64,000 bases of DNA from Mobula hypostoma (taxonomy: Eukaryota): assembly GCF_963921235.1 (NCBI RefSeq), contig NC_086097.1, positions 61,196,001 through 61,260,000 of the forward strand. Direction: 5' to 3'. Positions within the stretch are counted from its first letter, which is position 1. Each line of letters begins with the position of its first letter. Of this stretch, positions 1-64,000 are shown in pieces. The translations under genes were made by a program, and so were the position numbers. Under the pieces are notes generated by a model. The model had not been told where the DNA came from. It made no database searches and saw only the letters and a list, made by a program, of their open reading frames with translations.

Positions 1-426
1 GTCAACAAATACACTCAAAAACTTGTATAGATGTACCGTGGAGAGCATTCTGACAGGGTTCATCACTGTCTGGTATGGGAGGACTACTGCACAGGACCGA
101 AAGAAGCTGCAGAAAGTTGTAAATTTAGTGGGCTCCATCTTGGGTACTAGCCTACAAAGTGCCCAGGACATCTTCAAGGAGCAGTGACTCAGAAAGGCAG
201 CGTCTATTATTAAGCACCTACAGCACCCAGAGCATGCCCGTTTCTCACTGTTACCATCTGGATGGACGTACAGAAGCTAGAAAGCACACACTCAGCAATT
301 CAGGAACACTTCTTCCCCTCTGCCATCAGATTCCTAAATAGACATTGAACCCTTGAACACTACCTCACTTTTCAAATTTATATTATTTCTGTTTTCTGCA
401 CAATTTTTAATCTATTCAATACATGT

Positions 427-1289
427 TGTTACGAGAATACACATAAAATTAAGATGTTTGCTGGCCTGGGCTAGCATCAGTGGCATCAGCGGTTGGTCTG
501 CCACCTGCCCTCAGGGGAAGGAGAGATAAGCAACAGTGGAGCAGCGTCTGGAGATGTGTGGTGAGGGGACGTGGGAGAGAGAGCTGTCTGGAGCGGCTCC
601 CCCTTTGAACCCTGAACTGTTTGAAGTGATGGACAGGCGATACCCCAGCAGGGGGATAAAAAGGGACAGGTTCGCTAAGGCGGGGACACACGCCACCCGA
701 GGTAACGAGACCCTGGAAGCGGTGCGCCTCTCACGAGTGGGTGAGAAGTACCAGACAACGACAAGGGTGGAAAGGTACGATCAGCGGGAACCCGGTGTGT
801 GTCCGCCCTTGCCTGGGTGCCGGGTTCACTGCAGAGGATCGACCGCATCTGGAGGGGGGGGTCACAGTCGGTGACCTCAGGTGACATCACCAAGGACCTG
901 CCCAAAAGCTGTTTTGTGAGCCATCTCGCTGGTCTGTGAGCCATCTTGCTGGTCTGTGAGTGAAGCCGTTCTGAATGATGAGTTGTTCCTGTTCTATGTC
1001 TCTCTTCCCCCACGTTGTCCATCGCCATGGCAACGATTACTGCGAACTGAACTTTGAGTCATTTTGAAATTGGTCATTTACCCCTAGACAACGATAGAGC
1101 TTGATTGATGCTGTTATCTTAATTCTGTGCACATGTATGGTTATCATTGTTGAATTGTTGCATTTATTATCCTTTCGATTACTGTGTTGCTTGTTTCTTT
1201 AATAAAACTTTCTTAGTTCTAGTACTCCAGACTCCAACTGAGTGATCCATTTCTGCTGGTTTGGCAACCCAGTTACGGGGTACGTAACA
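427..1289 (+). repeat. 5' LTR
   Basis: Direct repeat of 4435-5300 with TGTTACG/CGTAACA inverted termini. AATAAA at 1201; internal 20-bp tandem repeat TGTGAGCCATCTYGCTGGTC near 915-960. Confidence 0.95.
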
Positions 1290-1293
1290 TAAG

Positions 1294-1311
1294 TGGGGGC
1301 TCGTCCGGGAT
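1294..1311 (+). promoter_or_regulatory. Primer-binding site, tRNA-Pro
   Basis: TGGGGGCTCGTCCGGGAT is the 18-nt complement of the tRNA-Pro 3' end, 4 nt after the LTR. Confidence 0.93.
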
Positions 1312-1387
1312 TTTGAATGCTAAATTTGGGACGGAGTAAATTGATTGGGTTAAAATTCCCGAAAGAAAGAAAAGACAAACAGCAGAA

Positions 1388-3463
1388 ATGGAGGTTGAGG
1401 AATTTATAAAGGCGCCGACCTTGGAGGCATTAGAGGATGCCAGGAAATCGGAATTGATAGCTGTGGCCAAACGGGTGAATCTTGCTAAGGTGAAGTCGAC
1501 AATGAGGAGAGAGGAGATACACAGAGCTATTGTAGAGCACTATGTATCTAAAGGTGTGTTTCCCCAAGGTGAGCTGGGGGAGGTGTCTATTGAAAAACCT
1601 GCTGGAGACGCGGTACAGGTACAGCTTGAAAAACTGAGACTCGAGCACGAGTTCCGGGTACGGCAGTTAGAACACGAAGAGAGACGGTTAGAAAGGCAGG
1701 AGAGAGAGTTAGAAAGGCGGGAGAAAGAGAAAGAGGTAGAAAGGCAAGAGAGAGAAAGACAGTTGGAGAGAGAGGAGAAACAGAGGGAAAGGGAATTTGA
1801 GCTGCAGAAGTTAAAGATAAGGGCCGAGCAGGGGCTCGTGCCGAACCAAGGTGGAGGGTTCCGGGCGACCCAGGAGGTTAGGCTAGTTCCCCCATTTGAT
1901 GATACCGACGTGGATCGGTACTTCCTCCACTTCGAAAAAGTGGCTATAAGTCAGGACTGGCCGAGGGATAAGTGGGTTGTTTTACTTCAGAGTGTACTGA
2001 AAGGGAAGGCCCAAGAAGCTTACTCAGCTTTGTCCGCGGAAGATGCCCAGAGGTATGAGGTGGTGAAAGAGGCCATCCTCAGGATTTATGAGTTGGTCCC
2101 GGAGGCATACCGGCAGAGGTTCCGGAATGCGAGGAAGCAGTGGGACCGCACGTATTTGGAGTTTGCTCGTGAGATGCAAACATATTGTGAGCGTTGGTGC
2201 GCCTCGAAAGGGGTAGAGGGGGATTATGACAGACTGCTGCAGCTGATTCTGATTGAGCAGTTTAAAGGTTGTGTCCCTGAGGGTATGAGACCCTACCTCG
2301 ATGAGAAAGAGGCAGCCACGTTAGCCGCAACTGCTAAGTTAGCGGATGAGTATGCGTTGACGCATAAAATGAAGTTTGCCCCGAGTAAAGGCTACCAGAA
2401 GGGTAGTCAGGACGGAGGGGAGAGTCCGCCGGAAAAGTCAGAAAGTAAGCCGGGGACTAGTGAAAAGGATAGGGTAGACCGGGAGCAGTCTGGTAGGAAG
2501 TCTCCTGGGGTCGTCTGTTATAATTGTGGGAAAGTCGGACACTTTGCGTCCAGGTGCTTTGCCCCAAGGAAGGAGACGGGGAAAGGAAAAGCGGAAATTT
2601 GGAATGGCTGTATCGAGCTGTTAAGCGAACCGCTAGGGAAGGACAGGTCTGAAAAAGTCCAGGAAGGGCGCGAGAGGTTTATCTCGGCCGGACTGGTGTC
2701 AGTGAAGGAGGGGTTAAAACCAGTTCCAGTGCGGATCTGGAGAGACACGGGAGCGTGTCAGTCACTAATATTGAAGAGTGTATTAGAGTTTAGCTCAGAG
2801 ACCCAGACTGGGGAGGAAGAGGTCAAAGGTGTTGGGGCAGGGACAGAGTCAGTCCCTGTGCACCAGATACACTTACAGAGCAACCTGGTCTCTGGACTAG
2901 TCACGATCGGGGTGAGGTCCGAATTACCGATGAAAGACGTGGAAGTCTTGCTCGGTAATGACATCGTCGGAGGAATTGTGTTCCCAGTCGTGAGATTGAC
3001 GGGTCAGCCTGCCAGCATTGAGGCCCGGCCCATGGACTCACAGGTTCATCGTGGGCCCCCGATGGTGAATTTGGCTGAAACATTTCTGCCAACCTTGTAT
3101 GAGACAGGGTGTAGTGAGATAAGAGGTAGTGAGGGAGCTGGGACAGACGTGGCAGTAGCCAGGAAAGAATTTGTGCAGACGCAGGAGCGAGACGAGGGGC
3201 TGATGGTTTTGGCAGAGACCGCTCTCTCTGACACAGCCTTGACAAGCTATTGTGCGGAGGAGGAAGTGCTAAGGAAGAAAGGGAAATCAAGTACAGTACC
3301 CGCAGATGAGGAATGGGGGGTGGTGCAAAAGAGTTATGGGGATGAGGTTTTTAACATGGCCCACGAAGTACCCCCCGGTGGACATTTTGCGGTGCTGGAG
3401 GAAACAGTTGGTGGAATCATGAAAGAGATTTACCGGCTGCCCAGGGAAAAAAAATGTTATTGA
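1388..3463 (+). CDS. gag: Gag (coiled coil, SCAN-like capsid, CCHC knuckle)-aspartic protease with degenerate integrase Zn-finger start, 691 aa
   Basis: ELVPEAYRQRFR...LILIEQF (SCAN-like), CYNCGKVGHFASRC, WRDTGACQSLI...LLGND (protease), AHEVPPGGHF (integrase HH). Confidence 0.9.
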   Translation: MEVEEFIKAPTLEALEDARKSELIAVAKRVNLAKVKSTMRREEIHRAIVEHYVSKGVFPQGELGEVSIEKPAGDAVQVQLEKLRLEHEFRVRQLEHEERRLERQERELERREKEKEVERQERERQLEREEKQREREFELQKLKIRAEQGLVPNQGGGFRATQEVRLVPPFDDTDVDRYFLHFEKVAISQDWPRDKWVVLLQSVLKGKAQEAYSALSAEDAQRYEVVKEAILRIYELVPEAYRQRFRNARKQWDRTYLEFAREMQTYCERWCASKGVEGDYDRLLQLILIEQFKGCVPEGMRPYLDEKEAATLAATAKLADEYALTHKMKFAPSKGYQKGSQDGGESPPEKSESKPGTSEKDRVDREQSGRKSPGVVCYNCGKVGHFASRCFAPRKETGKGKAEIWNGCIELLSEPLGKDRSEKVQEGRERFISAGLVSVKEGLKPVPVRIWRDTGACQSLILKSVLEFSSETQTGEEEVKGVGAGTESVPVHQIHLQSNLVSGLVTIGVRSELPMKDVEVLLGNDIVGGIVFPVVRLTGQPASIEARPMDSQVHRGPPMVNLAETFLPTLYETGCSEIRGSEGAGTDVAVARKEFVQTQERDEGLMVLAETALSDTALTSYCAEEEVLRKKGKSSTVPADEEWGVVQKSYGDEVFNMAHEVPPGGHFAVLEETVGGIMKEIYRLPREKKCY

Positions 3464-3503
3464 TCATGACCGACGCGAACTGAGACGGTCACCGGCTTTT
3501 GAT

Positions 3504-4262
3504 ATGCTAACAAACCTAGTCGGTGTTAGCGTGGAAATCAATGAAGCTAGGGGCCCCCTGATAAGAGAAAAGAACCATTTTGAAAAGATTAGGATGGGAT
3601 CGGTCAGATGGGAGAAGGCTATTGTTTTGGCCAGGTCTACTGATAAGGTCTCTCCCTTAATCCCCGAACAAAGCGAATCTTTAGAAGGAGTAATTAAACG
3701 ACTCGCACCTATGTGTTTGATTGTCCCGAGGAAATGCAAAGAACTGGGACGTTGGGTTATGTCTGTTACAATAGGGCAGCCCAGTAAAGAACACTCATAT
3801 ATATTGAGTAATTCAGTGACTAAAGGGCTGATGACCACAGAGGTGTGTATTGGCAATTTAATACGGCTGTCTGAAGCCAGCTTGATAGTGAACCTTGAAA
3901 AAAATGAATTCGGCCACACGAGGGTCACTTACCTGGAAATTGTGGTGACACAGGGGCAGCTGGCAGCGATGCAAGCTACAGTGCAGGCTATCGCTGACCT
4001 CCCAACCCCGATAGACAAGAGGGCCCTCAGAAGGCTTTTGGAGATGGTGGGGTACTGCAGGAAGTTTTGCAATAACTCTGCGGTCAATACCCGTTCCCCT
4101 CCTACTAAGCCCTTGCGAGAGAAAACTGAGTCGGAATGGGACAACCCTTGTTGTTGTGGTCCGGGACAAAACAAAATGAGAGGGTACATTGGTCGCAATT
4201 CATCAGTATTTTTGGCCACTATGAAGTTTGCTGAGTTGGAGCCTGGTCTAAGGGATTATTAA
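3504..4262 (+). CDS. Degenerate pol remnant (RT C-terminal/thumb region, no YxDD); probably the continuation of the gag ORF
   Basis: LSEASLIVNLEKNEFGHTRVTYL...AIADLPTPIDKRALRRLLEMVGYCRKFC resembles the Gypsy RT C-terminus. The frame is open upstream to the A8 run at 3447-3454. Confidence 0.7.
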   Translation: MLTNLVGVSVEINEARGPLIREKNHFEKIRMGSVRWEKAIVLARSTDKVSPLIPEQSESLEGVIKRLAPMCLIVPRKCKELGRWVMSVTIGQPSKEHSYILSNSVTKGLMTTEVCIGNLIRLSEASLIVNLEKNEFGHTRVTYLEIVVTQGQLAAMQATVQAIADLPTPIDKRALRRLLEMVGYCRKFCNNSAVNTRSPPTKPLREKTESEWDNPCCCGPGQNKMRGYIGRNSSVFLATMKFAELEPGLRDY

Positions 4263-4422
4263 TAACACGTGTAAAAGGAACAGAAAATGTGATGACTGTC
4301 TGTCAAGGTGTTGACAGCTTCAAATTCTCTGTATTAGCTAAATAACTGTTAAAGATATATATTGTGTATGTATCAGATAATGTAGTCATGTTTGTAATTT
4401 TTACCTCCCGGTAAAAATCCTT

Positions 4423-4434
4423 AAAGGGGGGAAG
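4423..4434 (+). promoter_or_regulatory. Polypurine tract
   Basis: AAAGGGGGGAAG immediately before the 3' LTR. Confidence 0.85.
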
Positions 4435-5300
4435 TGTTACGAGAATACACATAAAATTAAGATGTTTGCTGGCCTGGGCTAGCATCAGTGGCATCAGCGG
4501 TTGGTCTGCCACCTGCCCTCAGGGGAAGGAGAGATAAGCAACAGTGGAGCAGCGTCTGGAGATGTGTGGTGAGGGGACGTGGGAGAGAGAGCTGTCTGGA
4601 GCGGCTCCCCCTTTGAACCCTGAACTGTTTGAAGTGATGGACAGGCGATGCCCCAGCAGGGGGATAAAAAGGGACAGGTTCGCTAAGACGGGGACACACG
4701 CCACCCGAGGTAACGAGACCCTGGAAGCGGTGCGCCTCTCACGAGTGGGTGAGAAGTACCAGACAACGACAAGGGTGGAAAGGTACGATCAGCGGGAACC
4801 CGGTGTGTGTCCGCCCTTGCCTGGGTGCCGGGTTCACTGCAGAGGATCGACCGCATCTGGAGGAGGGGTCACAGTCGGTGACCTCAGGTGACATCACCAA
4901 GGACCCGCCCAAAAGCTGTTTGTGAGCCATCTCGCTGGTCTGTGAGCCATCTCGCTGGTCTGTGAGTGAAGCAGTGTTCTGAATGATCAGTTGTCCCTGT
5001 TCTCTCTGTCTCTCTTCCCCCACGTTGTCCATCGCCATGGCAACGATTACTGCGAACTGAACTTTGAGTCATTTTGAAATTTGGTCATTTACCCCTAGAC
5101 AACGATAGAGCTTGATTGATGCTGTTATTTTAATTCTGTGCACATGTGTGTTTATCATCGCTGAACTGTTGCATTTATTATCCTTTCGATTACTGTGTTG
5201 CTTGTTTCTTTAATAAAACTTTCTTAGTTCTAGTACTCCAGACTCCAACTGAGTGATCCATTTCTGCTGGTTTGGCAACCCAGTTACGGGGTACGTAACA
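4435..5300 (+). repeat. 3' LTR
   Basis: Direct repeat of 427-1289. Confidence 0.95.
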
Positions 5301-6809
5301 ATGTATACTGTAATTGATTTACTTATTTATTATTATTATTTTTATTTTTTCCTTCTATATTACATATTGTATTGAACTGCTGCTGCTAAGTTAACAAATT
5401 TCATGACACATGCCGGTGATAATAAACCTGATTCTGAGTCAGATTACCACTCTCGTTATCCAGAGGACCAAATTTGTCCCTTGCTATCCTTTTGCTCTTA
5501 ATATAATATTGGACACCCTAAGGACTTTCCTTTATCTTGTTTGCTCGAGCGACCTGAAGCCTTACCTTAGCCCTCCTGACTTCCTTCTTAAATGCTGTCT
5601 TGCATCTTTTATACTCGTCAAGTATCTCATTTGTTCTACCCGCCTATACCTGCTATGCATTACCTTTTCATGTTTCTGTCCATGAACTAAACTTCAGCTC
5701 ATGTGAATACATCATTCCCAGTCCCACTTTCCCTACTGGTGTTTATAACCTATTTTGTGGCACTGTAAAGCACGTTGGATGTCCCAAGCAAAGAGCTCGT
5801 CAACACTTCGAGTTGATCAGGATCGGGATGTCAGGTTCTGACCTAAAACATCATCTGTGCTGCCTGCTGCAGGTAAGTTCCTCCAACAGTAAGATTTTTT
5901 TTTGCTTGAAAGAGTATTTTCCGACCCTTGGAGTATTTTTAAGATGTATATAAATGTAACTTCTTCTGTATAAACAACAATAAGAGGTTATGTTGTGAGG
6001 GAGTTTAGGAGGTGGGGTTCATGCATTTCTTCTGAGGTGAGAAACCAGGTCTTGCTCTGAAGGCAGTGTCTCTGTATCATGGCAAGTAAGAATGAGGGAT
6101 AACATGTTAATTATTTCACCTCCTGCTATGCTGGAAAGTTTGGTTCTGAAATTCACTCTTGTGTATCATGCATTATCTCTAACTGCTAAAGTTATCTGTT
6201 TAATAATGCATTAAGACAAGTGGCAGCTTTCCAACAGAAAATGCACTTCCTGCTATCTAGCTTCAGATTTCCAAAAAAAAATTCCCAGGTTTGCATAAAT
6301 TTAGGGAGTTTGATACTTATGTAGGTAGGAAAACCATTGAATTAATTGGAAGCATGTGGTGAGTCTGAGGTTTCTATAATAGAAATCAAGACACCATATT
6401 GTGCAAGAAGAACATTTCTTCTTTGATTAAGTAAATGGCCGTGTGAAAAGTTGCAGCCTATGGGATTTGTTCCTTACTCTTTCAGAAATTAGAAATTAAT
6501 TTTCCAGAATTTAGCTGAAATTTGCTGAGGTTTTCATTCTGCTTGTTTTTTTTTAATCTCCTTTATCTAATGAGTTTGGCAGTGAAACAGACTTTACAAG
6601 AGGGGTGTGTTAATGATCAGAAGGATCTGAGTAAACACAAACCTCAAAGTAAGCAATACCAACAGAAGTAGAGGTTACGAACTGCCAGTACTTAAAGTGT
6701 AAATCTGATTAAGGACAGAACATGGGTTATTAAAATAATACAGTAGAACATAATGTTTTTTTTCCATGACTCTGGGTGAACAAAGAAAAGCTTAAAATGA
6801 ACTGAGAAT

Positions 6810-7235
6810 AATCAGAATTAGGTTTCTTTTAACTGGCATATGATGTGAAATGTGTTTGTCTTGTGGCAGCAATACCTTGTAATACACAAAAAATAACACT
6901 ACAATAGAAAATATCAAAAATTAAGTAAGTAGTGCCAAATAAGACAGCAACAAATGAGGTAGTGTCGATGGGTTCATGGTCTATTCAGATGATGGAGGGA
7001 AGAAGTTATTCCTTAAGTATTGAGTGAGTGAATTCAGGCTCTTGTCCCTCCTCCCTGATGGTAACAACGAAAAGGAAGGTTGTCCTGGGTCCTTAAGAAT
7101 GATGCCACTGCCTTGAGGCTTTGCCTTTTGAAGATGTCCTCAATGTTGGGGAGGCCTGTGCTCATTATGGAGCTGACTGAGTTTACAATCCTCTGCAGTT
7201 TGTTCTGATCTTGTGTATCGGCGACTCCATATCAA
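6810..7235 (-). mobile_element. Rex1/Babar-like LINE 3' fragment
   Basis: TCAGAATTAGGTTT tail, then degenerate C-terminal coding sequence similar to the reverse complement of 100-300. Confidence 0.55.
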
Positions 7236-8479
7236 ATAATTTAAAAGGACAGTTGGAAAATATATGATCCAATAGTGTCTAATATTAATATTGTCAAAAG
7301 GTGATTGTCAACAGTTAATTTTCAAATACGTTCAAAAGAAGGCCGAGAAGGCGTAAGTAACAATGGGTAACCTAAAGCTTCATTTTGTGAATGCCGCGTC
7401 TTTGCCTATGAAGAATAGAAACTTAAAGGAACTACAACTGTTAATGAGAATATGAGAAAGGGAAAAAACAGTGGAATAAGTTGCAAGCAATATTCAATAC
7501 TTTACTAATCACCAGTACAATAGTAAGATGCAGTAAATTCCAATAAGTTCATTAGGGATGTTTGAGATCTGTGGAGATACTCAGGCCATTGGGGCTTTCA
7601 GCCGTCGCAATGATATCTAGATACTGTAATGTAATCTACTACTTATAATAACATCTCAGCACAGTAAGTGTTATCAGAATTATGTCTTTGGATTTAGATG
7701 CCAGAGTGTTGTTTGGAGCAGGAGCGATATCTTCACACTATAAGAATGTCTAGGGTACAGAAACAAATACATATTATAGGTGCTTTAATGATATCCAGTG
7801 TTGCTATGATAATCAGAAATGTGATGTTATCTAGGCCTACAGTAATATCTGTGGCTTCAATGCTATCTAGGATTATAGTTCTGGTTAGGTACTTCAGTAA
7901 TATCCAGGTGGAGTGCAGTATTATTAAGGTAGTGTTATGATTACGAGGACTGTTTTGCTATCCTGGACGGTAATGACACTTGTGTGCTTCAGTAATTACT
8001 GAAATGGTATTAACTGGAATACCAACATGTGTTACTGCAGGGCTGTACCAATTGCCAATTCCATAGTAAGGGCCAGCAAGCTCCCAAAAGTGCAGCGAAC
8101 AAGAATAATTCTTTTTCTGCTGAAAGCCCGGGGCATTCTTATGACTACAATTGAAAGTAGGCTGTCCATTTGCTTATTCAGACCTATAGCCCACTGGGAT
8201 CCAGCAGCTGAGTGAGTTTTTATGTTTAGAGATTACAATATTTTGGCCATATTTCTTGCTAGTTTTGCTCAAATAGTCGGCACAAAAATACTGCAAAACA
8301 GATGAGAGCAGAATATTGAGGATCATTGGCAAAGAACAGTGTGAAATGGCAGAAAGAGAAACGAGTGATCTTAAGACTCAGGATGTAATACTTGGATCAC
8401 ATGTATTGGATTTTAGTTTACTGGGGGTGTACTGTTGGTATTTAGAACAGTGTCTTGCACAGACAAAACACTTGAAGCA

Positions 8480-8876
8480 CTGTTGAGGATCCCTACCACC
8501 CGTCCCACAATCTATTTGATCCACTGCCATCAGGGGAAAGGTACAGAAGCATCAGCATTAGGACTAACAGACTGGGTAAGAGCATGTTCCCCCAGACTAT
8601 AGGACTAATGAATGCCTGCCAGCACTGAGTTCTTGTCACGAGGACAGTGAGCTGCTCACTGTTTAATGTACATTTTACTGTTTGCATTTTACCAGTGCAC
8701 TGTTTCCACTTTGAAGTACATCTTATTAACTGACCTGTGGTATCATTTTGTTTTATGTACTGTGTGTGATATATGTTTTGTGGGGGCACCATGGTCTGGA
8801 GGAATGTTGTTTCATTTGGCTTTAAACATCTGCAGCCAGATGGCAATAAACCTGATATTCAACTTGAACTTGAACT
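8480..8876 (+). mobile_element. Rex1/Babar-like LINE 3' end
   Basis: DPYHPSHNLFDPLPSGERYRSI motif, AATAAA and an (AACTTG)n tail. Confidence 0.65.
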
Positions 8877-9531
8877 GGTTCAGTGACCCATGTTCTCAGT
8901 TGACGAGACTTCTTAGTGGCAGTAGAAGACTATAACATTCGATTTCTTAGGACATAAACAGTATAGTCGAGATTTGTTATAGGCCTTTTCAATGAAAAAT
9001 CTGTAGATCTGTCTGTATCTGCCCAATATGGGGCCTTCAAATTGGGTAGGCTTTCCTGAATGTTAAGGAAAGAGAGCTTGACATTGAATGGACTGTCTCC
9101 AGGAAGTTCCAGCTTCATTCTTTAAAGCATATTCACATTTATAGTATTAATCCAGCGAGCACTCCCATCACATGTTTATCAATCCCCAATCACCCTCACA
9201 GAATCCTTTTCCTTACCCAAATATTTCCCTGACAGCTCCCTCTGATACTTGTGTCTGAATCTTATTCCCCATATTTACTTCCTTGCAAAATGCTCTGCAC
9301 TGATGCATTCCATCTTCTGTATTTCTCTCCATCCATCTCTGTAATACCCTCTGTATACATTTGCACTGCCCTCCAATCTGCAGTCCAAACTACTTCTCAA
9401 GTAAACTCAGAGCACTCTTTTAACAAATATTGCCACAGGACTCAATGCTTCAGTTAAGACTTCACTGCAAAACACTTTTGTATAAGTGACATCAAATCAT
9501 TGCAATGCATTCTTTTTGACCCTAGTTATGT

Positions 9532-9925
9532 ACATATAAGATAATATGATCTAGGAATAGAATTAAGCTATTCAGATGGGTTCTGCTCCATTATAGCTGA
9601 TCTATTATCCCTTTCAACCACATTCTCCTGCCTGCTCCTCATAACCTTTGACACCCTGATTGATCATACACCTATCAACCTCTGCCTTAAATATACCCAA
9701 AGATTTTGCCTTCACAGTCATTTGGGGCAAAGAATTGTACAAATTCACCACCCTCTGGCTGAAGAAATTTTTCCTCATCTCTGTTCTAAATGGATGCCCT
9801 TCAATTCTGTGACTGTGCCATCTTGTCCTAGACTTATCCAGTATAGGAAATATCCTCTCCACATCATCTCTATCCAGACCTTTCAATATTCAATAGGTTT
9901 CAATGAGATTCCCTCTCATTCTTCT
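9532..9925 (-). mobile_element. CR1 LINE 3' fragment
   Basis: ORF 9614-9886 (RTRWHS...KNFFSQRVVNLYNSLP) matches the CR1 ORF2 C-terminus. Confidence 0.8.
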
Positions 9926-10656
9926 TAAGTGTGTTAAAAACCTAAGGGATCCAGAACAAGTGTGTAGGAGTGCATTACCAAACATTGTATATTGTACAAA
10001 ATATTGTAAAACATGAAAGAACTTCCTGAGCACTGGACATATCTACACAATAAACTACTGAACTAGAAGATTTATTGAAAAACTCCTTAAAAAGCATGGC
10101 AATTTAAAAATGTCTGTTGTGAATAAAAGCTATAATAATACAGGCATAATTACTCAAAGTATATATTTTCAATACGTTATTCTCCTTTATTTTAAAGCTG
10201 CATTCTGGATGGCCGTAGCAAAAGATCTAGAGTGCACATGCAGCTGGGATCCAAACTATAGGCTGGGTGTGAGTTTGGAACTGGAAGTGGGGTCTGTAAC
10301 ATTAGGGGTCAAGAACAAATCTGTTGGAATTCTTTGAAGAAATAACAGGCAGGACTGACAAAGGAGAGTCAGTGAATGTTGTTTACTTGGATTTTCAGAA
10401 GATCTTTGAGAAGCTGATGCACAGAAGGCTTGTTAGATACAACTGTTTAATTTTAGTTGTCATTTTCTTTGCAGTAATGCAATCAATTATCTGATTGTAT
10501 TTTAGGTAGACTTTTTATACATAACATTCTAATATGCCTTTACTGTAATTCTGGAAGCTTCTTAGCTTCTTTGTCCTTTCATTTTCTCACTGGTTAACTG
10601 TCTACTGCAGTATTAAATAAGTATTTTCTTATTTGTGGCATTTTTCTTGTCTGCAT

Positions 10657-12270
10657 CAAAGGTTCAAAGATTAAATTATTATCAAAGTATCCAACTCTAA
10701 AATTCCACTTCTCCAGGTAGCCATGAAGCCAAGAAAGAAAGGAAAGACAGCACAATCATCAACCCCAAATCCCCCTCCATGCATGAAAGAAAATAAAAAA
10801 GATTGGGTGAAAAACACAGACTATAAAAAAAACCTATCAGACTGAAAGAAAATTCTATAGTCCAAGTCCACAACCAAAACACAGAAAACCTGTGCAACAC
10901 TCTCCAGGCACAGCGGCAGGTTCTCCCTGCTCTGGTGCAGGGCAATCAAAAGGCAGGCAGTCGGCGCTTTCCCTCCACACTAGCCTCAATACTTATATCT
11001 CCCTCTTTGATTCAGTTGGCAAACAATGGAAGCTTTCATCAATGAAATGGAGTTGATCATTGGCTTGTGCCCTGTCCCGCAACCTGCCCACTATGAGATT
11101 CATGCACGCTGCCTCTGTATCCTGGAATTCTCTCAAAATTGCAGAGCGCTGGAACACTCAGATGATCTTTAAACTTCTGCATTGGCCTTGATGTTTCAAC
11201 CTCCCTCATCACTTTAATTAGCAAAAAAAACAGAAGCTTTAATCAGCAAAATGAAGTTGTACACTGGCTCCCACGCTGTCCCGCAGACTGCCTGCCATGA
11301 TATTCCGTCATGCTACCTCTGCCTCCCGGAATCCTCTTGAAGGCTGCAGAATGCTGGAACATCCAAACAATCTCCAAACAGAAAATTACAGGCTCTAATA
11401 GTTCCAGAATCACATTTGTGACGAATACACATAGATAAGATGTTAACTGTCCTGTGTGATCAGCAGTTGGTCTGCCACCTGTCTTCAAGAGAGAGATAAG
11501 GGACACAATGAAACAGCACCTGGAGATGTGTAGAGAGCTGTCTGGAGCGGCTGCCCCTTTGAACCCTGAACTGTTTGAAGTGATGGACAGGCGATACCCC
11601 AGCAGGGGGATAAAAAGGGACCGGTTCGCTAAGGCAGGACACACACGACACCCGAGGTAACGAGACCCTGGAGCGGTGCGCCTCTCACGAGTCGGTGGGA
11701 AGTATCGGACAACGCACAGGGTGGAAAGGTACGATCAGCGGGAACCCGGTGTGTGTCCGCCCTTGCTTGAGTGCCGGGTTCACTGCAGAGGATCGACCGC
11801 ATCTGGAGGAGGGGTCACAGTCGGTGACCTCAGGTGACATCACCAAGGACCTGCCCAAAAGCTGCTTGTGAGCAATTATTGCCGGTCTGTGAGTGGAAGC
11901 CGTGTTTGAATGATCAGTCGTTCCCGTTCTCTCTCTCCCTCCCCCCACGTTGTCCATCGCCATGGCAACGATTACTGCGAACTGAACTAAATTGGACTGA
12001 ACTTTTGTGTCACTTTGAAATTGGTCATTTATCCCTAGACAACGATAGAGCTTGATTGCTGTTGTTATCTTAATTCAGTGCACATGTGTGTTTATCATTG
12101 CTGAACTGTTGCATTTATTATCCGTTCGATTACTGCATTGCTTGTTTCTTTAATAAAACTTCCTTAGTTCTAGTAATCCAGACTCCAACTGAGTGATCCA
12201 TTTCTGCTGGCCAGTTACGGGGTACGTAACACTTTCAAGATGAAAAACAAATGTAAAAGACATAGATGTG
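10657..12270 (-). repeat. Unclassified interspersed repeat (LINE 3'UTR-like) inside the ERV LTR; hosts the solo LTR
   Basis: Abrupt break in the LTR homology at ~10657, starting with a CAAAGGTTCAAAG...TTATT tail-like motif. Right boundary uncertain. Confidence 0.4.
11417..12231 (+). repeat. Solo LTR of the 427-5300 family (diverged subfamily)
   Basis: TGTGACG...CGTAACA, colinear with 427-1289, with no PBS or internal sequence. Flanks CATT/CTTT (imperfect TSD). Confidence 0.9.
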
Positions 12271-14762
12271 ACCAGCAGCCAATCTGGACATCAGAAGTTT
12301 GGAGAGAGGGGGACTTCAAACAGGTCCACTGCCCAATGATAAAAGGCAATAGTGGGTTATGTCAGCATAATAGAACTTTGACCAGCAACCATTCGGCATC
12401 TGGATTTGATTAGTAAGAGCAAATTAAAGTAAGGCAGGGCAAGTGCAGCAGCCACCATCTGAGAGAACATAGTTAAGGGGGCGATCTTGAGGCTTTAGCT
12501 CTTCAAGGCTTCTGCAAAGAGAGGCCTCACTCAGAGAAAGCAAAGGAAAGAAAAGCTCAAGTTTTTTTCCTTCCCTGCTTTATACTGCTCTGCTAGGACG
12601 GTAGAAATGCCAGGGAGTATAATGAAAAACTCCTCTTGTGGGTTGGGGGATGGCAGGGAGACCTCCAGTGTCCCTGACAACTACAACTGCAGGAAGTGCA
12701 TCCAGTTGCAGCTTCTAACAAACCGTGTTAAGGAGTTGGAGCTGGAGCTGGGTGAACTTTGGTCATTAGGGAGGATGAAGAGGTGATAGATATGACATAT
12801 AGAGAGGTAGGTACACCCAAGGTGCAGGATGCAGCAAACTGGATGACAATCAGGAAGGGGTTAAGGAGCCAGTGCAGAGATCCCCTGTTGCCATCCCCTC
12901 AACAACAGGTATATTATTTTGGATACTGTTGCAGGGGAATGACCTAACAGAGCAGAGTCATAGTGGTCGGGTCTCTGGAACTGAGATCTGCCTCTGTGAC
13001 TCAGCTGGGAAGGGGGAAGAAGAGGCACGTTGTGGTGATAGGTGATTCATTAATTAGGGGAACAGACAGGAGGTTCTGTGGGTGAGAAGAAGATTTCCAG
13101 ATAGTATGTTGCTTCCTGGATGCCAGTGTCAAGGATATCTCTGATCAGGTCCTCAGCATTCTTAAGTGGGAGGGTGAGCAGCCAGAGGTCATGTTCCATG
13201 TAGGTACCAATGACATGGGTAGGACGAGTGACGAGGTTCTGTGAGTTAGGTGCTAATATAAAGGACAGGAGCTCCAGGGTTGTGATCTCAGCATTGCTAC
13301 CTGTGCCACTTGCTAGTGAGACTAGAACTAGTAAGATTATACAGTTTAATATGTGGCTAGAGAGTTGGTGTAGGAGCGAGGGTATAAGAGTTCTGGATCA
13401 TTCAGCTCTCTTCCAGGGAAGGTGAGACCTGTACAGAAGGAATAGTTTGACCTTATCTGGAGGGGGACTAATATCTTAGTGGAAAGCTTTGTTAATGCTG
13501 CACGGTAGGGTTTAAGCTAGATTTGCAGGGAGGTGGGAACCAGAATGCCAGAACAGTTAGTGGAGATGTTGTGGAGGCAGATGTTGATAAAACCTCAGGT
13601 GAAGTTAGAAATCAAAAGGTTGAGCATGGGGCAACTAATGTCCTGAGTTGCCTATATTTCAATGCAAGAAGTATTGTAGGAAAGGTGGATAACAGTGCTG
13701 AAGATGAGGTAGCTGGTTTACAGACAGAGGCAATGCTTAGTGAAAAGACAATTTCGATGGGGCAAAACTGCAGTCAACAGGATGAGATGCAATATAAAAT
13801 GTGGACAAAATAGAAAAGAGTAAATACGGGGCTGAAGGTGTTGTATCTGAATGTGCGCAGTATATGGAATCAGTTAGATGAACAGTTGCAGATTGGCAGG
13901 TATGATGTTGTAGGCATCACTGAATCATAGCAGAATGATTATAGTTGGGAGCTTAATGTCCAAAGACACTCGTTGTATTGAAAGGACAGGCAGGAAGGCA
14001 GCGGGGGCTATGCTGCTCTGTTGGTAAAAATTTAAATCAAATCATTAGACAGAGGTGACATAGGATTGGAAAGAGTTGAATCATTGTGGATAGAGTTAAG
14101 GAGCTGAAATGGTAAAAGGATCCTGATAGGATTGTATACAGACCCCCAAACAGTTATAAGGATGTGGCCTACAAATTACAATGGGAGATAGAAAATTCAT
14201 GTCAAAAAGGCAATGTTACAATAGTCATGGGGGAATTCAATATGCAGGTAGATTGGGTGCTTTATTACAGGATGGGTTAATTTCTAGAGTGCCTACAAAA
14301 TGGCTTTTTAGAGCAGCTCATGGTCAAGCCAACTGGAGGATTGGCTATTCTGGATTGGGTGTTGTGCAATGAACCAGAATTGATTAGAGAGCTTAAGGTA
14401 AATAACCCTTAGGGGAGAGTAATCATAATATGATCAAATTCATACTGAAATTTGAGAAGGAGAAGATAAAGTCAGATGTATCAGTATTACAGTGTAGTAA
14501 GGGGAATTACAGAGGCATAATGGAGGAGTTGGTCAGAGCTGATTGGAAAAGAACACTGGCAGGGCTGATGGCAGAGCTGCAATGGCTGGAATTTCCGAAA
14601 GCAATTTGGAAGGCACAGGATATATACATCCGAAAGAGATATAAGTATTCTAAAGGAACAATGACACATCCATGACTATCAAGAGAAATCAAAGCCAACA
14701 TAAAAGCCAAGGAGAGGGCAAAGAATAAAGCAAAATATAGTGAGAAATTAGAAGATTAGGAG

Positions 14763-17231
14763 ATTAAGATTTCTTCCGCCGTCTCCGTCTCCGAGCCTAC
14801 TTCTTCGGCAAGGACTCTTCCACCCCCACCGATGACCCTTTCTCCGGTCTTCAACCCTCCTCTTCTTCATGGACACCCCGCTCTGGTCTTCTGCCTGCTC
14901 TGGATCTCTTTATCGCTAATTGCCGACGGGACATCAACCGTCTCAACTTCACCGCACCTTGTCCCCATTCCAACCTCACTCCTTCGGAACGCTCTGCTCT
15001 CCACTCCCTCCGTACTAATCCTAACCTTATTATTAAACCCGCCTATAAGGGGGGTGTTGTTGTAGTCTGGCGTACTGACCTCTACCTTGCCGAGGCACAG
15101 CGACAACTCGCGGATACCTCCTCTTATTTACCCCTCAATCGTGACCCCACTAAGGAGCACCAGGCCATTGTCTCCCACACCATCACCGACTTTATCCGCT
15201 CAGGGGATCTCCCATCCACTGCTACCAACCTTATAGTTCCCACACCTCGCACTTCCCGTTTCTACCTCCTACCCAAGATCCACAAACCTGCCTGTCCTGG
15301 CCGACCTATTGTCTCAGCTTGCTCCTGCCCCACCGAACTCGTTTCTGCATACCTCGACACGGTTTTATCACCCCTTGTTCAATCCCTTCCGACCTATGTT
15401 CGTGATACTTCTCATGCTCTTAAACTTTTCGATGATTTTAAGTTCCCTGGCCCCCACCGCTTTATTTTCACCATGGATGTCCAGTCCTTATATACTTCCA
15501 TCCCCCATCAGGATGGTCTCAAAGCTCTACGCTTCTTTTTGGATTCCAGACCTAATCAGTTCCCCTCTACCACCACTCTGCTCCGTCTAGCGGAATTAGT
15601 CCTTACTCTTAATAATTTCTCTTTGGCTCCTCCCACTTCCTCCAAACTAAAGGTGTAGATATGGGCACCCGTATGGGTCCTAGCTATGCCTGCCTTTTTG
15701 TTGGCTTTGTGAAACAATCTATGTTCCGTGCCTATTCTGGTATCTGTCCCCCACTTTTCCTTCGCTACATCGACGACTGCATTGGCGCTGCTTCCTGCAC
15801 GCATGCAGAACTCGTTGACTTTATTAACTTTGTCTCCAACTTTCACCCTGCCCTCAAGTTTACCTGGTCCATGTCCGACACCTCCCTCCCCTTTCTAGAT
15901 CTTTCTGTCTCTGTCTCTGGAGACAGCTTATCCACTGATGTCTACTATAAGCCTACTGACTCTCACAGCTATCTGGACTATTCCTCTTCTCACCCTGTCT
16001 CTTGCAAAAACGCCATCCCCTTCTCGCAATTCCTCCGTCTCTGCCGCATCTGCTCTCAGGATGAGGCTTTTCACTCTAGGACGAGGGAGATGTCTTCCTT
16101 TTTTAAAGAAAGGGGCTTCCCTTCCTCCACTATCAACTCTGCTCTTAAAAGCATCTCCCCCATTTCACATACATCTGCTCTCACTCCATCCTCCCGCTAC
16201 CCCACTAGGAATAGGGTTCCCCTGGTCCTCACCTACCACCCCACCAGCCTCCGGGTCCAACATATTATTCTCCGTAACTTCCGCCACCTCCAACGGGATC
16301 CCACCACTAAGCACATCTTTCCCTCCCCCCCCCCTGCATTCCGCAGGGATCGCTCCCTACACAACTCCCTTGTCCATTCGTTCCCCCCCATCCCTCCCCA
16401 CTGATCTCCCTCCTGGCACTTATCCGTGTAAGCGGAACAAATGCTACACATGCCCTTACACTTCCTCCCTTACCGCCATTCAGGGCCCCAAACAGTCCTT
16501 CCACGTGAGGCAACACTTCACCTGTTAGTCGACTGGGGTGATATACTGCGTCCGGTGCTCCCGATGTGGCCTTTGATATATTGGCGAGACCCGACGCAGA
16601 CTGGGAGACCGCTTTGCTGAACACCTACGCTCTGTCCGTCAGAGAAAGCAGGATCTCCCAGTGGCCACACATTTTAATTCCACATCACATTCCCATTCCC
16701 ATTCTGACATGTCTATCTATGGCCTCCTCTACTGTAAAGATGAAGCCGCACTCAGGTTGGAGGAACAACACCTTATATTCCGTCTGGGTAGCCTCCAACC
16801 TGATGGCATGAACATCGACTTCTCTAACTTCTGCTAAGGCCCCACTTCCCCCTCGTACCCCATCTGTTACTTATTTTTATGCACACATTCTTTCTCTCAC
16901 TCTCCTTTTTCTCCCTCTGTCCCTCTGAATATACCTCTTGCCCATCCTCTGGGTCCCCTCCCCCCTTGTCTTTCTTCCCGGACCTCCTGTCCCATGATCC
17001 TCTCGTATCTCCTTTTGCCTATCACCTGTCCAGCTCTCGGCTCTATCCCTCTCCCTCCTGTCTTCTCCTATCATTTTGGATCTCCCTCTCCCCCTCTAAC
17101 TTTCAAATCCCTTACTCACTCTTCCTTCAGTTAGTCCTGACGAAGGGTCTCGGCCTGAAACGTTGACTGCACCTCTTCCTACAGATGCTGCCTGGCCCGC
17201 TGCGTTCACCAGCAACTTTGATGTGTGTTGC
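14763..17231 (+). mobile_element. Penelope-like element, 5'-truncated (RT + GIY-YIG endonuclease, frameshifted)
   Basis: FTMDVQSLYTSIP, MGTRMGPSYACLF, FLRYIDD, GVIYCVRCSRCGL*YIGET. 14-bp TSD TAGAAGATTAGGAG (14749-14762, 17232-17245). Confidence 0.92.
17132..17169 (+). ncRNA. Minimal hammerhead ribozyme motif in the PLE terminal repeat
   Basis: TAGTC-CTGACGA-AGGGTCTCGGCCT-GAAA-CGTT^GACTG: CUGANGA and GAAA cores, palindromic ACGT stem III, GUU triplet. Confidence 0.75.
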
Positions 17232-17248
17232 TAGAAGATTAGGAGCTT

Positions 17249-20200
17249 TCTTTTTCAATATTTTTGTTAATTACTTGCATAGACAAATACAAAATACATT
17301 ATGATATTATGGAAACAGAAACAAGATTGAATTGCCCCATAACCATGTATAATAAATTAACCATAAAATTGAAAAGGTATATTTTATTCTAATCTAAAGC
17401 AAAATCAAAACCCCACAACAAAACAGAAAAAAAAGAGGAAAAAACAGCTGTTTGGTTAAAAGAAAAGAAAAAAAAACTTTGACATATAGTCGTAAATTCA
17501 AACATATAAAAGCTATGATCATTGCTGACCAAATCAAAAATTGTGAAAGTAGTTCTGAAAAAGTCCCCATAATGTGAAAAAATCTTGTCTAGGTATAGAA
17601 ATAGAACACCTAATCTTCTCTAGACTTAAACATGACATAACATCAATCAACCAATGGGCTTGAGTAGGTGGAGTGGCATCTTTCCATTTAAGCAACAGCA
17701 CTCTTCTGGCTAAAAGAGAAATAAAAGCCAAAATATGCAAATTATTTGGCTTACGAGTAAAATTATTTCCTCCACCAATGCCAAACAAGATAGTCAGTGG
17801 GTTGGGTTTAAAGTTTACTTTAAAAAGCTCCAAGAAAGTTTGAAATACTTCTTTCCAAAATTTGTCAAGCCGCTGACAGGATCAAAACATATGAATTAGA
17901 GAGGCCTCTTCGACATTACACTTATAACAGTATGGAGAAAAATCTGAGTAAAAATGAGAGAGCTTATCTTTAGTCATATAGGCTCTATGGACCACTTTAA
18001 ATTGTGAAAGACAGTGACACGCACATAACGAAGAGGTGTGAACAAGTTTAAAAATTTCATTCCAAGTATCCTCTTCAATTGAAATCTGTAGGTCATGTTC
18101 CCAGAGGTTTTTAATTTTGTCTAATGGAATGTTTCTCAATACCAACATCATACTATAAATATTAAAAATAGATCATTATGAAAAGGATTCAAAGTAAAAG
18201 TTGTATCAGTTAAACTCTTATCTGGACATTTAGGAAATGCATAAAGTTGAGAATGCAAGAAGTCTCTAATTTGTAAATATCTAAAAATGTGAGCTTTATG
18301 AAGATTATACTTAATAGATAGTTGATCAAATGAGGAAACGTTATTTCCAACAAACGGATCCTGAAAACATTTAATACCTAGTCTATTCCACTCTTTAAAA
18401 ACCACATCAGTCAAAGAAGGTTTAAAAAAAATTAGAAAAAATGGGACTAGAGAGTGAAAAATCAATTAACCCAAAGAATTTTCTAAATTGTAACCAAATT
18501 CTTAAAGAATATTTAACTACAAAATTATCAGTTAAATTGTTTTAGGATAGAGGAAATGAACAACCAAGAAGCTAAATAATAGAAAATTTATTAACAGAAT
18601 TAACTTCTGAAGAAACCCAAACCGGACAGTCTTCACAATTAATCTAGTATATCCAAAACGTAAGGTAGTGTATGTTGACTGCCCAGTAGTAAAACCTAAA
18701 ATTGGGTAGGGCTAATCCCCTATTTTTTTAGCTTTCTGAAGATGAACTTATTTAATCGGGGAAGGGGGAGGGGTTGCTATTCTTCCATCAGTAAGAAGAT
18801 ATAATTGAATCCAAAGAGTCGAAAAAGGATTTAGGAATAAAAACAGGTAGGGCTTGAAATAAGTATAGAAATTTAGGCAAAATATTCATTTTAATAGAAT
18901 TAATACATCCAATCAGCGATAAAGAAAGGGGAGACCAATTTGATAGTACCTTCTTAACATATTCCAAAAGAGTGATAAAGTTTTCTTTAAAAATTAATTT
19001 ATAATTCTTAGTAATTGTTATACCCAATTATGTAAGTTGTTTTCTTACAATTTTAAAAGGAAGGTCAGAGTTGACTGATACCAAATTATTCAAAGGAAAA
19101 AATTCACTCTTATGAAGATTAAGTTTATATCCTGAGAACTGACTAAATTCAGAAAGTAAAGAGAGTACTGAGGGTAGAGAGGACTCCACGTTATAAATAT
19201 AATGCAAAGGTCATCAGCATAAAGCGACACCTTATGAGTGATACCCCTCCTTAAAATACCCGAGATGACCACAGATTCACGAAACGCGATGGCTAAAGGC
19301 TCTATAGCAAATCAAAAAAGCAAAGGACTCAAAGGACATCCTTGTCTGGTTCCACATTGCGATTAAATGGTTTAGAACTCAGACAGTTAGTAGGAACCTG
19401 TGCAGTGGGAGATGAATAAAATAATTTAATCCATTGAATAAAATTGGAGCCAAATTTAAATTTTTCTAATATTTTAAATAAATAATTCTATTCAACCCAT
19501 CAAAGGCTTTCTCAGTATCCAAAGAAATTACACAATCCAAAGTTTCTTTAGAGGCAGAATAAATAACATTCAGTTAATGACGAATGTTAAAATGAGAATA
19601 ACGATTTTTAACAAATCCAGTCTGGTCATCAGAGATAATAAAAGGAAGAATGTTTTCCATCCTATGAGCTAAAAGTTTAGATAAAATTTTAGTGTCAACA
19701 TTAAATAAAGCTATCGGTCTGTAGGAAGAGCAATCAGTTGGGTCTTTATTCTTTCTGAGGATAAGTGAAAGAGAGGCATCATAAAAAGACTGTGGCAACC
19801 TACCTAATTTAAAAGAGTCAGAAAGAACAGAAAGTAAGTGAGGAATAAGCAAAGGAGCAAAAGCCTTGTAGAACTCTCCAGAAAATCCTTCAGGACCAGG
19901 AGCCTTCCCCGAACTCAGAAAATGGACAACCCGGTCAATTTCCTCGGAAGAAAAAGGTTTTCAATTTTCAATTAAGCTCAGAAAGTGAGGGAATGTTTAA
20001 ATGATCTAGAAAATTATTCATAGCAAAATTGGCTTTAAGGGAATCTGAACTATACAGTTTAGAGTAAAATTCTCTAAAAGTATCATTTATTTCTAATTGA
20101 TCAGAAGTTTTATCACCATTTGCTTTGGAAATTTCCTTAATTCGATGTTTAACTGTTAAAGTTTTAAGTTGATTAGTCAAAAGTTTGCCCGTTTTATCAC

Positions 20201-23200
20201 CATGAACATAAATTCACTTTTATCTTTTAAAAGTTGAGTTTCAACAGGGTAAGTTAAAAACAGATCATATTTAGTTTTAACTTCCACACATCTTTTATAC
20301 AAAACAGGATCCAGATCAGCAGTATATTTTTGATCTAAATGTTTCAGCTGATTGGCTAAATCACTTTGCTCCTTATTAGCTTTTTTCTTAATACTTGCTG
20401 TATAGGAAATAACATGGCCTCTAATATAAGCCTTGAAAGCATCCCAAATAATAAGGCCAGAAGTGCCATCTAGCATATTCTCTTCAAAAAAAAAGTAATT
20501 TAACTCTCTAAAAATTGTAAAACAAAAGCCTTATCCGATAGTAAAATTGAATTAAAACGCCAAAATCTGTTTGATCAAGAAACACCCGGAAGATTTAAAG
20601 ATTAATAAACGGGGGCATGATCAAGCAGCAATTTCTTTGTAATCACAGGATTGAACAGAGGGGATTAAATGACTATTGACAAAAAAAATAATCCTGGAGT
20701 ACGTATGATGAACATGAGAATAAAAGGAATATTCTCTACTTGATGGGTATAAAAAAAACGCCAAACATCAATAATGTCACATTTCATTGCAAAAAATTGG
20801 ATATAGGAGGCAGATCTACTAACATTCAATCGTTTCGAAGATGAATGGTCTAAAACAGGGTCAAGACAACAATTAAAATCCCCTCCCAAGATTAAAGAGT
20901 ACAAATTTAAGTCTGGTAAAAAAAGGGAAAAAAGCATTCAAAAAAGCCAGGATCATCTATATTCGAAGCATAGAGATTAGCAAAAACCATTAGTTTGTTA
21001 TCCAGTTTCCCTGAGACTATAACGAACCGCCCATCGGGGTTAGACATTACATCATGTTGAACTAAAGCAACTGAATTATCAATCAAAATCAAAGTACCTC
21101 TGGCCTTGGCTTGAAAGGAAGAATGAAAAGCTAGACTATTCCAATGTTTGAACAAATGCCCATAGTCAGATCGGTGAACATGTGTCTCTTGTGAAAAAAC
21201 AATTGAGGCATTCAATTTCTTAATATAGGTAAAAAGCTTCTTACATTTCACAGGGTGGTTTAAACCTTTCACATTTAAACTAAGAAAATTAATATTGTAT
21301 CCCGTTTAATTATGTTTAAAACAGAGGTTAAACATATAAACCATTGGAGTATACTAAAAATCCAAACCTTAAAATTCAAAATACTTGTCCAAGCAATAGA
21401 TGAGGCAGGGATAACCATACAGCTAATAAAAAAGAAAAAGAAAAAAAAAACCCACTCCTGTCCACCCCCCTCCCAAGGAAAAAAATCACCCAAGCGAGGG
21501 TGAAAGCTAATCTACTGATAAATCCCACCCCCTACATCCTACTGGCAAAGATCCAAGAGAAGAAAAGATTAGTACAGAACGAATTCCAACCTAGACGAAA
21601 TAACTTTCAAAAGAACTGTAACAATCAAAACATAATGTTTGCAAAAAATAATTACAAAGAAAACTTACTGAAGTGAAGTCTATTAATTTCCTAAACAGAA
21701 AAAATAAAAAAGAAGACAAAGAAGAATTATTTATGAAAATATATCAAAAAAAGAATTATTCCAAGAAGAAAAGTAATAAACAAATAAACTGCACAATGAA
21801 TTAATCAGACAAACTGAGGGAACAAGGTTATATGAAGCAGATATAAACATTTAAACTTCTGGGGTTGAGAGACTAAATATTATTCCAAAGAGTTAAAGAA
21901 GAGTTCAAAACATCATGTTGAAAAAAAATTAGCTCAGCAAAGAAAATATGATAAGAACAGAAACTAATTATAAGAGTATACGAGAATAGAAGAGAGAATT
22001 GTTCAAAAAAAAGAAAAAAGAAAAATGAGAAAAAAGAATTATTTATGGAACTATATCGAAAAAAGAACTATTCAAAGAAAAATAATAAACAAATAAACTG
22101 TACACTTACAACGAATTAATCAGTCAAACTGAGGGATCAAGGTTATATGAAGCAAAAATAGATATTTAAACTTCTGGAGTTGATAAAATAAATGTTATTC
22201 CAAAGAACTAAAGAAGAGTTCAAAACATCACGTTGAAGAAAAAATTACTCAGCAAAGAAAACACGATAAGAACAGAAACTAATTATAAGAGTTTACGAGA
22301 ATAGACGAGAAAATTGTTCAACAAAAGACGTACTAAACCATTAGATTGCAAACTTCCAACAACAAAGAATTGGTAAAACTAAGGAAGCGTAATTTATATA
22401 ATACAGTATTAAACAATTACTTCTGTGGACTTGATTTGGCCTGAAGAAAATTGTGCACTTCCTGAATCGAACGAAACCACTTAGGAGATCCATTTTCCAA
22501 AATGATCCTGAGGCAAGTGGGGTAATTTAGAGAAGTTTTATAGCCTTTGTTGTATAACTCTGCCATAACCTTTTTATACTTAAATTGTTTGTTTAATACC
22601 TCAGGTGAATAATCTTCAACCAGCCTTATCTTATAATCTTCAAAGTTAATCATACCTAAACAACAAGATTGGCGAATTATAGAAACCTTAGTTTGGAAGT
22701 CATGAAAAGCAATTATCATAGGTTGAGGTTTTCTTTGAGCAGTGGCTCTAAACATTGAGATTCGGCGTGCCCGGTCTATTCTTGGTGGAGTATCCAAAAC
22801 ATCAGAAAACAAATGAGCCAACAGATTTGCAAAAATTCTGCAGGTCGCTTGCCTTCGACCCAATCAGGAAGAATTTGTATATACAAATTTTGGGTCTTCC
22901 TTCTTGATCTATTCTCCAAAACGACAATCTTTTGTCTTAAGGATTCAACGATTTTTGATTGTTGATCTCCAAGCTTTTCCAATTCATCCATCTTAGTGTC
23001 CAGTCTGGTTAAAGCATCTTCATATCCTTGAATCTGAGTAGTATGTTCCTGCAAAGTTTTTTTGCAAAGTCTGCAGCAGAATCTCCATTTGTTTTGGTAA
23101 CTTTTAAACATACTTCTGAAAGTTGTTCAGACGTTTCGCTCTGAGCTTTCTGAATTAACTCCGCAATAACTTCCCTTGTCACAGAAGGATCTTCTTCGTT

Positions 23201-23328
23201 TTTTGAAGTTTTAGCATGAGATATCATAATACTCCAAAAGTAAGTTTGTCGAAGCAGATTGGATTGAGTAATTTAAAAAGAACAGAGCTGTTCGAGAAAA
23301 CGTCTACTCCATGCCAGTAGGAAGAGTC
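17249..23328 (-). mobile_element. Full-length (~6.1 kb) degenerate L1-clade LINE
   Basis: ORF1 pieces 22417-23227 (LENRSRR, IDRARR, EDYSPE); ORF2 pieces 17534-~21300 (KGLNHPVK, QETH, GGDFN, DQTGF, SLYADD, SLIHMF). 8-bp TSD AGGAGCTT (17241-17248, 23329-23336); A-rich tail. Confidence 0.9.
21722..22328. repeat. ~310-bp tandem duplication in the L1 inter-ORF spacer
   Basis: 21722-22013 and 22034-22328 are colinear (AAGAATTATTTATG...AATTGTTCAA). Confidence 0.8.
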
Positions 23329-25526
23329 AGGAGCTTAAAACGCCAACAGAAGGAAACTAAAAAAGTCATTAAGAAGGTAAAGATGGAATACAAAGGTAAA
23401 CTAGCTAATAATATTAAAGAAAATGCCTGAAGTTTCTTCAGATACATAAATTGTAAGAGAGAGGTGAGAGTGGATATTAGATCACTGGAAAAAATGCTGG
23501 AGAGGTAGTTATGGGGGACAAAGAAATGGTGGATAAACTGAACAATTATTTTGCATCAGTGTTCACTGTGGAAGTCACTAGAAGTATGGTAGAAGCTTGA
23601 GGTGTCAGACAGCATGAAGTGTGTGAAGTTACCATAACTAGAGAGAAGGTTCTTGGTAAAATGAAAGTTCTGAAGTACCTAAGTCACCTAGACCAGATAG
23701 TGTATACCCCAGAGTGCAAGAGATAACTGAAAGATCGTGAAGGCATTAGTAATGATATTTCAAGAATCACTAGATTTTGGAATCGTTCTGGAAGAGTGGA
23801 AATTTGCAAATGTCACTCCACTCTTCAAAAATGGAGAGAGACAGAAAAAGGAAACTATAAGCCAGTTAATCTGACCTCAGTGATTGGAAAGATGTTAGAC
23901 TTGATTATTAAGGATGAAATCTCAGGGCTTTCTGGAGGCACTTGATAAAATAAGCCATAGTCAGGATGCTTTCCTGAAGGGAAAATTTTCCCTGCTAAAT
24001 CTGTTGGAATTCTTTGAAGAAATAACGGGCAGGATAGACAATGGGGAATCAGTTGAGGTTGTGTATTTGTTTTTTCAGAAGGCCTTTGACAAGGTGCTGC
24101 AGACTAGGCTGCTTCATAAGCTACAAACCCATGGTATTGAAGGAAATATTTTAGCATGAATAAACCAGTGGCTGTTTGGCAGGAGTGAAAGAATGGGAAT
24201 AAAGGGAGCCTTTTCTGGCTGGCTGCCGGTGACCAGTGGTGTTCCACAGGGGATTGTGTTGGGATTGATTCTTTTTGCATTATATGTCGCAGATTTGAAT
24301 GATGGAATTGATGGCTTTGTTGAAAATTTGCAGACGATATGATGATAGGTGGATGGGGCAAGAGAAGCTACAGATGGACTTAGACAGATTAGAAGAATGG
24401 TCAAAGAAATGGCGGGTGGAATACTGTGTTGGGAAGTGTATGGTCATGCATTTTGGTAGAATAAACAAAAGAGTTAACTAATTTTTAAATGGAGAGCAAA
24501 TACAAAAAAACGAGGTGCAAAGGGACTTGGAAGTCCTTGTGCAGGATTCCCTAAGGGTTAATTTGCAGGTTGAACTGTGGTGAGGAAGGCAAATGCAATG
24601 TTAGCATTCATTTCAAGAGGACTAGAATATAAAAAGTAAGGATGTAATGTTGAAACTATAAAGCACTGGTGAGACCTCAGTGGGAGTATTTTGTGCAGTT
24701 TTGAGGACTTTATCTTAGAAAGGATCTGTTGAAACTGGAGAAGATTCAAAGGAGATTCACAAAAATGATTGAAGGTTAAATGGCTTGTCATACAAAAAGC
24801 TTTTGATGGCTCTGGGTCTGTATTCACTAGAATTGAGAAGAATAATGGGTGACCTCATTGAAACCGATCAAATGGTGAAAGGCCTTGTTGGAGTGGATGT
24901 GGAGAGGATGTTTCCTATAGTGGAAGACTCTAAGACAGAAGACACAGCCTCAGAATAGAGGGGTGTCCTTCTAGAACAGGAATAAGGAGGATTTTCTTTC
25001 ACCAGAAAGTGGTGAATTTGTAGAATTGTTTACAACAGAAATGTGGAGACCAAGTCTTTATGTAATATAAGGCAGCAGTTGATAGATTCTTGATTGATCA
25101 GGGCACAAAGGGATATGGGGAGAAGACAGTAGACTGGGGCTGAGAGGAAACTTGGGTCAGCCACGATGATATGGTGGAGCAGACTTAATGGGCCAAATGG
25201 CCTAATTCTGCTCCCATATCTTATCGTCTTATAAAAGAAGTGAAATATATGGTTTCATGGTCTATCCAGAGGATGTCAACTGAAGGAGCATTGTACTTAG
25301 GCACCATCTTGAACTGGAATCTGCATAGGTATAAGAGTAGCCGCTTTTTCTGCTTGGCACCATCTACAGATGCTCTTTTCTTCGAGTAGTTAGACCCCCG
25401 TCACTGTTCTACTCGTTCTCTTTGTTCTATCAACTCTTAATAAAATGAGTGTGAAGAAACAGGTTTTATGTTCCATTCCTGTCAACTAAAAGAACCTTAG
25501 ATTTAAACAGCAGAATGGAAAAAAAT

Positions 25527-25547
25527 TGGCATAGTCGGCTGCAGGAT
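25527..25547 (+). promoter_or_regulatory. ERV primer-binding site, tRNA-Ser-like
   Basis: TGGCATAGTCGGCTGCAGGAT compared with the tRNA-Ser complement TGGCGTAGTCGGCAGGAT: one CpG transition and a small insertion. Confidence 0.7.
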
Positions 25548-26499
25548 CTTCTGACATTTAAAATTTGTTACACTTGAAGACAAAAGTGGGAATTTTCTGT
25601 GCCTAAACTAAAGGTGTATGAAGTTCTTCAATATGTTCTTCTACTGTCTGAGAGAAAAACTCATTCTGGCTTGTATATCATCAGACTGGAATCTGGGGAT
25701 TGAGGACTGCTGCATTGCTATTTAAAATAAAAAGCAGATCTATAAAAATAAACAGAACCTGGTAAAGTTATGTGCAAAATTGGGAGAGCACATACTAAAT
25801 ATGCAAGCTGGTAGAGAATTAAACATTAAATTTGTACAAGCAATAAATTTGTACAAGCATGGATAAAAAGATAGAAAATTTGCATGTGTCAATACAGTGC
25901 CTGAGAAAACTTAATACTTGTAAGTTAGCTGAGCATTTGGGGAAAAGAATTAATTTGTGTTGCAAGAGCACCTGTTAAGATTTCAACTGCAAACTAATAA
26001 CATTTCAAGATCATAGTCAAAGTAATAAAAAGTACACACAAATTAATATCAAATTAAGACAATGGTCAATATCATGAAAGTTACAAACTTACTAAGAACT
26101 TTTACCTGAATTAAACATCCCAGTTTGATAATGTTAATGAAAAATTCCAGACAAAAAACACTAACGATGTTAAGTTTATTAAGATCCAAGAAATGCCTGA
26201 GTTTGAGAAAATGGCTGCTAATGATTTGTAGATAAGACCACATGATCAGTTTGATTGGATGTGTGAGTGATTGAAAGAGCTAAAAGAATGAGTGAAGTCT
26301 TTTAGTAATTGAAAAAAAACACAATACTTACAATAAACTACAAAGTCAGAATGATAAAGACAATGGAAAGTCAAAAGATAAATCATTGTATCTGAATTCC
26401 AAAGAATTACAGGATGGGCATGACAAGGACAGTACTGGTAATAGACAATAAGTTTTCAATATGGATGGAAGCTCTTCCAGCAAAAATGTCTGCCTCACA

Positions 26500-27130
26500 C
26501 ACAGAGTTAAAACTCTGATCAAAGGTTATATTCCTAGATGGAGATTGCCCTGTCACATTGACTCTGACCAAGGAACACATTTCACTGGGAGTGATTGTCA
26601 GGAATTATGTTGACTGATGTACAGTGAATGGTCTTTTCATTGTTCACATCACTCAGTCATCAGGACAAGTTGAGTGATAGAATTGAACCATCAAACTTTG
26701 ATTGACTCAGTATCATAAAGAAGGGGTACCATAGCCTACAGCTCTTTCTATGTTCTTATGTAGCATATGAGCAACCCCAAACAGGAAAAGTAAACTAAAT
26801 CCATTCAAGGTGGTGTCACTGCCGGGAGCTCTCGATTTCAGCAAGGGTGGTATACAGTATGCATTATGGCAGATGGTTTAACTAACTATTGTGTGAATGA
26901 ACTCAGACAGTACAACCTACTTCTCAACAGGTTTTTGCCACTTGAAGAGATCCAGTAGAAGGAAGGCATACCTGATTCCCAGCAAGACGGTCCTGATTAA
27001 GAAACCACCTAAAGAACCACTAGGAGCTGGATCGGAATGTCCTTATGAAGTGTTGTTAATTACCAACTCGACGGTGAAGATAGAAGTCAGTGGATACACA
27101 CCAGCTAGTGCAAGCAAACTAAAGTGGTAT
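26500..27130 (+). pseudogene. pol: Retroviral integrase remnant
   Basis: IPRWRLPCHIDSDQGTHFTG, QSSGQVE, CPYEVLLITNSTVKIE (GPY-like), with stops and frameshifts. Confidence 0.8.
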
Positions 27131-27261
27131 CCGACAAGAACAAGAAGCAGTATGGTTAATGTGCTAGTAACCTCTTGACCCAGTGCCTACATTGCTAGAT
27201 TACAGTGAGCAAATCACTAATCAGCCAGGAGACTTCAAAAAGCTGACAACTACTGGATATC

Positions 27262-28010
27262 ATGAAGATTATTCCAATATTATTTGTAGTAATATTTTTG
27301 TCAATTTTCCCTACTCAGTTGAGGTGACTCATAATGTATATTTCTATTATGGATAATCAGAAATATTACAAATCAATAAAGCTCCTGCCAAGTAGTAAGA
27401 AATGGTCTGTTCATGGAACAATACATGTTCTATGTGTGGAAATTGAGCATATGCTTCTCTTCCATGTAACTGGTTAGGATCTTGTTGCTTCAGATATGCT
27501 TTACCTGACATGAGACAAACATACACTTTACCTTTACCTCCTGGGTCTTGGAGTAAATGAGACATTTCAGAATGAGATTATTTTGCATCAATTTTATTCC
27601 TATTTTGTGGTGCTGCAAGGAATATAAGTGAGATTAAAAATGTTGCTGCAGCATTAGAAAGGGAAAGCCTCCACACTGCCGAAACCTTGGGAAAAGTAAC
27701 ATCAGAAATGGTCACCATGTGTAAGATGGTTTGTCAAAATCAGATGGCATTAGATCTTCTCTTAGCAGTTAAGGGGGGAACATATGCATTTATATGCAAG
27801 GAGTGTTATACTTACATAGCTGATGAGTCTGATGATACAACTAATTTGGCTGATCATATTCATAAAGAAGCAGCTATAATACAATCACCTGATGATTGTG
27901 ATTTCTTTGATTGGATTCATTGGATCTTGGAACATCGTTTTACTCAATATGACGAGTCATTTTATTCATACTAATATGCCTGATCACAGTTTACATATTT
28001 TTACTTGTTT
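27262..28010 (+). pseudogene. env: Retroviral env remnant (signal peptide, SU C-terminus, TM)
   Basis: MKIIPILFVVIFLSIFP; CGN*AYASLPCNWLGSC; QNQMALDLLLAVKGGTYAFICKECYTYI (immunosuppressive domain plus decayed CX6CC). Confidence 0.8.
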
Positions 28011-30439
28011 AAAGACATTCATAAATTGAATAGTTCAAACTTATGTAAGCATGCCTACTAATCTGCCTAAGCATGACAAAAGCTTATGAATACTTTGAAG
28101 AATATATATACTCTTTGATATTTCACGACCTAAGTTGATTTTTGATAATTTTATATGCAACATAGATACTACAAGTTTTTCCACCTCTGAATTTTCCGAT
28201 GCAATTATTCTAAGTGTATGATTTAGAATCAAAGGAGGGATTGTTTTATCCAACTGTTTAATGTTAATTGTCATTTTGTTTGCAGATTAACAATCAAATA
28301 TTCACTTGCATTTTAAGTAGCCCTTATATGCATAACAGTTTTAATATGCTTCTAGTGGTTATACAAAGTATAAATCTGGAAGATTTGAGGTTCCTTTGTT
28401 CTTTCATTTAGAGGCTAACATTTACTCATTGGTTGACTCTAAGCTATGGAATTTTTCTTATCTCTGTGGTAATAAAGTAGCTGTTTCATGCTATGTGCCA
28501 TCTTTAGATCTTCTCTTCTTCAAGTAGTAAAACCCCCTCACTGTTCTATTCTTGTTCTGTTAACTCATAATAAACAATAGTGAAGCAACACATTTTAAGC
28601 TTTGTACCTCACTTCTAAAAGAAACTTGGATTTAAATACCAGAATCTGACAAACTGCTAAACAAGGTAAGAGCTCATAGTATTACAAGGAACTTACTAGC
28701 ATAGGCAGAAGATGGGCTGACTTGCAGAAGGATAACAGTTGGAATAAAGGGAGCCATTTCTGGTTGGCTGCTAGTGAGTACTGGTGTTTCCTCAGGGGTT
28801 GTTGTTGGATCTGCTGCTTCTCACATTCTATGTTAATGATCTGGATGATAGAATTCATAACTTTGTAGCCAAGGTTATGGATGATACAAAAATAGGTAGG
28901 GGGCAGGTAATATTGAGGAAGCAGAGAATCTGCAGAAGGACTTGGACAGATTAGGAGAATGGGCAAGGAAGTAGCATATTGAATACAGTTTAGGGAAGTG
29001 TATTGTCATGCACTTTAGTAGAAGCTATAAAGGCTATTTTCTTAATGGGGAATAGATTTAGAAATCTAATGTGTAAGGGAATTGAGAGTCCTGGTGCAAG
29101 TTGAGTCTGTAATAAAGAAGACAAATACAATGTTAGTGTTCATTTGAGAGGACTAGAATATGAAGGCAAGCATGTAATGCTGAGGTTTTATAATGCATTG
29201 GTCAGATGCATTCAGAGTATTGTGAGCTGATTTTGACCCCATATCTAAGAAAGGATGTGTTGACATTGATAAGGGTCCAGAGGAAGATCATAAGAATAAC
29301 CTCTAGAATGTAAGGGATAACATATAAGGAGCGTTTGATGGTTTAAGCCCCGTACTCACTGGAGCTTAGAAGTATGAGGGTGGATCTCATTGAAACCTAT
29401 CAAATATTGAAAGATCCAGATAGAGTGGACATGCAGAGGATGTTTTCAATGGTAGGAGAGTCTAAGACCAGAGATCACAGCCTTAGAATAGAGGGACTTT
29501 CCTTTAGAACAGAGCTGGGGAGGAATTTCTTTAGCTAGAGGGTGGTGAATCTGTGGAATTTGTTGCTAGACATCGGTAGAAGCCAAGTCACAAGGTATTT
29601 AAAGTGGAAGTTGATAGGTTTTTAATTAGTAAGTGCAACAACTGTTATGGGATAGGGCAGGAGGATGGGTTTGAGAGAAAAATAAATCATCTATGATCGA
29701 ATGGCAGAGGAGACTCAATGGGTTGAATGGCTTAATTCTGCTCCTTTGTATATGGTCTTGTGATCTTAACATGGATGGGTTTGTGTATGGAACCAGGATA
29801 TGGAGTGTTTGTATATTTCCAGCTGCCTGTAAACTCAATTGATTTTCTGAAATATGTTTACACCACTGTATGACACGTTTTAAAAGAAAAAAGTGCACTT
29901 TTGGGCTATTATTTTATGACAGATGAACTTCCAATCGTCTGTAAAGTCTGCCTGCCCTGCACTTCCTAATTTGAAGGATGATAGATTATCAGAGCCATAC
30001 AGCTCCTTCATCTCAGTCATTTTTCCTCTGCAAAATCAAGAAGGGTCAGTAGAGAGAATCATCCTGCTCTTGGGTCTTGCACAGCCTCATATTAGCTGAG
30101 GTAAATAGTGGGAAACCCTGGAAACTATGCATATTCCACTGCAATCCCCATCTAATGAAATAATTTTACTTCCAAACTATTTATTGCAGCTTAATTCTTT
30201 TATGCTAAAGGTTTCTGTGGAGAATCAATATGGCCTTGAATCACAAATATGATTTAGTAAATAAATATGGTATATAGTCTGCTCTTTTCAGAAGTAATGG
30301 CTCATACCTCTTCTAATGGAAAGCAGACAGAGCTGTTGTCTAGAAAAGTATCTCATTAATATAGGCTTCTTAAACAAAACTATTACACATATTACAAGTG
30401 AGTGATTTAATAGGAATTGCATTGCAAGAATACCATGTC

Positions 30440-31800
30440 TGTTAATTTGCTAACTGATGGAACATGCTGAACAAGCCATTTATGCAGGTCTTTGTGAAAG
30501 AGCTCGCTAAAATCAATGTAGACAATGTCCACTGGCTGTCCTCCATCAACTTTCCTGGTCACTTCTTTGAAAAACGCAGTAAGCTTGGTTAGACACGACA
30601 TACCACACACAAAGCCACATTGACTATCCCTTATCAGACCCAAGTTTTTTTTTAATTCTTTCCCTTATAGTACCTTCCAATAATTTCCCCACTACTGATT
30701 ATAGGCTTATTCGTAGAGCCTTTCCTGAACAACCAATCCTCCAATCCTCTGGAACCTCACCCACTGCTAAGGATATTTTAAATTTCTCTGTTAGGGCCCA
30801 TCCAGTTTCCGCACTAGCCTTCCACAAAGTCCAAGAGGACACCTTGTTATGCCCTGGTGACTTAAATACCCTAATTTACACTTACCTCATGACAGCAAGC
30901 ACCCCTCCTTCTGTTATCCAGATATGATCCATGACTACACTACTGTTTTCCCTCAGATCTGTAGACCCTGTAATAATCTACTGAGTAAACAAAAATACAA
31001 AAAAATATCCATTTATGGTCTCCCCATCTCTTTTGGCTTCCCAGAACCTCTTGACTGTTCCCTTAGCCAATTAATCCAATAGTACTACTGCTCTCCTCTT
31101 CTTCCTGCTTCCTCCCCCCACCCCACCACCATCCTTCCTTCCAAACCATACAGCCAGACTCATTGCCAGAGATCTGGTCATTGCATCCTTCCCTTGGTAG
31201 ATAATTTCACTCCCCACCCCCTTTGCCTAAGTGGTATACTTGTTATTGAGGGGACAGCCGCTGGGGTTCTCTGCACTATCTGCCTATTCTAATTCCATAC
31301 CCAAAAGCCACCTAGCTCATTCAACTTAGGCATGACTACCTCCCTGTGGCTCCTATTTATTACCTTGTCATTCTCCCGATAGATCCAAAGGCATCCAGCT
31401 CCAGCTCCAGTTCCATTTCCCTCACGTGGCCCATTTGTCAGAAGCCGCAGCTGGATGCAAATCTCACAGGTGTATTCCTCAGAGATAATGGAGGTTCTCT
31501 GCCTTCCTACATCCCACAGGACAAGCTCTCCGTTGTTCTTACTGTCCTTCCCAATGCACTAACTGTGCAATATGAAAGAAAGACAGAAACAAACAAACAA
31601 ACAAGAGAAACCTGACAGTAACCTGAGAACCTTAGGCTCTTGCTGAAACCTCTTGACCCAAAGATTCAGTTCCACACTCTAACCTGTCCCATTCTAGTTA
31701 TGGCTGCTCAGCTCGAACCAAATGATTATGTGCACTAGCCAAGTGCCTAATGACCCAGATGACCTTAAGCACTATTGAAAGTTCGGACAGGCCCCACTTG
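30440..31800 (-). mobile_element. Old, internally deleted CR1
   Basis: GLIRDSQCGFV..SCLTKL..VDIVYIDFS (30407-30643); ORF1-like ELELELDAF region near 31390. Confidence 0.7.
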
Positions 31801-31949
31801 CTTTTTAAAACTGACGCTTAAACTTCACAAGCAACTGTCTCCAACTTAAAAGAAATGATAATCCTGACACATCCTGTCAGCCTCACTGACCTTGTATCTT
31901 CTGCTTCATGTATCAAGCATTTTTAAGTTAATTGATAGAAGTCTTCTTT

Positions 31950-32365
31950 ACAATAATTGAGCCATGGCAGGTATATGGCATGGAAACAGGCCTTCAGCCC
32001 AACCACTTCTTGCCAGTGCACCCTCCTGAGTTCGTCTCATTTGCTTCCCCATTGTCCAAATCTCTCTTACACGTTGTAATTGTACCCACCTCTATCGTTT
32101 CACTTGCATCTTGTTCCACATACTCATTGCCCTCTGTGTGGAAAAACTTACAGTCTGTGTCCCCTTCTTACCTTTATCCTCTTATTTTAAATTGATTCCC
32201 TTTCGATTCAAAACCACTTATGTTGGAATACGGCTGTAACCATTCATCATTATCCATGCCCCTCGTGAATTTATAAATCTCTACAAGATCATCTTTCAAC
32301 TTCCTGTTCTCCAAAGGAAATAGTTCCAGACTTTCCAGTCACTCATAACTTAAGTCCCCTAGACC
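31950..32365 (-). mobile_element. Old CR1 3' fragment
   Basis: Degenerate FFHTEG/3'UTR pattern resembling the other CR1 3' ends in the window. Confidence 0.5.
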
Positions 32366-35306
32366 TGTCATAAAGTGCACTGCAGTTGCTTACTGAAGTC
32401 CATGACTTCAACCACCTACGTCAGCAGTTACAGGGGAGCACCAGCCGCCACAGGTTTTTCCGCTTCCTACTACACATAGGATAGGTGAATTGAAATCGCA
32501 TCACCAATTACTCTCAAGGTTATTAGGTTCTTCCTGGGTGTCTGAAAGTGCCATGGCTGCCTTGGACCTACTGTACCTTTAGATTTTGCACTATAGTGTG
32601 CAATCTCCATCCTTTCCTTTCTATATTGGACTGACGGTTCCCCATGTTCCTAATTAAGGCCTATATCACACTGGAATTTGACTTTGCTTTCTGAAGTGAA
32701 ATTATTTCAAGTTTCCAGCTTCCACAGAAACTCATTTACTTTATCACACAAACATAAACAAATTATCTAGCAAAACTGGATATCTTAGAATAAATTGTTC
32801 ATTTTCTTTTCACTCTGTTAATCTTTTTATATACTTTGGAGACAAGTTATGTTCCTCCAGCAGATTATGTGTTGTTTAATATACTTAAGATTGAGGTAAT
32901 TCTGTTGACACAGTCAAAAATTGATTTATCATCAAAAATAAGCAAACATAATCCATCAGCCATGACTAATTCAGCTTTATCTAATTGAAAATTACTTCTG
33001 AAGAAATTTATAGAGCCATTCTCTTTTAATTTTATTGACATCCACATGTCAATTTCTTTCTATTGAGTATGTCTATCGGTGAAATCTAGTTAACTTTATA
33101 ATCTTACGCAACATCTGCAAATGGATATAATTCAGTACATAAGAACAACAGAATATCAAAGCAGGAATTAGCTATAAGCCCCCTCAAGCCTCATCAATCG
33201 GCAAGGTCATGGGTGACCCTTTGGCTTGGGTCCATTTTGCTGCTGAATCCCTCTTTATCATGTTTCCTTGTCCAACTGTCTATGGGTTTCAGCCTTCAGT
33301 AAGCCAATGACTGAGGATCCACAGGCTCCGTAGCTGAAGAGTCCCAAAGACCCCTCAGCCGCTGTCAAGGGAAATTTCTCCGTTTCTCATTTTGAAATGG
33401 CTGACGCCTCTGAGACTCTCAGATGCCTTACTGAGATTAGCAAACCCTTGTCATGGTGATTTATGCAATCCAGAGTATGAAAATTTTGTGAGTGGAAATC
33501 GTTCTTGGGTGATGGTTAAATTACACTGGACACATTTTTTTTTTTTGGATATGTTGCTTCCTCAGAAATTTGTTGTAATTATGGTAAATCACTTGAAGCT
33601 GAATACAAATATACTTCCAGACTATTGTATCACATAGCGATTTGGAGAAACAAGAAATTAACTTTTATTGAATTATCATGCATAAAGGCCCTGACGCTTT
33701 GCAATTTTCAACTTAGCCAAAAATGTTTTGTTGATGATTTTCATTTGTACTCTGTGTGTGAGCCTTCTCACTTAAGTGTCCAACAATAATCAGCTAGCAT
33801 TTATGCATTCTAGTTGCCCTGATACCATTTCTCCATGACCGCACACTCCTGGTAAAACCTTTCACCGTGTTCATCACTGACAGAGCCACGTATTGCAAGG
33901 AGGAAGCCTAATAGGAAACAAATATAGACAATTTTTTAAACAAGTGCATGTTAGGGAAATTTTATGGCAATTTTCATGATCAGCAGTCCAAAATCCGTAA
34001 GATATACACAAAAGTATATACACTTTATTTGTCGCAATTGCTTAAAGGCAAAGACAGCAGATTTTTGAACTGCAAATATGGAAGTATGGAAACTGATTTA
34101 TTTCAAGGTGGCATTTAGGTGGATGAAATAGCAAAGCGAAGAAAATAACACTGGCACAAACACCTCTGCCTGTGTTTATTATCCCAAACTAGGAAATGAA
34201 GGTGAGCCCATTTTTGGGGAATGAAGCAATAAGGCTATTCAAAGGAGTTGGTAGTGGTTTATTATTATCATACGTACCGAGATACAGTGAAGAAACTTAG
34301 ATTTTCAAGCCATCAATACGGAACATTGCTAAAACATAAGTACTTAGAGGTAGTTCATATAATGCAGAACATGGATACAGTTACAGAAAACGTGAAAATG
34401 GCAGGCAGACAATAAAGTGTAAGGGCTATGATGAGATAGATTGTGAGGTCAAGAGTTCACCTTTACCATTCAATAGCCTTTAGTGCACTGTTTTGCCTAT
34501 TTTCACTGGGCATCGGTGTACTTTCAGCAAATTGTCAGGAGATCCTCTGTGCCATTCCACTTACTCCTTCTCCATTTTAATTGGTCACAGGCCAAGAATT
34601 TCTATAGGTTCTTGAAGAATTTTTCTATGCCTCTGTTGCCTTTATGGAGCTCAAATTAAAGTACAAATTTCAGGTACCTGACCTCTGGCTTACAAGGCAG
34701 TTTACCCATGAGAGCTGGCTGAGTTTAACTAGAAACTTGGTGCCAGAGCCGGTGGCCAAGGAAAGCCGGCTGGCGTTGGCCTGGGAGTTGACACTGAATC
34801 TGAGTGTGTGGTGGTCCTAGCTTGGGAGAAGGCACAGGTGTTGGTTCACTTGGGGAAGTAGGACAAGTGTCATTTGCAGATCCATCTTCTGGTTATGTTC
34901 TGTGATGGAGATTCACTTCATTATTTTTTGCTAAGCTTGCTTTCTAAATAGCAGCTGCCATTTAAAAGGTCACAAGCAGATGTAAGTAAACATCCGACTA
35001 ACAGCTTCTCCAGTTTCTGGCCATAAATGGAAGTCAGACTTCAGTTCTTAAAATAGAAATAAAAAATAGCAATCGGTTTGAAGTTAAAAAACACACTTTG
35101 CAAACAAGCTCTGCATTTTACAGATGCTCTGACTGTGTAGAAGCAGATGTTAGTTGCTGCACTGGCTTTATCACTGCTGGAAGTAGAGTATTTGACAACA
35201 GGTTGTTCATTTTGAGTTGTTTCAAACAGGCAAGCTGACTCAAGGAAACTTGTCAGTGGTGTTTGTAGTTGAAAGGCATTATTTGCGCAAAGAAGTTAGC
35301 TTTACA

Positions 35307-38134
35307 AGTCAAGTCAAGTCAAGTTGTTTTTTATTGTCATTTCGACCATAAACTGCTGGTACAGTATACAGTAAAAACGAAACAACGTTCCTCCAGGACC
35401 ATGGTGCTACATGAAACAACACAAAACTACACTAGACTACAGACCTGCACAGGACTACATAAAGTGCACAAAACAGTGCAGGGCAGTACAATAAATAATA
35501 AACAAGACAATAGGCACAGTAGAGGACAAATTACAATATAATAATAAATGATGTTGATGTCAGTCTAGTCTCTGGGTATTAAGGAGTCTGATGGTTTGGG
35601 GGAAGAAACTGTTGTACAGTCTGGTCGTGAAAGCCCGACTGCTTTGGTACCGTTTGCCAGATGGCAGAAGGGAGAAGAGTTTGTATGAGGGGTGCATGGG
35701 GTCCTTCACAATGCTGTTGGCTTTATGGGTGCAGCATGTAGTGTAAATGTCTGTAATGGCGGGAAGAGAGACCCAGGTGATTTTCTCAGCTGACCTCACT
35801 TTCTGCTGCAGGGTCTTGCGATCTGAGACGGTGCAATTCCCGAACCAGGCAGTGATGCAGCTGCTCAGGATGCTCTCGATACAACCTCTGTAGAAAGTGG
35901 TGAGGATGCTGGGTGGGAAATGGACCTTTCTCAGCCTTCGCAGAAAGTAGAGACGCTGTTGGGCTTTCTTGGCTATGGAGCTGGTGTTGAGGGACCAGGT
36001 GAGATTTTCCGCCAGGTGAAAACCAAGAAATTTGGTGCTCTTAACGATCTCAACAGAGCAGCCGTCAATGTTCAGCGGAGAGTGGTCGCTCCGTGCTCTC
36101 CTGAAGTCAACAACATCTCTTTTGTTCACATTCAGAGACAGGTTGTTGGCTCTGCACCAGTTCGTGAGCCGCTGCACCTCCTCTCTGTATGCTGACTCAT
36201 CGTTCTTGCTGATGAGACCCACCACAGTCGTGTCATTGGTGAACTTGATGTTGTGGTTCGAGCTGTGTGTTGCAGCACAGTCGTGGGTCAGCAGAGTGAA
36301 CAGCAGTGGACTGAGCCCTGGGGGGCCCCGTGCTCAGTGTGATGGTGTTGGAGATGCTGCTTCCAATCCAGACTGACTGTGGTCTCCCAGTCAGGAAGTC
36401 TAGGATCCAGTTGCAGAGGGAGGTGTTCAGGCCCAGTAGGCTCAGCTTTCCAATCAGTTTCTGAGGAATGATTGTGTTGAATGCTGGACTGAAGTCTCTG
36501 AACAGCATTTGAACGTACTTGTCTTTTTTGTCCAGGTGGGTTAGGGCCAGGTGGAGCGTGCTGGCGATGGCGTCGTCTGTTGAACGGTTAGGACGATACG
36601 CAAACTGCAGGGGGCCCAGTGAAGGAGGCAGCAGGGTCTTGATGTGCCTCATGACGAGCCTCTCGAAACGCTTCCTGATGATGGATGTGAGTGCGACGGG
36701 ACAGTAGTCGTTGAGGCAGGACACTGAAGACTTCTTCAGCACGGGGACGATGGTCGCGGCCTTAAAGCATGTTGGAACGATGGCATTGCTCAGGGAGATA
36801 TTGAAGATGTCAGTGAGAACATCTGCCAGCTGGTCTGCATATCCTCTGAGCACTCTGCCAGGAATATTGTCTGGTCCCGCAGCCTTCCGTGGGTTGACCC
36901 TGCATACAGTTTTCCTCACATCAGCCACGGTAAGACACAGCACCTGGTCATTGGGAGGAGGAGTGGTCTTCCTTGCCACCACATCATTTTCCACCTCGAA
37001 ACAAGCATAAAAGTTGTTCAACACATCTGGGAGGGAGGCATCACCAGCACAGGAAGGTGGTGTTGTCTTGTAGTTGGTGATGTCCTGAATGCACTTCCAC
37101 ATGTGCCGCGTGTCGCCGCTGTCCTGGAAGTGGCTGTGGATGCACTGGGCGTCTGCACGCTTTGCCTTTCTGATGGCCCAGGACAGTTTGGCCCTCGCTG
37201 TTGTTAGGGCTGCCATGTCCCCTGCTCTGAAGGCGGAGTCACGGGTTCTCAGCAGTTCACGCACCTCCGCGGTCATCCATGGCTTCTGATTAGCGCATAT
37301 AGTGATGGTCTTGGACACAGTGACATCATCAATGCACTTGCTGATGTAGCTAGTCACTGATGCCGTGTACTCCTCTAAGTTGGTGGAGTTGCCATCGGTT
37401 ACAGCCTCCCTGAATATGTGCCAGTCAGTGTGCTCAAAGCAGTCTTGAAGAGCAGAGATGGCTCCTGCTGGCCAGGTTTTCACCTGCTTCTGAACCGGTC
37501 TGGAGCGTCTGACAAGTGGTCTGTATGCAGGGATAAGCATAACAGAGATGTGGTCTGAGTAACTGAGGTGGGGGCAGAGTTCCGCACGGTACACATCAGG
37601 GATGTTTGTACAAACAAGTTCCAACGTGTTCGCCCCTCTCGTTGCAAAGTCTACATGCTGATAGAATTTGGGGAGAACTGACTCATGGTTCGTGTGGTTA
37701 AAATCTCCAGCGACAATAAACAGTCCCTCAGTATGTGCATTCTGCAGTTTGCTAATAGCCCCATACATTTCACAGAGCACCTCCTCAGCATTAGCACTGG
37801 GGGGAATGTACACACCGACTATAAGGACAGTGGTGAATTCCCATGGTAAATAAAATGGTCTGCATCTAACAGTCATAAACTCCACTAGTGATGAGCAGTA
37901 ACTAGAGACCAGCACACAGTTCTTGCACCATTCCATGTTAATGTATATACACAAGCCACCACTGCGAGCCTTACTGCATAGAGCTGCATCTCTGTCAGCC
38001 CGAAACAAAGCGAGCCCGTCTAACTGAAAGACGGCGTCTGGAACTCTGTCGCTAAGCCACATTTCCATGAAAACGAAAGCACAGCAGACTCTGAACTCCT
38101 GCCAAGTAGTCAACTGGAGTCGTATGTGGTCCAA
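35307..38134 (-). mobile_element. Rex1/Babar-like LINE, 5'-truncated (endonuclease + RT + C-terminal domain)
   Basis: ORFs 36233-38134 ([27 protein letters not shown]) and 35560-36225 (QRLYFLRRL). FADD is altered to FTND; (GACTT)n tail; possible TSD TTTACA. Confidence 0.9.
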
Positions 38135-38851
38135 TTTACAGCAATAATGGTAACTGGATAATGTCTACAGTGTGTCTCAGCAAGTGCTTTTTTTCCGTTA
38201 GTGTTAAAAGGATATCTGAGGAAATATCACAAGTGTGTGAAGTTATCCAATTAGGAGAAAAAGTATATAAATATTGAGAGTCATTCAGGTTTATCAGGAA
38301 TATGGTAAAGAACATCAAGAAGCCATGAAAGAAACAAGTTGTAAGTCTGTTTCTCCAGCTTCGGTTTTTGCAATAGACAACTTGCTTGTCTGTAACTTGA
38401 TAGAATGTCATTTTAGTTTATAGGAATTGTACTTGTATCTTGGAAATCCTTAATCCTTTAAGCTTAATGTTTATGGTTTAGAATTGGCTTGAAATTTGGA
38501 AATGTTTTATAATGTTCCAAGATTCAAGATAATAATTCAATGGATCAAGATAAGGTAGGAATCCCCCGTGAATTTTAAACGAGTTTTAAGAATATTGTTT
38601 GGATTTAAATGTATATCAATAAAAATAGTGAACTGTGTTTCAAACTACTTTGATAACTCAAAATATTTTCTCCTTGGTAGGGAGAGGGGACCCACCACTC
38701 AGATAGTGCGCATTGGCAGCTAAACTCACCATGGAGAATAGACCCATCGGCAGTTCCACTTCTTGCTGCTGTGGCACACTTAATTTGTCATCCTTGTGAA
38801 AATGTACACATTAGTGCAAAATGCAGGGTGACTCAGCTATCCCTGCTGACC

Positions 38852-39075
38852 AACAGGAATTCTGCAGATGCTGGAAATTCAAGCAACACACATCAAAGTT
38901 GCTGGTGAATGCAGCAGGCCAGGCAGCATCTGTAGGAAGAGGTGCAGTCGACGTTTCGGTCCTGACGAAGGGTCTAACGCCTAGTCCTGAGGAAGGGTCT
39001 CGGCCTGAAACGTCGACTGCACCTCTTCCTACAGATGCTGCCTGGCCTGCTGCGTTCACCAGCAACTTTGATGTG
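38852..39075. mobile_element. Palindromic PLE-terminus mini-insertion with hammerhead motif
   Basis: 14-bp TSD TATCCCTGCTGACC (38838-38851, 39076-39089). 70-bp inverted arms 38888-38957 / 39007-39076, near-identical to 17157-17226. Confidence 0.88.
38982..39019 (+). ncRNA. Minimal hammerhead ribozyme motif (GUC triplet)
   Basis: TAGTC-CTGAGGA-AGGGTCTCGGCCT-GAAA-CGTC^GACTG. Confidence 0.78.
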
Positions 39076-41701
39076 TATCCCTGCTGACCTTCTTGTTTCT
39101 CAGTCCTCCTAAATATACCAATACACACAGAGAAAAGACAGGAAGAATAATCTGACCTCATGTTCAAATTCTGCCAGTATCATTTTCCTTGCATTATTAA
39201 TCACCTTCATGCTCTGCAGAGATCTCCCTGTATTCCATCTTTTCGTTATTGTTGACACCTTCCATTAGCCGTTGCAATATACAGGCTTCTTTGCTTCCAC
39301 GCCAAAGCTTCTTCGTCCGCCCTTCAGCCAGATGTAACTTGCCTGAGGTGTCAATAAATTCTGCTGCACTTGACAAACCTTCCCGGGCCAGAAGCTGCTT
39401 CTTGTGCTGCAAGTCCTGCTGCTTGATATGTGTGCTGTTGGGATTTTCAAAGTCTGCTTGCATTTTCAGTGGCTGTAACAATTTATAGACGGAATTTCCC
39501 CTTTCAAGGTTACTGCTAGCCGTACGGCCTTGAATGCTAAAGCAGCTTTGCATCAGGAAAAGGAGCGAGGATTGAGTGAGGAGATGGAAATTCCATTCCT
39601 ACAAGTCGACTTGGCCCATGATTCACTTTAGATGTCATTATTAAAGGCAGCCACTTACATTATATTATTTTGTTTTGCAATTCCACTTAAGTACCAATCA
39701 TAAAAGAAAGGTGGGCACTCATTGCAAACTGCATAAGTCTTGCAGTTTTGCTTCTGATTTTCTCTATGCATCAATTCACACAGGACACTGAACAGACCAA
39801 ACATGTGACAACCACCAGAATCCTGGGCGTTGCCAGTGTGACCATACACACAGTAGCCACTTTATTAGGTAAACCTGTATACCTGTTCATTAATACAAAT
39901 ATCTAATCAGCCAGTAATGTTGCAGCAACTCAATGCATAAAAGCATGGAGACACTTTCAAGAGATTCAATTGTTGTTCAGATCAAACATCAGAATGGGAA
40001 AGAAATGAGATCTAAGTCATTTGATGGTAGAATAATTATTGGTGTTAGACAGGATGGTTTGAGTATCACAAATGAGTATCACAGGATGGTTTGCTTATTA
40101 CTTGGAATTTTCATACACAATGGTCTCTATAGTTTATAGAGAGTAGTGCGTAAAACAAAAAAACATAAGGATAAGTAGCAGTTCTGTGGTAAATATGCCA
40201 TGTTACTGAGAGAGGACAGAACAGAATTGTGCATTTAATATTTCAATAATATTTTAGTAATGTAAATATTTTATTTCACCAAGCATGCTTGTTCATTTAA
40301 ATAATTCATTATGGATTATAGGCATGCCTCACTTACAGTAAAAATTACATTAAATTAGACTCACATTCCAGGCTCCTTGTTTCCTTTGAGTTAGTTTTAT
40401 ATTTTATGTTTTAGAGTTACAAAACATAACAGTGTTGATGAGAAAGTTTAAACAAACCACAAAGACTCCCCTCCTGTTGAAGTGCAGTGAGATGATTGAG
40501 TTTTATAAAAGCACAGTGAGTAAAAAAAATCTGTGCAGCATGTACTTCTTCAGGAAGAGACAGAGACCATCAAGTTAAAAAAAAGGCAGAGAACAGAAGA
40601 ATTCACAGATTCATAAACAGTGAGTACTGGGTGATAATAATCATAAAAAAAGAGCTGAAAGGACTGGCTACTTGGAAAGATTGACATACTTAATTACGCA
40701 ACAGATAACTGGCTCCTGCAAAGTGTACTAATTGAGCAGTGTTTCGAAGCAAATGAAATAGCCAATAAGAACGAATGTCAATTTTGCTGAGTGCATTGGA
40801 TTTAAAGGCCTACAGTTTGCTTAGAAGTTTGACTGCTTCAATTAAACCAGCAGAAATGAGCTTTGCTAATATTATGAAAGTAATGCATGAATATTCAGAA
40901 ATGAACCCATTTTTGATTGCAGAATGCCTTAGGTTTCATAAGTGAAATCAAAAGGAAATGAGTCCATTTCAGCATACATGGCTGAATGGATGAACTTGTC
41001 TGAGCATTGTCAGTTCAATGATGGGCTTAATAAGACAATGAGAGATTGTTTAGTTTGTGGAATCTTACAAGAAAGCATTCAAAAAACATTCCTAACTGAA
41101 GCACCACTCATATTTATTTTTTTTTAGATTATGAGAACATTCAGTCCTCTTTTATTGCCATTTAGAAATGCATACATGCATTAAGGAATGATACAATGTT
41201 TAAAGGAGAAGTGGAAATAGCTGTATCAATAAAGTCAGCAGAGAAGCAATTGAGTTGCAATCAGGAGTGAAAATGAACGTGTACATAATTACAGCATCTA
41301 AACAGAAACCAACCAGGCTGAATAAATTTTGATTCCATTGTGGCAGGGGTTCAAAGAGACCAGGCCAAACTAAATTTAAAGATGAAACTTGCAGAAAATA
41401 CAACAAAGTAGGACACACACAAAAAGCATTTTAGGCTGATAAAAATAAATGACCTGCACGGGGAAGAGAAAAAGATAAAATGTCAAGTTGCAGTTTCATA
41501 AAGAGCACTAACCAGTATGTCATTAATGAAAAATCTGATAGTGATGAGTGTGACACAGGGCTGAGTAGCCTGAGGATTTCCAATGTGAAAACTAACAACA
41601 AACATAGAAACATAGAAACATAGAAAATAGGTGCAGGAGTAGGCCATTCGGCCCTTCGAGCCTGCACCTCCATTTATTATGATCATGGCTGATCATCCAA
41701 C

Positions 41702-44700
41702 TCAGAACCCCGCCCCAGCCTTCTCTCCATACCCCTTGACCCCTGTAGCCACAAGGGCCATATCTAACTCCCTCTTAAACATAGCCAATGAACTGGCCTC
41801 AACAGTTTGCTGTGGCAGAGAATTCCACAGATTCACCACTCTCTGTGTGAAGAAGTTTTTCCTAATCTCGGTCCTAAAAGGCTTCCCCTCTATCCTCAAA
41901 CTGTGACCCCTCGTTCTGGACTTCCCCAACATCGGGAACAATCTTCCTGCATCTAGCCTGTCCAATCCCTTTAGGATCTTATACGTTTCAATCAGATCCC
42001 CCCTCAATCTTCTAAATTCCAACGAGTACAAGCCCAGTTCATCCAGTCTTTCTTCATATGAAAGTCCTGCCATCCCAGGAATCAATCTGGTGAACCTTCT
42101 TTGTACTCCCTCTATGGCAAAGATGTCTTTCCTCAGATTAGGGGACCAAAACTGCACACAATACTCCAGGTGTGGTCTCACCAAGGCCTTGTACAACTGC
42201 AGTAGTAGCTCCCTGCTCCTGTACTCGAATCCTCTCGCTATAAATGCCAGCATACCATTCGCCTTTTTCACCGCCTGCTGTACCTGCATGCCCACTTTCA
42301 ATGACTGGTGTATAATGACACCCAGGTCTCGTTGCACCTCCCCTTTTCCTAATCGGCCACCATTCAGATAATAATCTGTTTTCCTATTTTTGCCACCAAA
42401 GTGGATAACTTCACATTTATCCACATTAAATTGCATCTGCCATGAGTTTGCCCACTCACCCAACCTATCCAAGTCACCCTGCATCCTCTTAGCATCCTCC
42501 TCACTGCTAACACTGCCGCCCAGCTTCGTGTCATCCACTAACTTGGAGATGTTGCATTTAATTCCCTCATCCAAGTCATTAATATATATTGTAAACAACT
42601 GGGGTCCCAGCACTGAGCCTTGCGGTACCCCACTAGTCACCGCCTGCCATTCTGAAAAGGTCCCGTTTATTCCCACTCTTTGCTTCCTGTCTGCTAACCA
42701 ATTCTCCACCCACACCAATACCTTACCCCCAATACCGTGTGCTTTAAGTTTGCACACTAATCTCCTGTGTGGGACCTTGTCAAAAGCCTTTTGAAAATCC
42801 AAATATACCACATCCACTGGTTCTCCCCTATCCACTCTACCAGTTACATCCTCAAAAAATTCTATGAGATTTGTCAGACATGATTTTCCTTTCACAAATC
42901 CATGCTGACTTTGTCCGATCATATCTCCGCTTTCCAAATGTGCTGTTATCACATCCTTGATAACTGACTCCAGCAGTTTCCCCACCACCGACGTTAGGCT
43001 AACCGGTCTATAATTCCCCGGTTTCTCTCTCCCTCCTTTTTTAAAAATTGGGGTTACATTAGCCACCCTCCAATCCTCAGGAACTAGTCCAGAATCTAAC
43101 GAGTTTTGAAAAATTATCACTAATGCATCCACTATTTCTTGGGCTACTTCCTTAAGCACTCTAGGATGCAGACCATCTGGCCCTGGGGATTTATCTGCCT
43201 TCAAACCCTTCAATTTACCTAACACCACTTCCCTACAAACATGTATTTCACTCAGTTCCTCCATCTCACTAGACCCTCTGTCCCTTACTATTTCTGGAAG
43301 ATTATTTATGTCCTCCTTAGTGAAGACAGAACCAAAGTAATTATTCAATTGGTCTGCCATGTCCTTGCTTCCCATAATCAATTCACCTGTTTCTGTCTGC
43401 AGGGGACCTACATTTGTCTTTACCAGTCTTTTCCTTTTTACATATCTATAAAAGCTTTTACAGTCCGTTTTTATGTTCTCTGCCAGTTTTCTCTCATAAT
43501 CTTTTTTCCCCTTCCTAATTAAGCCCTTTGTCCTCCTCTGCTGAACTCTGAATTTCTCCCAGTCCTCAGGTGAGCCACTTTCTCTGGCTAATTTGTATGC
43601 TACTTCTTTGGAATTGATACTATCCCTAATTTCTCTTGTCAGCCACGGGTGCACTACCTTCCTTGATTTATTCTTTTGCCAAACTGGGATGAACAATTGT
43701 TGTAGTTCATCCATGCAAGCTTTAAGTGCTTGCCATTGCATATCCACCGTCAATCCTTTAAGTGTCATTTGCCAGTCTATCTTAGCTAATTCACGTCTCA
43801 TACCTTCAAAGTTACCCCTCTTTAAGTTCAGAACCTTTGTTTCTGAATTAATTATGTCACTCTCCATATTAATGAAGAATTCCACCATATTATGGTCACT
43901 CTTACCCAAGAGGCCTCTCACGACAAGATCGCTAATTAACCCTTCCTCATTGCTCAAAACCCAGTCCAGAATAGCCTGCTCTCTAGTTGGTTCCTCGACA
44001 TGTTGGTTCAAAAAACCATCCCGCATACATTCCAAGAAATCCTCTTCCTCAGCACCTTTACCAATTTGGTTCACCCAGTCTACATGTAGATTGAAGTCAC
44101 CCATTATAACTGCTGTTCCTTTATTGCACACATTTCTAATTTCCTGTTTAATACCATCTCCGACCTCACTACTACTGTTAGGTGGCCTGTACACAACTCC
44201 CACCAGTGTCTTCTGCCCCTTAGTGTTACGCAGCTCTACCCATATCGATTCCACATCTTCCCGGCTTATGTCCTTCCTTTCTATTGCGTTAATCTCTTCT
44301 TTAACCAGCAACGCCACCCCACCTCCCCTTCCTTCATGTCTATCCCTCCTGAATATTGAATATCCCTGAACGTTGAGTTCCCATCCCTGGTCACCCTGGA
44401 GCCATGTCTCTGTGATCCCAACTATATCATAATCATTAATAACAATCTGCACTTTCAATTCATCCACCTTATTACGAATGCTCCTTGCATTGACACATAA
44501 AGCCTTCAGGCGCTCTTTTACAACTCTCTTAGCCCTTGTACAATTATGTTGAAAAGTGGCCCTTTTTAATGCTTGCCCTGGATTTGTCGGCCTGCCACTT
44601 TTACTTTTCTCCTTTGTACTTTTTGCTTCTACGCTCACTTTACACCCCTCTGTCTCTCTGCACTGGTTCCCATCCCTCTGTTGTGAACTAACCTCCTCAC

Positions 44701-44734
44701 GCCTAGCCTCTTTAATTTGATTCCCACCCCCCAA
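41702..44734 (-). CDS. CR1 ORF2: AP endonuclease + reverse transcriptase, 1010 aa
   Basis: NARSIRNK, ITETWL, GDFN, SDH, QHGF, YLDFQKAFD, SGVPQGSVLGP, SKLVDDTK; no stops. Confidence 0.95.
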   Translation of the reverse strand: MGGGNQIKEARREEVSSQQRDGNQCRETEGCKVSVEAKSTKEKSKSGRPTNPGQALKRATFQHNCTRAKRVVKERLKALCVNARSIRNKVDELKVQIVINDYDIVGITETWLQGDQGWELNVQGYSIFRRDRHEGRGGGVALLVKEEINAIERKDISREDVESIWVELRNTKGQKTLVGVVYRPPNSSSEVGDGIKQEIRNVCNKGTAVIMGDFNLHVDWVNQIGKGAEEEDFLECMRDGFLNQHVEEPTREQAILDWVLSNEEGLISDLVVRGLLGKSDHNMVEFFINMESDIINSETKVLNLKRGNFEGMRRELAKIDWQMTLKGLTVDMQWQALKACMDELQQLFIPVWQKNKSRKVVHPWLTREIRDSINSKEVAYKLARESGSPEDWEKFRVQQRRTKGLIRKGKKDYERKLAENIKTDCKSFYRYVKRKRLVKTNVGPLQTETGELIMGSKDMADQLNNYFGSVFTKEDINNLPEIVRDRGSSEMEELSEIHVCREVVLGKLKGLKADKSPGPDGLHPRVLKEVAQEIVDALVIIFQNSLDSGLVPEDWRVANVTPIFKKGGREKPGNYRPVSLTSVVGKLLESVIKDVITAHLESGDMIGQSQHGFVKGKSCLTNLIEFFEDVTGRVDRGEPVDVVYLDFQKAFDKVPHRRLVCKLKAHGIGGKVLVWVENWLADRKQRVGINGTFSEWQAVTSGVPQGSVLGPQLFTIYINDLDEGIKCNISKLVDDTKLGGSVSSEEDAKRMQGDLDRLGEWANSWQMQFNVDKCEVIHFGGKNRKTDYYLNGGRLGKGEVQRDLGVIIHQSLKVGMQVQQAVKKANGMLAFIARGFEYRSRELLLQLYKALVRPHLEYCVQFWSPNLRKDIFAIEGVQRRFTRLIPGMAGLSYEERLDELGLYSLEFRRLRGDLIETYKILKGLDRLDAGRLFPMLGKSRTRGHSLRIEGKPFRTEIRKNFFTQRVVNLWNSLPQQTVEASSLAMFKRELDMALVATGVKGYGEKAGAGF

Positions 44735-44739
44735 CCATT

Positions 44740-45060
44740 CTAGATTAAAGTCACCTCAGTAGCCCCCGCCAATCTCCCCGCCAGGATATTGGTCCCCCTA
44801 GGATTCAAGTGTAACCCGTCCTTTTTGTACAGGTCACGCCTGCGCCTGAGGTCCCAATGATCCAAAAACTTGAATCCCTGCCCCCTGCTCCAATCCCTCA
44901 GCCACGCATTTATCCTCCACCTCATCGCATTCCTACTCTCACTGTCGCGTGGCACAGGCAGTAATCCCGAGATTACTACCTTTGCGGTCCTTTTTCTCAA
45001 CTCCCTTCCTAGCTCCCTATATTCTCCTTTCAGGACCTCATCCCTTTTCCTACCTATGTC
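44740..45060 (-). CDS. CR1 ORF1 C-terminal fragment (SGNH esterase-like)
   Basis: KVVISGLLPVP...FLDHWD...DGLHLNPRGTNIL. Confidence 0.8.
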   Translation of the reverse strand, partial: DIGRKRDEVLKGEYRELGRELRKRTAKVVISGLLPVPRDSESRNAMRWRINAWLRDWSRGQGFKFLDHWDLRRRRDLYKKDGLHLNPRGTNILAGRLAGATEVTLI

Positions 45061-45417
45061 AAGAAATATGGCTTATATCAGAAGTGGACATCATATTAAT
45101 TAAAATGGAATTGGATACTGTCTCAGCTGTTTATGTAATTTCATAAAACGTCTTTGAACAACAGTTTGAAGATGCCGAACTGAAGCCTTCAGATATCTAA
45201 CTAAGAGCTTATACTAAATAAAAAGGTAACTCCTGTGGGAATGATATTCGTAACAGTTAAATACAATGACCAACAAGCTACATTGGGCTTGTTTGTGGTA
45301 AAAACAAGAGGGCCAGCATTGGTGGGATGGGATTAGCTAAGACAGTTATACTGTAACTTGATTGGAAATCCATCCACAATTGAAAGCAAATTTAAGAAAG
45401 TACTGGATGATGCCACA

Positions 45418-46138
45418 CCAATCTCCATGCTGTACACCATGAACCATTGCCCAACAGCTGGAAAACAGGTGTTGCTTCCAACGTCCATGCCTTGGTGGGA
45501 AAGCATATTGGATGAAGGAAAGACAATGTTGCTCAGGGCTAGGAGGAAACATAAAAGTACCAAAAGCAGAGGTCTTACACAACAGCTTTGTAGGCAACAT
45601 ATCAAAGAATGCTTCTGATACATTAATCAGGCAGTTATTTGCAAAATGTGGCTTGTTTCTAAGATGGAAGACAATTCAAGGAGCTTCAGGAAAGTTGCAA
45701 GCATTTGGGTTTTGTGAGCATACAGAATCAGAATCTAATCTGGTTGCATTAAGATTATTGTATGAATTTCATGGGAGTCAAAAAAACTGCTTGTAAGAGT
45801 ATATGCAAAAACTTGATGCATGGGAAGACAAAAAGAAAGGAGTCAATGGAGATACAAAAACAAAGTTTTCATTATATAATGTTGTGGATCAGGAAACAAA
45901 GAGGTGAGATCAGATCATAAAGGGAGCAACAGAAAGATTAATAAGAGAATACTCTAGTGAACTAAATGCACCTTCCCAAGATCAAGATGCACATTATAGA
46001 AAGAAGAAAAAGGAATTGGAAGAGCATAAACAAGATCTAATTTCTCAAGAAATTAGCAAATTCAGAGATACTCACAAGACCTAAAAGAAAAGGGAAGGCA
46101 AGAAAGAGAAAGACAAGCAATTAAAAAGGAGAAGAAAG
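45418..46138 (+). pseudogene. RBM25: Processed (intronless) RBM25 fragment: RRM and following region
   Basis: FVGNISKNASDTLIRQLFAKCGLFLRWKTIQGASGKLQAFGFCEH..E, DQETKR*DQIIKGATERLIREYSSELNAPSQD, KQDLISQEISKFRDTHK; stops and frameshifts present. Confidence 0.92.
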
Positions 46139-46863
46139 GTATCCAGAGCTATCAGAACCACTTCCTTCAGTCCCAGAGTCCACCACGGAGGAGGGATCAG
46201 ACTCTGAGTTTGTTCCACGTTTCACCTGCCAAACAAATTTGATCCCACTTGTCAGGAAAGACATTATCTCACAAGAGTGAGAAAGCCTTCACAGCAATTA
46301 AATATTTAGGACTGAATGGGACAATTTAAATGCACTATGCTGTGGATGTCTGTATAGTTGTTACATTATATATTATACAGTGTATATAGTTGAGATGCAT
46401 TCTATATTGAGTTGGAGTTTATAGCTAAGCAGGGAGGAGTGTTGTGTATTAGATATTACAGTAATATTTAAGTAATATTGCAAATATATTGTTTGATTAA
46501 GCATTCTTGTTCATTTAAATATTTCATTATGGATCATACGTAAAAGTACATAAATGGCATATGTCACCATGCCATCATACGTGCACACCTCCCTTAAAGT
46601 AAAAATGAAGTTAGACACACTTTTTCAGCTCCTTGTTTCCTTTGAATTAGTTTTATGTTTTGGAGTGACAAAGCACAGCAAGAATGATCACACCAGTTAA
46701 AACTGACAGAAAAGTAACAGTAACACAAATAACCATGCATTGCAACTGTGGTGTACGGAAGTGCATCTCTGAGCACACAACACGTCAAACATTGAAGTGG
46801 AGGGGCAACAGCAGCAGAAGACCATGAATATATACTTAGTGGCTACTCTATTATGTACAGGAG

Positions 46864-49800
46864 TGTCATGATCCTGACTGAACAGTGACAGGCATCGAAG
46901 TTCCAGTACTCCAGTTCCCCGGAGAATGGTTAGCTGCCTTGTCCTATTAAGACTCAAACTGGCAATTACTGCCTGTCACATCTCTTCATGGAAGTCTGTA
47001 CTTGAAAAGCATCTTGCTAAACACACAGTGCTCAATCATAGGAGTTCTACTTCTATTACTACTGTTTGTGATTTTGTTTGTTTTGTCTTGTTTATTTTGG
47101 GTCTGAGTCTGAGTTAATTCTAGACTTCACTCTGCACTTGGGTTCACTCCCATCCATAGCTCTCTCATCACAGCATGATTGAGCCATCATGAGCCCAGCA
47201 GAGTATGACTGTCTGTGAACAGCATCAGCCTACTAGGGAGTTACTGTAGGTAGACATGACAACATGCTTCAGAAACTTACCACTCTCCAAAAATCCCTCT
47301 GACTCCAGTAGGCAGTATCTGAGTTCAGCAAGAGTGGTTGCCAGCTCTGGGCACGTTCAAGGTGGACACTCCATCAATACTTGTGAGGGATCACTGCACC
47401 TACCATCTCCCGAGTGGTATGACGGTAACCCCAAATTATGTTGAGGATTCCTGGTACAATGCTCCTTGGCCTTTGAGTTACAGCCATCCAAGTTCCCATC
47501 AGAATGCAGCAAGGTAGCCTATATCAACTTGTTCCTTATTCAAAGAGTCCTTATCTGGGCCACCGCACTCTGGGAAAAGGATTCACCAGCTTGTGCCAGT
47601 GCAGACCTCTTCAGAGATTTTGAGGAGGGTGTGCTACCATGCTGCTGGAGGACATGGGCCTGTAATAAAGCTCAACTTGGGTCAGGGGAATCGGTCTGTG
47701 GCTGATTATTCCATAGAATTTTGTACCTTGGCTGCAGAGAGTGATAGAAAGCACGAACCGCTTTCTGACATAATGGACTGAGTGACAAGCTAAAGGTACC
47801 CTTGTGGCCTGAGACTCAGTGGAGGATCAGAAAGTATTATGGACCTGACAATTCTACTCGATAACCGATTAATGGAAATGAGAAGGGATAAGGCAAAGGG
47901 AGTTACTTCAAACAGATTCTTCCCCTGGCTATTCTCCATCTTTCCTCTCCTTTTCCCCAGTTAAGACTCCTCCTCAACCGTCGCCAATCTCAGCATCTGA
48001 GGAACCTGTGCAAATAGGTCGAACCAGGCTCCCTCGAACTGAAAGAGAGAGAGGAAGGAGGGAAAGGTGCTGAATTTACAGTGGAGAGACCAAACATTGT
48101 CGGACCTCTTGTCTCAAGCAGCAGGGAGGGCTGTGACAGTTGTTAGCCACACTCGTGGTTCAGCTCCCTCCAGAGTGGTGCTCCCATATCGCCTCATGGG
48201 GAGACCAAAAACACTCCCTTGATGTCTTTATTATCTTCAGTGTAGCCTGGAAAATTTTGGACCTTGAACTGGCCAGAAGATTGACAAGCCCCCTTTTGCA
48301 TCTCAACCAGTGGCTCATTACCATGGTCCTGAATGGGAGATCATTGGTGCTAGGGCGGATCAACTACCAAACATCCCCGCTCAAGCTCAAGATTGGCCAG
48401 CATGTGGAATCATACCAGCTCCATCTAGTTTGCTCCCCATAAATACCCTCACTCTGGGTCATCCCTGGCTGTCATCCCAGAACCCAAGAATCAATTGGAC
48501 TACTTGTGTTGTTCTGGGTTGATCTAACCAGTGCAAAAAGAAATTCCTCCAACACGGGCCTAAGACATCTTCCAAGGTACCTTCCAAGATATCTCCTGAG
48601 TTTACTTCTGAGGCAAAGTCCGAGACTACTTCCAATATTGAGTGAACTTTTGAACCTTCCACCTCTAACCCCAGGTAAAGGTCCTCCCGGATACATCTTT
48701 GTTCCTAAAGCTGTTTGTTTGGAAGTGCCTAACTGGGCACACACTTCAAACCTGGATAAGCATCCAAAGGTGGCTCACATGCTAGAGTTCATCAAGAGAT
48801 GATACTGGTGACCCAGCGTGAGTGTCTCTTAGCATGTGATATCTGCACACAAAAAAAAAGAAGTCCAAGCACAGCCTTGAGATCTGCTTCAGCCTCTCCT
48901 CATTCCTACTCACCTTTGGTCCCACATTTCTATGCAATTTGTCAAAGTCTTCAGGCATATTGGGGTAATACAGCAATCATGGTGGTCGTAGGCCCATTCC
49001 TCAAGGTCTGCTGTTTTGTACCCCTTCTCGAACTACCATTGGCTTCAGAGACCCACAAGCTCATGTTACAGGCCATCTTCAGGATTCACAGTTTCCCCCA
49101 GGACATCATCTTTGATCATGGTCCCCACTTTGCCTCTAGGTTTTGCAAGGCCTCTTGTGGGGTCATTGGGGCTTCTACCAATATGTTGTCGAGGTTCTGC
49201 AGACTAATGGGAAAATGCAGACAGTCAACCAGGACCCATAGAGAACACTCAAGTGTCTAGCCTCAGGGAATCCAAAACCAAGACACTAAAACGTAGAGTA
49301 ACAACCTGATCTGGGCAGAGCTTGCGGACAAATCATTTCAGCATTGCTCTATCAGGATGCCCACTTTTGATTGCTAATTTTGATACCACCTCTACTGTTT
49401 CTAGAACAAGAAACGGAGGTGGGGAGTTTCCATTAGTGGACTAATTGGTCCAGATGTGTCACTTGAAATGGATCAAGATGAGAGAGACATTGTTGGCCAA
49501 TTTGTGGCAACAGCAAGACCAGGCCAACTGCCGGAGTAAACAGGTGCTAACACTACTTCCCAGTGAAAAGGTCTGGCTCTCAGCTAGAGATCTTCCCATG
49601 TGTACTGAATCCAGAAATCAGACCCCTCATTACATCAGTCCATTCAAAATTCTGTGACGCATCAACTCAGTTACTTATCATCTCCATTTCCAGGGAACCA
49701 TGTGGATTCACTCCACAGTCCAAGTATTTCCCCCCGCCCCAGCCCTTGAGTGCCAGCCCCTTGGCTCCATTTCCCAAACCTCCTTGGCCTCCACGAATTA

Positions 49801-50320
49801 TTGAGGGGCAACCCACCTACAAAGTCTGGTGGCTTTTGAACGTCTGCATTGTCAGAGGTGAAAGGCAATGCCTTATAGATTGGAGGGATATGGCACAGAA
49901 GAAAGATGCTGATTTCCTGCATGGGACATTCTAGATCCTCTGTTAATAGAGCACTTTTGCCCTTGGCCATCAGGAGCTGACCATATGAGAGGGTTTCTAT
50001 CATGTTCCTGAATGAACAGCAGCAGTCATCAAAGTTTCAGTGCTCCAATTCCCCAGGGAGTGATTAGCTCCCTCTGTTCCTTTAAATCTCAGACTACCAA
50101 TTATTGCCTTTCACACTTCTTCATGGAAAGTCTGTACTTAAAGGCCCCATGTTCAGCACTCAGTGCTCAATTGTAAGAGTTCCATTTCTAGTAGTACTGT
50201 TTGTACTTTTGCCTTTGGATTTTGTTTGCATCATCTTCTATATTTTGAGTCTGACTCTGAGTTAATTCTAGACCTTACTCCGCACTTTGTTTCACCGCCA
50301 TCCATAACTCTCTCGTTACG
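46864..50320 (+). mobile_element. Gypsy LTR element B (Sushi/chromovirus-like; RT-RNaseH deleted; decayed)
   Basis: LTRs 46864-47172 and 49998-50320; flanking duplication CAGGAG. Gag PEWYDGNPKLC..QGNRSVADYSIEF; integrase FRIHSFPQDIIFDHGPHFASRF; ISPFKI; chromodomain-like YKVWWLL..CLIDW. Confidence 0.85.
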
Positions 50321-51792
50321 CAGGAGGTATGAAATGGGCCATTCTAATCAAAATAAGCCATTGTAGTTCTTCTAAAGAGCCTGCTCATGGGTTCTGCCAC
50401 TAGGATACTGCTTTATCTGGGTTGCCAACAATATACATGCATTTTATGTTATCTCTGTCTCAGGCAGTGCTCCCTCTAGGCTATGACACTTGCTCTGCTC
50501 TGTAACGCTTGTCTGGCACACACAGAACAGTAGAGCGCAGAACAGACTCTTCAGTCAAGATAATGTTTGGTAACCTTTTAACCTGCTCTAAGATTAACCT
50601 AGCCCTCCATTTCCTTTCAGCCATGTGCTTCTTTAAGAATCTATGAAATCTCCCTAATGTTTCCATCTGTACCTGCAGTGTGTTCCATGCAAAAAGTAAA
50701 AATTGGATTCTGATATCCTACCTATACTTTCATCCAATCACCTTAAAATTATGCCCTTTCATATTAGCCACTTCTATCCTGGGCAAAAGGTGCTGGCCAT
50801 CCATTCTACCTATGCTCCTTACCGTCTTGTATACCACTACGAAGTTGCCTTTCATCCTCCTTCACTCCAAAGAGAAAAGTGCTACCTTGCTCAAACTTTC
50901 CTCATAAAACATGATCATTCATCCTAGTAAATCTCCTCTGCACCCTCTCTGAAGCCTCCACATCTTTCCTGTACTGAGATGATCAGAACTACTCCTAGTA
51001 TGGTCCAACATTACCTTGCAGCTCTTCTCCGACTAAAGAAGGCCAACATACTATATGCCTTTTAACCACCCTATTGATTTGTGCGTGAACTTTGGGGGAA
51101 TCTATCAACACGGACTCCAAGATCCTTCTACTCCTTCACACTGCTAGGAATTCTGCCACTAACTTTGTACTCTACCTTCAAGTTCAATCTTCTATAGTAG
51201 AGTCCAGATTGAACTCCATCCACCAACTTTTAACTCAGCTCTGCATCCTATCACTGTCCCATGGTAACCTATGACAACCTTCTACAACTCAACTGACCTT
51301 TGTCATCTACAGACGTATTAAAGTACTTTTCCATTTCCCCATACAAGTAATTTATAAATATCATAAAGAACAGGGGTCCTAGAGCAGATCTCTGCAGGAC
51401 ACTAGTCACCAGCCTACAAGCAGAATATGGTTCATCTACTACCATTCTCTTTGAGCAAGCCAATGCTGAATCCATGCATTTTCCCTTAGCCCCATGCCTT
51501 CTGTCATTCTGTATGAGCCTACCATGGGGAACCTTAACAAACACTTCACTAAAATCCATCTTCACCATATCCACTGCTGTATATTCATCAATTTGCTTTG
51601 TCAGTATCCAGAGAATATTGAAGAATTCAATCAGGCTTATGAGGCACAACCTACCTTCGCAAAGTTGACTATCCCTATTCTGATTATGCTTCCCTAAATG
51701 TTCATAAATCCTTTCTGTATGAATTATCCCCAATAGTTTTCCCACCACTGGTGTAATGCTCACTGGTCTATAATTCCCACTGGTCTATAATT

Positions 51793-52404
51793 GCCCGGGG
51801 TGTATGGGGTGTCAGGGAGGGGTAGCACCTCTGGTGGGGGAACATGTCACGTCCTTTTCAGGGTGGTTAGTCCACCTTTGGTCCCCACCTGGCACTCAGC
51901 TCTCACCTGTGGCTCCCCGTAGCTGTTTGCATGCGACAGTGGCCACACCCCGGGCAACAGCTTCGACAAGCCGGCTAAACCAGGTGAGGGTAGCCGACGG
52001 GTCTCAAACCCTCGGTGAGATAGGGAGTTGTCTATCCCAGCATGTGAAGACAGACTCCGGCGGATTGAGCGGACGAGACCAATGGAAGGTCCAACGATCA
52101 AGAAGGCGGTCTCTGCAAGCGTCGTGTAACGTGTAGAGCAGGACAAGACACAGGACGTCTTCTGTGTCTTGTGCTGCTCTACACGTTCCACGATGCTTGC
52201 AGAGACAGCCTTCTTGACTCTGACCAGCCATCTTGACTCTGTCTTGCCACTGGATCCAGATGGGAATTGGGAAGAGAGAGTGAGGCTGACGCTGTGCAAC
52301 TCTCCCTCACTTAAATCCAAATCACGCGCTAGTCTCGACACCATCAATAATGGTGTCGAGGTCCTCATCGACATACGATGGACGAACAACAACAAAACAA
52401 CAAC
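51793..52404 (+). mobile_element. Non-autonomous RTE-like retroposon (SINE-like), ~610 bp
   Basis: GC/CpG-rich insert interrupting the CR1 PGNY|RPV codons; (AAC)n tail; TSD ATAATT (51787-51792, 52405-52410); no recognisable coding domain. The RTE assignment is inference. Confidence 0.7.
51806..51988 (+). ncRNA. Candidate HDV-like self-cleaving ribozyme
   Basis: P1 GGGGTGT/ACACCCC, P2 CTCACCTG/CAGGTGAG, P3 GGC/GCC, L3 starting TCC, P1.1 GG, P4 GCTT/AAGC, J4/2 GGCTAA, all in canonical order. Confidence 0.65.
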
Positions 52405-53522
52405 ATAATTCCCAGGATTATCCCTATTACCTTTCTGGAACAAAGGAATAACACTTGCCACCTTCCAATCTTCTGGTACTACTGCGTCTGGTGAGGGATC
52501 ACTGCCAAAGACACAGCAATCTCTTCTTTTGTTTCCAATAATAACCTGGAGTATATCTTTTCCTCCCCAGGGACACATCCACCCTTCTGTTATTCACAAG
52601 TTCCAGCACACTTCCTTTCTTAACATCAAAAGGGTCCAACATTGTAGCCTGTTTCACAATGTCCTCACATTAGTCAAGGTCCCTCTCACTGGTGAACACT
52701 GAAGCAAGTATTCCTTAAGGACCACCCTAACTCATTTGTCCTCTGGCACGTTTCCCCCTTTTATCACTGATCAGTCGTACCCTCACTCCATTCCACTCAT
52801 ATATGAATGAAATGCCTTGGGTATTTCCTTATCCTGCTCATCAACGTCTTCTCATGACTCCTTCTAGTTTGCATAAGTTCCTTCTTAAGCTCTCACTGGC
52901 TATTTTATAACCCTCGGGAGCCCTGTTTTCCTAAATTTTAAATATCTTTCTTCCTCTTCACTAGATATTCTACTTCACTTGTCAACCATGTTTTCTTCAC
53001 CCTACCATCCTTTCCCTGCCTCAAAGGAACAACCTATCCAGAATGCCATGCAAGTGCTCCCTAAATACCTCAGCATTTCTATTGCACATTTCTGTGATTA
53101 CATCTCTTCCCAATTTATCCTCCCAAATTCTTGCCTTAATGCATCATAATTAGTCATCCCCAAATTAAATACTTTCCCATACCATCTGCTCCTATTCCTG
53201 AGCTGTGTTTTGTCTCCAAAATGCTCACTCACTGAGAGATCTGTCACCTTCTCAGGCTCATTGCTTATTTCTGGACTCAGTATGACCTCTCCTCTAGTCA
53301 ACATTTCCACATAATGTGTCAGGAATCCTTCCTGTTCACACACAACATATTCTGTCCCATTTAAACCTTTTGCATTGAGGCAGCCCCAATCAATATTATT
53401 TAAATTGAAGTCAACCCTGCTATTTTTGCACTTTTACATAATCTGCCTTCCAATGTGTTTTTCAGTATTTCTATTTCTAAGGGGAGTGGGGGTCAGGGTT
53501 CTACAGAATACCCCCGACAGAA

Positions 53523-53769
53523 CAGGGGCCCCCAACCTCTTTTGCACTGCGGACCGGTTTAATATTGACAATATTCTTGCTGACCGGCCAAGGGGGGTGA
53601 GGGCGGGTGGGGGTGCGGGAGGAGCTGGAAGTGGTGTTCAAGTTCAACAGTGCGTGACCGGGAATGAGGAAAGGTGCAGCTGACTCATGTTGTTTCATAT
53701 CGCCAAATCATATCGTCTCCTCGCAGCCCAGTAGCACATGCTTTGCGGCCCGGTGGTTGGAAACCACTG
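53523..53769. mobile_element. hAT-like MITE
   Basis: Imperfect TIRs CAGGGGCCCCCAACC / GGTTGGAAACCACTG interrupting the CR1. TSD not clearly preserved. Confidence 0.6.
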
Positions 53770-56157
53770 CAATAATGATTGCTTCTTTCCAGTTTCTGAT
53801 TTCTACCCACAATGACTCAGTAGATGATCCCTCTACAACTTCCTCCCTTTCTATAGCTGATTCCTGATTAGCAATGCCAACCCTCCACCTCTTTTATATC
53901 CTTGCCCCTTTTGAAACATCTAAACTCCCAAAAATTCGGCAGCCATTTCTGCCCCCGTGATAGCCAAATCTCTGTTATGGCCACAGTTGCGTTGTCCCAT
54001 GTACAGATACATGCTCTAAGTCCACCCTCTTCGTTTGTCATACATCCTGCATTAAAGTAAATATAATTCAACCTATCCAACTGACTGCAGTTATGCCCTG
54101 TCCTCTACCTATACTTCTCCACACCCTCTACATGTTACATTTACACCAACTTAACATTCCCTGACCTATCACTGTGCTTCAAATCCTCCTGACTACCTAT
54201 TTAAACCCTCCTCAACTGCTTAGCAAATTTGCCCCAAGAGTATTTCTAACCTCAAGTTCATCTGCAAACTTTTTGCACAGGTCATACCTTCCCCAATGAT
54301 CCACAAGTCTGAAACCTTGCATCCTGCACCAACTTTCAGCTACACATTCATCTGCCATATCATCTTGTTCTTACACTCACTGGCATGGTGCACACTCCTT
54401 TATCAATATGACAGTTCACCAGCAACAACAGATGCAGTGACTCCTGACCTTACTTTCCTAAACAAGGGCCTTCTTATAACTCCTTATAATTCTCAAGAGA
54501 AAACCTTTATCCATAAATCCTTACATCATTCTTAGAACAACCACCCAACCAACTCTCAACATTCAGTGTACTGCTATTATTTTAGCCTACCCTCCAAACC
54601 AGCTTCCAGCTGATGCCAACCCTCCAGCACATTGCTAGTTTGAGATCCTACTTCTCTCTGTTCAACAGTAGTTCCACACTTGACAACTTGTGGTCCAATC
54701 TCTGCCCCTGCCCTAATTCTGGCCCTATCTCCACCACCCTCCAGCACACTGACACAAGGCCACATTTGCTTTCTGTGTATGATAGACATTTGTTACAGTA
54801 AGTCCTATTCAGTAACACTGGATACTTCAGGCCTAGGCAATGACAAGTTTTGATGAAGTCACCTTTTCAACAAGATTTCTGTTGGCCAACTGTATTCTCA
54901 TATACACCATTAGTAACCACTCCCATCTGTTTCCTTATTTTCCCGTTCTCCTATTTTCCCTCATTTTAACAAGCCTCTAACCATTTCTCTTCAATCAATG
55001 GTCTATGTCTTCTCTGTTGTTTATTTAATATTTCAGTAATATTTGATTAATATTGTAAATATATTATTTGATTATGCATTCTTTGTTGTTTACATAATTC
55101 ATTACAGATTATATGTAAAAGCACATGAATGGCACACGTTATTTTGCCACCACATCAAAGTTCGTTTCTCACTAAAAGTAAAATGGAATGCAGACATTTT
55201 CCCAGGGCTTTTGTCCTTTTCTTTCAGATTAATTTCTGCATTTACGAAACATAACAGTGATGATCAGTAGGTTTTAAAAGGAACCTGAGTTGACTATCTA
55301 ACTGATGAAGCGCAATGCATTTTTCGTCACAAAAGGAAAGGGCTGGTCAAGTTAAAATAAAATGCAGCATGAGTCTCTCCAGAAAAGGAGAAGAAAGATG
55401 GTTGAATTAAAAAAGGGCAGAAAATGGTTGGAAATCACAGTGACTACCTGTGATAATAACCATAAATAAAAAAAAGAGCAGAAATGGTTGGCTACATCAG
55501 AAAGATAGACATGTTCATTACAAAACTGATAACTGTTGATTTATAAAATGAATTGAGCATTATTTTGAACCAAATGAAATAGCCAATGAGAATAGCTAAT
55601 AACTATGTGCAATAGGTGGAAGAGCATACAGTTTGCTTAGAAATTTGATTGCTCTAACAAAACCAGCCAAAATGAGCTTTGCTGATATCATAAAAGTAAT
55701 ACAGGGTCATTTAGAACTGAAACCATAGTTGTTTGCAGAACACTTTATGCTTCATAAGCAGAATTAAGAGGAAGGGAAGTCCACTTCAGCTTACATGGCT
55801 GAATTGAAGAGATTTTCTGAGCATTATTGTTTCAGTGACGTGCTTAATGATGCACTGAGAGATCATATAGTTTGTGATATTTAACAACAAATCATGCAAA
55901 AATGGCTCCTAAGTGAAGCACAACCGGCATTTAAAAGAGCAGTTGAAATTATAGCATCAATGAAAACTGCAGCCACAGATGCATTTCAATTGCAGTCCGG
56001 AATGAAAGTGAGTGTGAACAAAATTGCAACGTCTAAACAGAAACCTGCCTGGCTGAACATATTGTGTTACCATTGTTACAGGGGCTCACATTCACCAGAC
56101 CAGTGTAGTTTTAAAGGTGAAACTTGCAGAAAATGCTACAAAGTAGGATACATAAAT

Positions 56158-57130
56158 GTCAAGTCAAATCGAGTTTCTTTGCATTTAACTACATACATGA
56201 ACACTGTCAAATGAGACAACTTTTCTCTAAACCTGGTGTAAAGCACAGTAGTACACATAGCGCACATAAAACACACAATAACTTAGGAAAGAGAGAATAA
56301 CATCTACAGATGAATTACACATAAATAAACAAAGTAAAGTACATAAATTAAATATTGTCAGTTACAGAACAGTTTAACTGGTGACATTTTGAATGCAATG
56401 CAGCAGGGAGTTCAGAAGTCTAATGGCCTGAGAAAAGAAGCTGTTTCCCATCCTGGCCATTCTAGTCTTTGTGCATCAGAGTCTCCTGCCTGATGATAGA
56501 AGATCAAAGAGGATACTGGATGAATGGATGAGATCCTTGGTAATACTAAGGAGCTGTGTATGCAGTACTCCTGATAAATCTCACCAATTTATGGTATGGA
56601 GACCACCATGATCCTCTCAGCAATTCTCACAGTCCTTTGTAGAGACTTTCAGTCTGATGCTCAGCTGCTCCATATCAGATGGAGATCAGCTTGTCAGGAT
56701 GCTCTCAATGGTGCTCCTGTAAAATTCAGTTAAGAGGGAGGGTGGGGCCTCACGCCTCAATCTTCTGAGGAAGTGGAGGTGCTGCTGTGCCTTCTTGTTC
56801 AGGGAGGCGATATTCAGAGACAGGTGAGGTCATCTGTGATGTGAATTCCCAGGAGCTTGGTGCACTTAATTCTCCCTTCGGAGGAACCATGTATTCACAT
56901 AGGGGGATGGTTCGTCTGCATCTTCCTGAAGTCCACAATGATTTTCTTTGTCTTCTCCACATCAGACTTAGGTTGATCCTATCACACCAGTCCACCTGCT
57001 GCTCCATTTCCCCTCTGTACTCCGACTCATCATTGTTGTTGATGAGGCCAACCTCATCAACAAACTTGATGACACAGTTTGAGCTAAATCCTGCGACATA
57101 GTCATGCGTCAGCAGTGCGAACATCAGTGA
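56158..57130 (-). mobile_element. Rex1/Babar-like LINE 3' fragment in Gypsy C
   Basis: THDYVAGFSSNCVIKFVDEVGLINNNDESEY; tail at 56158. Confidence 0.75.
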
Positions 57131-58393
57131 AAAGCAGGCTGGGCAAACAAAAATAAATGAACTACACAGGGAAGAGAAAAGCTAGAAAGTCACGTTGCAC
57201 TTTCAAAAAGAGCACTGATTTTCATGTTGCTGCTGCAAATCTAATAATGATGAAACTGACGCAAGAATGGGTAGCCTTGAGATTTATAACGTGTAAACTA
57301 ACAATAGACAAGCAATTTGGCTTACACCAGAAGTGAACGTCAAATTAATAAAAATAGAATTGGACATCGAATTGACTGTTTCAGTCAATCCACAAAATGA
57401 GTTAGAATGTCATTTCAAAGGTACTGAACTGAAGCCTGCATTTATCAACTAACAACTTACACTGGAGAAAATAACTCTTGTGGGAATGACATTCGTAACT
57501 GTGAAAAACGAAAACTAACAAGCCACAATGGACTTGTATGTGGTAAAACAGGACCGCCAGCATTGCGAAGGTGTGATCGGCTGAGAGAACTATGACTTGA
57601 TTAAAGATCAGTCCACTATTTGATGTCACATCCCCTACAATCGAGACAACTGGAAGCGAACTTAGAAAGGTACTGGATGACGCCACAGCGGTGTTCAAGG
57701 ATGCTATTGGAAAACTCAAACATATCGAGGGTAAAGTAGAGTTAAATGAAAATGTCGAGCCTACGTTTTACAAAGTTTACCTGGTCCCACATTCCATCTA
57801 TAATAAAGTAACCAGCGAGCCACATCGTATGGAGGCTGAAGAAATTCTTACCAAGGTTGAATGGAGCCCATAAGCAATACCAGTCATCCCAGTATTCAAA
57901 AAGAATGGGTCTGTCCTGATCTGTGATGATTTAAAGGCCACAATCAACTCAGTTCTGAAAAAAATACCCTCATCTCTGTATAGAGGATGTTTTTGCAAAC
58001 CTTTTTTGAGGAAAACACTTCAGTAATGTTGACTTAGCTAAGGCAAATCTACAGATGGAGAGGGGCTTATTCACTATAATAGACTTATTTTTTGAGAAGC
58101 ATTTGCACCTGCACTCTGGCAGAAAGCTATGGGCCAGGTGCAACAAGGTTGCCCAAACACTCAGTGTTATCTGGATGACATCATTGTTACTGGTGAGGAT
58201 GTCAAGGAATATCTCCAAAAACTCAAAAGAGTGTTTAAAAGATTAGAAGATCCATAATTCATTGAAAGTGCCATCACATGTAGATAGGGTCGTAAAGAAA
58301 GCTATTGGCACATGGACCTTTATAAATCAAAGTATTAAGTACAGGAAATGGGATTTTATGTTGAAGTTGTATGAGACATTGGTGAGGCCTAAT

Positions 58394-59550
58394 TTGAATT
58401 GAATTGACTTTATTTCTAACATCCTTCACATACATAAGGAGTAAAAATCTTTACATTATGTCTCCATCCAAATGTACGATATGCAATTTATAGTAATTTA
58501 TAATAAGTAGTAGTAAACAACAAGACAGTCAATATAACATTGAAATACAATTGTATTAGCATGAATTAATTAATCTGATGGCCTGGAGGAAGAAGCTGTC
58601 CCAGAGCCTGTTGGTCCTGGCTTTTATACTGTGGTAGTGTTTCCCGGATGGTAGAAGCTGGAGCAGTTTGTGGTAGGGGTGACTTGGTTCCCCAATGCTC
58701 CTTCAGGCCATTTTTATGCACCTATCTCTGTAAATGTCCTGAATATTGGGAAGTCCAAATCTACAGATGTGCTGAGCTGTCTGCACCACTCTCTGCAGAG
58801 TCCTGCGATTGAGGAAAGCACAATCCCCATAACAGGCAGTGATGCAGCCAGTCAGGAGGTTTTCAATTGTGCCCCTGTATCCCAAGCCCTTAGGATTTGG
58901 GGACTCATGCCAAATTTCTTCAACCATCTGAGGTGAAAGAGGTGCTGTTGTGCTCTTGTGCTATGTACAGACCATATGAGATACTTGGTGATATGTATGC
59001 CGAGGTACTTAAAGCTGTTCATCCTCTCAACCCCAGATACATTGATGTCAATAGGGGTTAGCCTGTCCTGACGAAGGGTCTCGGCCTGAAACGTTGACTG
59101 CTCCTCTTCCTATAGATGCTGCCTGGCCTGCTGCGTTCACCAGCAACTTTGATGTATGTTGCTTGAATTTCCAGCATCTGCAGAATTCCTGTTGTTAGGG
59201 GTTAGCCTGTCTCCATTCCTTCTGTTGTCCACAACCAGCTCCTTTGTTTTTGTGATATTGAGGGAGAGATTGTTGACATCACCATGATGACTTCTTCTTT
59301 GGCGGCTGACTCTTTATTATTTGAGATAAGGCCAATCAATGTAGTATCATCAGCAAATTTAATCAGCAGATTCAAGCAGTGGGTGGTGACACAGTCATGG
59401 GTATACAGAGAGTAAAGGAGGGGGCATAGGATGTAGCCCTGAGGGGCACCTGTGTTGAGGGTCCAGGGGGCAGAGGTGAGGGATCCCACACTTACCATCT
59501 GCCGGCGATCTGATAGGAAGTCCAGGATCCAGCTACAAAGGCAGGGTGAA
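58394..59550 (-). mobile_element. Rex1/Babar-like LINE fragment
   Basis: WILDFLSDR..NTGAPQG..LLYSLYTHDC..KFADDTTLIG; (TTCAA)n tail. Confidence 0.8.
59068..59195 (+). mobile_element. 128-bp solo PLE terminus starting at the hammerhead core
   Basis: TSD TAGGGGTTAGCCTGTC (59052-59067, 59196-59211); CTGACGA...GAAACGTTGAC; matches 17137-17231 and the reverse complement of 38852-38957. Confidence 0.88.
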
Positions 59551-61519
59551 CTTAGAGTATTGTGTGCCATTTTGGTCAACTGCCTACAGGAAAGATGTAA
59601 ATAAGAGTGAAAGGATACAGAGAAAATTAAATATAAAGTTGCTGAGTTGGAGGACCTGAGTTATAAGGAAAGATGAACTAGGTCAGGACTATTCCTTAGA
59701 ACATAGAAGATTGAGAGGAGATTTGATAGATGTATAAAAATTTACGAGGGGCTAGATAAGGTAAATGCAAGTAGGCTTTTTCCACTGATGTTGTGTGGGG
59801 CTACAAACAGAGGTCATAGGTTAAGGCTGAAAGGTGAAGTGTTTGCAGTAGATGTAATGTATATGGATTTCAGCAAGGTATTTGATAAGGTACCCCATGC
59901 CAGGCTTATTGAGAAAGTGAGGAGGCATGGGATCCAAGGGAACACTGTTTTGTGGATTGCCCACAGAAGGATGGGTTGGTAAATTTGCTGATGACACAAA
60001 GGTTGGGGGTGTTGTGGATAGTGTGGAAGGCAGTCAGAGGCTACAGAGGGACATTGATAGGATGCAAAACTAGGCAGAGAAGTGACAGATGGAGTTCAAC
60101 ACAAATAAGTGTCAGGTGGTTTATTTTGGTAGGTCAAATATGATGGCAAAATATAGTATTTATGGTAAGACTCTTGGCAGTGTGGAGGATCAGAGGGATC
60201 TTGGGGTCCGTGTCCATAAGATGCTTAAAGCTGCTCCACAGGTTGACTCTATGGTTAAGAAGGCATACAGTGCATTGGCCTTCATCAATCATGGGATTGA
60301 GTTTCGGAGCCAGGAGATAATGTTGCAGCTATATAGGATGCTGGTCAGACACCACTTGGAGTACTGTGCTCAATTCTGGTCGCCTCACTACGGGAAGGAT
60401 GTGGAAACCATAGAAATTGTGCAGAGGAAATTTACAAGGATGTTGCCTGGATTGGGGAGCATGCCTTATGAAAATAGGTAGAGTAAACTTGGCCTTTTCT
60501 CCTTGGAGCGACAGGATGAGAGGTGACCTGATAGAGGTGTAGAAGATGATGAGAGGCATTGATCATGTGGATAGTCAGAGGTTTCTTCCCAGGGCTGAAA
60601 TGGTTGCCACAAGAGGACACAGTTTTAAGGAGCTTGGACGTTTTTTATGCAGAGAGTGGTGAGTGCATGGAATGGGCTGCCGGCAACAGTGCCAGAGGCA
60701 GATACAATAGGGTCTTTTAAGAGACTCCTGGACAGATACATGCAGCTCAGAAAAATAGAGGGCTATGGGTAACCCTAGGTAATTTTTATAGTAAGGACAT
60801 AGTCGGCACTGCTTTTTGGCCTGTATTGGGCTGAGAATGTGGAACAAGCTGCCAGCACAAGTGCTGCATTCGAGCTCATTTGGTTAAACACATAGATGGT
60901 AGGGGTATGGAGGGCTCTTTTTCCAGTGGAGGTCGACTAGGGCAGGCATTTTAAATAGTTTTCATGAAGGTCCTGTTTCCATGCTGTACATTTCTATGAC
61001 TCTATGACTCTGTTATGGGCTTAGAGTATGGCATGATGTGTGTGAATTCTTTAAGCCAAGCATCATTTATTGTGGTCAAACCTTGATGCACAAGTATTAT
61101 ACAAGTGTGCTGAGAAAACTCAAACAGTGGTGTATGCTCCAAGGTCAAAGATGTGTCACAGTTGTGTTTTTTTTTAGGATTTATCAACTACTGGTTCACT
61201 CTTTGAACTTATTACTACAGATCAGGAAGGAATGTCAATGAACAAAGCAGAGTGATGTGACTTTCAAAAGCTAAAGGAAATGCTGCTGTCAAACACTATA
61301 CTCACACATTATGATCCACATTGCCCAGTGACATCTGCCAGTGATGGCCTACCTTATTGTACAGGTACAGTCACGTCACATGTTGTGATGGAAGTGAACA
61401 TCCTGAAAGCCTTTGCATCATGTTCCCTTACTGCTGCAGAGAAATATTATGCACAGATTTACAGAGTGGCATGGAGTCTGATTTGGGATGTAAAACTTTT
61501 CAACCTTTACTTGTATGGC

Positions 61520-61931
61520 AGAGAGAAGAGGTGGTTCTGGTGGTCTCCCTTGCATGGCTTGTCTACACAATGCCACCATCATCCTCACCAAGATGTTGTC
61601 TTTAACCCTTGCCTTACCACAACTCCTACAGTTCTTTCTTCTTCTTCTTCGGCCCTTTGAACTTTACACCTATTACCTCCCAGCTTCTCACATCATTCCC
61701 TTTCATCTCCCCTCAGCCACCCACCTCCCTTCGGCATTCACTTATCACCCACGTCCTCATGCTTTTCCGTCTCCAGCACCTCTTACTCTAGCATCCGCCT
61801 TTTTCCAATTCTAATGGAACGTCTCACCCAAACTGCTGATTGTTCCTCCCGCTCCATAAGTGCTGTCTGGCCTGTGAATTTCCCCAGTATTTTGTGGGTG
61901 TTACTTAATGTTTCCAGCATCTGCAGAATTT
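61520..61931 (+). mobile_element. Old PLE 3' end with decayed hammerhead region
   Basis: Pyrimidine-rich UTR, then GCTGTCTGGCCTG...TTTCCAGCATCTGCAGAATT, similar to 59110-59190. Confidence 0.55.
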
Positions 61932-62989
61932 GTATCCCTATTCATAAAATATACAATTTTGGGCAATTTTGCTTCCCATTGTTATGGAAATCTCCTTCTT
62001 GCAACATTTTGATTTGATAGTGTCAGGTGAGCTGGTGCTCAACTGCCTGAAGAACAGGGACTTGCACCACATAGCTGGACTCTAAAATGATGTATGCTTA
62101 TTCAAAGCATTTGGATTGGGATATCTGATGCACCTACTCCAGAGAGCTTATCTGATCATTAAATCTTGAAGGAGTGCTGCACCGGAGGATTTCTCCCACC
62201 ACCCCCATTACCTGTGTGCTAACTGTTTATAAGAATTCCATAGACACTCTTTCTTGTGCAATTTTTTATCACCAAATATTTTTTTCAGTTTTGTTTTGAA
62301 AGCCACTATTCAAATTCACTGACAACCAAGATTTCAAGTATTCATTGCTGAAAAGAGTATTTCCTCACATTGTTACTTGTTTATCTGTTTGTTTCAATCT
62401 TACCCTCTATTTATCAGTCCTCCTGACACTTAAGATAGTTTTTCTTTATTTGGACTCTTCATGATCTTTAAATACCTCTTCCAATCTCCTGTCAGTCTTC
62501 ACTGGTATAAGAAAAAAATAAATCAAGCTTCTTCAATCTTACCACATGAATACATGCCTGAGACTTTCATGTACATCTATTTGGTGTCCTCTCCAAAAGC
62601 TTCTCAGCCTTTCTAAAGTGTGATATCCAGAAATGGACCAAGTACTCTAGCTGAGGATGAACTTGTGTTTTAAGTAGGTTTAGTAAAATGTAGTCCTTAA
62701 TGACACTTTTTAATCTATTGGGCCAAATATAATTGTCCATTGTAAATCATCTGTGATTGGGCTAAGGTTAAGTAGGTGAGTTGCTGGGTGATACAGCTCA
62801 ATGAGCTAGAAGCGCTATGTCTCTAAATAAAATAAAGAATAAAACTAATTCAATGATTTGTGTGGAAAATCTCTAAATGCCTCAGCTACCTCTGCTTTTG
62901 AGTTGTACCATGTAAGATCGCTTGCCTCTCCACATTCTTACACAAAAACATCTATGTACACCCTGAACAGGAACAAATCCAGCTTTGTA

Positions 62990-63467
62990 TTGTTCTTTGT
63001 GCCTGCTATGCCACTGACATTTAGGGCAGCAATGAAAGTCCTCCATCTCTGTCTGTCCTTAGCCATCTTCTCTATTGTGCCCCACGTATGGTTCAGGGTT
63101 CTCATTTCTGGCTCTTCAATACGCTGCTGAGTTATCTTTTGTCCCCATGTGTCCTCTCAGTTATCACTATTGTCAGTCATGCAGTCCCAGGTGGAAACTC
63201 AGGAATAGTCTTGCTCAGATAGAGAGTTCTTCATTGCTATTTCTCTAACAATATTCTTTGACCAGTCAGGGTGGTTAGCCCTGAGCTGAACCAAAATCTA
63301 GAGGACTGGTGGACCACTCTGAGCCTGGCCTCTAGTCTTCAACTTATTTGGCATGAGTGATCCTACCAAGAATCCAAGGCTCTTAACTCCCACCGCATAG
63401 CTCCCTGGGTCATTCAGGCATGCAAGCTTCCAAACCCTATGACAAGCTTGTGGTCCTCTTGGAGGAT
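62990..63467 (-). mobile_element. Old RTE-like non-autonomous retroposon
   Basis: RTE-type 3' end (RWRTFIAALNVSG) joined to a 5'UTR-like segment containing GGGCTAACCACCCTG. Confidence 0.5.
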
Positions 63468-64000
63468 CTTTACATTGTGCTTGTAGTGAACCTATAACAA
63501 TGATTTCTCACTGTCTTTTCCGTATAATCTGACCACTGCTTAGTGGTTTGGCAGTATTTTTTTTAAACAATTAACTTCATACGATGTCAATTTTCTTGAC
63601 ATCACTGTATTAAAGTAAATGAATTTTATTGGTAAACTAGTAAGGGAATCAAGTTCTTCAGATTGAATAATGATGCACCTAAATTAGATTTATATAAACA
63701 CAGTAGTCTCTCAATAATTTAAACATGCAGTTCTGAAATATTATATCAAATATATTTATTACTTGTCTTTGTAAATCAAAGTGCTCATACCTCCGACTAA
63801 ATTCTCTTTAGGACTCTGCATATCATTTTGTCTTTGTCTTGACATCTTCCTTTCTTCCAGAAATGATGGCTGTGTCTCAGCTTTGCTCCCTGTCAAGATA
63901 TTGTCTTTATTCTCCTGCCACATAAACCTGCTTTGAGCATCATTAACAAAATATTCACTGAATGTTGGAAGAGTATAACTGAATTAATGGCTGAACCATG

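Follow-up and report, generated by a model that had tools for sequence, protein, structure and literature searches.

Gmr1-like Ty3/Gypsy elements have a SCAN Gag followed by protease, integrase and RT-RNase H, all in one frame (passages of 10.1101/2025.03.03.638093 and PMC4131045). Non-autonomous LTR elements of related design are also known. In wheat, RLG_Sabrina_SA and RLG_WHAM are semi-autonomous Gypsy families of high copy number; they code for Gag or Gag-protease but for neither RT nor integrase, and depend on a partner (passages of PMC9744471). RLG_Quinta is a likewise semi-autonomous wheat Gypsy family (PMC11302176). In the mouse, an internal deletion in the non-autonomous subfamily IAP 1-delta-1 makes a Gag-Pol fusion frame, the product of which reportedly acts in cis, and this element outnumbers its helper in new insertions (passages of PMC7411935). 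UPF1 binds 3' UTRs by length (passages of PMC4764554); unspliced retroviral RNA with a long 3' UTR becomes loaded with UPF1 and loses stability, and the RNA of RSV is unstable once its stop is moved upstream (passages of PMC4764554 and PMC2925335). In PMC9610340, within the passages available, no usable precedent turned up apart from the title of a cited work on defective coronavirus RNAs that carry large open frames.

The window discussed here is a stretch of 64,000 nucleotides from the devil ray Mobula hypostoma (contig NC_086097.1, positions 61,196,001 to 61,260,000), and it holds one copy of a family that can be compared with each of these systems. With Gmr1-like elements the family shares the SCAN Gag and the order of what follows; it differs in the absence of catalytic cores for integrase, RT and RNase H, and its tail has shrunk from about 930 codons to about 360. 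Like the semi-autonomous wheat families, it has a constrained Gag-protease frame, many copies and no working RT or integrase. Those families, however, live in a plant, have a proposed partner and show no long translated pol remnant in the passages of PMC9744471, whereas the ray family is a vertebrate Gmr1 element with no partner found among the matches listed and with a 360-codon eroded tail in frame. IAP 1-delta-1 is similar in that an in-frame gag-pol deletion yields one fusion frame in a non-autonomous element. In the passages available it is, in contrast, an endogenous retrovirus that must obtain both Gag and Pol in trans and is described with one deletion, while the ray family has a whole Gag-protease and a tail with several deletions and about 40-50% replacement that is still open. 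RSV shares the long 3' UTR past the gag stop on unspliced genomic RNA, yet its stop is, in the passages available, shielded by a PTBP1-binding element; the ray family would instead shift the stop downstream by translated filler. Gag-protease-only elements and an in-frame Gag-Pol deletion family are thus known from wheat and mouse, respectively; the ray family is set apart by its long-kept, eroded and translated pol tail and a preserved intermediate. The open-licence literature yielded no description of the ray family.

The element is flanked by a target site duplication and has complete LTRs, PBS and PPT (Table 1), as an earlier note on this DNA had claimed. The LTRs begin with TG, end with CA and are 97.5% alike. 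The PBS is presumably of the tRNA-Pro type. By its SCAN domain and its domain order the element is Gmr1-like, with its own RT core deleted, which bears out the class proposed in the note: Pfam finds SCAN (PF02023, E 2.9e-13) and the zinc knuckle (E 4e-6) past their cut-offs, and the remnants map in the order PR-IN-RT-RH on the polyproteins P0141, P0142 and P0144. The protease is matched weakly by Pfam (E 0.16); its DTG motif emerges from alignment to autonomous proteases. ORF2 matched zero Pfam domains. A Gag-protease tree groups the element with ray elements that retain integrase, and ancestry from IAP endogenous retroviruses was not found, all relatives found being Gmr1-like Gypsy polyproteins.

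Table 1. Features of the element, in positions of the window
Feature	Position	Strand	Remarks
Gmr1-like Gypsy LTR element	427-5300	+	SCAN Gag, protease, integrase ahead of RT; LTRs, PBS, PPT, TSD
5' TSD ATGT	423-426	+	identical 4 bases recur at 5301-5304
5' LTR, 863 nt	427-1289	+	TATA-like motif 655, AATAAA 1201, long R region inferred
PBS, 18 nt, 4 nt past 5' LTR	1294-1311	+	sole match in window, 0 expected
gag	1388-2670	+	N-terminal domain, variable coiled-coil repeat, capsid with SCAN (aa 238-327), CCHC knuckle (aa 376-390)
Aspartic protease, DTG motif	2671-2980	+	weak Pfam match; alignment to autonomous proteases
Spacer	2981-3145	+	in-frame shortening relative to older relatives
Integrase N-terminal remnant	3146-3476	+	both His present, CxxC gone; ~289-codon deletion next
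Frame break in purine run	3444-3463	+	ORF1 stop 3461-3463; siblings read through
Integrase C-end, linker and RT start remnant	3477-3803	+	~128-codon deletion next
RT palm piece (YxDD relic 3846-3857), 18-codon deletion, RT thumb remnant	3807-4151	+	~87-codon deletion next
RNase H end piece, in frame	4158-4226	+	catalytic residue gone
Last ancestral pol codons	4227-4314	+	3 frame changes; family stop 4260-4262, old stop 4312-4314
PPT	4421-4434	+	directly 5' of 3' LTR
3' LTR, 866 nt	4435-5300	+	AATAAA at 5212
3' TSD ATGT	5301-5304	+	matches 423-426

The divergence of the two LTRs, 2.5%, is unusable as a clock, because 18 of the 20 differences lie inside one 302-nt block; in none of 20000 uniform draws were they equally clustered. 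Outside this block the pair differs at only 2 of 561 bases, and the insertion is therefore young, as had been assumed, the block having another cause. ORF1 (1388-3463) encodes 691 aa from its Met, ORF2 (3423-4262) 279 aa from stop to stop, and the two overlap at the purine run 3444-3454, which contains A8 at 3447-3454. The earlier note had proposed that removal of one A from this run fuses both ORFs. The fused span of about 957 codons agrees with that and the siblings indeed read through; the residue that they have at the junction differs from that given in the note.

Relatives were gathered via protein and sequencing-run searches, which is not a whole-genome copy census. The closest matches in the protein search are M. 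hypostoma RefSeq proteins with 88-95% identity. Sixteen proteins of this species, cluster members included, extend into the same tail, and 15 of them contain the region of the first junction. Eight of the 16 run in a single frame to the last residue of ORF2, five of these from the first Met (939-1004 aa). The remaining eight are broken, at six places, as is the window copy; the ratio of 8/16 cannot serve as an estimate of the open fraction, since RefSeq models favour long frames. Contigs from four of four sequencing runs, representing three organisms, leave none of the 30 bins in the internal region uncovered. Run X1 gave 19,117 contigs there, a depth that is not a copy number, and among the pieces listed, contigs of X16 and X9 span the first two junctions. 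The length of the purine run is unlike that of the window in about 20,600 of 23,000 contig depth in X1 and in 481 of 481 in X5, a presumed RNA run, which makes the frame break of the window copy, be it genuine or an assembly slip, private or at most a rare, minority state. We are dealing with a multi-copy non-autonomous family with common deletions. The checks that had been suggested, on shared deletions and open frame and on the run length in other copies, thus came out in favour of the earlier idea of a family.

The tail consists of four pol remnants which, compared with full-length Gmr1-like polyproteins, stand in their ancestral order and frame. The joins cross deletions of about 289, 128 (+18) and 87 codons; gone are the integrase core, the RT fingers, most of the palm and the RNase H core, the third deletion of about 87 codons comprising connection plus RNase H core. 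The first description, of an integrase zinc finger and an RT thumb with integrase core, YxDD palm and RNase H absent, was correct as to the missing cores and the two named pieces. It has to be amended by the integrase C-end, the linker and the RT start, by a zinc finger that has lost its CxxC half, by a decayed YxDD relic and by a 23-codon end piece of RNase H. The latter is identical to P0141 in 10 of 23 positions, which none of 300 shuffles equalled; against P0142 two of 300 shuffles were as good, and against P0144 the similarity is not significant. Beyond 4226, three-frame alignments recover the last ancestral codons in three successive frames (with each of three references, two of the three pieces were equalled by 0/300 shuffles). 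The nearest full-length relative found is the sawfish polyprotein P0144, which is 42% identical.

A search of 1.84 billion proteins gave a single match below 1e-30, P0288 of the manta ray M. birostris. It is one open 408-aa frame in which two joins are already present, between integrase N-domain and integrase C-end (about 289 codons lost) and between RT start and palm (about 128 codons lost), and it ends at the position of the third deletion. P0288 is an older intermediate stage, already deleted yet open. MAFFT had placed the middle of the tail on the integrase core; this was rejected, as P0288 shows otherwise. Since P0288 the young family has lost a further 18, 7 and 2 codons and twice gained 1, all in frame, though the one-codon changes may stem from the alignment or from shifts that compensated each other. 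Deletions of 4 and 6 codons are common to subsets of the young copies, and a 5-codon deletion is older. Altogether the tail has undergone at least 11 length changes, the large deletions included, and the frame was kept in all of them; three frame changes are confined to the last 88 bases. One of the big deletions lies at an in-frame microhomology, which by itself favours a frame-keeping deletion. In the Gag-protease tree (30 of 33 proteins; three without the cut motifs were left out) the sequences form a ladder from P0016, a broken relative that still bears the integrase start, via older deleted copies, one of them from M. birostris, to the young group. The deleted state is found in both annotated Mobula species; the split between M. 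hypostoma and M. yarae is placed near 20 million years (passages of 10.64898/2026.10.27.761883).

The two halves of the frame have fared differently. Positions were counted as conserved from 80% conservation upwards across 94 autonomous polyproteins; of these P0125 retains 101 of 115 in capsid plus protease, as opposed to 51 of 98 tail positions (p 9e-9). The capsid accounts for 66 of 74; in the protease the siblings keep 35 of 41 and the window copy 33 of 42. Integrase-keeping ray relatives hold 24/28 and 25/27 such positions in the integrase N-terminal stretch, the family 11-14 of 25. Compared with P0016 and one outgroup, this stretch (103 columns) shows 31 family-side changes versus 4 in P0016, and Gag-protease (273 columns) 31 versus 17; the other outgroup yields 24 versus 4 and 11 versus 17. 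The nucleocapsid displays a family-side excess with one outgroup (15 versus 3) that is absent with the other (3 versus 4).

Among seven young copies, replacements present in at least two copies hit 17 of 318 sites in the tail versus 9 of 464 in Gag-protease (p 0.013), and the shared non-conservative ones number 12 versus 3 (p 0.002), shared-replacement sites not being independent events. Singleton replacements arise after insertion, and they are alike in both parts (tail 24, Gag-protease 26, p 0.30). At the DNA level, shared differences are 11 nonsynonymous to 5 synonymous in the tail and 3 to 4 in Gag-protease, which is the right direction in numbers too small to weigh; this codon-effect tally comprises 35 of the 40 differences listed out of 397, the 4 in the purine run and 1 past the stop being omitted. 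As judged from these substitution patterns, Gag-protease is constrained and the tail sequence relaxed. The Gag-protease of the window copy, once called intact, is open and yet not pristine: among the differences listed, 5 nonsynonymous and 2 synonymous ones are near-private.

Movement of the family requires helper enzymes in trans, because catalytic RT, integrase and RNase H are absent; this is established biology, and the borrowing of RT and integrase assumed in the earlier note would follow from the anatomy. An intact Mobula polyprotein that could be the helper was not seen among the 120 best of 979 and of 644 matches. The idea that the tail protein recruits this helper has been weakened: conserved residues erode, radical changes spread and pieces keep being lost.

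A separate stingray lineage, a clade with support of 100/100, combines Gag-protease with a stop-free tail of 285-377 aa that is unlike pol. Self-similarity of this tail, assessed against shuffles, is clear in two of five proteins, marginal in one and absent in two.

Can an open tail be due to chance? In the mutation spectrum derived from the contigs, nonsense amounts to 0.047 of missense for tail codons. With 0.37-0.57 replacements per site and 359 codons, 6-10 stops are expected and 0 are seen, P(0) being 1e-4 to 2e-3. The young branch since the P0288 split should have acquired 7 stops (P(0) 0.001); if only its 61 unambiguous changes are counted, a hand calculation leaves about 3, with P(0) of about 0.06 as the floor. 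The contig indel table misses gaps seen in proteins, and its lack of common tail frameshifts was given no weight. The frame has probably been kept open beyond chance, as the earlier note had supposed.

A neutral history would have the floor estimate on its side and would invoke a lucky source lineage, deletions guided by microhomology, as seen at one junction, and an annotation that displays open copies only. The data are protein-level, and half of the siblings were seen broken anyway. This account is nevertheless quite improbable in view of the central estimates of P(0) and of the indel record, in which 11 or more length changes kept the frame and the three frame changes all fall in the last 88 bases; moreover, the fixed features of the source lineage are independent of which copies got annotated. 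The alternative of a solitary decayed copy or of a domesticated host gene, to which the listing of some copies as host-gene isoforms in RefSeq might point, can practically be dismissed. It is refuted by the many dispersed siblings with the same junctions, and intact LTRs and TSD, a broken window copy and a ladder of subfamilies are equally at odds with it.

If selection keeps the frame, the product might matter. By analogy with IAP 1-delta-1, the tail protein could act in cis, aiding the packaging of its own RNA or pairing with the helper Pol via its thumb or integrase N-domain. Every remnant is still in its ancestral frame, and the thumb has retained a larger share of its conserved positions (28/44) than the rest of the remnants (23/54, p 0.044). 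The same thumb, however, has 6 shared changes in 89 sites, 4 of them non-conservative, the palm-thumb region has 23 young-side changes in 114 columns, the CxxC is gone, pieces were lost stepwise and the stingray lineage has an unrelated tail; we consider such a function unlikely, though not far-fetched. A tail of any sequence might also serve as a length or solubility spacer in particle assembly, timing protease activation or spacing. That would accommodate relaxed sequence and open frame alike, and the length has been steady, at about 360-400 aa in P0288 as well as in the young copies, with 285-377 aa in the stingray lineage. It appears rather improbable, since wheat Sabrina_SA and WHAM spread on Gag-protease alone (passages of PMC9744471).

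The reading that we prefer, with a probability of roughly 0.5, is that selection acts on the position where the ribosome stops and not on the content of the tail protein, RNA surveillance being the putative cause. Indifference to sequence, steady in-frame shrinkage, the restriction of fixed frame breaks to the final 88 bases and the stingray tail together suggest that the stop position matters. Gmr1-like elements presumably have a single gag-pol frame on unspliced RNA. Between the present stop and the poly(A) signal there are 950 nt; with a stop after the protease there would be about 2,230 nt, the poly(A) site being inferred from AATAAA. Source copies with early stops would then supply less RNA for packaging and leave fewer daughters; in-frame deletions would be free or even favoured, and frame breaks would be tolerated solely near the end. 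Open copies still carry a 0.95-kb 3' UTR, which speaks against the stop-position reading. Of the reasons named in the earlier note, avoidance of NMD and a role of translation in cis may each apply, the two being indistinguishable here. P0002 and P0005 break at one site in the thumb, about 90 codons early; this may reflect descent or repeat slippage and would agree with breaks being tolerated close to the end. A recombinant origin of P0002, with the tail of P0005, was rejected, the linker-RT part of P0002 being equally far from P0005 (15/162) and P0001 (15/162).

If selection on the stop position is real, a vertebrate retroelement offers selection on a reading frame separate from the encoded protein, with an intermediate preserved and many countable copies. 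Whether 3' UTR-length surveillance shapes the spread of LTR elements would then become testable from genomes alone. One may speculate further, and tentatively, short of even odds, that in rays the early-stop problem was solved on at least two independent occasions by non-autonomous Gmr1 families that kept a "filler" frame of 300-400 codons behind Gag-protease, free as to sequence and made of pol scraps in devil rays and of a duplicate of their own gag in stingrays. They would be a multi-million-year record of RNA surveillance selecting frame length alone and, in addition, Gag donors to one-frame helpers that make equal Gag and Pol.

A side observation concerns annotation. RefSeq files some copies of the family as isoforms of host genes, and the family explains a set of such spurious host-gene "isoforms" in Mobula.

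An older form of the deleted pol tail is found in Mobula birostris. Its protein P0288 (XP_072125372.1) is a single open frame of 408 aa, shares two large deletions with the young M. hypostoma tail, is 52% identical to the latter, and had already lost its YxDD motif to decay. P0288 is an older intermediate of the devil-ray family's deleted tail. A separate lineage, seen here as protein models (P0018, P0021, P0022, P0051, P0019 and P0031; Hemitrygon, Hypanus, ENA), likewise has Gag-protease followed by a long stop-free tail. This tail resembles a decayed copy of the lineage's own Gag end rather than pol.

The related proteins P0003, P0009, P0127 and P0132 are labelled by RefSeq as isoforms of MACC1, PISD, UBE2G2 and PPM1L, yet the entire protein is the element's frame in each. 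They are likely element copies in introns that were merged into host gene models. Between copies the length of the Gag coiled-coil repeat (window 1660-1800) can vary by as much as about 80 residues, and in the proteins seen the frame is kept in every case.

Of the 20 differences between the element's LTRs, 18 fall in one 302-nt block (854-1155 versus 4862-5165; LTR positions 428-729). Dating by LTR divergence would overstate the age of the element. Candidate causes of the block are conversion with another copy as source, a switch of the growing strand from one template to a second, or a mosaic created during assembly.

The element interrupts an older repeat in its AT-rich tail (1-426 and 5301-5440), and the halves of that repeat meet across the element's TSD; window 334-370 has its inverted partner at 6952-6988. 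The long frames tabulated below are candidate reverse transcriptases, apparently of LINE or Penelope type.

Further features of the window
Feature	Position	Likeness	Flanks
Long frame	14768-16525		
Long frame	35563-38164		
Long frame	41705-44755		
Long frame	51272-52593		
Solo LTR, older subfamily of the element's family	11417-12231	83% alike	CATT and CTTT

What the first reader, a model, noticed from the sequence alone, without database searches (positions are those of the whole stretch)
45418..46138. Gypsy element that captured a spliced RBM25 mRNA fragment in place of pol
Seen: element A follows sister element C up to ..CTGGATGAYGCCACA (45417 versus ~57687). It then switches to ~720 bp of intronless RBM25 coding sequence with no poly(A) or TSD, and returns to an integrase-tail-like segment, PPT and 3' LTR. 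The element's own TSD is intact. Known: LTR-mediated retroposition by double template switching onto co-packaged mRNA. Inference: this family may act as a gene-capturing vector, with different copies carrying different host mRNA pieces at the same position.
Basis: partly seen in the sequence, partly recalled or inferred. Interest (0 to 1): 0.78.

Follow-up and report, generated by a model that had tools for sequence, protein, structure and literature searches.

The report
Gypsy retrotransposon carrying spliced RBM25 fragment
This is one dead copy of a jumping gene in a shark- or ray-like genome whose copying enzymes were replaced by an intron-free piece of the host splicing-factor gene RBM25, after which the hybrid multiplied many times; this way of copying genes is already known, but heavy multiplication of the captured piece is unusual in a vertebrate.

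Summary
Element A (LTRs 40228-40431 and 46440-46680, 83% alike, AGAAT on both sides) follows its RT-bearing sister C to 45417, then carries about 720 bp of RBM25 and ends in a tail, PPT and LTR. RT, RNase H and the integrase core are absent; no poly(A) or TSD flanks the insert. The insert crosses five inferred exon joints without introns and includes a segment seen only in three shark-type RBM25 proteins. The 5' switch lies on an Ala-Thr pair shared by element and host, in frame with pol. DNA runs of two organisms hold over 100 distinct contigs on RBM25 positions, so one capture was then amplified (roughly hundreds to thousands of copies; crude). This is LTR-mediated retroposition with secondary spread (Tan et al. 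2016): a new member of a known kind. 'Different cargo at the same position' was not shown: C carries RT, and the amplified cargo is the same piece. The scan reported RBM25-carrying copies before on other DNA of this genome, and SUDS3, 4E-T, SH3KBP1 and myosin cargoes (unchecked). Host intron positions were inferred from protein isoforms; the host gene's DNA was not seen.

The parts
40223..40227 (+). Left target-site duplication AGAAT
   Evidence: same 5-mer at 46681-46685; the 5-mer's frequency in the window is 0.0019
40228..40431 (+). 5' LTR (TG...CA), 3 nt short at its start and with an internal deletion of about 43 nt
   Evidence: 160 of 192 aligned columns identical to the 3' LTR
40432..40443 (+). 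Degenerate primer-binding-site-like stretch right after the LTR
   Evidence: similar stretch follows C's LTR at 55257; the PBS label is inferred from position
40660..41420 (+). Decayed gag with zinc-knuckle-like end, interrupted by about 90 nt near 41108-41198
   Evidence: 78% to C's gag; the gag label rests on position and recalled motifs
41602..45059 (-). Later LINE insertion (CR1-like, label recalled) with an open 1017-residue endonuclease-RT frame and an 8-bp repeat tail
   Evidence: (RVT_1 1e-31, Exo_endo_phos 1e-11); C has no such insert
45060..45417 (+). Decayed protease and protease-RT linker, ending at ...LDDAT
   Evidence: matches a fish Gypsy pol protein (P0249) at E 1e-8 and a retropepsin (P0248, Pfam RVP)
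45412..45417 (+). 5' switch region GCCACA = Ala-Thr in both the element's pol frame and the host RBM25 frame
   Evidence: host side known as protein only
45418..46138 (+). Captured spliced RBM25 coding fragment (shark-type segment, RRM, start of the charged coil); frameshifts near 45490, 45540-45586, 45770-45811 and 46079-46086, stops at 45794, 45905, 46082 in the main frame, about 33 nt missing near 46012-46015
46129..46138 (+). 3' switch region GAGAAGAAAG, purine-rich; can be read as RBM25 coil or as the element's tail
   Evidence: microhomology not tested at nucleotide level
46139..46309 (+). Element tail, probably the integrase C-terminus, broken by a deletion near 46180-46240
   Evidence: high depth, loose ends at 46180 in about 100 contigs per DNA run; integrase label recalled, atlas blank
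46425..46439 (+). Polypurine tract
46440..46680 (+). 3' LTR (TGT...CA)
46681..46685 (+). Right target-site duplication AGAAT
55015..61525 (+). Sister element C: LTR, gag, protease, RT and RNase H remnants with several insertions; no captured gene at the same point; 3' end not found

Best explanation
Element A is one decayed copy of a non-autonomous Gypsy LTR retrotransposon subfamily that arose by LTR-mediated retroposition. Inferred: in a germ-line particle of an ancestral intact element, reverse transcriptase left the element RNA near the end of integrase, copied about 750 nt of a co-packaged spliced RBM25 mRNA, and returned to the element RNA in the protease-RT linker, helped by short similarities. 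Shown: the product keeps both LTRs, PBS-like site, gag, protease, tail and PPT but lacks RT, RNase H and the integrase core; the 5' joint is in frame with pol. Inferred: the hybrid was then packaged and copied by intact relatives, giving many dispersed copies with the same cargo, some with further internal deletions. Shown: this copy has its own TSD, has since decayed, and took a LINE insertion. The cargo is most likely a passenger.
For: Replacement, not interruption: C continues into RT and RNase H at the point where A switches. Spliced origin: the insert runs without extra sequence across five places where RBM25 protein models show alternative splicing or intron read-through, and matches the shorter of two shark isoforms at one of them. 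Host clade: the segment MLYTMN... occurs in 3 of 239 RBM25 rows, two from a shark and one unnamed. No poly(A) or TSD at the insert; LTR pair and TSD at the element. At 46046 the high-depth RNA contig differs from about 99% of DNA depth in both organisms. Protein divergence (76%) is within what neutral decay since this insertion predicts (80%, range 75-85%).
Against: No listed contig bridges either junction by 31 letters on both sides, and none spans the stretch (table 8, 32 rows shown, 41,502 not shown). Microhomology is shown only as shared residues at the 5' joint and not at all at the 3' joint. Depth is not a copy number by the tool's own statement. LTRs are only 83% alike, so the TSD (5 bp) carries much of the case for a single insertion.
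Confidence: 0.86

Rival explanations
1. A LINE-made processed pseudogene of RBM25 inserted into an ancestral element, and deletions later removed pol, the poly(A) and the TSD; the product was then amplified as a non-autonomous LTR element.
For: The window is rich in LINEs, one of which has inserted into this same element; this copy shows several deletions.
Against: The fragment is cut at both ends inside the coding region, lies in sense and in frame at a shared Ala-Thr, and no poly(A) or TSD remains; two precise deletions would be needed.
Confidence: 0.06
2. Repeated independent captures: the family is a gene-capturing vector, and many copies picked up RBM25 or other mRNAs separately at one hot spot in the protease-RT linker.
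For: Some DNA contigs join 45993 to 46124-46126 with other letters between, so structural variants exist. Earlier notes list SUDS3, 4E-T and SH3KBP1 cargoes said to replace RT-RNase H-integrase (unchecked). Tan et al. report a recurrent switch site in BLASTOPIA.
Against: The variants seen share the 3' end point and look like internal deletions; site 46046 is nearly uniform among DNA contigs and differs from the host-level RNA contig, although the host could have changed instead. Junctions of other cargo subfamilies were not seen; searches for chimeric proteins found none.
Confidence: 0.05
3. DNA-level repair or gene conversion copied an existing RBM25 retrocopy into a broken element.
For: Microhomology at joints is also produced by break repair (established knowledge).
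Against: Needs a pre-existing retrocopy as donor; none is known here. Replacement bounded so that all cis signals remain fits reverse transcription or selection for mobility equally well, so this cannot be excluded by anatomy alone.
Confidence: 0.03

Closest known systems
LTR-mediated retrocopies of animals (Tan et al. 2016, Genome Res 26:1663, PMC5131818; abstract and sections 5, 6, 8, 9 read; supplements not opened)
   Same: Partial spliced mRNA replacing internal ORFs, no poly(A) or TSD at the insert, short similarity at the switch, both LTRs kept, secondary retroposition as a non-autonomous element, switch near an exon joint.
   Different: Their cases are young and have one to a few insertion sites; species were fly, mosquito, zebrafish, chicken, mouse, human. 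Here the copy is old, in a cartilaginous-fish-like genome, and the cargo occurs in more than 100 contigs per DNA run.
Maize Bs1 (as described in Tan et al., section 9)
   Same: LTR element with captured exonic pieces; all copies share switch points.
   Different: One to five copies, three parent genes, plant; reported to make a hybrid protein. This copy is broken.
Crocodilian ERV4 captures of KIT-ligand (CrocERV29) and nectin3 (CrocERV31) (PMC4299795; 12 passages read)
   Same: Vertebrate germ-line LTR elements that captured a host mRNA and spread with it.
   Different: Retroviral, not Gypsy; cargo is a whole ORF beside or in place of env, under purifying selection; nine and six copies. Here the cargo replaces pol and is a fragment.
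Gag-onc fusions of replication-defective transducing retroviruses (recalled; no call)
   Same: Host coding sequence fused in frame to the element's own polyprotein at the cost of replication genes; helper-dependent spread.
   Different: No envelope or infection here, and no sign that the cargo has an effect.
Vertebrate retrocopy survey (bioRxiv 10.64898/2026.06.26.734816; 12 passages and section 6 read; supplements closed)
   Same: Finds many species-specific retrocopies in cartilaginous fishes, with unusual top parents such as SUDS3.
   Different: Links retrocopy abundance to non-LTR elements and lineage-specific filtering; RBM25 does not occur in its main text. Amplification of single captures inside LTR elements is not considered in the parts I read.

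Membership tests
LTR-mediated retrocopy (Tan et al. 2016) | Host mRNA piece replaces part of the internal ORF instead of interrupting a continuous element | tested here: met
   C continues into RT and RNase H at the same point; A has no RT, RNase H or integrase-core match
LTR-mediated retrocopy (Tan et al. 2016) | Introns lost across at least one exon joint | tested here: met
   Five joints inferred from isoforms and read-through in protein models are crossed without extra sequence; host gene DNA not seen
LTR-mediated retrocopy (Tan et al. 2016) | No poly(A) tail or TSD at the insert | tested here: met
LTR-mediated retrocopy (Tan et al. 2016) | Both LTRs present, element integrated as a unit | tested here: met
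   LTR pair 160 of 192 identical, AGAAT on both sides
LTR-mediated retrocopy (Tan et al. 2016) | Nucleotide microsimilarity at both switch points | tested here: inconclusive
   5': Ala-Thr shared in frame by element and host protein, host nucleotides not seen. 3': neither host nor intact element sequence seen at the joint (one search listed none)
LTR-mediated retrocopy (Tan et al. 2016) | Secondary retroposition as a non-autonomous element | tested here: met
   More than 100 distinct contigs on RBM25 positions in each of two DNA runs, varied LTR flanks; junction-bridging copies not listed
LTR-mediated retrocopy (Tan et al. 2016) | Co-transcription with the LTR | tested here: inconclusive
   Runs guessed to be RNA hold contigs joining RBM25 to the tail (45991 to 46152, depth 68 and 67), but RNA status is a guess
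Gypsy (Ty3) LTR retrotransposon | Order gag-protease-RT-RNase H-integrase | tested here: inconclusive
   Sister C shows protease, RT, RNase H in order and matches P0249, whose Pfam order is RT, RNase H, integrase zinc domain; A itself lacks these domains, and no RT tree was built
Gypsy (Ty3) LTR retrotransposon | TG...CA LTRs, 4-5 bp TSD, PBS and PPT | tested here: met
   PBS degenerate, tRNA match not tested
LINE-mediated processed pseudogene | 3' poly(A) and flanking TSD, intact 3' end of the mRNA | tested here: not met
   Fragment ends inside the coding region; longest A run 5; no flanking duplication
Functional retrogene | Open frame under purifying selection | tested here: not met
   Stops and frameshifts in this copy; divergence fits neutral decay. 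Selection on the ancestral lineage not tested

The most novel reading that the evidence does not exclude
A Gypsy lineage of rays repeatedly replaced RT-RNase H-integrase with host coding pieces fused in frame to gag-protease, and the in-frame cargo helped the defective elements spread (for RBM25, an RNA-binding domain that could aid packaging, stability or splicing control of the element's RNA). Such selected, helper-dependent transducing retrotransposons would explain why odd genes top the retrocopy lists of cartilaginous fishes. The in-frame 5' joint is shown here; the same claim for other cargoes comes from unchecked notes; in-frame fusion may also be favoured only because it avoids decay of the RNA, or arise by chance (one in three).
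Probability: 0.15. Interest if true: 0.75.

Novelty: new member of a known kind. Interest (0 to 1): 0.4.

Why it matters
It extends LTR-mediated gene capture to a cartilaginous-fish-like genome and shows secondary spread far beyond the one to nine copies in the cases I read. If such families are common, retrocopy counts and RBM25-like pseudogene calls in these fishes reflect a few captures multiplied by a transposon, not many separate retropositions or host selection, which bears on a 2026 survey that reads top parent genes as filtered by selection. Many copies of known age also make it directly testable whether a captured in-frame domain was kept by selection on the element. I found no paper on it: RBM25 + retrocopies gave 0 papers; RBM25 + pseudogene + retrotransposon gave 4 unrelated listings; searches listed nothing on LTR gene capture in sharks or rays. 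The library lacks most subscription papers, and supplements of the two preprints, which list parent genes, were closed.

Tried and rejected
No whole genome is held, so the proposed genome-wide extraction of paired-LTR copies could not be run. PDB search gave only generic RRM proteins, 10 sequences. Search for chimeric protease-cargo proteins: the representative library gave 7 hits, of which 4 were repeat-rich proteins with no relation (dropped) and 3 were retroelement protease or pol pieces without cargo; the word-index search with a three-row alignment gave 0 of 643 candidates, weak evidence. Junction-motif scans gave 6 metagenome and 11 viral loci; none of the 17 matched the window beyond the motif or matched pol or RBM25 by tblastn: chance matches. 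Atlas search of the tail gave no usable hit. No RNA holder was listed on record; the RNA label of X19 and X22 is a guess, so expression is not claimed. Low-depth bins partly reflect this copy's own divergence and indels and were not read as absence. The 7-bp repeat AAGAAAG (45394, 46132) was rejected as a TSD because the left copy and the 17 nt after it match sister C. Scan look-ups by sequence, near place and relatives were empty. The VGP Phase I preprint (12 passages read) has no RBM25 or Gypsy mention in its main text. The species was not determined; 'ray' comes from earlier notes only.

Full report
Anatomy. Element A spans 40228-46680. Its two LTRs agree at 160 of 192 aligned columns (83%), start with TG, end with CA, and are bounded by AGAAT on both sides. 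The 5' LTR is 3 nt short at its start and has an internal deletion. Inside lie a degenerate PBS-like stretch, a decayed gag, a 3.46-kb LINE on the minus strand (41602-45059; open 1017-residue frame with Pfam endonuclease and RT), a decayed protease, the insert, a short tail, a polypurine tract and the 3' LTR. Without the LINE the element is 2,995 bp. Sister element C (LTR at 55015) is 76-78% identical to A over gag and protease.

The switch. A and C align up to GCCACA (45417) and then diverge. A fish Gypsy pol protein, P0249, found by the representative search, aligns to C through RT (57616-58251, 61014-61194) and RNase H (61409-61525), but to A only over 45226-45423. So A lacks RT, RNase H and the integrase core: pol is replaced, not interrupted. 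That the stretch after 46138 is the integrase C-terminus rests on a recalled motif and on position; the atlas gave no hit.

The insert is RBM25. The main frame read with X at stops matched 234 of 1609 longer candidates, best E 1e-49, with RBM25 names throughout the named top rows, and 89 of 158 shorter candidates, the best being a shark RBM25-like protein at 69%. That cluster has three members. They carry a segment, MLYTMN...GKQ, found in 3 of 239 RBM25 rows, and the insert begins with this segment. The source is therefore a shark-type isoform, consistent with a cartilaginous-fish host; the species was not determined. In P0212 the segment is preceded by Ala-Thr-Thr-Val-Ser; the window reads ...LDDATPISMLYTMN... 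without a stop or shift from the pol frame into RBM25. The 3' joint is purine-rich and could not be resolved; in this copy the last RBM25 frame and the tail frame differ, but indels lie close by.

Intron loss. No host gene DNA was available, so I inferred exon borders from protein models. After GKQ, two shark isoforms differ by four residues, and the insert matches the shorter (joint near 45468). Two rows start at KCG (joint near 45646; weakest). After SGKLQ, 6 of 206 rows have five extra residues (near 45700). Of 7 rows ending within 45 residues of DEWKA, 4 run into Val right after the ...NG or ...KG motif (near 45850). After FRDTHK, 41 of 173 rows continue with Val and 111 with Lys (near 46078). 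The insert crosses all five places without extra sequence. A sixth border, after KKE, falls in a deletion of about 33 nt in this copy; the high-depth RNA contigs have extra letters there (table 5c). The fragment therefore does not come from one exon. There is no poly(A) (longest A run near the 3' end 5) and no flanking duplication apart from a 7-bp purine repeat that belongs to the element's own sequence.

Amplification. I laid 4 of the 24 listed runs at 80% likeness. The two DNA runs, from organisms A and B, laid 19,473 and 19,575 contigs. Summed depth peaks at about 28,000 on RBM25, 27,000 on the tail, 14,000 on the protease and 152,000 on the LTR, while listed single contigs have depth 5-15. 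At 46046 one contig of depth 12.9, out of 1,451, shares the letter of the high-depth RNA contig; if that contig is the host exon, the ratios are about 110 there and about 2,100 at 45955. The tool states that depth is no copy number, so I take only the order: hundreds to perhaps thousands. LTR loose ends agree at about 50%, as expected for many insertion sites. Of the 30 shown difference rows within the insert (40 shown, 323 not shown, chosen by support), 46046 is the clear case where DNA copies side with the window against the RNA contig; at most others DNA majority and RNA agree against the window, i.e. changes private to this copy. Site 46046 fits one capture, but the host could have changed instead. 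Depth over 46034-46137 is about 5-7% of that at 45955, and several contigs join 45993 to 46124-46126, so many copies may lack part of the cargo that this copy keeps; this copy's own indels also lower depth there. Against my reading: no listed piece bridges a junction or spans the stretch.

Age and constraint. LTR divergence gives 0.094 per site since insertion (95% 0.065-0.133). Neutral decay of that size predicts 80% residue identity (75-85%); observed is 144 of 189 (76%) against P0212, which may be another species (189 of 203 identical to the shark isoform). Most change is thus explained by decay of this copy; the data neither show nor exclude selection on the cargo earlier.

Mechanism. The anatomy matches the double template-switch model of Tan et al. 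2016 (sections 5, 6, 8, 9 read): partial mRNA, replaced ORF, both LTRs, short similarity, later spread as a non-autonomous element. Co-packaging, the switches and trans-mobilisation are inferred; replacement, splicing-type joints, TSD and multi-copy presence are observed.

The vector claim. In the window C carries RT at the same point, and the amplified cargo is one piece. Earlier scan notes describe RBM25 copies at four other places in this genome and subfamilies with SUDS3, 4E-T, SH3KBP1 and myosin. These are unchecked leads; I tested only RBM25 amplification. Whether the cargoes share a junction is open; searches for chimeric proteins and junction-bearing contigs were blank.

Novelty. The mechanism is published for animals, including secondary spread to a few sites, and for crocodilian ERVs with six to nine copies. 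I found no paper on this family. A 2026 survey lists SUDS3 among top retrocopy parents in cartilaginous fishes and ties retrocopies to non-LTR elements; its supplements were closed and may list RBM25. Verdict: a real, well-formed new member of a known kind, of moderate interest for its scale, with a testable but unproven bolder reading about selected in-frame cargo.

Noticed in passing
window 41602-45059 (-): LINE inside element A with an open 1017-residue endonuclease-RT frame and an 8-bp repeat tail; much younger than its host element.
   Followed up: partly
window 424-5300: Young LTR element with about 870-bp LTRs 96-99% alike and a 707-residue ORF with SCAN and zinc-knuckle domains (Gmr1-like by recall); its RT-integrase region looks internally deleted. 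A related solo LTR lies near 11530-12240.
   Followed up: partly
window 46864-50320: A second, unrelated decayed LTR element begins about 180 bp after element A's 3' LTR; repeat pair 47070-47171 and 50218-50319 at 82%.
   Followed up: no
window 27576-27974 (+): 132-residue open stretch resembling a retroviral envelope transmembrane region by recalled motif; Pfam gave no hit.
   Followed up: partly
P0122, P0211, P0212: Shark-type RBM25 has an extra 16-20 residue segment with its own Met before the VLxPT exon, seen in 3 of 239 rows; possibly a lineage-specific cassette exon or alternative start.
   Followed up: partly
window 45991-46152: In both runs guessed to be RNA, one contig of depth about 67 joins RBM25 to the element tail, hinting at an expressed chimeric copy shared by two organisms.
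   Followed up: no
window 38851-39086: Two copies of a short interspersed repeat in inverted orientation, 75-nt arms 96% complementary, 39 nt apart; further copies at 17134 and 59065.
   Followed up: no
window 52098-52217: 56-nt inverted repeat, 93% complementary, 8-nt spacer, inside an insertion within a decayed LINE.
   Followed up: no
window 14768-16528 (+): Long RT-like open stretches of a different retroelement type (Penelope-like by recall); no Pfam hit at E 0.001.
   Followed up: partly

Follow-up and report, generated by a model that had tools for sequence, protein, structure and literature searches.

A candidate HDV-like ribozyme variant with a hairpin in L3 on a probable bipartite RTE derivative of Mobula hypostoma

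The element, its copies, and its parent LINE

The window analyzed here is a 64,000-nucleotide stretch of the Mobula hypostoma genome, and all positions are counted from its first letter. It harbors a complete non-coding retroelement with the following parts.

51797-52404, plus strand: whole two-ended, internally deleted, non-autonomous element of RTE type, non-coding, ~600 bp (from sequence, copy alignments, and the parent LINE)
51787-51796, plus strand: target-site duplication, 5' copy, with one G more than the 3' copy (from sequence)
52405-52413, plus strand: target-site duplication, 3' copy (from sequence)
51992-52346, plus strand: remainder of the LINE 5' UTR, resembling RTE-11_PSi, RTE-2_CPB, and the bipartite MAR4_MD (from the parent match and alignment by eye)
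52348-52404, plus strand: LINE 3' end with (AAC)n tail (from sequence and alignment to the parent)
52150-52217, no strand assigned: inverted duplication of about 52098-52167, ~68 bases (absent from the other aligned copies displayed)

The element (51797-52404) carries an (AAC)n tail, lies between the copies of a 9-to-10-base duplication, and is inserted antisense within a decayed reverse-transcriptase frame that we take to be CR1-like. Immediately ahead of the insertion site lies an 18-base tandem duplication of host sequence (51761-51796). Long open retroelement frames occur elsewhere in the window (1340-4262, 14768-16404, 35560-38164, and 41702-44755); these are presumably one region of LTR-type gag/pol character and three frames for reverse transcriptase, among them one of 1017 aa.

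Searching the genome (3.48 Gb) with 51790-52100 as a query returned 3085 candidates for the element, of which 40 were scored, the window copy included. The other 39 are 97 to 98% identical to the query, and alignments of genome copies open about 9 bases ahead of 51806, where the original prediction had the element begin. In a set of 29 copies selected by their 3' end, mean identity is 95.5% and target-site duplications of 6 to 12 nt flank 25. The hallmarks of bipartite non-autonomous elements are present, i.e., target-site duplication, microsatellite tail, 5' truncations, and many copies. The element is also found in contigs of presumed RNA runs, which carry no RNA-end information, and a near-identical sequence occurs in runs of six organism labels. 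In the window copy, the inverted duplication (52098-52217) displaces part of the family sequence and forms a long hairpin with a weak microRNA score. Rfam microRNA matches in the element were rejected as spurious, their source being this duplication.

A SINE-like nature had been proposed for the family. No tRNA was found within the element, no B-box match lies inside it, and no Rfam RNA-gene head of the tRNA, 5S, or 7SL type gave a hit; its head derives from a LINE, so this part of the proposal was abandoned. The parent LINE was identified through the protein of a metagenome relative (L130), and 20 full-length loci were fetched, nine of which are the parent family. A route through DUF6451 led to 40 loci of other LINE families that share no DNA with the element. 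Seven parent loci match element positions 3-522 (the first ~520 bases) at 86 to 95% identity, and six of these (L279, L286, L287, and L289-L291) also match positions 519-567 (the last ~48 to 50 bases) at 80 to 89%. Because both ends match the parent, the element can be read as a LINE 5' UTR joined to a LINE 3' end; on sequence grounds, it is an internally deleted RTE-type LINE that has lost its ORF. Parent copy L279 has an open 1109-aa frame with matches to Exo_endo_phos (6.7e-8) and RVT_1 (6e-30). This ORF layout, a single ORF with endonuclease and reverse transcriptase, and the likeness of the UTR to named RTE families suggest an RTE-type parent.

Bipartite non-autonomous LINEs are known for the RTE, Ingi, Vingi, and R2 groups, and several RTE families carry predicted ribozymes (available sections of PMC5786205); bipartite RTE derivatives usually retain the 5' end, according to excerpts of PMC5786205 and PMC6765202. 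MAR4_MD, RTESINE1/2, WALLSI3, and RTE-N2_Lch have the same build as our element, a 5' UTR plus a short 3' end without an ORF, but the excerpted text of PMC5786205 does not describe a tested ribozyme or a helix between 5' and 3' sides of the joint for any of them. By eye, and as far as the sequences appear in the excerpt, the 3' half of the element aligns with RTE-11_PSi 370-529 (~11 differences per 150 nt) and with MAR4_MD 346-552. R2 SIDEs and the trypanosomatid NARTc/SIDER2 are likewise non-autonomous and have an HDV-like ribozyme at the 5' end, where our element has its candidate; they belong to other LINE clades, and the portions of PMC3774820, PMC4035085, and PMC3383444 at hand do not mention an L3 hairpin.

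The predicted fold and the choice of 5' end

The 5' part of the element is predicted to fold as an HDV-like ribozyme, whose segments are given below.

51797-51803, plus strand: P1 5' strand, beginning with G51797, the predicted G1 and site of cleavage (from 5' ends and a compensatory change in L130)
51807-51897, plus strand: structured J1/2 domain closed by P1.2 (51807-51816/51888-51897; from folding)
51899-51910, plus strand: P2 5' strand, 12 pairs (6/12 pairs change on both sides)
51911-51913, plus strand: P3 5' strand (kept in two families found without the search pattern)
51914-51921, plus strand: canonical head of L3, with U20 (51914), C21-C22 of P1.1 (51915-51916), G25 (51919), and a conserved A (51921)
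51922-51940, plus strand: hairpin inserted in L3, 6-bp stem and 7-nt loop with a self-complementary hexamer (from covariation)
51942-51953, plus strand: P3 3' strand (51942-51944), P1 3' strand (51945-51951), and GG of P1.1 (51952-51953)
51954-51973, plus strand: J1.1/4 (G40, C41, A42, and A43 as in genomic HDV) and P4 (51958-51963/51968-51973; from P4 covariation)
51974-51978, plus strand: J4/2 with the putative catalytic C51975, A51977, and A51978 (C in 56/56 copies)
51979-51991, plus strand: P2 3' strand with the conserved bulged C51980 (bulged C in 12/12 relatives among the matches listed)

The predicted order of P1, P1.1, P2, P3, and P4 is that of the canonical nested double pseudoknot; P2 and P4 covary, and P1 is compensated. 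The core pattern occurs once in the 64,000-nt window and in none of 100 shuffles. Every segment named in the original prediction was located where it had been placed, and its main proposal, an HDV-like fold with a hairpin in L3 at the 5' end of a non-coding retroposon, appears to hold, with the retroposon now probably tied to RTE-type LINEs. L3 has the predicted 28 nt and can form the predicted stem, which pairs 51922-51927 with 51935-51940 around a 7-nt loop. The proposed P2 (51902-51909/51981-51988) exists and is part of a longer helix, in which 51899-51909 pairs with 51981-51991 and U51910 with A51979, leaving C51980 bulged. Among copies, the catalytic C (56/56), U20 (55/55), and G25 (53/55) are kept. 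The window copy has decayed at the paired site T51940 (C in 48/55 copies) and at A51959 (G in 44/55 copies), which breaks one P4 pair; its core is intact.

The L3 hairpin starts after G25 and two further bases, at the 3' end of L3, where it presumably faces solvent. P3 could alternatively use 51922-51924, so that the insertion would fall between P3 and P1; we rejected this arrangement because these bases vary, fail to pair in L109 and L210, and belong to the covarying hairpin stem. Published descriptors for HDV-like ribozymes allow 7 to 8 nt for L3 and no more than 51 nt for J1/2 (PMC4870747 supplement, in the part available), whereas L3 here measures 26 to 29 nt. No Rfam HDV-type model hit the element at E up to 10, a second search gave no hit at E up to 5, and no other Rfam ribozyme family matched in either. 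With L3 and J1/2 also beyond the descriptor limits, standard searches miss the element, as had been anticipated. The first 7 nt of L3 (51914-51920) match the published L3 descriptor TYYHCGY; as L3 itself is too long, we file the candidate as a variant rather than a canonical member.

Two known ribozymes resemble the candidate. With genomic HDV (bioRxiv 10.1101/2022.09.22.508989), the candidate shares U20/G25, the two P1.1 G-C pairs, G40-C41-A42-A43, G74-C75, and A77-A78, and it differs in its 95-nt J1/2, the L3 hairpin, and a G1-C pair in place of G1-U; the G1-U pair occurs in the relatives L139 and L196. With drz-Agam-2-1 (PMC4908430), it shares the helix order, a structured J1/2 closed by P1.2, short linkers (here 3 nt from P1 to P1.2 and 1 nt from P1.2 to P2), and a 12-bp P2, to which the element, whose ribozyme is predicted only, adds a 19-nt L3 hairpin and the conserved bulged C in P2. 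According to the available part of that paper, the combination of P1.2, short linkers, and a long P2 accelerates cleavage of drz-Agam-2-1 by orders of magnitude. A closing stem of P1.2 type, differing in sequence, is predicted in 11/11 sequences folded.

Two GGGGTGT runs, 51797-51803 and 51806-51812, can each pair 7/7 with 51945-51951. The original prediction had used the second for P1, with the element starting and the RNA cut at G51806. For a census of 5' ends, copies were selected by their 3' end because bias was to be avoided (29 after removal of the query itself from 30 loci). Starts fall at element positions 1-3 in 18 copies, at position 7 in three, and further in for eight; none of the 29 begins at positions 9-12, near 51806, and the pileup of genomic 5' ends expected at GGGGTGTC was not found. 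Likewise, 7/9 parent-LINE loci begin within two bases of G1. Since copies begin at the first run, at G51797, P1 is assigned to 51797-51803/51945-51951, and both the start of the element and the predicted cut move 9 bases upstream. The former P1 5' strand instead pairs with 51888-51897 and closes the 95-nt J1/2 domain, which folds at -41.7 kcal/mol with P1 on the first run and at -30.2 kcal/mol with P1 on the second, a loss of about 11.5 kcal/mol. In relative L130, both P1 strands have changed at pair 2 with pairing kept, and the second run cannot form P1 in L130, L109, or L187. P1 forms 7/7 pairs at the first run in 6/8 listed relatives with upstream sequence, L133 and L202 being ambiguous.

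A cut before G51797 is therefore the likely one, as judged from these 5' ends and compensations, and we consider the register on 51806-51812 highly improbable despite its full pairing with 51945-51951. In an older second family, where P1 position 7 is a C-A mismatch, ~14/25 copies begin at the first P1 run and ~11/25 at the matching second run (judged by eye). Duplicated P1 strands can yield two cut sites in R2, as stated in the accessible text of PMC3774820, and such a precedent also speaks for the 51806 register. The older second family (L296-L320) is a LINE with the same ribozyme form; its 5' end holds a tandem repeat of 9 bases, and its copies start at the first, second, or a third unit.

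Conservation among relatives and in further families

Metagenomes were scanned with a pattern that fixed P3, the start of L3, GGGCAA, and GGCTAA. At least 120 loci were found, and the relatives are therefore a partial sample. Among the 120 matches listed, 12 are relatives by blastn, representing about eight lineages, and four of these 12 have an endonuclease frame downstream. The relatives stand apart from the 108 other hits listed in G25, which the pattern left free (12/12 versus 25/108), in the A after G25 (12/12 versus 25/108), in an L3 stem of at least 4 bp (12/12 versus 2/108), in a P2 with at least 7 of 10 pairs (11/12 versus 8/108), and in the bulged C of P2 (12/12 versus 31/108). G25, the L3 stem, and P2 occur jointly in 11/12 relatives and 0/108 other hits, again among the matches listed; a P4 with at least 4 uninterrupted pairs separates the two groups less well (6/12 versus 3/108). 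The L3 length of 26 to 29 nt holds across the relatives among these matches. Because the pattern fixed P3, P1.1, and J4/2, their invariance in the metagenome set is circular. The same kind of pattern scan gave no hit in prokaryote genomes, and a pattern for further P2 variants gave none in the Mobula hypostoma genome. Thirty phage hits proved to be one unrelated stretch without P2 and were discarded.

Covariation was scored on 13 sequences, 10 of the 12 listed relatives and three from the Mobula hypostoma genome. In this alignment, 92.6% of cells pair, and 13/26 pairs change on both sides (P2, 6/12; L3 stem, 3/4 scored; P4, 4/5 scored). None of 500 shuffles equaled this number and slid structures reached 0 to 2, although the rows are related and the shuffle count is therefore no probability. 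In alignment A2, row L300 is 14 bases short and was kept in the model. The covariation of P2, P4, and the L3 hairpin among relatives, together with the compensated P1, shows these helices to be conserved.

In L109, L205, and L210, the same ribozyme form precedes an endonuclease visibly unlike that of L130, L133, and L150; the form may thus span deep RTE branches. The search pattern played no part in finding two further families of the Mobula hypostoma genome, an older LINE and a second one older still. In their majority sequences both keep U20, C21-C22, G25, P3, P1.1, the hairpin, and the catalytic C, and both also have P2 and P4. Rather than being peculiar to one family, the hairpin was inherited from the LINE and is common to distant RTE lineages. 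The oldest family (L333-L362) has 373 exact motif matches in the genome, model hits at the motif in 28/30 loci, a compensated P4, and a different J1.1/4; no endonuclease frame lies within 1.5 kb in any of the 30 loci.

The oldest family also bears on whether the HDV likeness is incidental, the RNA being instead a different, non-pseudoknotted element with three hairpins inside P2. Minimum-energy folding of the element strand is no better than that of shuffles (z of -0.45 and -1.08), and nested folding predicts a competing pairing that sequesters the catalytic C. The nested RNAalifold consensus pairs 51911-51913 with J4/2 and 51942-51944 with 51953-51955, and the lack of Rfam HDV-type hits points the same way. 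RNAalifold, however, is unable to predict pseudoknots; the changed J1.1/4 of the oldest family breaks the alternative helix, whereas P3 and P1.1 stay, and the covariation of P1 would be left unexplained. There is, in our judgment, very little chance that such a nested structure is the correct one.

More weight is due to a ribozyme relic that no longer cuts. An internal promoter would then set the 5' end, and the fold would be retained for shielding the RNA end, attracting the LINE protein, or initiating translation. The L3 hairpin violates the published 7-to-8-nt rule, and P1 mismatches are tolerated: the variant A51802 is present in 14/47 copies, and such copies still begin at G1. The 5' end of L1Tc acts as both promoter and ribozyme (available text of PMC3383444). 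An abundant sister RTE family (L221-L245, L276-L278, L280-L282, and L292-L295), with open frames of 1000 to 1100 aa, shares the downstream 5' UTR at about 75% and has no hit to the ribozyme model; RTE mobility therefore does not require a ribozyme, and in this family it was possibly exchanged for a captured promoter. The 5' region of the sister family is GC- and CpG-rich, with tandem repeats and varied 5' extents. Against a relic, families with a divergent P4, J1/2, and J1.1/4 still keep the catalytic C, G25, U20, and P1.1; the compensation in P1 falls precisely on the terminal bases; and the 5' ends of the older second family fall at either P1 run, as expected from a choice of cleavage site. 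We thus regard loss of cutting as unlikely. Another single-ORF LINE, L081 (G000:C36:131598000-131604500, minus strand), has an open frame of 1018 aa and ends in (AAG)n; its 5' UTR is short, contains small hairpins, and gives no match to the ribozyme model.

Taken together, comparison of sequences indicates that the element is probably a bipartite RTE derivative bearing a conserved, most likely active HDV-like ribozyme variant. HDV-like ribozymes occur at the 5' ends of RTE, R2, R4, R1, LOA, and Ingi/L1Tc retrotransposons, with G1 as the 5' end of the element (PMC5786205 and PMC6765202, in the sections available); the candidate described here agrees with them in this position, probably in the RTE clade, and in its proposed role.

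The joint helix, a possible mechanism, and implications

One further feature spans the point at which the LINE 5' UTR and 3' end were joined.

52334-52360, plus strand: 11-bp helix spanning the joint, with its 5' arm at 52334-52344 (LINE 5' UTR) and its 3' arm at 52350-52360 (LINE 3' end)

Full-length LINEs were searched for the longest stretch exactly complementary to their last 50 bases, six loci without an anchor being skipped. This stretch lies 26 to 27 bases past a conserved UTR word in 3/5 scored parent copies, at the same offset in 3/5 copies of the older family (counting one tie), and in 1/7 copies of the sister family, the others having an internal mismatch. The arms thus recur in three LINE families at one offset and with three different sequences. 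In a free-energy scan, the 5' UTR site ranked first as pairing partner of the 3' end in none of the 12 LINE copies listed, one of them with a wrongly chosen 3' window; the site stands out solely when exact complements are compared. A conserved long-range helix between the 5' UTR and the 3' end likely exists and would account for the position of the deletion.

These features would fit the following course of events. The element RNA would be made within host transcripts, fold as a double pseudoknot, and cut itself before G51797. P1.2, the short linkers, and the 12-bp P2 may hold P1 and P2 close to each other, as they do in drz-Agam-2-1, and P1.2 may hide the second G run, leaving the first for P1. 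The L3 hairpin would be tolerated since, behind G25 at the 3' end of L3, it would point away from the active site. The LINE protein would bind the 3' tail and, by target-primed reverse transcription, copy the RNA as far as the end left by the cut. The short element itself may have been born when reverse transcription jumped across the helix between the 5' UTR and the 3' end of the LINE.

A bolder view of the hairpin would make it a grafted module whose loops kiss like a retroviral dimer-initiation loop and which, with the 5' UTR-3' end helix, would yield a closed, dimer-forming RTE template. A self-complementary hexamer in the hairpin loop is found in 4/11 sequences, as three different words, and is absent from seven. 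A common short CAUG-like core could yield such hexamers, and the kissing-loop idea is therefore speculative; we hold it to be doubtful.

The 5' processing of retrotransposon RNA by HDV-like ribozymes, the presence of ribozymes on RTEs, and two-ended RTE derivatives are already known. In the literature searched, neither the L3 hairpin nor an end-to-end helix of RTEs was found, and an earlier description of the ribozyme form is possible. The helix between the 5' UTR and the 3' end could explain, in a way open to experiment, why RTEs in particular give rise to bipartite elements, a point that the available portion of PMC5786205 leaves unanswered, and a closed dimer-forming template, if true, would explain the repeated emergence of two-ended parasites at the same joint in the RTE clade. 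If cutting is real, the catalytic loop L3 of HDV-type ribozymes, fixed at 7 to 8 nt in descriptors, can accommodate a whole hairpin, which would then provide an attachment site for sensors or tags. The ribozymes would also form a subclass that extends over several RTE lineages, with copies numbering in the thousands in one large animal genome, and that searches with Rfam and the published descriptors would have missed.
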